Virus record (IMG/VR): IMGVR_UViG_3300007363_000050
Coordinates: 1-36,459 of that record
Reading direction: 5' to 3' (one strand)
From: a virus
Lineage: Duplodnaviria > Caudoviricetes
DNA: 36,459 nucleotides
Of the stretch, positions 1 through 36,459 are shown piece after piece. Numbering within the stretch: the first letter of the stretch is position 1; each line of letters opens with the position of its first letter. The translations under genes and the position numbers were made by a program. The notes under the pieces were generated by a model. That model saw only the letters and a list, made by a program, of their open reading frames with translations. It was not told the DNA's origin and ran no database searches.

Positions 1-48
1 GCGGAGCGTGAAGACCGGCGCGTCGCCCAGGATTTCCTGCTTGTCCGG
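1..48. repeat. Terminal overlap identical to 36412-36459 (circular contig, unit length 36411 bp)
   Basis: Exact 48-nt match GCGGAGCGTG...CTTGTCCGG at both ends; the terS reading frame continues across the junction. Confidence 0.95.
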
Positions 49-435
49 GGCGTCAAGGCCAAGATACTTGGCGCGGCGTTCCTGCACGCGGAGGAGCGTG
101 GCAATCGCGGCCGTATCGCCATCCGCTGCCTTCGGCCACAGCGCGGAGACGTAGTCGTCCAGCCGCCGCAGTTCGAGGTCGCGCACGGCTTCGGCGTCCT
201 CCGTGGTCAGCGTGCGGAGGGCCGAGAGTTCAGCTTGCACGTCGGCATACGCCACTTCGACCGAGACGCCAAGGCGTTTGCCAATCTGCCGATACGTCAG
301 CCCTTCACGCCGCAGACTCAGAGCCTGCGCGCGGCGCTCGACAATCTGCGTCTCCTCGGCCGTGTGCGGCGGGCGGCGCTTGTCGCTTTTCGTTTTCGCC
401 TTGCGATATGGCGCGATGGGCTTGGTGACCGGCAT
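1..435 (-). CDS. terS: Terminase small subunit / HTH packaging protein, 151 aa; spans the origin and ends at 36391
   Basis: Manual translation from ATG 435: MPVTKPIAPYRKAK...ALSLRREGLTYRQIGKRLGVS...RRLD...ERRAKYLGLDAP...LRIDRGDG*; HTH motif; its 3' end overlaps the terL start. Confidence 0.8.
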   Translation of the reverse strand, partial: MPVTKPIAPYRKAKTKSDKRRPPHTAEETQIVERRAQALSLRREGLTYRQIGKRLGVSVEVAYADVQAELSALRTLTTEDAEAVRDLELRRLDDYVSALWPKAADGDTAAIATLLRVQERRAKYLGLDAPDKQEILGDAPVFTLR

Positions 436-440
436 GCAGT

Positions 441-644
441 CTACTCGGTGGGTGCCGTGTCCGTCTCCACCACCGTCTCGGTGGCGTCATCCATCGTGTA
501 GGTCTTGGCCGGGTCCAGCCCCGCCTCACGCAGCGCGGTGTCGAACGCGTGCTTGGTCTGCGCGGCCAGCACTTCCAGCTTCATCTGGGCGTTCTGATGC
601 TGCACGACCGCCGCCTTCAGCTTCCAATAATTGTTGACGCGCAT
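441..644 (-). CDS. Hypothetical protein, 67 aa
   Basis: GGAGG SD; TAATG coupling with the upstream ORF. Confidence 0.75.
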   Translation of the reverse strand: MRVNNYWKLKAAVVQHQNAQMKLEVLAAQTKHAFDTALREAGLDPAKTYTMDDATETVVETDTAPTE

Positions 645-901
645 TATTCCTCCACGTCCGGCGGGGCAGGCGGGGCTACGGGCAGGGCTACCGGGATGCC
701 CGTCTGCGCCTCAATCATGGGCAACATCTGGGTCACGTAGGCCAGCACGTTGGCGACCACCGCCGGGTCGTCGACCGTGTAGCCACGGCTGCCAACGACG
801 CCCAGCACGTCGTCTTCGATGTTGATGGTGTAGTTCAGCGTGGTCGTGCCATCGAGCCGAAACTGGGCCGCGGCCTGAAGCAAAGTGCCTGTGAGTGCCA
901 T
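644..901 (-). CDS. Hypothetical protein, 85 aa (possible fibre accessory)
   Basis: GGAG SD; directly follows the large fibre gene. Confidence 0.75.
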   Translation of the reverse strand: MALTGTLLQAAAQFRLDGTTTLNYTINIEDDVLGVVGSRGYTVDDPAVVANVLAYVTQMLPMIEAQTGIPVALPVAPPAPPDVEE

Positions 902-912
902 GGGTCTCTCCG

Positions 913-3900
913 TTAGGTGGCGTTCGTCGTCGCCAGTAAGTAGTATACCGTGCCGTTCACTTTGAGCGCGATTTTGTGGGTCACCGTCGTGCTGGTGATA
1001 CCCGCATTGGTCACACCAGAACCCTCACAGTAGATAGCGGGAATGGTATTCCCAGCGCTGCGGTCGACGCTGTAGACCTGCACGGTGTCTGCAGGGCCGC
1101 TGCTCGGCTCCGTGCCATTCTTGAGGCCCAGCACGCCTGCCGCCGAGGTGCCAAAGGTCGTGACGTTGACGCCGACATTGCCGCTGCCATCGAGGCGCAA
1201 ACGCTCGGAGCCGCCTGTAAATATCGCAATGTTGTTTGCGGACGTCTCTGTCAGATAGGTATCGCCGCCACCGCCAACGCCGTCCAACATGACGCGACTG
1301 CCGCTAGCAATCGCGATATACCCACTAGAGGTAATGCGGAAACGCTCAGCTATGGTGCTTGCATTGGCCGTGGAAAAACGAATGTCTCCTGAAATATTTG
1401 TATCAGATACATACGTCACCGCCACGCCCTGTATGGTCGCAAGCGTTGTGTAATTCGTGCCCCCAAATGCGAGAAACGACATCGTGCCAATCGTGTCCAG
1501 CGACGCCACCGCCGTGGGAGACGCTTGCGTCCCGCGCGCTTTTCTAAACACCGTGGTGCCACCATTGGCGTCGGTACTAAACCGCGTCTGCCGTATCAGC
1601 ACTGTGCCGTCGCGCGCAATTTCAAACCCTTGGCCGAGTGTGCTTGTCACACCAAGACCCATATTGCCGCTGGCGTCTATGCGCAGGCGTTCCGCGCCAC
1701 CTGTGGCAATCGCAACCTCATCCGCGGCAGAGAAAAACACGCCGGTATTCAAATCTCCACTAGTCGTGATTGCTGGCGCACTCGCGGTGCCTGCCGTGAC
1801 GGTCACTGGCCCATCGCTGAACACGTAGCCCGTCGTGGCCCCACCAAACGTGAGCGTATCGGCCGCGTGGGTGATGGTGACATCGCCCGCGTTGAAGTTC
1901 ACGACCGCGCCAGAGGCGAGGAACAGGTCAGACCATGCCGTGCCACTGGCCCCCAGCGCGGCCCCGTCATTCGCCGTCGGGCGCACGGTCGCCGTGCCAA
2001 ACGTGGTCGTTCCGCTGCTGGTGGAGATAACGTCGACGCCTCCGACAACGATGTTGACCGTGTTAGCAGCCGCTTCGACGAGGTAGGTGTCGCCAGTCCC
2101 AGCGATACCATCGAGATATATACGTTTTGTAGCGGCAATGGCTAAGTTCTGAGCGATCGTCACATTGCCTGTCTCAAAAGCGTAGCCAGTAAAAGCGCCA
2201 AAAAACGTTAACTGGTTACTTGCGTGCGTGATGGTGACGTCTCCGGCATTGAAGTCCACCACCGCCCCGCTCGCCAGATACAGATCGCTGTAGGCCGTGC
2301 CAGACACGCCCAGCGCTGCGCCGTCATTGGCCGTTGGGCGAATCGTGCCCGTGGTCGTCAGATTGCCAGACCCCGCCCACGTGGACAGCGCGGTGTTCTC
2401 GACGTTGCTTAGGCCCACGTCGGTCTTAGTCACCGTGTCCCACGCCGGAGCGGCTGAGAGACTGCCCGTGCCGGTCTGCCGCAGGAAGTTGCGCGTGGTC
2501 GTCGTCTGCCCAGCCAGCCGCACATTATCGGTGCCGTCGTGGTAGATAACATCGCCCAGCGTGGTCGTCGGGGCCAGCGCGTCGAAGGCAGTGACCGCGG
2601 TGGTCTGCCCGGTGCCGCCATTGGCAATGGCAACCGTGCCCGTCACATTGGCGGCATTCCCCGCAATGTTGCCGGAAATAGCCGACCCAGGAATACTGGA
2701 GACCGCCGTAAAGGCTGAGCCACCATTGCCCACCAGATAGCCGGTGAGCGACGTTGCGCCGGTGCCCCCGTTTGGGACGCCCAGTGTGCCTGTAAAGCTA
2801 ATATCCGGCGTGGCACCTCCAGACGAGGCCAGCGGCGCAGACGCGGTGACCGCCGTGACGCCACCGCCACCACCGCCACCAGTCGCTGAGAGCGTGCCGC
2901 CCGTAAAGGACAAGTTCGCGCCGATGCTGACCGCGCTGAAGCCTCCAGAGCCGTTGCCATAGAGAATGGCCGTGCCCGAGGTCGCAGGCGCGTAGTCGAC
3001 GCCAGATGTTGCGGCCGTAAATGCCGAGGTGCCGTTGCCCTTGACCAGCCCCGTCAGACTTCCCACGCCGGTGCCGCCATTGGTCACGGCCACCAGCCCG
3101 GTCACGTTGGCCGCATTGCCCGCGATGTTCCCAGAGATGGCCGATCCTGGAATACTGGACACGGCGGTAAACGCCGACGACCCGTTGCCCACCAGGTAAC
3201 CGGTCAACGAGGTTGTGCCCGTGCCGCCGCTGCTGACGGCCAGCGTCTGGGACAGGCCCGCCGCGGTACCCGTGGTGTTCTGGTTGAGCGTAGGCACATC
3301 GGCCGCCTGAATGGCAGACATGACGACGTTGGAGCCGTTGCCCCGCAGATACTGCCCAGAGGTCACCGCTCCGGCGAACGTATTCATGGCAGCTTGCGCG
3401 GTCGACGCGCCGGTGCCGCCGTCGGCAACGGCCAAGTCCGCAATGCCGGAGATGGTGCCGCCGGTAATGGCCACGCTCGTGGCGTTCTGCGTCGACATCG
3501 TGCCCAGCCCGGTAATGTCGCTGCTCGGAATCGTGGACGCCGCGGTCATGGCAGACACGCCGTTTCCCTTGACGTAGCCGGTCAGGCTGGACGCCCCGGT
3601 GCCACCACGGGCCACGCCGAGTTGGCCCGTCCATCCCAGCGTGAGCGAGGTGTCGTTCACGAGCGCCGCCGACGGACTGCCGCCGAGCGTGAGCGTGACG
3701 TTCGTGTCGTCTGTCTTGGTCAGCGCACCAGGTGAGGCATTGACCCAGAGCGTGTTGCCCGCGTTGCGCTTGAAGAGTTGCCCTGCCGTCGGGCTGGTGA
3801 TGAGGACGTCGTGCAGTTCTTCCAGTTCCTGCCCATTGACGACCGAGACGTATAGGATGCCAGCGCCGCCCGGAGCCTGTCGCACGCATAGCCCCATAAA

Positions 3901-4779
3901 GACGCCATGCGCGGGCTGCGTGGGGCGCGTGCTGGTCAGTTCTCCAGCAGTCTCTGAGAGCCATACCAGCGCGCCTTCGGTCAGCGCGTTCGTATTGATG
4001 CCACGCAAAATGCCAGTGATACAGACGAATCCCTCAGCCGTGTGGGCGATGCTTTCTGCGGTGATGCCAAGCGTCGTGGCGGCGGTCAGTTCTCCGGATG
4101 CATCAGCTAGCGCCACTTCTGGCCGGTCGCCATGTGCGCCGAGGATATAGACCGCTTTCCCTTTGGCGATCGTCGTGCCGGTGCGGTTGATAACACGCAC
4201 CAGCTCTTGCGCGCCCAGTCGGTAACTCACATTTGCGTTGAGTGCCAACGTGAGCGTGCTGTCCGTGGTGTCCCACGCCATTGGCGCGGCACCGCCGTCC
4301 CAGTTGATGGCCCCTGCACTTGGCACAGCTACGCCGGTGACCGTGCCTCCGGTGATGGCCACGCTGGTAGCGTTTTGCAGGGCCATCGTGCCAAGGCCAG
4401 AGACGGCACTATTCGGGATTGTCAGTGACGCTGTGAACGGGCTACTTCCATTGCCGTAAACGTAGCCCGTCAGGCTCGACGCGCCGGTGCCACCATTGGC
4501 GACACCGACAATTCCGCTGAGGCTGATATTGGGGCTGAGACTGCCCACCACCGACAGCGGTGACGACGCCGTAATGGACTGCACTGCGCCTGGCACTCCC
4601 TGCGGCCCCTGTGGGCCTTCTGGTCCCTGCGGGCCAATGGCCCCGACGGACGCCACAACCGTGACGGTAGTGCCGTTGTCGATAACCTCAACGACGTTTG
4701 GCTGGTCGACGTTGTCGACGCTGCGCTGGTCCTCGTCGACGTTGACCGTGTTGGGCCGGTCATGATACTCCACGCTCAT
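913..4779 (-). CDS. Large Gly/Thr/Ser-rich fibre protein, 1288 aa (tail or head fibre)
   Basis: Short collagen-like GPQ stretch, many xxNGGTG repeats, duplicated RPTANDGAALG...SDLxLASGAVVxFNAGDVTITH module, ERLRI/ERLRL-xxxGN fibre motifs. Confidence 0.85.
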   Translation of the reverse strand: MSVEYHDRPNTVNVDEDQRSVDNVDQPNVVEVIDNGTTVTVVASVGAIGPQGPEGPQGPQGVPGAVQSITASSPLSVVGSLSPNISLSGIVGVANGGTGASSLTGYVYGNGSSPFTASLTIPNSAVSGLGTMALQNATSVAITGGTVTGVAVPSAGAINWDGGAAPMAWDTTDSTLTLALNANVSYRLGAQELVRVINRTGTTIAKGKAVYILGAHGDRPEVALADASGELTAATTLGITAESIAHTAEGFVCITGILRGINTNALTEGALVWLSETAGELTSTRPTQPAHGVFMGLCVRQAPGGAGILYVSVVNGQELEELHDVLITSPTAGQLFKRNAGNTLWVNASPGALTKTDDTNVTLTLGGSPSAALVNDTSLTLGWTGQLGVARGGTGASSLTGYVKGNGVSAMTAASTIPSSDITGLGTMSTQNATSVAITGGTISGIADLAVADGGTGASTAQAAMNTFAGAVTSGQYLRGNGSNVVMSAIQAADVPTLNQNTTGTAAGLSQTLAVSSGGTGTTSLTGYLVGNGSSAFTAVSSIPGSAISGNIAGNAANVTGLVAVTNGGTGVGSLTGLVKGNGTSAFTAATSGVDYAPATSGTAILYGNGSGGFSAVSIGANLSFTGGTLSATGGGGGGGVTAVTASAPLASSGGATPDISFTGTLGVPNGGTGATSLTGYLVGNGGSAFTAVSSIPGSAISGNIAGNAANVTGTVAIANGGTGQTTAVTAFDALAPTTTLGDVIYHDGTDNVRLAGQTTTTRNFLRQTGTGSLSAAPAWDTVTKTDVGLSNVENTALSTWAGSGNLTTTGTIRPTANDGAALGVSGTAYSDLYLASGAVVDFNAGDVTITHASNQLTFFGAFTGYAFETGNVTIAQNLAIAATKRIYLDGIAGTGDTYLVEAAANTVNIVVGGVDVISTSSGTTTFGTATVRPTANDGAALGASGTAWSDLFLASGAVVNFNAGDVTITHAADTLTFGGATTGYVFSDGPVTVTAGTASAPAITTSGDLNTGVFFSAADEVAIATGGAERLRIDASGNMGLGVTSTLGQGFEIARDGTVLIRQTRFSTDANGGTTVFRKARGTQASPTAVASLDTIGTMSFLAFGGTNYTTLATIQGVAVTYVSDTNISGDIRFSTANASTIAERFRITSSGYIAIASGSRVMLDGVGGGGDTYLTETSANNIAIFTGGSERLRLDGSGNVGVNVTTFGTSAAGVLGLKNGTEPSSGPADTVQVYSVDRSAGNTIPAIYCEGSGVTNAGITSTTVTHKIALKVNGTVYYLLATTNAT

Positions 4780-5129
4780 CGCGTCACCTCGGCTCTCACC
4801 GTGAAGGTCCCCTGCACTAAGCGCGTGACTACCGCTCCGTTCACCAGCTCCAGGTCATAGACATACTTCTGCGGCGGCAGCGTGGTCATGTCCGCGGCCG
4901 TGACAGTCAGCGTGATCGTGCCTGCCGTGCCGCCGAGGGCAATCCGGCCGTTGCTGCTGGTCAGTTCAAGGACCACAGAATCGTTAGCCACCGACGTCCG
5001 GAGTTGCATCCGAGCGGTGTAGCCCGTCAGGTTGACGGCCGCGCCGGTGTCGTCTTTCCACGTGAGCTGGCGCGTGAACGTCGCGCCTTGGTCGGTGATG
5101 ATGTGATACTGCCCTGCTGGTGCGGCCAT
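4776..5129 (-). CDS. Virion structural protein, BppU-like beta-sandwich
   Basis: DQGATF...VNLTGYTARMQLR...YVYDLEL...RLVQG pattern typical of fibre-adjacent phage proteins; ATGA overlap with the fibre gene. Confidence 0.65.
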   Translation of the reverse strand: MAAPAGQYHIITDQGATFTRQLTWKDDTGAAVNLTGYTARMQLRTSVANDSVVLELTSSNGRIALGGTAGTITLTVTAADMTTLPPQKYVYDLELVNGAVVTRLVQGTFTVRAEVTR

Positions 5130-5132
5130 GGG

Positions 5133-5552
5133 TTAACCCTCAAATCTTGGGGACGTTTGGAGTTCATCCAATATTTTGGATTGGATGGCGGCGCGCACCC
5201 ACGCATGGGCCACGCCACTGGTCACGTGCTGGGGGGTGACACGCAGAAAGCGCCACCCGGCGATGGCCAGCGCGGCAATCTTCTCGCAGTCGCCCATGAC
5301 GCCTGCGCCGCGCACGTGTCGGCCCCCGTTCCAGATGCCGCCGTCAATTTCCACGGCCACGCGGTGGTCAGGGAAAGCGATATCTACTCGCCACAGGCGC
5401 ACGGGGTGAAACCGGTATTCAGGCACAGCGCCGAGGTCAGCCGTGAGGGCGAGCAAGGTCGCTTGCGCCTTCGTCAGCTTCGGGCTAATTGCCGGTTTTC
5501 TGCGTGGACGGTTTCCACCCGGCCTTCCGCATGGCTCCGAAGATGTACGCAT
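5133..5552 (-). CDS. PD-(D/E)XK-type endonuclease (Vsr/DUF559-like); start codon uncertain
   Basis: PEYRFHPVRLWRVDIAFP...VAVEIDGG...GRH...DCEK...GWRFLRVT. Confidence 0.8.
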   Translation of the reverse strand: MRTSSEPCGRPGGNRPRRKPAISPKLTKAQATLLALTADLGAVPEYRFHPVRLWRVDIAFPDHRVAVEIDGGIWNGGRHVRGAGVMGDCEKIAALAIAGWRFLRVTPQHVTSGVAHAWVRAAIQSKILDELQTSPRFEG

Positions 5553-5634
5553 CCGCGCGCGCTCCCGTCAGGCCTTTTTTGGCAGCTTCCTTTTTCAGTT
5601 CGGTTTCCATTTTGGCAAACTTGCCTGTAGGCAT
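5485..5634 (-). CDS. Small basic hypothetical protein, 49 aa
   Basis: GAGGAG SD before ATG 5634; MPTGKFAK...ADAYIFGAMRKAGWKP. Confidence 0.7.
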   Translation of the reverse strand: MPTGKFAKMETELKKEAAKKGLTGARADAYIFGAMRKAGWKPSTQKTGN

Positions 5635-5662
5635 GGCCACTCCTCGTGGCATGGTAGCACGG

Positions 5663-5734
5663 TCACCGGTCCAGGTAACCGTCTGCCCAGAGGACCACGA
5701 CGAGGACCGCCCCAAGAATAAGGGCTGCGCTCAC
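5663..5734 (-). CDS. Very small membrane peptide, 23 aa
   Basis: GTGA overlap with the upstream stop; one hydrophobic stretch AALILGAVLVVVLW. Confidence 0.4.
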   Translation of the reverse strand: MSAALILGAVLVVVLWADGYLDR

Positions 5735-6081
5735 GGGCGCGACTGTGCCAGCGCCCGCCGATAGCGAATATCGGCCCGTGCCTGAGCAATGAGCCGTTCG
5801 ATTTCGCTGCTCGGGATGTCGCCAATGGCTGGCGTCCGGAGCTGCTTTTGAAGGTCGTCGAGGCTTCTGGCGTGGACCAGTTGCCCCGGCCGTCGCAAGT
5901 TGGCGGGACGCACCTGCTTGCGCTCCCTGCGGAAGTAGGCGGCGCGATGCTCGCTGTCCACGTAAAGGCGCTGCTTGAGTCCGGGCGAGCCGTCGCGCCA
6001 CGGGATGGTTTGTCCGCAGCCGCACTTGCAGCGTGGGCGGGCCTTGCCGCTATGCGTCGGGGCGAGGGTCTTCTGTGGCAT
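5731..6081 (-). CDS. Hypothetical protein with CxCGCG motif
   Basis: GGAGG SD before ATG 6081; RCKCGCGQ. Confidence 0.65.
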   Translation of the reverse strand: MPQKTLAPTHSGKARPRCKCGCGQTIPWRDGSPGLKQRLYVDSEHRAAYFRRERKQVRPANLRRPGQLVHARSLDDLQKQLRTPAIGDIPSSEIERLIAQARADIRYRRALAQSRP

Positions 6082-6274
6082 CTGGGCCTCCGTGCAGGAC
6101 AAGGTGCAGGGCTTCGTAGAGTTCGCGGATGCTGTAGAGCGGTTCGACAATCCAGTGCTGGCTGCCCCAGTCGTTGGGGTCGTGCGCTGCCAGGTGCCAG
6201 TCCGCGTCAAGGCCTGTGCGGTAGCGCCACGCGGCTGGGGGGCATGGGTAGTAGGTGTCACGCGGTGCGGTCAT
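6050..6274 (-). CDS. Hypothetical protein
   Basis: GGAGG SD before ATG 6274 (MTAPRDTYY...). Confidence 0.65.
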   Translation of the reverse strand: MTAPRDTYYPCPPAAWRYRTGLDADWHLAAHDPNDWGSQHWIVEPLYSIRELYEALHLVLHGGPDATEDPRPDA

Positions 6275-6321
6275 TGTCGCCTCCGTTCTTACGCGTAGAG
6301 TCTGATGCTTGCGCCGAGCCG

Positions 6322-6456
6322 TCATTGTTGCGCGGAGTCATTGCGTCCTCCCGGCTCGTCGACCAGATAGTCGAAACAGACCGACAGCAGCGCCACCAGG
6401 GTCACTACCATGAGACAGGCGGCGGCGATGACGACGCCCCACAGCACCGCCATCAT
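6322..6456 (-). CDS. Small membrane protein, 44 aa
   Basis: ATGA overlap with the upstream stop; MMAVLWGVVIAAACLMVVTLVALLSVCF. Confidence 0.6.
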   Translation of the reverse strand: MMAVLWGVVIAAACLMVVTLVALLSVCFDYLVDEPGGRNDSAQQ

Positions 6457-6728
6457 TGCATCCTCCGCAGGGCTTCGCGGTAGCCACTGTCAGCCGAATG
6501 GTGCGTGATGCCGTCCTTATGCACCTGAAACCGCTTGGCCCGTTCGTAGCGGATGAGGCGTGCCAGACTCTCGTAGACGTTGGCGCTGGTCTCGTCGCCA
6601 TGCCGCGCCGCGTAGGTGCTGCCGCAGACGGCGTGGTGCAGCAACTGATCCATGATGTCCCGGCTCGTCGCCTCGCGGATGTTGCGGCCCCAGCGGTCCA
6701 GGTCGATGGTGGGTGTAGATGGCATCAT
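6453..6728 (-). CDS. Hypothetical protein
   Basis: ATGA-coupled ORF in the early cluster. Confidence 0.7.
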   Translation of the reverse strand: MMPSTPTIDLDRWGRNIREATSRDIMDQLLHHAVCGSTYAARHGDETSANVYESLARLIRYERAKRFQVHKDGITHHSADSGYREALRRMQ

Positions 6729-6943
6729 GCAAGTCTTTCCGCGCCTTTTCGGCGCTGAGCATACCTGATACTGCGAAGCAAATCGTTATAGCGCGCTGCG
6801 TCTTTTGAATGGCCATGCAGTTGTGACCATCTTTCACCAGCCAGTGCACTATTCAGCAGCAGGCCAAAGTCTTCCTCGGTCGCAGCGGCAGCAATCATCC
6901 GCTGCCATTCTTGAATATCTTCTGGCCTCAGCCCCCAGTTCAT
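6725..6943 (-). CDS. Hypothetical protein
   Basis: ATGA-coupled ORF. Confidence 0.7.
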   Translation of the reverse strand: MNWGLRPEDIQEWQRMIAAAATEEDFGLLLNSALAGERWSQLHGHSKDAARYNDLLRSIRYAQRRKGAERLA

Positions 6944-7251
6944 TTATGCAAGGCCTCAAAACTCATCCACCGTGACGGGTAGACGATGGTGTCGTCGTCG
7001 CAATACCAGGTGCCGCCGATCCGGCGCGCGCGGTAGATCTCCTCGCCGTCCTGCACCAGCACGTAGCCCGGACGCGGCGTGTAGAGGTCCATCTCCTGCC
7101 ACCCGTGCGGGTCACGCTGGGCCTGCTGGAGCGCCTCGATGGTGTCAGCCGCCCAGACCATCAGGTCGGCCGTGTAGCGCTGCGCGTGGGCAATGCGGTT
7201 GGCCTGCAGGCGCAGGCACCGCAGATTGACTTCGCCTGGTGTGCAGCTCAT
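6940..7251 (-). CDS. Hypothetical protein; C-terminus resembles DUF551-type phage domains
   Basis: WQEM...P.PGYVLV...W...PSRWM pattern; ATGA coupling. Confidence 0.6.
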   Translation of the reverse strand: MSCTPGEVNLRCLRLQANRIAHAQRYTADLMVWAADTIEALQQAQRDPHGWQEMDLYTPRPGYVLVQDGEEIYRARRIGGTWYCDDDTIVYPSRWMSFEALHK

Positions 7252-8120
7252 CGCTCACCTGCCACACGCCCTCCAGCCGTCAACTGCGATGCACATAACC
7301 GCACAGGATCAATAAGCGGCCACGGGTAATGCACCGAGGTGCCGTACAGCTTCCCGATTGAGTGATACTCCATGAACGCCACGATCGCCCGCTGCGTCTT
7401 ACGAAACGCATCGTGATACGTCGACTGTCGTACCCCCGTCCGCAGCAGCCATTCCCGCAACAGCACCGCTGGCTTGTCTCCGTCGCCACTAGGCAGTTCC
7501 TGCCCACAGAGAATCCGGCAGAAGTCGCCCAGCCTGTCGAGGTCACGCACATAGAACCACGCAAGCACCACCGCGCTCCACACACACGCCGCCGTTACGC
7601 CACGCTGCTTCACCGCAATAAACGGCGCAATGAACTCAAGCGGCGATCGCAGCGTGTCAATCATCTGCGCAACTTCCTGTTTGGACACCTGCCGATTATC
7701 ACCTTTGGCATACCGCATCACGCTCCTGGCAATGGCGACCGTCGTCTGTGTCACTACTTCCCCGCGATCCAAGGAAATCGAGTCCGATGCCGTTCGCTTC
7801 GCGTGGTCGTCCATCGCAATCTGCGATGACGACGGCACCCCCCGTGTCACCACCATCCGTTGCGGCATACCGCTCTCCACGATGGCCGCGAGCCGATGCT
7901 GGCCGTCCAGCAGCGTCCCGTCGCAGTTCAGCGCGATGCCCTGATGCGTCAGCAGCCAACGCCCGGTCTTCATCTCGTCCGCGTAGTGCGCGACGACCGT
8001 GCGGCGCAGCGGTCGGTTGTTCGTGTTTGCGGTTAGCAGTTCAGCCGCACGCACTGGCGTAATATTCTCAATCGTGACATGCATAGTTGTCTCCTCTGAC
8101 GTGTGCTGTTGACCACTCAT
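7248..8120 (-). CDS. ParB/Srx-like DGQHR-motif protein (alternative start ATG 8084)
   Basis: ITPVRAAELL..NTNNRPL...GRW...QGIA...LLDGQHRLAAI; GAGGAG SD before 8084. Confidence 0.8.
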   Translation of the reverse strand: MSGQQHTSEETTMHVTIENITPVRAAELLTANTNNRPLRRTVVAHYADEMKTGRWLLTHQGIALNCDGTLLDGQHRLAAIVESGMPQRMVVTRGVPSSSQIAMDDHAKRTASDSISLDRGEVVTQTTVAIARSVMRYAKGDNRQVSKQEVAQMIDTLRSPLEFIAPFIAVKQRGVTAACVWSAVVLAWFYVRDLDRLGDFCRILCGQELPSGDGDKPAVLLREWLLRTGVRQSTYHDAFRKTQRAIVAFMEYHSIGKLYGTSVHYPWPLIDPVRLCASQLTAGGRVAGER

Positions 8121-8314
8121 CGCTCACCCGCCACGCGGCGCAGGCGTGTCGTGGCCACCTCCTGCCGCTGCTGCCAGTCGTCTTCGTCCCACTTGGCGAG
8201 GCTCACAGAATGAAACTCCAGCTTCCGCGCCAGCCGCCATGCGGCCGTGAAGCCAACCGCCATGCCGACCATTACGCCGAGCATCAAACTTACCCACAGT
8301 GTGTCCGGTGTCAT
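8117..8314 (-). CDS. Small membrane protein, 65 aa
   Basis: GGAGG SD; N-terminal hydrophobic helix. Confidence 0.65.
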   Translation of the reverse strand: MTPDTLWVSLMLGVMVGMAVGFTAAWRLARKLEFHSVSLAKWDEDDWQQRQEVATTRLRRVAGER

Positions 8315-8329
8315 CGCATCATCCTCCGT

Positions 8330-8374
8330 ATGGCCACCCGCGCCAGCCGCCATCGCAGCCAGCGCGGAAGCCAC
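8330..8374 (-). other. Intergenic 20-bp RNA hairpin
   Basis: GUGGCUUCCGCGCUGGCUGC-GAUG-GCGGCUGGCGCGGGUGGCCAU; six G-U pairs, so it folds fully only on the minus strand. Confidence 0.6.
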
Positions 8375-8381
8375 GCCCACA

Positions 8382-8720
8382 TTAGAACGACCGTCCTGTC
8401 AGCATCCGCTCGATGGATGCGCCAGTCATCAGCGACGCGGCCGTGTCACGTGCCACTTGACGGTCGACCTCATCAGATGGGTCGACCATCTGCAACTCGG
8501 TCAGCATCACGTGCCAATCCGTATTGTCGCAGGCCCACCCGTGCATGGCGTCTCTCACGTCGTCATACTCATAGTCCTCAGCCACTCTCTGAAGATCCAG
8601 GATGCGCGCCTCCGTAGCAATCAGCCGCACCACGGTGCCATGAGCGACGCTGAGGGCTACGGCTTGGGCAATGGTCATGGTGTGCGAGTGGGTCATATCG
8701 ATCTGGGGCATGTCTGTCAT
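8382..8720 (-). CDS. Acidic hypothetical protein; first gene after the promoter at 8795
   Basis: CGGAGGACACC-ATG; 112-aa ORF. Confidence 0.8.
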   Translation of the reverse strand: MTDMPQIDMTHSHTMTIAQAVALSVAHGTVVRLIATEARILDLQRVAEDYEYDDVRDAMHGWACDNTDWHVMLTELQMVDPSDEVDRQVARDTAASLMTGASIERMLTGRSF

Positions 8721-8766
8721 GGTGTCCTCCGTTAGTCAGTGTCGGCACCGCCCGCCGACAGAAACC

Positions 8767-8795
8767 ACTTTATAGCCATGCTTTCAGCGTGTCAA
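8767..8795 (-). promoter_or_regulatory. Sigma70-type promoter TTGACA-N17-TAAAGT
   Basis: Consensus -35, 17-nt spacer, AT-rich upstream DNA; followed by a 5'UTR hairpin TGTCGGC-GGGCGGT-GCCGACA (8740-8760). Confidence 0.8.
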
Positions 8796-8839
8796 TAGAT
8801 TTATTGAGCCCCCGAAAGATTTAACATCCTTAACAATTG

Positions 8840-9061
8840 CTACCACTTCCGCACCGTGCCGCAGACCGTGCAGGCCCATGCGGACGTGAAGAATGGCCCC
8901 CGCTGCTCGGCGTGGAGCGTGTGCCTGAGCTGCCGATGGGCGGCAAACCAGAAGGCGTCTGGCATCCGCAGATGGGCCGTGGCGTCGCGCCGTTCGGCGT
9001 CCAGTTCGGCCAGTCCAGGATTGCAGCGGCCTTCGCAAATCAGTCGAGCGGTTCTGTCCAT
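8840..9061 (-). CDS. Small Cys-containing hypothetical protein
   Basis: AAGGAG SD; CEGRC...CTVCG. Confidence 0.65.
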   Translation of the reverse strand: MDRTARLICEGRCNPGLAELDAERRDATAHLRMPDAFWFAAHRQLRHTLHAEQRGPFFTSAWACTVCGTVRKW

Positions 9062-9390
9062 AGTCCATGCTCCTTGAGGGCGGCTTCGTAGCCTTTGGTG
9101 TAGCCGCGGTTGTATCCCGTGGTGGCCCCGGCATGATAGCCCTTCCGGTAGGCCTTCGCGTAGGCCGTGGGCGCGTCAATCTCGCCAATCATCGCCCGGA
9201 CCCGCTCAAAGTGCTTGCGCTTCGTGGCCAGTGCCCCGCGTTTGCCGGCGGCTTCGGCCCACGCGCGCAGGCGCGCTTTCTCTTCCGGGCCGATGGTGCG
9301 CTTCCGGCACTTGCGCGAGCAGGCCTTCTGCACGGCGCGCGGCGCGTCGAAGGCCTTCTTGCAGGTGATACAGATTTTCTTTACTGGCAT
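9040..9390 (-). CDS. Hypothetical protein with N-terminal Zn finger
   Basis: CITC...CSRKC; GY-repeat C-terminus; GGAGG SD. Confidence 0.7.
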   Translation of the reverse strand: MPVKKICITCKKAFDAPRAVQKACSRKCRKRTIGPEEKARLRAWAEAAGKRGALATKRKHFERVRAMIGEIDAPTAYAKAYRKGYHAGATTGYNRGYTKGYEAALKEHGLWTEPLD

Positions 9391-9923
9391 GATGCCTCCG
9401 GGCCTGCGATACGTGCTGCCAAGGTGTGCTGGCCCATCGCCTTCAGGCGCGCCAGAAACTCCGCTTCGGTCATGGCCACAGCCGCCGGTCGCAGCTTCGC
9501 CCGTGCGCGCTGCTCGGCGGCGCTGATGGGCATCTGTGATTTTGCGAGGTGGCTTGTGTCTGGCGGCGGCACCCGGCAGTCTGGGCAGCGCCTCACGCCT
9601 TCGTAGACCGTCTCGCCCAGCCCGTAGCCGCGGAACGGCACGGCGTCAATCCACGTCGACCCGGCGCACGTTGGGCACTTGCGCGAGACCACCTGGTCGG
9701 GCGCTTTCAGGGCGGTCACTTCCGCGAGCAGCTCGGCCAGCGTCGGCCACCAGCGGTCGGTCTTCTTGGCCATCAGGTTGTCCACCGCGCGCGTCAGCCG
9801 CTCGGCGTCGATATGCTCCAAGGCCTTGTGCCACTCCTGCCCCATCGACTCGATGCTATGGGGCACGTAGTAGCCCGCCAGCGCCAGCCGGTTCATCTCG
9901 TCGAATACATCGTTTAGTCTCAT
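9381..9923 (-). CDS. Putative helicase loader / replication accessory protein with Zn ribbon
   Basis: Follows the initiator gene; W..L...AV...WPTLAEL pattern resembles phage loader proteins; CPTC...CPDC. Confidence 0.55.
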   Translation of the reverse strand: MRLNDVFDEMNRLALAGYYVPHSIESMGQEWHKALEHIDAERLTRAVDNLMAKKTDRWWPTLAELLAEVTALKAPDQVVSRKCPTCAGSTWIDAVPFRGYGLGETVYEGVRRCPDCRVPPPDTSHLAKSQMPISAAEQRARAKLRPAAVAMTEAEFLARLKAMGQHTLAARIAGPEASCQ

Positions 9924-10768
9924 CGCCCCTCCTGCATCCGTGCCCGTCGTTCCGCGTTCAAGCGAATAATCCGCGTGACCGGCCCCTCATGCGGGTAAAG
10001 GTCGCGGTCACCGTCGTCCATCTTCTCTGTCCACCGGGCGTTCCAGAACTCCCACATCGACCCCGTCGGCACCCGGCCTGAGGCCTCCCACCGTTCCCGC
10101 ACGGACTGCGCCCATGCCAGCACCTGCGCGGGCGTCATCTTCGCTCGCCGTGCAAACTGGTTCGCCATATCTTGCGGCAGGCAGACCCAGTCGCACATCT
10201 CTGTGATATGCCCCCCGTGGCGTTTGTGGAAATGCAATGGGCTTTCAACCAGAGAACCTCTTCTCTCTGGTTGTACTGACTCTGGTTCAACTACCTCTGG
10301 TTTTTGCACAAATCCTTGGGGGTATCCTTGCACAAATCCTTGGGGGGGTATACCCCCACCAATTTGTGCAGCAGCACTCTTTGAGGGCATGTCCTGCTGG
10401 TGTGCATGGCTGGGTGCCTGAACGCCATCTGTCGTGCGCGCGGCCATCTGCGGTGGGGCCACGAAGACCAGCGTATAGTGATTCGTCATGACCTTGCCGT
10501 CCTTGGTCATGCGCCGATCCTTGGTCAACGCGCCGATACTGACCAGCTCGCGCAGGGCATTGGTGACGGTGTTGCGATGCCAGCCGAGGTCATCTGCGAG
10601 GCGCTGCTGTCCGGGCCAGCATTGCCAGGTCTCGCGGTTGGCATACCGGCATGCCATCCAGCCAAATAACACCTTGGCGTTGGATTGAATCGGCGCGGTT
10701 AACACCCACGCGGGTGTCATCCCAAACGGACCCAGTTGTGTGCGAAATCGAGCGGGCGATTCGTCCAT
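9920..10768 (-). CDS. Replication initiator (N-terminal winged HTH, HTH_36-like)
   Basis: AKVLFGWM...CWPGQQRLADDLGWHRNTVTNALRELVSIG...NHYTL; internal DNA repeats; AAAGGA SD before ATG 10768. Confidence 0.8.
   Translation of the reverse strand: MDESPARFRTQLGPFGMTPAWVLTAPIQSNAKVLFGWMACRYANRETWQCWPGQQRLADDLGWHRNTVTNALRELVSIGALTKDRRMTKDGKVMTNHYTLVFVAPPQMAARTTDGVQAPSHAHQQDMPSKSAAAQIGGGIPPQGFVQGYPQGFVQKPEVVEPESVQPERRGSLVESPLHFHKRHGGHITEMCDWVCLPQDMANQFARRAKMTPAQVLAWAQSVRERWEASGRVPTGSMWEFWNARWTEKMDDGDRDLYPHEGPVTRIIRLNAERRARMQEGR
10265..10370. repeat. Putative replication origin inside the initiator gene
   Basis: 19-nt direct repeat TTGCACAAATCCTTGGGGG at 10304 and 10328; palindrome GGGGGTATACCCCC at 10344-10357; inverted copy ATTTGTGCA ending at 10370; CTCTGGTT three times at about 15-nt spacing. 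Confidence 0.7.
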
Positions 10769-10770
10769 CT

Positions 10771-11059
10771 CTGTCCTTTCATGCAGGACAGCACCCACGG
10801 TACAATGGCGGGAGCCTGTCGCTGCGGAGTTCAGCGTCACGGTCAGGGCACGGACGAGGCCTCATACCTCGGTCGTGCCCGTTTAGTCTACACCAGACCG
10901 ACGCCCCGGCGTCTCTCCTTCCAGCTCAGTTTGAGTGAAAGCACCGAAGCGTCGGCCCAGATGAAGGGCCGGTCGTGCCGCCTCCCAGCGCCGCACACAG
11001 CGTGCGGTGGTTTTCCGCTCAGGGTTCGGGCTGAAGCGGGGGCACCGAGCACAACCGGC
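10771..11059 (-). ncRNA. Highly structured intergenic RNA / leader upstream of the replication initiator
   Basis: 11-bp stem (11049-11059 with 10968-10978) enclosing two hairpins; 16-bp stem with four G-U pairs (10942-10957 with 10896-10911); hairpin 10846-10880; hairpin 10771-10791 covering the SD. Confidence 0.55.
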
Positions 11060-11065
11060 ACCACC

Positions 11066-11341
11066 TTAGAACGGAATGTCGTCGCTCGTCACCGCCCGAC
11101 GGCCGGACGGTGCGGCCGCAGGCGCGGCCTGCTGCCCCATCACGGTGCCCAGATAGCTCGAGAGCCAGGGCGTCTGCTCATAGATGCGATAGTCCGGCGT
11201 CTTTTCCCCGTCCTGCTTTTTGCTATTCGGAAACACCACAATGCGCTGCCCATTCACCGTGCCGCTGAGATAGGGCATCCCGTTCTTGCTCGTCTGCTTC
11301 CACAGACCGCCGATGTCTTTCTTCTGCTGCTGGTCGCTCAC
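11066..11341 (-). CDS. DUF736-like / SSB-like protein
   Basis: IGGLWKQTSKNGMPYLSG...PDYRIY and acidic C-terminal DDIPF; GTGA coupling. Confidence 0.75.
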   Translation of the reverse strand: MSDQQQKKDIGGLWKQTSKNGMPYLSGTVNGQRIVVFPNSKKQDGEKTPDYRIYEQTPWLSSYLGTVMGQQAAPAAAPSGRRAVTSDDIPF

Positions 11342-11994
11342 GCTGTCACTCCTTCTGGTTGCCGCCACGTCTGCACGGCCGCGTTGACCTCGGCCAGGAA
11401 CGGCTCAAGGTAATCCATCCGATACATCTCCACCCGAATTCTCGACACGACCTCCACCACCAGTTGCATATGCGGCGGCATCGCGGGGCAGTAGCTCGCC
11501 AGCCAGCAGGCATCAGCCCCAGTCACCAGCAGATTGTGCGTGCATTGGTCGAGGTAGTCACGCACCATCGCCATGGGCGCGTTCAGATAGCGCCAATGGG
11601 TCTTCGGCTTCGGCACCTTCAGTTCCACGATGTCGCCCTGACTGGTGTAGCCGTCGATGCTGCACCCGACCCACGGCAGCTGCGTCGATTGCAGGAAGCC
11701 AGACTCGAAGATGAGCGTGTCAAGGCGCGTCTCCAATGCCGACCGCGCCGCGCCTTCCAGTTCGCTGCCGCGGACCATCCACGGCGTGACGACGGCGTCC
11801 TCGGCACTCTGGCCCGTCAGTCGCTCGACCACCACCTGCGTCAGGTAGTCTTCACGCGCCGCGCTGGGCTTGCCGTCTTTCCGCGTCGCCGTGATGTCTG
11901 CGGCCCTCGACCCGGTCACGTAGCCTACACGTGCCTGGAGCCATTCCGACGTCCCCTGCGCCGCCGGATGCACCGTGTAGCGGTCAGGCCTCAT
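11338..11994 (-). CDS. YqaJ / lambda-type exonuclease
   Basis: QGTSEWLQARVG.VTGS...RGSELE...SIDG...VELKVP motifs; ATGA coupling to ERF. Confidence 0.9.
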   Translation of the reverse strand: MRPDRYTVHPAAQGTSEWLQARVGYVTGSRAADITATRKDGKPSAAREDYLTQVVVERLTGQSAEDAVVTPWMVRGSELEGAARSALETRLDTLIFESGFLQSTQLPWVGCSIDGYTSQGDIVELKVPKPKTHWRYLNAPMAMVRDYLDQCTHNLLVTGADACWLASYCPAMPPHMQLVVEVVSRIRVEMYRMDYLEPFLAEVNAAVQTWRQPEGVTA

Positions 11995-12602
11995 GCCTGC
12001 ACCTGCGCCGCACGGGCCTTGATGCCGCTCAGGTGCTGGTCGTAGTGCGTCTTGGCAAACGTCTTGTATTCCGGTTTGCTCGTCTTCCACGCCTCGGCCA
12101 CGGCCGCGGACCCATTTTCTGCCAGCACTTCGAGGTCCAGCAGCCACTGGCTGAAGCCTTCCGGCTCGGTCACCACCACTTCGTGCGTCGTGGCGTCCGC
12201 GTCTGGCGTGCCGTCGACGGGCACGCAGAACGCCTGAAACATCGCATACTTGTAGGCGGCAGACATCGCCTTGTTCGTGGCCTTGTCGCCAGAGTCCATC
12301 GCCTCGCCCATCACCCGAACGGTGTGATTCGACCCATCTTCTGCGGCCACAATGTCGTATTCGACGTCCAGCACCACATAAAACAAGGCCGTGCCACGCG
12401 CGTTCGCCCGTTCCACCACCGTGCGCGACAGCACCCGTGGCAGCAGCATCAGCCCGTGCCGCGCCATCACCGGCGACAGCGCGTTCATCACGTCATCAAT
12501 GCCCCGGAACCGGAAGCCTTGCGACTCGTTCTTCTGGCGCTTGCCCACGCCCACTTGCGCCAACTCTGCGGCCACAGCCGCAATTGCCTTGTAGACCTGC
12601 AT
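11991..12602 (-). CDS. erf: ERF-family single-strand annealing recombinase
   Basis: KNESQGFRFRGIDDVMNAL...GEAMDSGDKATNKAMSAAYKYA...DAD. Confidence 0.9.
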   Translation of the reverse strand: MQVYKAIAAVAAELAQVGVGKRQKNESQGFRFRGIDDVMNALSPVMARHGLMLLPRVLSRTVVERANARGTALFYVVLDVEYDIVAAEDGSNHTVRVMGEAMDSGDKATNKAMSAAYKYAMFQAFCVPVDGTPDADATTHEVVVTEPEGFSQWLLDLEVLAENGSAAVAEAWKTSKPEYKTFAKTHYDQHLSGIKARAAQVQA

Positions 12603-12620
12603 ATGCCCTCCGCTGTCGTT

Positions 12621-12722
12621 TTAGAATGCGCCCAATGCCACCAGTGTCCAGAAGGCCATGATGGGTCCCACCACCACGCCAAACACCAGCGCCTCGCCCC
12701 ACGTCGGTTCTTTCGCTCTCAC
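12621..12722 (-). CDS. Small membrane peptide, 33 aa
   Basis: GTGA overlap and GGAGG SD; MRAKEPTWGEALVFGVVVGPIMAFWTLVALGAF*. Confidence 0.55.
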   Translation of the reverse strand: MRAKEPTWGEALVFGVVVGPIMAFWTLVALGAF

Positions 12723-12937
12723 TTCGTCACCTCCTGCACTTTGCGCGGCCGTCCCGTCTTGCGGCGCGGCCGGTTCTGGATGGCCTCACGGTCGGCAGGC
12801 GTCAGGATGCACACGCCGCCAAACTTGCTCAGCGTCAGCCCCGTGGCCTGCACAAGCTGATGCACCCGCGCGCGGGTCACGCCACGCTCGGCCGCATACT
12901 CTTTCATGGTCATTGCCCCGTCCGGTCGATTGTCCAT
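12719..12937 (-). CDS. Small HTH DNA-binding protein (Cro/Xis-like) with C-terminal GRPRK AT-hook-like motif; probably leaderless
   Basis: MTMKEYAAERGVTRARVHQL; ATG 12937 lies 6 nt after a -10 box. Confidence 0.75.
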   Translation of the reverse strand: MDNRPDGAMTMKEYAAERGVTRARVHQLVQATGLTLSKFGGVCILTPADREAIQNRPRRKTGRPRKVQEVTK

Positions 12938-12943
12938 GAATTG

Positions 12944-12972
12944 ACTATACATCATGCAAGGCATCAGTGCAA
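12944..12972 (-). promoter_or_regulatory. Sigma70-type early promoter TTGCAC-N17-TATAGT
   Basis: Exact 17-nt spacing, immediately downstream of a terminator; contains an imperfect direct repeat TTGCA(C)TGATG. Confidence 0.75.
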
Positions 12973-12977
12973 GCGAT

Positions 12978-13016
12978 AAAAAAAGCCCCGGCACCGTTGG
13001 GCGGCAGTGCCGGGGC
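12978..13016 (-). terminator. Rho-independent terminator
   Basis: GCCCCGGCAC...GTGCCGGGGC stem followed by T7. Confidence 0.9.
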
Positions 13017-13056
13017 AGGCGTGCGGAGGACACGCGCATTCGCGGAGGGCGAATGT
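12978..13056 (-). ncRNA. Predicted ~79-nt three-hairpin small RNA with two CCUCC (anti-SD) loops
   Basis: CAUUCGC-CCUCC-GCGAAUG; GCGUGU-CCUCC-GCACGC; terminator hairpin with CCGCCCAA loop; extended -10 directly upstream. Confidence 0.75.
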
Positions 13057-13060
13057 CTCG

Positions 13061-13069
13061 ACTATACCA
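13061..13069 (-). promoter_or_regulatory. Extended -10 promoter TGG-TATAGT for the small RNA
   Basis: TGn plus TATAGT, 5 nt before the first hairpin; no good -35. Confidence 0.6.
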
Positions 13070-13078
13070 AAGTTTGCG

Positions 13079-13420
13079 TTAATGCACCACGCCCGACGGC
13101 GGCGGCGCAATGGCTGGCGGTTCGGCCTGCATCGGGGCCACAAAGACCGGCAACCCGAGGCACAGGGCCAGCCAGAGTTCCCAGCGCGCGCCACGCGAGG
13201 CTTCCCAGCTTGGCAACAGCACGATGGCGTCTGCCAAGCGCAGATGCCACAGGCAGACCAGCAGGCACCGCCACCACGGCCGCGTGATGGGGTTCAGCGC
13301 CGCTGGGTTGATGGCCGTAATGCCCCGCTGCCGCAAGCATTCCTCCATCGCGTAAAAGGCCGGATGGTTCCAGTTTGGAAGGCCTGTCATGGGTCCGGCG
13401 ATATAGACCAACGGCGTCAC
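13079..13420 (-). CDS. DUF4406-family protein (nucleoside deoxyribosyltransferase-like fold)
   Basis: VYIAGPMTGLPNWNHPAF...NPA...DAIVLLPSWEASRGARWE. Confidence 0.85.
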   Translation of the reverse strand: MTPLVYIAGPMTGLPNWNHPAFYAMEECLRQRGITAINPAALNPITRPWWRCLLVCLWHLRLADAIVLLPSWEASRGARWELWLALCLGLPVFVAPMQAEPPAIAPPPSGVVH

Positions 13421-13995
13421 TGGAACCTCCGGCGAGCGCGGTCTGGGTCAAACGCTCGGTCCACCAGCCGAATGAGCCGGTCGCGCGCCTCGTCCTGGCG
13501 CGCCTCGATGTTGTCAATGATGGCGTCGAACGTGAAGCCGTCCAGTGACGTCTCGCTGGCGTGTCCCGCATCGCGGTCGGTCGTGATGACCCGTGAGCCG
13601 TCCGCATGCCAGCGCCGCACGTCCACGCAGATGCCGCCGTAGGCGCGAATGAACGCGGCCTCGTTGGGGAACCGGAGGTCAGGAATTACCACCAGCAGCC
13701 CCTCCGGAGCGCTCTCCAGCCATTCATGAATGGTCCACGCCACAATCCTGACCCACGTGTCAGGGTCATGCGCGCGGCCCTCCATGCCGAGCCGTTGCAG
13801 CAGTGGCCCGTCCTTCGTCGTCATGCCGTAGTCGGCTCGCGCCAGCACTTTCACGGCGTCGGCAAACCCAAGACGGCGGCTGTTGCCGTAGTGGTTCAGC
13901 AGGGCATCCGTCAGCATGTCCTTGCCCTGCCGCGCTTTGTGCCCGAGGCCCACGATGGCCACGCCGTCAAGATTCGGCCATGTCGTCGTCGTCAT
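13417..13995 (-). CDS. Deoxynucleoside monophosphate kinase-like protein
   Basis: GLGHKARQGKD P-loop, FAD..K, LLQRLG...R, VVIPDLRFPNE, HASE. Confidence 0.85.
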   Translation of the reverse strand: MTTTTWPNLDGVAIVGLGHKARQGKDMLTDALLNHYGNSRRLGFADAVKVLARADYGMTTKDGPLLQRLGMEGRAHDPDTWVRIVAWTIHEWLESAPEGLLVVIPDLRFPNEAAFIRAYGGICVDVRRWHADGSRVITTDRDAGHASETSLDGFTFDAIIDNIEARQDEARDRLIRLVDRAFDPDRARRRFQ

Positions 13996-14164
13996 CTTCC
14001 GTCAGTCCATCGGCGCGTCGTGCGACGGCCATAATGCCCGGATAGAGCTGGAGCGTCACCCAATCCAGTGCCCGCAGAATGCCGACGGCCAGCGCGTGCA
14101 GCAGACAGACGCCCACCCACACCACGGCCATCGGCGCATACAGCATAGCCCAGAGCAGGCGCAT
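13967..14164 (-). CDS. Small membrane protein with acidic tail
   Basis: MRLLWAMLYAPMAVVWVGVCLL...EDDDDD; fills the gap between neighbours. Confidence 0.55.
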   Translation of the reverse strand: MRLLWAMLYAPMAVVWVGVCLLHALAVGILRALDWVTLQLYPGIMAVARRADGLTEDDDDDMAES

Positions 14165-14166
14165 GG

Positions 14167-14586
14167 TTAGGCGCGCATCAAGAGCGAATGCGACCTGAAC
14201 TGCCGCAGCCGCAGATAGTCTGGCACGAACAGGTAGCACCGCCCGTCACCGTCGACAATGCGCCCCGCCCACAGAAACGCGGCATGTCCGTCCGGGCCGT
14301 CAATGTCCGTGCAATACAGGATGCCGGTATCCGCATGCAGGTCAGGTCGGCGCTTGACGCGGGTCTTGATGCCCAGCCGGGACGCTGCGTGCCGAAACTC
14401 AGCCCACGGGGCCACGCCTTGCGCCAGCACGCTCGCCGGGTTGTGGAACGCGGCAAACGCCGTGGGCCAGTCGACGCCACAGAGCATCGCCAGTGAAGCC
14501 ACCGCGCAGTCGCCATGCCCCTGCTGCTGCGGGATGAACCGCACCAGGTGCGGCGGCGTGCCTACCAGCGTGCTTGGTCGAGCCAT
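14167..14586 (-). CDS. Peptidase C39-like (papain-fold) protein
   Basis: QQQGHGDCAVASLAML...GHA...IVDG fits the Q/C/H/D catalytic pattern. Confidence 0.65.
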   Translation of the reverse strand: MARPSTLVGTPPHLVRFIPQQQGHGDCAVASLAMLCGVDWPTAFAAFHNPASVLAQGVAPWAEFRHAASRLGIKTRVKRRPDLHADTGILYCTDIDGPDGHAAFLWAGRIVDGDGRCYLFVPDYLRLRQFRSHSLLMRA

Positions 14587-15707
14587 ACCATCCGCACCGA
14601 GTGCATGTCCGTGCGTCCCTTGTGCTGCGTGAGCGTGCAGTAGCCCCGGCGCTGCGGGCGTCCGCGCACCTGTGCCGAGAGCTGATAGCCGTGCGTCTCC
14701 GTCATGCAGCCCAGCTCAATGAGCAGTTTGTCGGCGCGCCACGGAATCCACGCCAACTGATGCGTATGGGCTTGGCAGAGGATGCGCCACGGGTCCAGCT
14801 GCATGGCCTGTTCCTGATCGCTCAGCCATTCCTCGACCCCGCGCATGGCCGACCCAGGCACGCGGGAGAACTTCTCGGCATGCGACACGATGATGTCGCC
14901 GACCTGCGTACACCACTTGACGTCGAACCGCCCGACTTGCACCGGGTTGAACCTTACGTTCGGATAGCGGCGGCACATGGCGCGCAGCACCGATAGGTCC
15001 CCGCCCGCCAGATATTGCAGCGCGGCCACCATTTCTTCAGGCAGCAGCGCTCGCACGCGGCGGTCCAGCCGCTGGTCGTGGTTGCCTTCAATCAGCAGGA
15101 TGTCCGAGAACGCGCCCGCCAGCGTGCCGAGCAGGGCTTCGGCCCCGGCCAGTTCCGTCTCGATGCCGACGCGTTCGTGTTTGCTGTATGACGAGATACT
15201 GTAGAGGTCGAGAAAATCGCCGGCAATGATGAGCGTGGTGTCGGGCTTGCCGCCCTCCTGCGCGATGAGATGCGCCACGGCCTCCGGGTCATGGAAGGGC
15301 GCGTGGAAGTCAGACGCCACCACATACCGGCGCGTTTCTCCGGCCTGATAGGGCGGCGCAGTGACCTGCACACGGGCGCGGCCGATGAACGCATCCAGAA
15401 TCGCCCAGGCTTCCTCGGCGGTTGACGGCAAGCGGGACGGCGCTTCCTCGTATGCGGCGCGAGGCTGCGCCACCATCGTGGGCGGCAGCGGCGGTGGCGG
15501 CGGCGGCTCCGGCGTCGGCGGGGCCAGCCCCACTGCTGGCACGGGCAAGCCACGGCTGCGCGCCCAGCTCCGCGCCATGAGCCAGCGGGCGCTGAACGTT
15601 TTCCGGTTGATGCCCACCGCCTCGGCGGCGCGCGTCACATTCTGGTAGCGGCAGACAAGTTCATAGGTGTCTTGGAGGTCGGCTTCTGACAAGGAGGGCT
15701 GCGGCAC
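14562..15707 (-). CDS. Calcineurin-like metallophosphoesterase with N-terminal HTH and Pro-rich linker
   Basis: SDFH, GDFLD, GNHD, SH and HTH metal-binding motifs; NVTRAAEAVGINRKTF helix-turn-helix. Confidence 0.85.
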   Translation of the reverse strand: MPQPSLSEADLQDTYELVCRYQNVTRAAEAVGINRKTFSARWLMARSWARSRGLPVPAVGLAPPTPEPPPPPPLPPTMVAQPRAAYEEAPSRLPSTAEEAWAILDAFIGRARVQVTAPPYQAGETRRYVVASDFHAPFHDPEAVAHLIAQEGGKPDTTLIIAGDFLDLYSISSYSKHERVGIETELAGAEALLGTLAGAFSDILLIEGNHDQRLDRRVRALLPEEMVAALQYLAGGDLSVLRAMCRRYPNVRFNPVQVGRFDVKWCTQVGDIIVSHAEKFSRVPGSAMRGVEEWLSDQEQAMQLDPWRILCQAHTHQLAWIPWRADKLLIELGCMTETHGYQLSAQVRGRPQRRGYCTLTQHKGRTDMHSVRMVWLDQARW

Positions 15708-15817
15708 TACTCGTCCTCCTGGCCTTCAGGGTCGTCAGGCAGAAAGACCACCGCGGCCACCACCATCAGCACATACGTCACCAGCACAAACCCGAGCGCA
15801 ATCGTCAGCCACACCAT
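15707..15817 (-). CDS. Small membrane protein, 36 aa
   Basis: GGAGG SD before ATG 15817; one TM helix and an acidic tail; its stop overlaps the next GTG start. Confidence 0.65.
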   Translation of the reverse strand: MVWLTIALGFVLVTYVLMVVAAVVFLPDDPEGQEDE

Positions 15818-15908
15818 GATGCCCTCCGAGTGCCACAAACCAGCGCCCGCACGCCGCGCACACCAGATATCCAGGGGTGCGTGACGTGGTCGGGCACTGG
15901 TCACACAT
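15735..15908 (-). CDS. Small CxxC-CxxC Zn-ribbon protein, 57 aa
   Basis: Manual translation MCDQCPTTSRTPGYLVCAACGRWF...; ATG 5 nt after the holin stop. Confidence 0.45.
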   Translation of the reverse strand: MCDQCPTTSRTPGYLVCAACGRWFVALGGHHGVADDCARVCAGDVCADGGGRGGLSA

Positions 15909-15913
15909 ACCGG

Positions 15914-16276
15914 TTAGTCGCTCCAGTCTTTCGCCGTAATCAGACCGATCCCAGCCAGCACCGCAGGCCCATCGGTCTGCCAGTCAATCTGGCCCGTGGC
16001 AATAATCTTGGACACCACCGCCAGAATCGTGGCCACACCCGACAGCGTCGTCTTCCAGTTCTTCATCGTTAGTCCTTTTTTGACCTCATCCGGGACCGGC
16101 ATGCCGAGCGCGAGGTCACGCGCGGCATGCAGCACGGCGTCCCACCAGGACGCCGAGAGATACTTCGTGCGCATCCGGTCACGCGCCGTCTGCCAATCCG
16201 CGCGACCCTGTTCCAGCAGGTCATACAGCCGCGACGCGGCCCCAGACAGCCGCAGCAGGCGCAACGCGCGGCGCAT
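15914..16276 (-). CDS. Holin-like protein with N-terminal extension; internal start at 16066
   Basis: C-terminal MKNWKTTLSG...GIGLITAKD two-TM segment with its own AAAGGA SD; lies in the lysis region. Confidence 0.65.
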   Translation of the reverse strand: MRRALRLLRLSGAASRLYDLLEQGRADWQTARDRMRTKYLSASWWDAVLHAARDLALGMPVPDEVKKGLTMKNWKTTLSGVATILAVVSKIIATGQIDWQTDGPAVLAGIGLITAKDWSD

Positions 16277-16794
16277 CAGTCGCGCCCGACCGTGCCCGTG
16301 AGCGTGCCGAGAAAGCCAGCCTTGACGCGCACCGGCAGGCCCGCATCAAGCCGCGCATGGAGCCGCTGCACCTCGGCGCGCAACGCCGCCACGGCGTCCA
16401 GCACCTCAGCCACGCTCGGCCCTGCGGGCACCGTAGGCACGACCACCGGCGGCGCAGGCGGCGCGCTCCACGTGGCCGGGTCCACAGGGGCCACCCACGT
16501 GCGGTCGGCGCTCTGCGGCGGTCCCACGGGCGTCCACGTGGGCTGCGACTCGGCCCCCGCGGCCGTCAGGATGTCGACCAGTTCATTGCTGGGCGCATAG
16601 TGCAGGATGTCGTGGGCAATCTCCTGCCCATTCGGCAGACGGCCACGCGTGCCCGACACCTTGCGCGAGGTGCCCCAGCCTTCGCCCCGATGCCGCCACG
16701 CCACCGCGTTGCACAGCTCGGCGCACTGGTCATCTGTCATTCGTGCGCCATACTTGGCGCGTTCAGCTTTGACGCTCTCCAGTAGATTCTGCAT
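16276..16794 (-). CDS. Hypothetical lysis-region protein, 172 aa
   Basis: GGGAGG SD; globular N-terminal part, Pro-rich linker, short coiled coil. Confidence 0.7.
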   Translation of the reverse strand: MQNLLESVKAERAKYGARMTDDQCAELCNAVAWRHRGEGWGTSRKVSGTRGRLPNGQEIAHDILHYAPSNELVDILTAAGAESQPTWTPVGPPQSADRTWVAPVDPATWSAPPAPPVVVPTVPAGPSVAEVLDAVAALRAEVQRLHARLDAGLPVRVKAGFLGTLTGTVGRD

Positions 16795-16972
16795 GTCGTT
16801 CCTCCCAGCGGCCCAGCCGCGCGGTAATCTGCCCGTCGCGTGAGGCCGTGATGATGAGTGCCCCCGGCTGACGCTGTCCCGTGGCCTCAGAGGTCACTGG
16901 AATCATGATGCGGACGCGGTCGTCGTCCAGCGTGTCTCGTCGCACCGACGGGCCGGGGCGCGCATCCGTCAT
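16763..16972 (-). CDS. Hypothetical protein, 69 aa
   Basis: ATGA overlap with the lysozyme stop; GGAG SD. Confidence 0.5.
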   Translation of the reverse strand: MTDARPGPSVRRDTLDDDRVRIMIPVTSEATGQRQPGALIITASRDGQITARLGRWEERHAESTGERQS

Positions 16973-17412
16973 GGCTCCGCTCCGGTTCGCAGCATGTTGA
17001 CCATCCGGTTCCCACGAATTGGCCCGACCTGCACATACCAGCGCGAGTCTTTCAGCTCGTCCGCGGCGCGGGCGTAGTCCTTCGCGGCCAGTGCCGCCAG
17101 CATCTTGCGAAAGCCCAGCACACGCGGACGGCCCAGGTTGAAGCACAACTCCACGATGACACGCTGCCGCACCTCGTCGAGTGTCTCAAACCACGGGAAC
17201 GAGGTCGCATCGTGCAGGGCGTCGGCAATGTCGACGTCCAGCGCCTTGTTCGCCTGCGCCCGCGTCCATTTCATGTGCTGCACTTCGTGCGCCATGCGGC
17301 CGTGCAGCGCGTGGCCAAATCCAATCGTCCACACGCCGACGGTGTCCTGATACGGCCGCGAGCGGAACCCCTCGGCTTCGCGCAGGTGGCGCTTGAGTGT
17401 GGTCAGATTCAT
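16969..17412 (-). CDS. Endolysin, GH24 / T4-type lysozyme
   Basis: EGFRSRPYQDTVGVWTIGFGH (E-D-T triad), FNLG, DSRWYVQVG. Confidence 0.92.
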   Translation of the reverse strand: MNLTTLKRHLREAEGFRSRPYQDTVGVWTIGFGHALHGRMAHEVQHMKWTRAQANKALDVDIADALHDATSFPWFETLDEVRQRVIVELCFNLGRPRVLGFRKMLAALAAKDYARAADELKDSRWYVQVGPIRGNRMVNMLRTGAEP

Positions 17413-17612
17413 TTCCGGTCCTCTAAGACGCGGTCAATGCGGTCGCGCAGATAGCGGATATCAGCCAATATCTGACTCATTTTTGAGTCCTGGTCGGCTT
17501 CAATGCGGGCGACGTCCCGTTCGGTCGACAGGACCTTCCCTTCAATCCGCACGAGCCATGCAATGCCCATCACGATGGCCAGTGCGAGGGTGATGGTGGC
17601 TTCGTCAGACAT
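17409..17612 (-). CDS. Single-TM coiled-coil protein (holin/hemolysin-like)
   Basis: N-terminal TM helix then coiled coil; ATGA-coupled to the endolysin. Confidence 0.6.
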   Translation of the reverse strand: MSDEATITLALAIVMGIAWLVRIEGKVLSTERDVARIEADQDSKMSQILADIRYLRDRIDRVLEDRK

Positions 17613-17630
17613 GGCAGAGACTCTCGGGCA

Positions 17631-18464
17631 TTATGCCCCGAGACCCTCCAGCGCGGCGACGCGCGCCCTCAAATCTTGCACCTCCGCAATCAGGAGCGGC
17701 ACAAACGCGCTGACGTCCATTTGCTGATAGCGCGGGTTGCCGTTGCCATCCACCGCGTCTTTGGTGCCGGTCACGGCGTACGGGGCCACCGTGGCCGCCT
17801 CATGAGCAATCAGCATGGGCCGTTCCATCGTGGCCCCTTTCATCAACCCTCGGTAGACTTTCAGCGCATCAATGGCGCTGCCCGCATCGGTGACTGGCCC
17901 AAGAATGTCTTTGGCGCGGTAGTCCGAGGTGGTGTTGTAGGCCGTCAATACGCTGGCGCGATTGAACGTAATGGAGCCGCGCACACTAGGTGACGCCTCT
18001 GTCGCAAACGCCAGAAAGCTATTGTCGCCAGCCGTCGCGCCGTTCCACACTTCGCCAGTCGCGGTTGCCGCCGTCGTGCTGTAGAGCGTCGCGGCGGTGC
18101 CGCTGCCCCCAGAGACGTTCAGCCGTCGCGCGCTGCCCCCGGTCACCAGTTCCGTCGTGACGCCGATGCACACGTTACGCGACGAATTGACGCGCAGCGC
18201 CTCAGAGCCGCCGCAGCTCAAGCCCACCGTGTCTCCTGCTGGGAACCACAGGCCCGTATTGGTGTCGCCGGTCGGATAGAAGGACGGCGCGGCCGCAGTG
18301 CCTGCGACTATCGCCACTTTGCCACCAAACTCAAACGTGGCATACGACCCTGCCCCGCCGAACATCTGGTCGATTTTGTCGTAGACGCTGCTGCTAATCT
18401 GCGCGGCATTCCATGCCGTGGTGCCATCCGTAAATGTCGAGCGGGTAATGGTGGAAGCAGCCAT
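17631..18464 (-). CDS. Tail fibre/spike with C-terminal S74-type intramolecular chaperone
   Basis: GDTNTGLWFPAGD fibre module; YNTTSDYRAK cleavage-site motif; LIAHE; C-terminal coiled coil. Confidence 0.85.
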   Translation of the reverse strand: MAASTITRSTFTDGTTAWNAAQISSSVYDKIDQMFGGAGSYATFEFGGKVAIVAGTAAAPSFYPTGDTNTGLWFPAGDTVGLSCGGSEALRVNSSRNVCIGVTTELVTGGSARRLNVSGGSGTAATLYSTTAATATGEVWNGATAGDNSFLAFATEASPSVRGSITFNRASVLTAYNTTSDYRAKDILGPVTDAGSAIDALKVYRGLMKGATMERPMLIAHEAATVAPYAVTGTKDAVDGNGNPRYQQMDVSAFVPLLIAEVQDLRARVAALEGLGA

Positions 18465-18473
18465 GCAATATCC

Positions 18474-19910
18474 TTACGAGGTTTTAGTCTGGGCCAGCAC
18501 TTGGTCAAGCGTCTGCGTCCGCACCGACGGCGCGGCCTTCACCTGTCGGCTGATGTCGACGGTGGAATTAGCCACTGTGCCCTTGACGGAAATGGTCACA
18601 TCCTGCGCCACTGGCGCAGGGCTGGTGATGGACACGTTCGTAGGCGAGGTAATCGCCGTGTAGATGCGCGCCCCCGGATAGACTTGGCGTGCCACGTCGT
18701 GGCGAATATCATCCGCGACAAACGTAATCTCCTCATAGCCGCCAGAAATCTTGGAGGCCAATGCGGCCGCGCGTGGAGCCACCTCATTGCGCGCCAGGAC
18801 CGTATTGTCATCCAGCACAATACGCGCCGCGCGGACCACGGAATCATTGATGTCACGCAGCGTCAAACTCGCCGTTGCGTTCGTGGCACGACCAAACCAG
18901 CGCACCGCGGTGCCAGCAGGCCACGCCGTCGTAAGCGACGAAATCAATTCCAGATAGCCTTCCGTCGCCGCCAGATAGGTGCGCCCTGCGAAATACACCG
19001 ACGCGATCTCTGTGCCCACTTGGATGGCATTGTTCACGGCGATGCCACCGGGAAAGCCCGGAATCAATCCATCATTCGGCAGATAATCTGGCGCAATGAA
19101 CGACACCATATCTTGCAGGTAAATACGCGTGCTGTTGACATCCGTCGCCAGTGTCGTGCCTTTGCCTAGGACGCGCGCTTCGGTCGCCGTATTCGTGTAA
19201 TCACGGTAGACGTTGACATCGGCCACGTTGCGGCTGGTCGTCGTGATGGTGTTGACCTGCGAGAGGTGGTCCGCGTTCTGGAACACATGCACGTGCCGGT
19301 CTGGCGTCACGCTCAGATACGCGCTGGCCGTGTCGGCTACCCGCTGCAAGGCCTCAAGGAGCGTCGCGTTATCAAACGTCAACTGCGGCGCATCGCCCAG
19401 CCCCTGCGAGATATACCCAGGCACGAACACGCTGTTGTATTGATTCAGGAGCTGCCCGACCAGCGTATTGAAGCCCACGCTGCCATAGGTGCCCGTCACG
19501 CCGCCCGTCTGGTTGAGCTGCCACGTGAGGTCCTGCGCGGCGATCTCGCTCACCACCGTCTGCGACACATGCCGCAGCACGTCGCGCCGCTCCAGCATGT
19601 TGCCCTCAAACAGCACATCGCCAAAATCTGTCGGGCTGGTCGTGGTCGTCAGTGACGAGGGCGGCACCTGCGTCACGCGCACGAGGCCCGCATTCAGCAG
19701 CGCCGTGTCATTGAGCAGCGTGAAATTGAGCGTCGACGGCTCGCCCAGTTTCTGCGCGATTTGCCAGTCATTGGCGACATATGGCGTAATGTCCCGCCGA
19801 ACATACGTCGACCCGGCCACCGTGCTGCTGACCCAGAATTGCAGCCGCCGAGGATACACCCCCAGCGTCATGCTTCCCACGGTGCCAGAGCCGACAATGC
19901 CGTGGCTCAT
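18474..19910 (-). CDS. Tail tip / baseplate hub-like protein
   Basis: Follows the tape measure gene; beta-rich, 478 aa; call is mainly positional. Confidence 0.65.
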   Translation of the reverse strand: MSHGIVGSGTVGSMTLGVYPRRLQFWVSSTVAGSTYVRRDITPYVANDWQIAQKLGEPSTLNFTLLNDTALLNAGLVRVTQVPPSSLTTTTSPTDFGDVLFEGNMLERRDVLRHVSQTVVSEIAAQDLTWQLNQTGGVTGTYGSVGFNTLVGQLLNQYNSVFVPGYISQGLGDAPQLTFDNATLLEALQRVADTASAYLSVTPDRHVHVFQNADHLSQVNTITTTSRNVADVNVYRDYTNTATEARVLGKGTTLATDVNSTRIYLQDMVSFIAPDYLPNDGLIPGFPGGIAVNNAIQVGTEIASVYFAGRTYLAATEGYLELISSLTTAWPAGTAVRWFGRATNATASLTLRDINDSVVRAARIVLDDNTVLARNEVAPRAAALASKISGGYEEITFVADDIRHDVARQVYPGARIYTAITSPTNVSITSPAPVAQDVTISVKGTVANSTVDISRQVKAAPSVRTQTLDQVLAQTKTS

Positions 19911-22597
19911 GCGGCCCGTCCCACCCGGCGCAGATTCTTACTCAGTTCATCGCGCACGATATCGGCCAGCCCCGTCCGCGCCGTCGGGCTGTCGAGGTAG
20001 CCTGCCACGTTAATCACGACGTTGACCGCAGGGCCACCCCCACGCGGCGCACGGGCCTGCTCCGGCGTCAGCACGACCTCACCTGGGCGCAGCAGCGCCG
20101 GAATGATGTCACGGCTTGAGGGCGGGCGATAGTCGCGGCCTGCGACGCCGCCTTTATCGAATCCGTAGGCGGTGGTGTCGTAGTCAGAGAACCGCACCCG
20201 AATGTCCGTGGGCACACCGCTGATGGCGTCAGAGGCATTGCGCGCAAAGTCTTGCGCGGACCGCTCGGCCTTCTTAAAGGCACCATCCAGCCCGCCAGAC
20301 ATCTTCTCGACCAGTTCGGTAATCTTGGCAATCAGTTTGTCAATGGCCGTCTCGATGGGCGCGCCAAACTTGATGTTCCCCAGTTCGGTCAGCTTGCGCC
20401 CGTTCTCGTCGGTCAGCTTGCCCTGTGCCAGCATGGCATCCAGAATCGGCCGCAGGTTCTCCGGCACCGTCGACCCGGTCTTGATGGCATTGGCGAGGAA
20501 CTGATTGATTTCATCGGACATGCCCGCAATGACCGCGTTCACATCTGCGCCACCCTTGACCATCGTGTCAAACGACCCGATGATGTCAGCCGCCGTCTCG
20601 TTGATTTTGTTCTGATTGAATGCAGGCCCAAGCGCCGCCAGTTCGACGCCGTATTTCTTGGCAGCATCTTCCATCGCCTTGAACTGGCTTTTGCTGCCAG
20701 CGCCGAGGCCTTCCAACAGTTTGCGGTTTTCCTCGGTCAGTTGCCCCGACTCAATCAGTTTGTCAATCGCCAGTTGCAGCGATTCTGGCAGCACGACGCC
20801 GAGGGTATCGGCCTCTTTCAGCAGCGTGCCCATCTCGGTGTTCATTTTGGCGAGTTCTTCTTTGGCCTTCGCTGCCGCCTCTTCAGCCGCTTTCAATTGC
20901 GCGTTGAAGTCCTTAATCGCGGCTTCCATATCCTTGGCGTTCTTGATGGTAAACAGCTTGTCCATCGACACGCCTGCGGCATTGGCGCGTTCGCGCACGG
21001 CGTCAACGCCACCGCCAAGTTCAAAGAACTTGTTCCGCATGTCGGTGATGGCTTTCTGCTGGCTATTGCCAAACAGTTTCCCGAACAGCTTCCCCGCCAG
21101 TTCGCCGCCCAGCTGGCCCGCAATTGCGCCCATCGGCCCGCCGAGACTGCCTAGCGCCTTCCCGAGTGTCGGCCCAAGGCTTTTGCCAATGACCGCGCCA
21201 AACTGCTGCCCGAGGTCCGCGCCCAGCCCTTGCCCCAGCATCGAGCCAATCGTCTTGGTGACCGACCCGCCGCCCTGCACCGCGCCCACCACGGCAGGGC
21301 CGAGGTTCTGGAATGCCGTGGCCAACCCTTCGAACGAGGGCTTGAACCGCTCTGTGTCGCGCTGCACGGTTTGCGCGAACGTCGACCACGCCTTTGACCC
21401 TTGGCTGCTGAAATAGCTAATGCTGCCCTGAAACTTCAGCAGGGCCGCTGTGGCGTTGTCCACGGGCTGGCGGTCAAACTCGAAAATGTCGGTAATCTTC
21501 TTGCCGCCAGACGCATTGAGCCGCAGAATCTCCGCGTCAAGCCGTTGCACCCACTGGCTGGCGTATTCGATGCCCGTGCCCATCACAATGGACGCCTCGC
21601 GCGCTTTTTCCTGCGCGGCGGCAAGCCGCAAGATCTGCTTTTCTGAGGCCTCGGCGGCGCGCCGCTGGTCGTCGAGCGCTTTGCTGGCTTTGTTAAAGTC
21701 ATCGACCGCGACGCTGCCCAACCCGGGCGGTATCAGCTTGCCTGTGATATCGGCCACTTTGGGCAATTCGTTGGCCAGCGCCGCCATATCATCGCCCAGC
21801 CCCATCGTGAGTTGCCGCGCCAGCGTGAACGGCTCGACAATCATCCGATACGTTTCCACGCCGACGGCGACAATGGTGCCAATCAGCACCTTCCCCGCCT
21901 GCGTGACGTAGTTCATGGCGTCACCAGCCGCGTCGAGGTTGCCAATCACTTCCTGACTCATGACCAGGCTGACGTCTTCCGCGCCCTTAGCGACCTCTTC
22001 GAACATGGGAATCAGTTCCGCACCACTGCGGCCAAACAGCGCCACCGCCGCTTGCGCCTGCTCAGAGTCGCTGCCGATCTGCCCAATGGCCGAAGCCACG
22101 GCCCTGAACCGATCTTCTGGGCTGAGCGTCAAGAGTTCGCTGGTGCTGAGGCCCAAGTCGCGGACCGCGTCACTCGCTTTCTTGCCCCCGCCCTCCAGCG
22201 TCTTGTCAAGAAACGTGACGGCTCGCGCCATCGTTTCCATCGAACTGCCGGTCTGCTCGGCTACAAACCCCAGCGATTGCAGCGCATCCGTGCCGATACC
22301 CGTCCGCGCCGATAAGTCATTGACGGCTGAGCCAAACTCAATGGACCGGTCAATGGCTGCGCCAATGGCGGCATAGGACACGTATTGCATGACCGATTTG
22401 GTCAGCAGGTCCATGCTGCTGCCCGCGTCGGAGGTCTGCTTGCCCACCTGCGCGGTCTTGCTGCTGAGGGTGTCGGTTTTGTCCCCGGCTTCTTTCGCCG
22501 CGTCGCCCATCTCGCCCAGCGCGCGTTCGGCGTTTTTCAGTGCGTCGACCGCCTGAGCAATGTCCGCAGTGATTTTGATTTCCAGTTCGCGTGCCAT
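19907..22597 (-). CDS. Tape measure protein, 896 aa
   Basis: Long Ala/Gly-rich helical protein after the chaperone genes; LFGRSGAELIP; C-terminal GG...DIIPALLRPGEVVL. Confidence 0.92.
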   Translation of the reverse strand: MARELEIKITADIAQAVDALKNAERALGEMGDAAKEAGDKTDTLSSKTAQVGKQTSDAGSSMDLLTKSVMQYVSYAAIGAAIDRSIEFGSAVNDLSARTGIGTDALQSLGFVAEQTGSSMETMARAVTFLDKTLEGGGKKASDAVRDLGLSTSELLTLSPEDRFRAVASAIGQIGSDSEQAQAAVALFGRSGAELIPMFEEVAKGAEDVSLVMSQEVIGNLDAAGDAMNYVTQAGKVLIGTIVAVGVETYRMIVEPFTLARQLTMGLGDDMAALANELPKVADITGKLIPPGLGSVAVDDFNKASKALDDQRRAAEASEKQILRLAAAQEKAREASIVMGTGIEYASQWVQRLDAEILRLNASGGKKITDIFEFDRQPVDNATAALLKFQGSISYFSSQGSKAWSTFAQTVQRDTERFKPSFEGLATAFQNLGPAVVGAVQGGGSVTKTIGSMLGQGLGADLGQQFGAVIGKSLGPTLGKALGSLGGPMGAIAGQLGGELAGKLFGKLFGNSQQKAITDMRNKFFELGGGVDAVRERANAAGVSMDKLFTIKNAKDMEAAIKDFNAQLKAAEEAAAKAKEELAKMNTEMGTLLKEADTLGVVLPESLQLAIDKLIESGQLTEENRKLLEGLGAGSKSQFKAMEDAAKKYGVELAALGPAFNQNKINETAADIIGSFDTMVKGGADVNAVIAGMSDEINQFLANAIKTGSTVPENLRPILDAMLAQGKLTDENGRKLTELGNIKFGAPIETAIDKLIAKITELVEKMSGGLDGAFKKAERSAQDFARNASDAISGVPTDIRVRFSDYDTTAYGFDKGGVAGRDYRPPSSRDIIPALLRPGEVVLTPEQARAPRGGGPAVNVVINVAGYLDSPTARTGLADIVRDELSKNLRRVGRAA

Positions 22598-22947
22598 TAG
22601 CGCGGCGTCTCCTTCCGGGGCGGTGAGACTACATCGTAGATGATGCGGAGCCGCTCAGACATGTCGCGGAACTCGTCCGCACTCAGATGTTGGGTGAGTC
22701 GGTCCAGCACGACCGCGCCCGCCTGCAAGTCTTGCGTAAACCGGTTGCAGCACGAGCGATACAGCGCCCACGCCTCTCTGTTATCCTCGTCGAGCGCGTC
22801 GACCTGCTGTTGGAGCAAGCAGGCCGAACAGTCATACTGCTCGGCCTCCTGCTCCAGTAGTTCATCGGGCGCGACCTGGCAGCAGATAACCTGCCCGGTC
22901 ATGACCGAATCAGCCCAAAACTCAGCCCACCGGGTCAGTCCGGCGAA
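22597..22947 (-). CDS. Tail assembly chaperone C-terminal extension (gpT-like), probably reached by frameshift
   Basis: Open +1 frame overlapping the chaperone end, without a good SD/start; YDCSAC...NREAWALY. Confidence 0.65.
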   Translation of the reverse strand, partial: FAGLTRWAEFWADSVMTGQVICCQVAPDELLEQEAEQYDCSACLLQQQVDALDEDNREAWALYRSCCNRFTQDLQAGAVVLDRLTQHLSADEFRDMSERLRIIYDVVSPPRKETPR

Positions 22948-23335
22948 AGGAGTTCTCGCGCACGGCGTCGGCCTGCACAATCTGCGTGAGGCCTGCCCGC
23001 CCGACCAGCGCCGCCTTGACCACGCTGTCAAGACGCAGCTTGTTCTCAGTGGTGCAGGGCGCAGGTGCGCCGCCCCGCTCCACAATGCCGCTCCAGCCCA
23101 CCAGCACGTAGTCTACGAGGGCATCCGCAAACGCTTCCGCATCCGTCTCGGACTCCATCGCCTTGGTGGCCTTGTTGGGCACCCGCTTGGTGTGGGCCTT
23201 GTGAATGCGCCGCCACGTGTTGGTCGTCAGTTCGCGGAGTTCGTAGCGCACCTCAGGGTCGGCTTCACTGATATCGTCGAGGTCAGTCTCGGCCACCCAA
23301 AAGGTGAGGTCATCGGTCTGTAGCTGTCGCGGCAT
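22922..23335 (-). CDS. Tail assembly chaperone (gpG-like), 137 aa
   Basis: AAGGAG SD; between tail tube and tape measure; LVGWSGI...PCTTENK. Confidence 0.8.
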   Translation of the reverse strand: MPRQLQTDDLTFWVAETDLDDISEADPEVRYELRELTTNTWRRIHKAHTKRVPNKATKAMESETDAEAFADALVDYVLVGWSGIVERGGAPAPCTTENKLRLDSVVKAALVGRAGLTQIVQADAVRENSFRRTDPVG

Positions 23336-23364
23336 GCTCGGTGCGCTCCTTGAAAGTCCCGCCG

Positions 23365-24429
23365 CTAGAATGCGACGAGAGACTGCGTGGTAATACGAGT
23401 GATGCGGAACGGGTTGGTAAAGGCCATGCCGTTCGGAGAGGTCGCAGCCGACTTGGCCAGGAACGTCACCTGCGGCTTGACCTGATTCGCACCGCTTTCG
23501 GTGGCCACGAATCCGTCCGTGTCCAGTTCCAGCGCGGGCCACTCGATGCGCTCGGTGAACCGGTCGGTCGAGTTGATGTAGCTGCCGAGGAACTCCATAT
23601 CGGCCTTGAATACGGTGTCCGCACGCAGGGCCGCGTAGACGCTGTTGGCCGACACGGTGTTCATGCGCGGGAACGTGATGGTCAGTTTCGTCTCCGGGAA
23701 TCCGGCATCGGCCGGTTCGAAGATGAAATCCTGCCCGGTCACGTTCGGGGCATCCTGCGGCCGCGAGAACTCGAACGTGAAGCCTTCGAGGTTGACCGCG
23801 TTGGTCGCCGCCAGTGACCCCGCCGACTGCGGGTTGAGACGGAACGTGCCCTGCCGACGGAAGACGCGATTGTCCAGCGCCGGGTAGGTGGCCCCGTTGA
23901 CGGTGCTGCGCGTGTTGACCGAGGAAATGTCTGTCATCTGCGCGGCCATCAGGTTGAACGTCGTGTCCATGACGCCGGAATCGCCCACGGTCTTGCTCAT
24001 GCCGTAGACCTTGGCCGAGGTCATCTCGTCCACGAACGTCACCTTGTCATAGGCCATGGTGACGCCCAGCCCGTCAATCGACGGGGCAAGGTCAATCACG
24101 TGCCGCCACGAGGTCGTCTGCGTGGTGGCCGAGGTGCTGATGGTCACGGCGGCGGGTGACCCCATCGCCAGTGCCTCATAGACATACTGATAATCCGCGT
24201 AGCGGTCCTGCTTCGTCAGCGTGATGTCCTGCGCCTGCGTGTCGCCAAAGTCGCCACGGCCCAGAAACGTCTGGCCCAGCGCCTCATCATTGACACGCAG
24301 CCGCGAGAGCTTCGCGCCGCCGTCCGAGGTGAAGTGAATGCCGCGCGTGACCGAGGCCGCGACGCCCCATGAGTTGGTCGCAAACTTCGCAAACGCGGCT
24401 TTAATTTCTCTGCCGGTCAATCCTGCCAT
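23365..24429 (-). CDS. Major tail tube protein
   Basis: Position, size (354 aa), AGGAG SD, beta-rich composition, strong codon bias. Confidence 0.8.
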   Translation of the reverse strand: MAGLTGREIKAAFAKFATNSWGVAASVTRGIHFTSDGGAKLSRLRVNDEALGQTFLGRGDFGDTQAQDITLTKQDRYADYQYVYEALAMGSPAAVTISTSATTQTTSWRHVIDLAPSIDGLGVTMAYDKVTFVDEMTSAKVYGMSKTVGDSGVMDTTFNLMAAQMTDISSVNTRSTVNGATYPALDNRVFRRQGTFRLNPQSAGSLAATNAVNLEGFTFEFSRPQDAPNVTGQDFIFEPADAGFPETKLTITFPRMNTVSANSVYAALRADTVFKADMEFLGSYINSTDRFTERIEWPALELDTDGFVATESGANQVKPQVTFLAKSAATSPNGMAFTNPFRITRITTQSLVAF

Positions 24430-24441
24430 GTGTGGACTCTC

Positions 24442-24870
24442 CTACACTTGAGCTTCGTAGTTGAGCGGCATCGTCAAGCGCAGCGTGAGATACGACGCGC
24501 CGATCGGTGCCGCCACTTCCCAGGCTCGACCAGTATCCGGAACGGTGTATTCACCCGAGGTGACGTGCCCGTCCTGAATAATCGCTGCGGTCAAGCTGGA
24601 ACAATCTCTGACCAAGGTCGCATGCGTCGCCACGTAGTCCGCGGCAATCTGCCGCGCCACTTCGATGTCCAGCGTATCGACCCGGTCTTCGGAATACCCA
24701 AACCCTCCAAGACTGTTCCCGCCCCGAATCTTGCACCGGAACACGGCGTCGCTGCTGCCGGTTCCCTGCAAGGCGAAGTCCTCGCTGCTGACAGCCTCGC
24801 GCCAGTAGAACGGCGCATCGACCATCAAGGATCGCACTCGGTTCAGAAGCACATCTGGAGTCGTTGCCAT
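24442..24870 (-). CDS. Tail terminator / completion protein
   Basis: Immediately upstream of the tail tube; 142 aa; TAATG coupling. Confidence 0.6.
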   Translation of the reverse strand: MATTPDVLLNRVRSLMVDAPFYWREAVSSEDFALQGTGSSDAVFRCKIRGGNSLGGFGYSEDRVDTLDIEVARQIAADYVATHATLVRDCSSLTAAIIQDGHVTSGEYTVPDTGRAWEVAAPIGASYLTLRLTMPLNYEAQV

Positions 24871-25742
24871 TAGGCCCTCGTCCACTGAAAGGACGCGCCG
24901 CCGCCGGTCACATCGTCAGCGGTCTGCGTTATTTCCGTGGTATCCACTTGGTCATCCACCGTCACGGTGTCAAAGTCGCGTGCGACCAGTGCCAACGCGC
25001 CCTGCATGGCCTCTTCGGCCTCGCGGAAGTAGGCGTCGGCCTTCTCCTGCCACGGCCCGCCCTGCATCGTCTGCGCCTCGCGGAAGATGAGGCCCAGCGT
25101 GCGGAGCGTCACCGGCCCCGTCAGCGCCGTGCCGCGGATGCAGCCAATCTGCCCGCAATACGCGCCCGTGGGCGTCGCGCTGACCTTGAGCCGTGCCCAG
25201 TAGAGCGGCGCGGACCCGTTGACCGCGCGCGTCACCCAGTCTTGCGGCATCTCCCAGCGCACATCCCCGCCGCGGGAGAACGGTTTGACGTTCAGGAACT
25301 GCGTCTCGTTCAGCGTGCCCACGCTCGTCCACGCATCCGACCACACCTGCACGGTCAGCGTGCCCGCCGCCGTCGCCACGCGGTCGAGCATGCGAATGGA
25401 CAGCCCGCGGAACTGCTCCTGCGAGCCGATGTAGAGGAAGTCGCTTGACGGCGCAGCAAAGACGGTGCCCAGCGGCAGGCCGTCGACGCCCACGGTCGTG
25501 GCGGCGCTGGTGTAGTCCACGTAGTTGCCACCCGTATAGCCCCACACCTGCGCTGGCGCACGCCGTGTCCGCAGGCGCTCAGGCACGTAGCCCGCCTTGG
25601 CCAGCGTCGGAAACGCCCAATCCTCCAGCGCCTTCCGGCGCTTGGCCTGCCAATCCGTCTTGCCGAACTGCGTCAGAATGCTCTGCTCGTAGTCCTGCAA
25701 ATCGGAGTCGAACACCACATCATTGGGAAACCAGACGCTCAT
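24870..25742 (-). CDS. Head-tail adaptor-like protein with inserted beta domain
   Basis: Helical C-terminus (WQEKADAYFREAE) like neck proteins; central DFLYIG...W.MP.DW...YWAR domain. Confidence 0.55.
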   Translation of the reverse strand: MSVWFPNDVVFDSDLQDYEQSILTQFGKTDWQAKRRKALEDWAFPTLAKAGYVPERLRTRRAPAQVWGYTGGNYVDYTSAATTVGVDGLPLGTVFAAPSSDFLYIGSQEQFRGLSIRMLDRVATAAGTLTVQVWSDAWTSVGTLNETQFLNVKPFSRGGDVRWEMPQDWVTRAVNGSAPLYWARLKVSATPTGAYCGQIGCIRGTALTGPVTLRTLGLIFREAQTMQGGPWQEKADAYFREAEEAMQGALALVARDFDTVTVDDQVDTTEITQTADDVTGGGASFQWTRA

Positions 25743-28660
25743 ACGGCCTCCAGCGGCTCCACGTCAATCGGCGGCTCGGGCATGAAATGCCCCAGCCATT
25801 CGGTTTGCTTTGCGGCCAGCAGCGCGGGAATCTGCCCCGCATGCCGCACCCAGACCCGCGTCGGAGCCGCGCGGCCCTGCAAGCCCTGCTGGCCTGCGGC
25901 AAAGGCCAACTCCACCTCAAACGCGCCAGTGACGCGCTTGACGGCCTGCTCGTAGAACGGCCGCGCCAACTGGTGATACTTGTCGGCGTAGTCTGGGAAA
26001 TGCGTCTCGAACAGTTCGATGCACTTCCGCAAATGCTCGCGGCTCTGGTCGGTCGGCCCCTGCGATTCCATGATCCACGTGGCGAGGTTCAGGTGGTCGC
26101 GCAGCAGGAGCAGGTAGTGCAGGCGGCGTTCTGGGAACACCTGCCCGTCGCGCTGCAAGAGCGGCAGGTTTCGATGCACCGCCTTGTTCCTCCGGATGGC
26201 CTCGTTCAGGTAGCCCGTGTGGGCGATGTCCGTGTCATGCAGTTGCAGGGCGGGCACGATGTCGCCGTTGCAGTCGCCCATCTGCGGCTGCTCATGCACG
26301 CAGCCGTAGAACTGGATGTCCGGCCGCTTGCGGAACACGCGGATGGGCGTGTCAAACGTGACTGGCATGTCCAGTTGCAGGTGCTGCTGCTTCAGCCCGA
26401 AGCCCACAAAGACCGTCGAGTCGAGATACTTCCGCAGGCACTCCGGCTGCATCAGGCGTTCGTCCGTGTCTATCCACATGAACCAATCGCCGGTCGCGGC
26501 CTGAAGCGTCGTGTTACGCGCCTCGGCAAAGCCACCGTGCAGGCCATGCACCGGGCCAACGTCGATAATGCGCGCCCGCGGATACTCGCCGGCAATCGCG
26601 ACCAGCGTGTCAGGATTCACGCCGGTATTGGCGAGGATGATGTCGTCGGCAATGTGCCAGATGGAACTTAGGCAGCGCCGGATGTCGATCGTTTCCCCGG
26701 CCAGAATCCCCACCGAAAGCGTCGGCTTCGGCCGCGTCAATGCCACGATGCGGTCGAGGTCACGCGCGCCAAACGCCTTCCGCGAGAACCTGCACGAGAC
26801 AATCCAGTGCCCGATGCGGTTGCCACGCGGCGTCACGCCCATATCCAGCAGGGACACGTTCAGGTTGTCCTGCCCGCCGAAAATGGCCTCCAGATCACGA
26901 GGCGTGAAGCAGTGGACGTGCCCGCGCTTCACCACCATGTCTTGACTGGCGAGTTCCAGGAACGGCCCCATCGGCATGGTAGCCACCATGCGAGCGCCCG
27001 ATGAGCATCGCTTCCGCACCGCTGTGAGGAACCCCGGCACGTTGGCAATGTGTTCGAGGAACTCGCCAATGAAAACCCCGTCAAACGGGCCGTAGGTCTT
27101 GAGGCTGTCCAGCGTGGCCTCATGGGCCGTGTGCGTCGTGTAGTCATACGCAGGCCCGACAAGGAACGTGCAGCGGTCTGCCACGCCGTGTTCAGCCGCG
27201 AACGCCTGCGCCACGCGGATATTCTCGGCCGCGTAGTCGAGGCCCAGCACGCGGCGCGTCGGTGAGGCCAGTGCCAGCGCCACGGCAAACGAGCCATTCC
27301 CGCAGGCGAGGTCCAGCACGCACTCGCTGCCCGCCAGCGCTTCGATCACAGGCGTAATGCGGCGGTTGTTGGCCATCTCCAGCCGCGGGTCCAGCGCACG
27401 GGCGCTGTAGTCCTCAGAGACCTGCTCCAGCCCGTCAATGACGCGCGTGGCGTCTTCCACGACCTCCGGCCAGCCCTGCTCGGCCGCAAAATGCCGCACG
27501 GCCACGTAGTCGTCGCGCTGCTTGAGCTGCTCCAGAATGCCGCGCGGATTCGACCGCACCCGCGCCGTCAGGCGCTGGGCCACCATCTGTTCCCACTCAG
27601 CGGCCACCTCGTTGAACCGATAGTGGTCAACGTGCAGGAGACCCTTTTCCACGCGGTCCATCACGGGCGTCTGGCCCGTCAGGATGCCCTCGACAATGCC
27701 GATGCTTTCAGCCTGGTAGGCAGGGCTGTCGGCGTCGCCCTTGACCAGCCAGCCATGTGGCACGGTCTCTGGCAGCGCGCCCTTCCACGAGCCAACGAAC
27801 GGCGTGCCGCAGGCCTGTGCCTCAATCGCGGCCACGCAGGACGTCTCGGCAAAGTCCGCAATGCCCGGATACCACATGACCGCCGACGACCGGATGGCCT
27901 CATACAGGGCAGGCTTGCCCAGTTCGCCCAGCCACGTAATGCCGCCCACGGCGCGGTTCACGGCCTCCACCTGCTCGTCGTAGGCGGCGCACACGCGGCC
28001 CCAGCCTGAGGCGTCATACATGCTGTTGTATCGGCACAGGTGCAACTCGGCGTCTGGCACGCGGCGCTTCAGTTCGGGCCACATCGCCAGCAGCGGCCGC
28101 AGGCCACGTTCCGGGCGCGTAATGTGGATCACCTTTTTCAGATTGCGCGTGCCTTCGAGCGGCACGTATGACGGGTCAAATCCGTTCTTGCAGACCCAGC
28201 CGATGGGGGTCAGTTCCGGGGCCACGCCTTCCCACTGTTTCCTGTGGTAGTGCGACACGTAGGCCGACACGTCATAGGCCCACGCCAGCGCCATCGTCAT
28301 ATTCTTGGCGGCGCTGCCGGTCATCAAATCCTGATTCCACAGCACGCGCAGGGCGGCGTCGATGTTCGCGCCGAAAATGTGCGGCATGCGAAGGGCCACG
28401 AAGACGTCCCATGCGGTAAACCGTGAGACATCAGCCAGCGCATTCGTCGGATGCCACGTCACGCCCCAGCGGTCAATCGGGCGTGCGTCATTGTGGAGTT
28501 TCGTGGTGAAGATATGCACGCGGTGCCCACGCGCCTGAAGCGCACGAGCCAGCCCGAGGCAGGCCGACTCTGACCCGCCGAGCGATTCCGTGCCCGCCTG
28601 CACGCCTGGCGTGAACTCGACCGAATCGATATGAAAGGCCCACGTGAGGCTAGCGCGCAT
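25739..28660 (-). CDS. Three-domain fusion: GT-B (GT4-like) glycosyltransferase + SAM-dependent methyltransferase + GT-A (GT2-like) glycosyltransferase, 973 aa
   Basis: LGGSE, RPERGL, ETSCVAAIEAQACGTP...GALPET; VLDLACGNG, GEFLEH; ARN, WFMWIDTDE, GCVHEQ; AAGGAG SD before ATG 28660. Confidence 0.88.
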   Translation of the reverse strand: MRASLTWAFHIDSVEFTPGVQAGTESLGGSESACLGLARALQARGHRVHIFTTKLHNDARPIDRWGVTWHPTNALADVSRFTAWDVFVALRMPHIFGANIDAALRVLWNQDLMTGSAAKNMTMALAWAYDVSAYVSHYHRKQWEGVAPELTPIGWVCKNGFDPSYVPLEGTRNLKKVIHITRPERGLRPLLAMWPELKRRVPDAELHLCRYNSMYDASGWGRVCAAYDEQVEAVNRAVGGITWLGELGKPALYEAIRSSAVMWYPGIADFAETSCVAAIEAQACGTPFVGSWKGALPETVPHGWLVKGDADSPAYQAESIGIVEGILTGQTPVMDRVEKGLLHVDHYRFNEVAAEWEQMVAQRLTARVRSNPRGILEQLKQRDDYVAVRHFAAEQGWPEVVEDATRVIDGLEQVSEDYSARALDPRLEMANNRRITPVIEALAGSECVLDLACGNGSFAVALALASPTRRVLGLDYAAENIRVAQAFAAEHGVADRCTFLVGPAYDYTTHTAHEATLDSLKTYGPFDGVFIGEFLEHIANVPGFLTAVRKRCSSGARMVATMPMGPFLELASQDMVVKRGHVHCFTPRDLEAIFGGQDNLNVSLLDMGVTPRGNRIGHWIVSCRFSRKAFGARDLDRIVALTRPKPTLSVGILAGETIDIRRCLSSIWHIADDIILANTGVNPDTLVAIAGEYPRARIIDVGPVHGLHGGFAEARNTTLQAATGDWFMWIDTDERLMQPECLRKYLDSTVFVGFGLKQQHLQLDMPVTFDTPIRVFRKRPDIQFYGCVHEQPQMGDCNGDIVPALQLHDTDIAHTGYLNEAIRRNKAVHRNLPLLQRDGQVFPERRLHYLLLLRDHLNLATWIMESQGPTDQSREHLRKCIELFETHFPDYADKYHQLARPFYEQAVKRVTGAFEVELAFAAGQQGLQGRAAPTRVWVRHAGQIPALLAAKQTEWLGHFMPEPPIDVEPLEAV

Positions 28661-28838
28661 CGATGGACTCCTTGCGCGGGCGTCCTGGGCCACGGCGTAG
28701 CGGCTCGTCGACGGCGTCCAGCACCTCTAGGCGCGGGCCAATGACATCGGCCAGATACCGCTGCCACCGCTTAAACACATCCGGCCGCACATCCTGCGGC
28801 CCTCGCGCTCGGCAAATCTCTTCCAGAATCGGGTCCAT
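28650..28838 (-). CDS. Small protein with C-terminal RRGPGRPRK AT-hook-like motif
   Basis: GAGGAG SD; directly after the major capsid gene. Confidence 0.7.
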   Translation of the reverse strand: MDPILEEICRARGPQDVRPDVFKRWQRYLADVIGPRLEVLDAVDEPLRRGPGRPRKESIDAR

Positions 28839-28872
28839 ACGTCACTCCTCACAGGGCGTTGCTCAGACGCCA

Positions 28873-28911
28873 GAAACCGACCGGGGCGGCTCACACGAAC
28901 CGCCCCGGCCG
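28873..28911 (-). terminator. Strong hairpin after the capsid gene; probably a leaky terminator
   Basis: 15-bp stem CGGCCGGGGCGGUUC-GUGU-GAGCCGCCCCGGUCG followed by only GUUUCU. Confidence 0.65.
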
Positions 28912-28917
28912 AGGGTG

Positions 28918-30060
28918 TTAGCTCTTGATGCGGGCCATGGCGTTCGGGTGATGCACCTCGATGGTGTATTCCCCGGTCAGCAGACCCTTCTTGTTGTCGC
29001 CGGTCTTGCCCATCTCGTCATACGAGAACGAGCGACCCTGAAGCGGCACCACCTTCACGCGCTCACGCGGGACCAGCAGCAGTTCCGTGCCAGACAGGAC
29101 GCGCGACAGGATGACCGTCGCGGTGCCCAGCGGCCCGGTGTAGGTGCGGATGACGCGCTTGAAGAGTTCGGACTGGTTGGAGTCTTCGACCTTCGTGTCG
29201 TTCAGGTTGCTGATGTCGCGGAAGTAGGTCGGCCCCGCGACAATCGCCCAGTTCTCCGTGTCGGGCGAGCCGCCCTGCTCGTAGATGTTCTGCCACACGT
29301 TCCCGATGTAAAGGTGCGGGTTGGCCGAGAACGACGAGGCGGTGACCGTGCTGTTCACGGTGGTCAGCCAGTTCCGCAGCCCCTGCATCGTGCGGGTCTG
29401 CGAGGCCGAGCCGAGCGAGTTGGTGCTGTTCAGCACCCCGCGCACCACGCTCTTTTCGAGCTGATGCATCATGTCCACCACGCCCTTGGCGACGGCCTGA
29501 TCGTAGCTGTCGTTGCCGTAGATGTTGATGGCCAGTTCGGTTCCAGACGCGGCCACGGGCATCTCGAAGAGGCCCACGGTGTTGGCCTTGCGGTCACCCA
29601 GACGGCGCGTGTGGCGTCCGTCGTGGTCTGCGCCTTCAATGCCCGCCATCTCACGGACGTAGAGCTGACCGCCCGCGGCCAGCGAGCCCACCGCGCCGCC
29701 ACCGTAGGCGCGCGTGACCACGATGCTGTTGGCCCCGACAATCGAGGACACCTGCATCACTTCGGTCTGGGTCTCGTTCTCCAGAATCGTGCCGACCGTC
29801 AGCGCCTCACCCAGACCGTTGATCTGGATGCCAGTCGCGGCCGTGGCCGAGTTGATCGCCGTCGACGCCGTGATGAAGTTGGGCAGCATGTAGTCCTGCA
29901 CCCACTCATGCTTCGTCGACACGGCGAAGACCGACGAATCATCAAGCCAGTTCAGAAACGGCGTTTCCTTCGGGCTGAGGGTCGCAATCAGGCGCGACAC
30001 GTCCTCCTGCACCAGCGATGCGGTGAACAGGTCATTGGTAGACAGACCAGTAAATGCCAT
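28918..30060 (-). CDS. Major capsid protein (DUF5309 / SU10-like)
   Basis: EDVS..I...SP.ETPFL...TKHEWVQD...RTMQGL...GEYTIEV; follows the scaffold; strong codon bias. Confidence 0.88.
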   Translation of the reverse strand: MAFTGLSTNDLFTASLVQEDVSRLIATLSPKETPFLNWLDDSSVFAVSTKHEWVQDYMLPNFITASTAINSATAATGIQINGLGEALTVGTILENETQTEVMQVSSIVGANSIVVTRAYGGGAVGSLAAGGQLYVREMAGIEGADHDGRHTRRLGDRKANTVGLFEMPVAASGTELAINIYGNDSYDQAVAKGVVDMMHQLEKSVVRGVLNSTNSLGSASQTRTMQGLRNWLTTVNSTVTASSFSANPHLYIGNVWQNIYEQGGSPDTENWAIVAGPTYFRDISNLNDTKVEDSNQSELFKRVIRTYTGPLGTATVILSRVLSGTELLLVPRERVKVVPLQGRSFSYDEMGKTGDNKKGLLTGEYTIEVHHPNAMARIKS

Positions 30061-30075
30061 GTACGGACTCTCCTC

Positions 30076-30825
30076 TTAGCGGCCAGCCCCAGCGGCGCGG
30101 TTGCGAATCGAGCGCACCGCCTGCGTGAGGTTCTTGGCCGATGGGTTTGCAGCCACCGCCGCCAGCGCATCTTCATGCGCGGCATCAGCCGGTGTCTGCG
30201 TCTGACGGAATGCCGCCCCCCCCTGCGCGCGTCCGGGAATGGATTTCCCGCCGCGCAGATGGTGGGGATGCGACCCCAGGTATTCAGCCACCAACCCCTC
30301 AATACTCATCGGCTTGCCGTCCACCAGGCGGGGCGCGTTGTCGGCCCCCTTGACGAACGGGTCCAGATGGTCATCGAGGTCAATATCCGCTCCGAGGAGC
30401 TTGACCAGCTCAGGCAGGCTTTCATCACGCGCACCGGCAGCGACGGCGGCGGCGCGAATCTCGGCCCCGAGCATGGAGCGCAGTCGTGCGTCACGACGCC
30501 CGATCTCCGCATCTTTGAGCCGTGCGAGTTCTTCGCGTTCGGCAATCTGTTTGGTAAACCGCTCTTCTCGCAGACGGGCGGCTTCTTCGTAGTTCTTGTC
30601 GCGCGTCGCAATCTCTTCACGCAGGAGCTGGGCGTCGGCTTCGACCTGCTTCAGCCGTTCCCGCTCGGCGGGGTCCACGATGCGCGGCTGCATCTCTCGT
30701 TCGACCTTCTGCGCGCCACGCTTGTAGGCCTCGTTAATCGCGCGGTCCAAGAAGGACTGCAAGGGCGCGGGCAGTGTGCCGATGTTGCCCTGCTCGTCGA
30801 GTTCTACGGTAATCGGGTCTGGCAT
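30076..30825 (-). CDS. Capsid scaffolding protein
   Basis: Charged coiled coil directly upstream of the capsid gene; GAGG SD. Confidence 0.8.
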   Translation of the reverse strand: MPDPITVELDEQGNIGTLPAPLQSFLDRAINEAYKRGAQKVEREMQPRIVDPAERERLKQVEADAQLLREEIATRDKNYEEAARLREERFTKQIAEREELARLKDAEIGRRDARLRSMLGAEIRAAAVAAGARDESLPELVKLLGADIDLDDHLDPFVKGADNAPRLVDGKPMSIEGLVAEYLGSHPHHLRGGKSIPGRAQGGAAFRQTQTPADAAHEDALAAVAANPSAKNLTQAVRSIRNRAAGAGR

Positions 30826-30839
30826 AATCCTCGCTCTAG

Positions 30840-31046
30840 TTACGTGAGTCGGAGACGGGTCCGCAATTGCTTGTCTAACATCATACCGATATCGGTAAAG
30901 TCTTGCTCATTCAATTCAAAGAACTGACGCTTCACACGTGACCGGCCAGCCCCATCCACCTGATGGTAGAGCGCCTTTTGCATCGGCGTCTTTGGGCGCG
31001 AACTGCGCACGATGGTGTCTTTGCGTCCGCGAAACTTTCGGCGCAT
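30840..31046 (-). CDS. C-terminal half of a virion morphogenesis (neck) protein
   Basis: KALYHQ..G....KRQFFEL...D...I matches the family's C-terminal motif. Confidence 0.6.
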   Translation of the reverse strand: MRRKFRGRKDTIVRSSRPKTPMQKALYHQVDGAGRSRVKRQFFELNEQDFTDIGMMLDKQLRTRLRLT

Positions 31047-31050
31047 GATG

Positions 31051-31344
31051 TTATTTTCTAAACGTGACGGTCACGCCCGTCTCCGTCGCGAATACAACAA
31101 TGGCATCCAGCATGTCGCTACTCACCGTCAAGTCCACCATGGACGGATTGAGCCCGGCATCAAGTCGTTTCTTTGCATACGCCGCACTATACGGTCGGAA
31201 GGGAACATTCTGACCGTCCACGCCTTTGGCCGTGCGGATCAAGATACGGTTGCGAATGAACTCGCCCACCCGCTGCCAGTCATTCTTTTCCCACCGGAGG
31301 TTCTTCGTGAGCGGCTCAAAATTGCGTGTGACGATGACGCCCAT
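31051..31344 (-). CDS. N-terminal half of a virion morphogenesis (neck) protein
   Basis: GVDGQNVPFRPYSAAYAKKR...VDLTVSSDML matches the family's N-terminal motif. Confidence 0.65.
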   Translation of the reverse strand: MGVIVTRNFEPLTKNLRWEKNDWQRVGEFIRNRILIRTAKGVDGQNVPFRPYSAAYAKKRLDAGLNPSMVDLTVSSDMLDAIVVFATETGVTVTFRK

Positions 31345-32240
31345 TAGTTCGTGGTGCTCCTATTGTTGGCGCGGCGCGCAGCATCCGACCGTCTGGCGTT
31401 GGCGCGCAATTGCTTAATGCGCTCCATGTTCACGGCGAATCCTGGCGCACGTTCTCCCGTGCCCACCAGTTCGACGAGTTCTGGAGCCACCGCAGGCAAC
31501 CAGACATGCCGACAATTGTAGCCGCCTCCGGTAATAAACGGATTCGGCAACTGCCCATTGTCCATCTGCTCGATGTCCTGCCGCGTAAAGACTTTCCCGA
31601 CGCGATCCAAGCACCAGTCTCTGGTGCGCCCATCGCGAGGACCAGCGAATAGAAACACTTGGTCAGGGCCGAGCGCTTCAGCAGACATCGCCTCCATTTG
31701 CCGACCGTAAATGCTGACCTGCGTGTCAAACAACGTTTGCACGTCGTTGAAATTCTTATCAAGCGTGACCGCAAGGTCTTGCAGAATTTGCGCTCGGTCT
31801 TGAATGGTCAATGCCGATAGCGATACCGCGAGCAGGAGATTTGTGGCAATGGTGTCACCCAGCCCCAGCAGATTGGCACTGCCCACTTGCGCCAGCGCCG
31901 CCACGCGCCGTGGATTCGGCCGAATAAACGAGACCACCCCCGGCACGTCCTGCCGTTGCCCCAAGGCTCGCACCATCGTTTCCACTGCGGCGATCGAACC
32001 CGTCTCCATGAGGTCATCAAAGCCAGCGCGTGACAATGCGGCGCGAATGTCCGCGCGCAAGGCCAATCCTTGCACGGCCTGAACGGTCGCGCCGCGGTTG
32101 CCCTCGATGGCCTGCCGCAGCACCGGCAACAATTCACGCTCGGCCCTGCGGAGCACTTCAGCCAGCAGGGCGGCAAAGTTTGTCCCAGTCCGCGTCGAAA
32201 CTTTTGCTAGCAGTTCGCCGGTCTCTTGCGGTGTGGCCAT
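31344..32240 (-). CDS. Minor head / head morphogenesis protein (MuF / SPP1 gp7-like)
   Basis: GPRDGRTRDWC...GGYNCRHVW; follows the portal. Confidence 0.8.
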   Translation of the reverse strand: MATPQETGELLAKVSTRTGTNFAALLAEVLRRAERELLPVLRQAIEGNRGATVQAVQGLALRADIRAALSRAGFDDLMETGSIAAVETMVRALGQRQDVPGVVSFIRPNPRRVAALAQVGSANLLGLGDTIATNLLLAVSLSALTIQDRAQILQDLAVTLDKNFNDVQTLFDTQVSIYGRQMEAMSAEALGPDQVFLFAGPRDGRTRDWCLDRVGKVFTRQDIEQMDNGQLPNPFITGGGYNCRHVWLPAVAPELVELVGTGERAPGFAVNMERIKQLRANARRSDAARRANNRSTTN

Positions 32241-32243
32241 GCG

Positions 32244-33821
32244 CTACGCGGGCGGTTCCTGCATGTCCATCACATCTAGGGTCATCCGGTCAGTCAAGGC
32301 CTGTAGCCCTGCCTGCCGTCGCGCCGTTGGTGATTCGGTGGGCGTCTGCACGATATCGTCGTCAATCTGCTGGAGCGTGTCCAGATGCACATCCGGCAGC
32401 ACCGCACGGGCGGCGCGCTTGCGAATCTCGCCCGTGGCCGTCTGGCCGAGGTCCAGCGCCATGGCATCGGCAAACTGCTTGATGACCTTTTCCAGATTCA
32501 GCGTGTCGAACTGGTCAGGCCAGCGGATGGTCAGCTCGTCGGCCGCTTCCCACCGGTCAGCCGCGTCACCGTAGGCGGCACGATAGACCAGCCTGGTCAC
32601 AAACTCGTCCACGCGCTGCAACTCGTCCGCGAATCCGGCCAACTGCTGGTTCAGGTCTTCGCGCTTAATCTGCCGCGCGTCTGCCGATTCGGCCGCGCGT
32701 CCGTCCGACTCCCATGGCAGCACGCTCAGCCGGTAAATCGTGCGCTGGAGCCGGTCCATGTGGTCATGGTAGGACTGCACGTTGGTGTTATCGGGCGACA
32801 GCATCTGCGCCGAATTGGTCGTGAACAGAATGTTGCCCGTGCCTGACTGCTGACCGATGAGTTCCTGTTCTTTCTGCACCCCACCAGGCGTCTCTCCAAT
32901 CGGGACGTTCAAGATTGAGAACGTCTGCTTGCGGAGCAGTTCGCGCGTCTCGCTGATGAGGTTGTAGAGGTCGATATAGAGCTGCGGATCACCCAGCACC
33001 GACCGCCCCACAAACGGCGTCAGCGCACGGCGGCGGGCATACATCACGAAGGCAGGCACCACGCCGAAGTCGTGCGTGCCCGAGGCAATCTCCTTGCCCG
33101 AGCGGTTCAGCAGTTTCCAGCCCTCGGCGTCCACTACGCGCACGCGCACGTCCACGCTGTAGGCCGTTGAGGTCTTCGCGTAGCTTTCACGCGGCACGGC
33201 TTCCAGAAACTTGACGCTGACCAACCGGTTGTTATCGTCCACCAGCCAGTCAATGACGTCGATGGGCGTATACCAGCGCACGTACGCGCGGCGCGGGTCG
33301 TCGGGCTGCACGTCGACGTAGCCCCAGAGATGGCCAAACGCGGCGCACGGCCCCCACGCCTCTTTCAGGAGGTCGTTCCAGTTTGTGCCGTTGCCATCCG
33401 CGTCATTCCAGAACAGCTCGATGGGCCGTCGCACGGCGACCGTCGGCGCGTTGGGCCCGAAGGACCGCTGCGGTTTATGGCGGAAGAGTGCCCCGCTCAG
33501 TTGCTCGATGAGCGTGGACGCAATGTTCTCGTAGCGGGCCAGCTTGCGCCGCTCTTTCAGTTTCGGAGACGGCTTCGACGGGTTGGCGTTGACCTCAAAC
33601 CGCAGCAACTGGCCGCCGTCGCCAAAGACCGGGGACGAATGGTCGAGCCACTCGCGTGGATGGGCAATCAGGTAGGGCTTGGTGTCGTCGAGAAACCCTC
33701 CCGCGCCTTCGTAGACGTCGAGGAGCTTGACCCACACGTCGCGCCACCGCAGGTAGAGCGGATGCACGACACCGATAACAGAGGACGGCGCACCGAGCGG
33801 CGCTGATGCTGGGATAGCCAC
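32244..33821 (-). CDS. Portal protein (GTG start, probably leaderless)
   Basis: HPLY..W...W....DVYEG, RRKLARYEN, AESADAR; size and position. Confidence 0.88.
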   Translation of the reverse strand: MAIPASAPLGAPSSVIGVVHPLYLRWRDVWVKLLDVYEGAGGFLDDTKPYLIAHPREWLDHSSPVFGDGGQLLRFEVNANPSKPSPKLKERRKLARYENIASTLIEQLSGALFRHKPQRSFGPNAPTVAVRRPIELFWNDADGNGTNWNDLLKEAWGPCAAFGHLWGYVDVQPDDPRRAYVRWYTPIDVIDWLVDDNNRLVSVKFLEAVPRESYAKTSTAYSVDVRVRVVDAEGWKLLNRSGKEIASGTHDFGVVPAFVMYARRRALTPFVGRSVLGDPQLYIDLYNLISETRELLRKQTFSILNVPIGETPGGVQKEQELIGQQSGTGNILFTTNSAQMLSPDNTNVQSYHDHMDRLQRTIYRLSVLPWESDGRAAESADARQIKREDLNQQLAGFADELQRVDEFVTRLVYRAAYGDAADRWEAADELTIRWPDQFDTLNLEKVIKQFADAMALDLGQTATGEIRKRAARAVLPDVHLDTLQQIDDDIVQTPTESPTARRQAGLQALTDRMTLDVMDMQEPPA

Positions 33822-33827
33822 GGGTTC

Positions 33828-33856
33828 ATTGTCCGTGGCGCTGCCCTCAGCGTCAA
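33828..33856 (-). promoter_or_regulatory. Sigma70-type promoter TTGACG-N17-GACAAT
   Basis: 17-nt spacing; in-frame portal GTG lies 6 nt after the -10 box, with no SD. Confidence 0.6.
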
Positions 33857-33871
33857 GGCGCAACCCCTAGA

Positions 33872-34108
33872 TTATGGGTTGCGCGGCATCAATGTGACGA
33901 CAAACTGACAGCCTAGCCCTTCCGCAATCTGCACCAGCACCGACAGGCGCGTATTTTTGAGGGTCATCACGCGCCCGACCGTGTTCTCGCAGACTCCGGC
34001 CAGCGCGGCCACTTGCGCGTAAGACATCCGGCGTTCGCGGATGATGGCGTCAATCTGCGAGGCAATCGACTCGCAGACCTCCTCCGTGGCGCGCTGCATC
34101 AGTGGCAT
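33872..34108 (-). CDS. XRE/Cro-like HTH protein
   Basis: RRMSYAQVAALAGVCENTVGRV...TRLSVLVQIAEGLG. Confidence 0.8.
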   Translation of the reverse strand: MPLMQRATEEVCESIASQIDAIIRERRMSYAQVAALAGVCENTVGRVMTLKNTRLSVLVQIAEGLGCQFVVTLMPRNP

Positions 34109-34112
34109 GGTG

Positions 34113-34619
34113 TTACCACTTTACATGATTGCAGATGTGGCAGCACATTTCCACAAAGTCTTCTACAGACATAGTGCCACGCATCATGTTTACTTTCTTA
34201 TGCACCAGGTGCACGTTGTCTTCTGTATAGCCTCTAGAATTGTCTATACGATCAATTGAAGCCGTGTGAATCCACGCCACGCTTGACCAGCCAATTGGCA
34301 AACCAGAGAAAGCACATAGCTTGCCTTGTTTCTCGTAAAGCATGTTTAAAGTGTCAAGCGTGATTGACCACTCATAGCCTCTTGAAATAGCACTTTTCCT
34401 GAATGATTCGTACCACGCCACTCTGACTGCACCAGACATGCCAGATGGATGATTTTTTATGTTGCTACACTTTTTGCACGGCTGCTTCAGCAAGTGCGCG
34501 TGGATGCAATAGTTTCGACGTAAATGAGTTATAGCGGCATTGCAGACAGGGCACTTCCGCACCCATCGCTTGGCCTCATTTTTGTATACACCGTTGGGGA
34601 TATCGATTGCGCTTGGCAT
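34113..34619 (-). CDS. HNH-like (His-Me finger) endonuclease, visibly AT-richer than its flanks
   Basis: CPVC...CKKC; CAFSG; SIDRIDNSRGYTEDNVHLVHKKVNMM. Confidence 0.85.
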   Translation of the reverse strand: MPSAIDIPNGVYKNEAKRWVRKCPVCNAAITHLRRNYCIHAHLLKQPCKKCSNIKNHPSGMSGAVRVAWYESFRKSAISRGYEWSITLDTLNMLYEKQGKLCAFSGLPIGWSSVAWIHTASIDRIDNSRGYTEDNVHLVHKKVNMMRGTMSVEDFVEMCCHICNHVKW

Positions 34620-34913
34620 CTATCTCCATTTCACGCGATCTGACCAGTAGGCCGCGCTCATCTTGCCCTTTGCGATGTTCTCAGCATGGCGCGCGCGGAA
34701 GGCCTCACGGCGCTCACGGTCTGCGGCCGACTCGCCTTCGCGGCGCGGCGAGCCTTTCACGCCCTGCTGGCCAAAGCGGATGGTCTTGACCTCGCCGTCT
34801 TCCTTGGCCACCACCACGTGCGACTTCGTCGGATGCGACGGCGTGCGCTTCGGCTGGTTGTAGTCGTCCAGCCCCAATCTTGTCAGGCGCGGGTCTTTCG
34901 CTTTCTTTGCCAT
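34620..34913 (-). CDS. Small basic phage protein
   Basis: PKRTPSHPTKSHVVVAK...IRFGQQG...FRARH...SAAYWS..VKW, a pattern I recognise from uncultured phages; GAGGTG SD. Confidence 0.8.
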   Translation of the reverse strand: MAKKAKDPRLTRLGLDDYNQPKRTPSHPTKSHVVVAKEDGEVKTIRFGQQGVKGSPRREGESAADRERREAFRARHAENIAKGKMSAAYWSDRVKWR

Positions 34914-34917
34914 TGGT

Positions 34918-35136
34918 TCACCTCTGCGTCGTGGTCGTGCGTTGAAACGGCACCACGTTGTCTGGCACGTGGCGTGTGGCCCAGTAGGTCTGCAAGATAA
35001 TCCCAGCGTTCATGCCGTAGAACGTGGCGACCGCCCACGCCCACCACGGCCCAAGGTCCAGCCCGACAATGAAGCCGACGCCGAGCGCCATATATGCGGC
35101 CATCTGCGCCAGGACGGCCCAGCCGCTGCGCTTCAC
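34918..35136 (-). CDS. Small two-TM membrane protein
   Basis: GTGA overlap with the terL stop; two hydrophobic segments. Confidence 0.6.
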   Translation of the reverse strand: MKRSGWAVLAQMAAYMALGVGFIVGLDLGPWWAWAVATFYGMNAGIILQTYWATRHVPDNVVPFQRTTTTQR

Positions 35137-36404
35137 AGCCACGACACGTGCCCCATGCCCACGCCGCCACGGGCCACGGGAGGCCATGCCTGATGAATCC
35201 AGTAGCCGAGCGCGTCGGAAATGTGGGTCAGCATCGGGTTGCTCCGTTTGTCAAGGTCACCCGCGTCAGTATAAACCACTTGCTCCAAGTCGCTGATGAG
35301 ATGCTCGCAGGACGGGTCCACGGTCAGCCGCGCCGCACCACTGGCTGTCTGGCACCGTGCGTTGACGGCCTCGACGCGGTCTTTCACGTGCGGGGCCACC
35401 TTGGGAATGTAGAAGCTGCCACCGCCGAACACCTCGCGCAGGACCGCATGGTCGGAGGGGCCAGTGGTCTTCCCCGCCCTTCCCGCCGGGTCGCCGTAGA
35501 CCTGCACAGCGCCGCGGTAGCCCGCCTCGGCCAGCAGGTCACGCGCACGAGATGCCGCCGCGCGTGTCGCCTCGCCCCCGGCACTCGTAATCCAGACTTC
35601 GCGCCAGACGCGGGCCTCGTCTCCGATGCGCTGGCAAATGAGCGCGGTCGCAGGCTGGATGTTGAAGTCGAACGTGACCGCCACGGGTGCCCCAGGCTCA
35701 AGCATCACGGGGCGCACGTGCTGGCCCCGCGCGAAGGCGTAGTAGGCGCGGCCTGACAGCGCCTCGAACGAGGCTTCAAATTCCTGCCGGAAGGCGCGCG
35801 CGTCCATCTGCTGGCGCATCTCTTCCAGCAATTCGCGCGGGATGTGCGGCGCATCGGCCGTGCGGAATTGCCACGACGCCCAGCTCGCCCACCGCTGGTC
35901 TGTGGACTGGCCCCGCGCGTAAAGCTGGTAGAGGTGGTTGAAGTGCTTTGGGGTGCCCGTGAAGAGCGCCGTGCCCCGCGTGGTCAGGAGCATCGGCTGC
36001 ACCACCTCTTCCCAGATAGCCAACCCATCGCGCCAGTCTTGAAACTCGTCCATGATGGCCTTCCGCAGGCCACGCCCACGCAGTCGGTCTGGATGCTCGG
36101 CCGACTTGCACGCCACGCGACAGCCCCAGTGCGTCCAGAGTTCCATGCGGCTTTCGTTGGGGTCACGCGCCAGCCAGTGCCGCGGCACAATGGCCCGCAG
36201 CGGTTCCCACATCAGGTCTCGCGCCATGTCGTAGGTGGGCGCGATATACCACAGCGTGCCCGGTGTGCCCATCTCGCGGAGCGTCTCGGCCTTGCACAGT
36301 TCCGTCTTGCCCCAGCGACGACCAGAGACCAAGACGCGGTAGGCGGCGTCAGAGTCGAAGACCTGCGCCTGCCCCGGATGCAGGCTGAGGTCAGCCGTCG
36401 CCAC
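35133..36404 (-). CDS. terL: Terminase large subunit
   Basis: GRRWGKT Walker A, YIAPT, LRG, IMDE Walker B, GTP, FRQEFEA, DFN, GDPAG, HISDALGY. Confidence 0.95.
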   Translation of the reverse strand: MATADLSLHPGQAQVFDSDAAYRVLVSGRRWGKTELCKAETLREMGTPGTLWYIAPTYDMARDLMWEPLRAIVPRHWLARDPNESRMELWTHWGCRVACKSAEHPDRLRGRGLRKAIMDEFQDWRDGLAIWEEVVQPMLLTTRGTALFTGTPKHFNHLYQLYARGQSTDQRWASWASWQFRTADAPHIPRELLEEMRQQMDARAFRQEFEASFEALSGRAYYAFARGQHVRPVMLEPGAPVAVTFDFNIQPATALICQRIGDEARVWREVWITSAGGEATRAAASRARDLLAEAGYRGAVQVYGDPAGRAGKTTGPSDHAVLREVFGGGSFYIPKVAPHVKDRVEAVNARCQTASGAARLTVDPSCEHLISDLEQVVYTDAGDLDKRSNPMLTHISDALGYWIHQAWPPVARGGVGMGHVSWL

Positions 36405-36459
36405 GGTCGATGCGGAGCGTGAAGACCGGCGCGTCGCCCAGGATTTCCTGCTTGTCCGG

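Follow-up and report, generated by a model that had tools for sequence, protein, structure and literature searches.

A structured unit of about 76 nt in the genome of an uncultured phage is likely a small RNA gene, and its complementarity to start regions of the same genome suggests that it acts in trans on ribosome-binding sites (RBSs). We consider it probable that the RNA blocks the RBS of erf and thereby damps the erf-led recombination/replication operon and, probably, a few other non-structural genes. The unit has promoter-like and terminator-like ends and a stable fold, holds the same place in five lineages and is complementary to the phages' own erf starts. The seed, directed against a distant RBS, appears to be kept or to co-vary with it across these lineages. 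The feature is real and, as judged from sequence, represents a new example of the trans-encoded small RNAs (sRNAs) directed against Shine-Dalgarno (SD) sequences, with a fast co-variation of seed and target.

The window, i.e., the whole stretch of DNA that was analyzed, comprises the entire virus record IMGVR_UViG_3300007363_000050 of 36,459 nt, with direct terminal repeats, a CheckV completeness of 78% and a G+C content of 63%. The four runs matching it best are freshwater metagenomes. A search for close cultured phages gave none (best capsid match 29%), and the best 80 of 83 erf relatives in GTDB included no prophage of this phage family. The minus strand carries all called genes, in the order terminase, portal, capsid, tail, endolysin, phosphoesterase, dNMP kinase and DUF4406, followed by the RNA element and then by the HTH gene, a 33-aa peptide, erf, exonuclease, DUF736 and the replication initiator (Table 1). 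The erf, exonuclease and DUF736 genes are likely translationally coupled. A −10-like hexamer lies only 6–7 nt ahead of the HTH-gene ATG in 8/8 loci (the window, G001–G003, L125, L363, L364 and L368), and the HTH gene is therefore likely leaderless.

An earlier, sequence-only reading of this DNA had described a phage with no obvious CI. This is only roughly right, since the genome carries the HTH_17-type gene behind the RNA as well as a 78-aa Cro/C1-type HTH gene at 33872–34108, between terminase and portal. No tyrosine or serine integrase was found in any of four records (the window record and three related ones), and no partition gene was detected among the 58 window proteins scanned against PHROGs. 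Further genes of this genome include a 984-aa protein in the structural block (25739–28693), which combines two glycosyltransferase domains with a methyltransferase domain and has an equal-sized counterpart at the same place in G002, and a tail-fibre-like gene of 1288 aa (913–4779), located behind the early genes and apart from the tail block. In G003, about seven extra genes precede the terminase (about 19900–24800) which are not in the window, some of them resembling DNA-modification genes by eye.

Table 1. Coordinates of the RNA element, its neighbors and its predicted targets in the window
Feature	Position	Strand	Basis or remark
Predicted small RNA, about 76 nt	12978–13054	−	Fold and synteny; 5' end inferred at 13054–13057
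Predicted extended −10 promoter of the RNA (TG-N-TAnnnT)	13061–13069	−	Sequence; same place in 4/5 lineages, −35/−10 pair instead in L363
Hairpin 1, 5-nt CCUCC loop at 13048–13044	13037–13055	−	Fold; perfect match of 9 bp to the erf RBS and 8 bp to the 15817 RBS
Hairpin 2, 5-nt CCUCC loop at 13029–13025	13019–13035	−	Fold; perfect 10-bp match to the 8720 RBS
Intrinsic-terminator-like hairpin, 8-nt C-rich loop at 13004–12997, U7 tail	12978–13016	−	Stem 13016–12985, 12 pairs, 10 of them G-C
DUF4406 gene, upstream of the RNA element	13079–13420	−	Missing from G003, whose kinase gene directly adjoins the RNA promoter
72-aa HTH gene, constant neighbor of the RNA	12719–12937	−	Relatives carry PF12728 HTH_17
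Predicted −35/−10 promoter of the HTH gene, leaderless start	12944–12972	−	Sequence
erf, exonuclease and DUF736 genes, stops overlapping the next starts	11066–12602	−	PHROG 155, PHROG 149, PF05284; coordinates
Main predicted target, erf start region	12598–12635	−	RBS arm 12613–12605 and upstream arm 12631–12624 pair with RNA nt 5–21
Predicted target 2, leader behind the 8795 promoter	8722–8760	−	RBS 8731–8722; 5' hairpin 8760–8741
Predicted target 3, start of a 36-aa hydrophobic peptide before the phosphoesterase	15819–15855	−	RBS 15828–15821; upstream arm 15855–15846
Additional candidate, RBS ahead of the 8314 start (65-aa gene with a hydrophobic head)	8321–8328	−	RBS match; apparent G002 orthologue is the best RNAcofold target there
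Additional candidate, RBS ahead of the 6456 start (44-aa hydrophobic gene)	6458–6469	−	12-bp match

The motifs quoted in the sequence-only reading, namely the extended −10, two CCUCC hairpins, the terminator, the RBS matches and boxes upstream of them, were all recovered at the same positions on the minus strand, and the unit has a stable predicted fold (−43.9 kcal/mol, z = −6.45, equalled by 0/200 shuffles). The terminator of the RNA is the top terminator-like site of the whole window, in which such sites are overall not more frequent than in shuffles (16 vs. 11.5 ± 3.5; 12 vs. 13.4 ± 4.0). Its promoter is missing from a consensus promoter scan because it has no −35 element. A coding reading of the element, with an ORF leading from 13039 into the HTH frame, was rejected, as this frame is closed in 7/7 relatives. 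Likewise, no reading frame is conserved across the element, and the loop lengths of L125, L364 and L368 differ by non-multiples of three. At the sequence level, an own promoter, an intrinsic terminator and a non-coding character, by which trans-encoded RBS-blocking sRNAs are recognized, are found in 5/5 lineages.

Searches by similarity assigned the RNA to no known family, including the Rfam search suggested in the sequence-only reading: in a scan of the whole window, Rfam gave no match over the element at E ≤ 5 (one unrelated chance hit lies elsewhere), and none of six relative loci reached a gathering score. Comparison of the element with 50,697 phage records by blastn yielded short matches only, with E of at least 0.7 among the 20 of 59 matches listed. 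Two loop-pattern scans of viral contigs (at least 120 loci each, in 13/64 and 2/64 parts) retrieved a relative of 92% identity in the first case and nothing with the architecture of the element in the second. Contigs of three RNA runs cover the genome thinly and the element next to not at all, and are uninformative for a 76-nt RNA.

The relative of 92% overall identity, G001, is complete, and the RNA is unchanged there save for one U, which concerns the length of the U tail; such conservation is unremarkable, given that the two genomes share 16 identical runs of greater length. Among the differences listed for contigs of four further runs, none falls within the RNA or either erf pairing arm. 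The listed strain differences at the erf target sit in the predicted bulge and its flanks, and the upstream arm is also coding. In one contig of run X11, a 9-nt insertion at 12635 duplicates the GGGCG box ahead of erf.

Three start regions of the window are predicted targets, with RBS matches at 8731–8722, 12613–12603 and 15828–15819 and GGGCG boxes beginning 15–17 nt ahead of them, at 8753, 12633 and 15848. At erf, 17 contiguous RNA bases pair as 9 + 8 around a 10-nt bulge of the target (RNAcofold ddG −19.4, rank 1/64); this region contains the GGGCG-bearing box at 12635–12629, and an alternative helix spans the start codon. In the second target, the loop and 3' arm of the leader hairpin (8752–8743) match RNA nt 43–52, i.e., 10 bp with the 5' arm plus loop of the terminator. 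This hairpin and the RBS are retained in G001, with a changed spacer separating them and a different gene downstream. The second helix of the third target consists of 10 bp between the 3' side of hairpin 2 and 15855–15846. These second helices exceed in length those given in the sequence-only reading. The sites lie at about 380–450 nt (erf), 2.8 kb (15817) and 4.3 kb (8720) from the RNA, the last one behind its own promoter.

The sequence-only reading had asked how these three sites compare with other starts, and a two-helix model indeed gives them ranks 1 to 3 among 64 starts. RNAs with redrawn stems but the same loops equalled the three named sites in 1/200 trials and reached any top three as good in 6/200. 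With the RBS match alone, 8 (8720), 31 (erf) and 225 (15817) per 1000 redrawn RNAs did as well, and the 15817 match by itself is not significant. The starts at 6456 and 8314, not listed in the sequence-only reading, equal 8720 and 15817 in their match to the CCUCC hairpins, but are without the GGGCG box. Among the starts listed (the 16 best and all with GGAGG), an upstream GGGCG occurs in 3/15 GGAGG starts (at −31, −33 and −31), precisely the three predicted targets, vs. 1/50 other starts at that distance.

Interactions were scored with our own simplified accessibility script rather than IntaRNA, on a start list from a simple gene finder plus manual additions. The net energies in this accessibility model are modest (−6 to −8) because the 5-nt loops of the window RNA are closed by strong stems. 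A scan independent of gene calls placed the erf RBS ahead of every other coding-strand site in the window, G003 and L363, and no lower than the sixth row for G001, G002 and L125; one opposite-strand site outscored erf in the window and in G002. A loose genome scan permitting gaps and G-U pairs did not single out the predicted targets.

Searches with erf, kinase and HTH sequences delivered the lineages L363, the L125 group (L125, L364 and L368), G002 and G003 in addition to the window. Broader HTH and capsid scans added no further lineage, 0/5 of the longest capsid relatives hold erf or the HTH gene, and in a 42-kb relative without both genes a heuristic scan found no promoter-bounded unit. In all five lineages, a −10 motif, a structured unit of 62–76 nt and a U tail directly precede the HTH gene, and the folds are well below those of shuffles (z −4.8 to −9.3). 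Proteins are 61–64% identical between the lineages. The units align at a mean column identity of 56%, too low for a covariance model, with the base of the terminator stem as the most similar part, and their architecture has been rebuilt: three hairpins are present in the window and L363, L125 has a small hairpin plus a long terminator whose loop is C-rich, and G002 and G003 combine one long hairpin with a free 5' tail.

Complementarity to the own erf start accompanies these changes. It amounts to 17 bp in L363 (2 G-U), where the equivalent of hairpin 2 has a changed stem pair and pairs over 17 nt with the erf RBS, to 16 bp in G003 (14 Watson-Crick, across the AUG), to 9 bp in G002 and to 8 bp in L125. 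Using the accessibility model, erf ranks first for its own RNA among 52, 60, 55 and 29 starts, i.e., in 4/4 lineages with enough sequence; when accessibility is left out, it ranks 6/60 in G002 and 5/29 in L125. RNAcofold places erf first in only 2/4 lineages (outside the top 8 of 60 in G002, 23rd of 29 in L125), and this program cannot model loop-only pairing, which is the type found in G002 and L125. The G-U pairs would, we infer, favor pairing with RNA over pairing with DNA. In the two L125-group strains that have GGGAG in the next RBS, the loop has gained CUCCC, which hints at a further joint change, with net energies of only about −2.

The cognate assignment of RNAs to erf starts was the best of 120 permutations under three scorings, RNAcofold included, where 1/120 is the floor of the test and the five lineages are related and hence non-independent. 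As a control, 133 distinct erf loci were compared, 106 of which have an upstream terminator-like unit; the three best matches between unit and erf were those of G003, G002 and L125, and the window type came 9th. The discrete non-coding unit pairing in trans with RBSs of its own phage, as predicted in the sequence-only reading, is thus supported, with an erf match that is kept and co-varies in five lineages. The match is not specific to the lineage within G002, G003 and L125, the three with G-runs: the G002 RNA also ranks the erf starts of G003 and L125 first, and the L125 RNA pairs slightly better with the erf start of G003 than with its own. It is therefore the window, L363 and G003 that chiefly carry the case for specificity. 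When four other orthologous start regions, including peptide genes, were put through cross-matrices, little or no cognate preference was seen, and erf is the only target common to all five lineages.

The co-variation which that reading had proposed as a check was found between the RNA seed and the erf RBS, but does not extend to the GGGCG box: besides the window, G002 has a second box of a different form, L125 only a weak one and G003 none. As a general mechanism, a second box pairing with the terminator loop is not supported: it is not family-wide, and stem strands, instead of the terminator loop alone, often build the second helix of the window RNA. Split targets are seen at the three window sites and two G002 sites, and G003 and L363 have a single long seed. 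In G002, the 5' tail matches the hairpin loop at an early promoter over 8–9 bp; L125 does so weakly and G003 not.

The early promoters themselves (window 8741–8760; G002 26167 and 31738; L125 3656 and about 9150) are followed immediately by a hairpin of 6–8 bp with conserved arms and a variable loop of 5–7 nt. It likely functions as RNA, at the 5' end of the early transcripts; a reading as DNA operator is disfavored by the loop lengths of 5–7 nt and a G-U pair. A gap of 285 nt before the replication initiator in G002 (about 27900–28185) and L125 (about 5420–5700) has a promoter-like motif and a segment with inverted repeats, nearly identical in the two lineages, which could represent a second RNA or a leader.

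A more trivial explanation would regard the unit as a mere terminator of a long upstream transcript (late, lysis or nucleotide genes), with hairpins that stabilize its 3' end or pair in cis with erf in read-through RNA. The orientation of all called genes on one strand, the rank of the site as strongest terminator-like site and the location of erf only about 380–450 nt downstream agree with this. Yet a promoter-like motif is kept just ahead of the unit in 5/5 lineages, a plain terminator leaves the co-varying seeds unexplained, and the 8720 and 15817 sites are kilobases away, the former under a promoter of its own. We therefore judge this explanation improbable; if an RNA processed from such a 3' end acted in trans, this would fall under the RBS-blocking sRNA that we favor, as one form of it.

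Loops with CCUCC or C-runs fit many host SDs. This raises the option of a broad anti-SD RNA aimed mainly at host mRNAs for host takeover, with the phage matches being secondary, and precedents include the anti-SD loops of the cuckoo RNAs (PMC4615179) and the phage sRNAs PreS and DicF, which are described to act on host mRNAs (PMC12197685). The 16–17-bp seeds of G003 and L363, however, track the erf start of the own genome and not a universal SD, which makes a primary role on the host side a poor candidate in our view.

Alternatively, the RNA could mainly control small hydrophobic peptides of the phage (those of 15817, 8314 and 6456 and of the gene preceding erf), as their type I-like antitoxin or brake, and erf would then be a mere passenger. 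Several candidate targets are in fact peptides of 33–65 aa with hydrophobic stretches. In G002, the leader of a 63-aa hydrophobic-headed gene, apparently the 8314 orthologue, repeats 12 nt of the RNA's own terminator arm (32529–32557, 6.7 kb away), and the G002 RNA forms a 26-bp duplex with it in three helices (ddG −21.6, rank 1/60). Type I antitoxins lie opposite or next to a small toxin gene and share long complementarity with it, whereas the RNA described here is on the same strand as its targets and distant from them, the peptide genes being 0.2–6.7 kb off and neither overlapping nor adjoining, with one 26-bp duplex, that in G002. Moreover, it is erf that all five lineages share as target, and the peptide genes gave little or no cognate preference in the cross-matrices, so that we regard this role as very improbable.

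For the RBS-blocking sRNA acting on erf, the following course can be envisaged. A host sigma-70-type polymerase would make the RNA from the start of infection, and pairing would nucleate where its C-rich loops or tails meet the exposed SD. The window duplex could then spread by opening of hairpins 1 and 2, until the 17 RNA bases enclose the 10-nt bulge of the target. SD-covering sRNAs of this class block 30S binding, and the paired RNA would do so at the erf RBS and stop translation. As erf, exonuclease and DUF736 overlap from stop to start, one site would damp the whole recombination/replication block. A stable RNA would accumulate in the course of infection and could thus restrain early genes with a delay, or set a threshold for them, in this integrase-less phage, whereas the neighboring HTH gene, being leaderless, would be beyond its reach. 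Non-structural starts match the RNA better than structural ones (p 0.026, 0.005 and 0.007), a difference to which SD style could contribute; these better matches would fit a brake on early genes.

The same RNA and the same pairing could also serve immunity. A resident genome, either in a carrier state or as the first infecting phage, would maintain a high level of the RNA and silence its own erf operon and that of incoming kin, and seed and target would diverge as immunity types. This differs from the brake on early genes in role only, shares its pairing mechanism and partly overlaps with it. Seed and target are remodelled together between lineages while the proteins stay 61–64% identical, the RNA promoter looks constitutive, and P4 is described to use an RNA for immunity (PMC4825925). 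On the other hand, integrase and partition genes were missing in the searches described above, and the cross-matching between G002, G003 and L125 would blur immunity types; we thus think an immunity role rather unlikely. In its boldest form, an RNA lock-and-key would replace the protein repressor in this integrase-less family, the RNA and the erf leader being rewritten together in each lineage to gate the operon and to set a lineage-specific superinfection immunity or carrier state, which we offer as a tentative and doubtful proposition.

The role of non-coding RNAs in lytic phages was considered largely unresolved in a 2024 review (PMC10884466, accessible in part), and phage RNAs against own genes are, in the accessible portion of a further overview, mostly antisense to one gene or linked to lysogeny (PMC12197685). 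Here, the target of a trans-acting RNA could be named from comparative sequence alone, as seed and target change jointly while the fold is rebuilt. This co-variation names the target and makes the test direct, which is the chief value of the finding, and the natural compensatory pairs across lineages are suited for a cheap reporter assay. RNAs of this kind escape searches with covariance models, and synteny combined with self-complementarity can find them instead.

Neither the element nor any phage sRNA directed at erf was described in the literature that we searched, in which subscription journals were thinly covered. The resemblance to cuckoo RNAs, P4 CI and P1 c4 drawn in the sequence-only reading is one of function at most, as the loop motif, the Rfam matches and the flanking target sites that define these families were looked for and not found. 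The c4 RNA of P1/P7 is a small phage RNA of similar size which silences the phage's own replication-side genes via split target sites; the Rfam C4 and isrK models matched neither the window nor six relative loci. P4 CI likewise is a small phage RNA of similar size silencing own replication-side genes via split sites, a silencing that is predicted for the window RNA; CI, as described in the accessible text, is processed from a primary transcript, pairs with the flanking seqA and seqC and causes premature termination (PMC4825925, PMC10111431). In contrast, the window RNA has its own promoter-like and terminator-like ends, and its target RBSs are 0.4–4.3 kb away.

With cuckoo/RSs0680 (CcsR), the window RNA has in common that it is short and has adjacent hairpins, anti-SD loops, variable stems and a terminator end, but cuckoo RNAs are described with CCUCCUCCC in each loop of 2–4 adjacent hairpins, compared to a 5-nt CCUCC in 2/3 hairpins of the window RNA (PMC4615179). 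The other lineages have CCUCC in one loop or in none, or have dropped this architecture altogether, and the window RNA is phage-borne, with predicted targets on its own genome and no Rfam match.

The RNAs sar of P22, OOP and aQ of lambda and the asRNAs of PAK_P4 are cis-encoded. Together with 24B_1 of Phi24B, they are phage RNAs that repress own genes by base pairing; in the part of the overview accessible, 24B_1 is described as a processed 20-nt RNA proposed to act on d_ant, and the others as antisense to one gene each, with sar blocking translation initiation (PMC12197685). Unlike these, the window RNA shares the strand of its targets, is trans-encoded and is predicted to have several of them. 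SviR of the Vibrio satellite PLE comes close in this respect, as an sRNA from a mobile element that acts in trans on several targets, among them transcripts of the own element, but is satellite-encoded, conserved across PLEs and described to lower the translation of helper-phage mRNAs (10.1101/2022.04.08.487710), whereas the window RNA diverges fast together with its own erf leader. As far as its features can be read, the RNA is not a member of the cuckoo, CI or c4 families and would work like a trans-encoded anti-SD sRNA.
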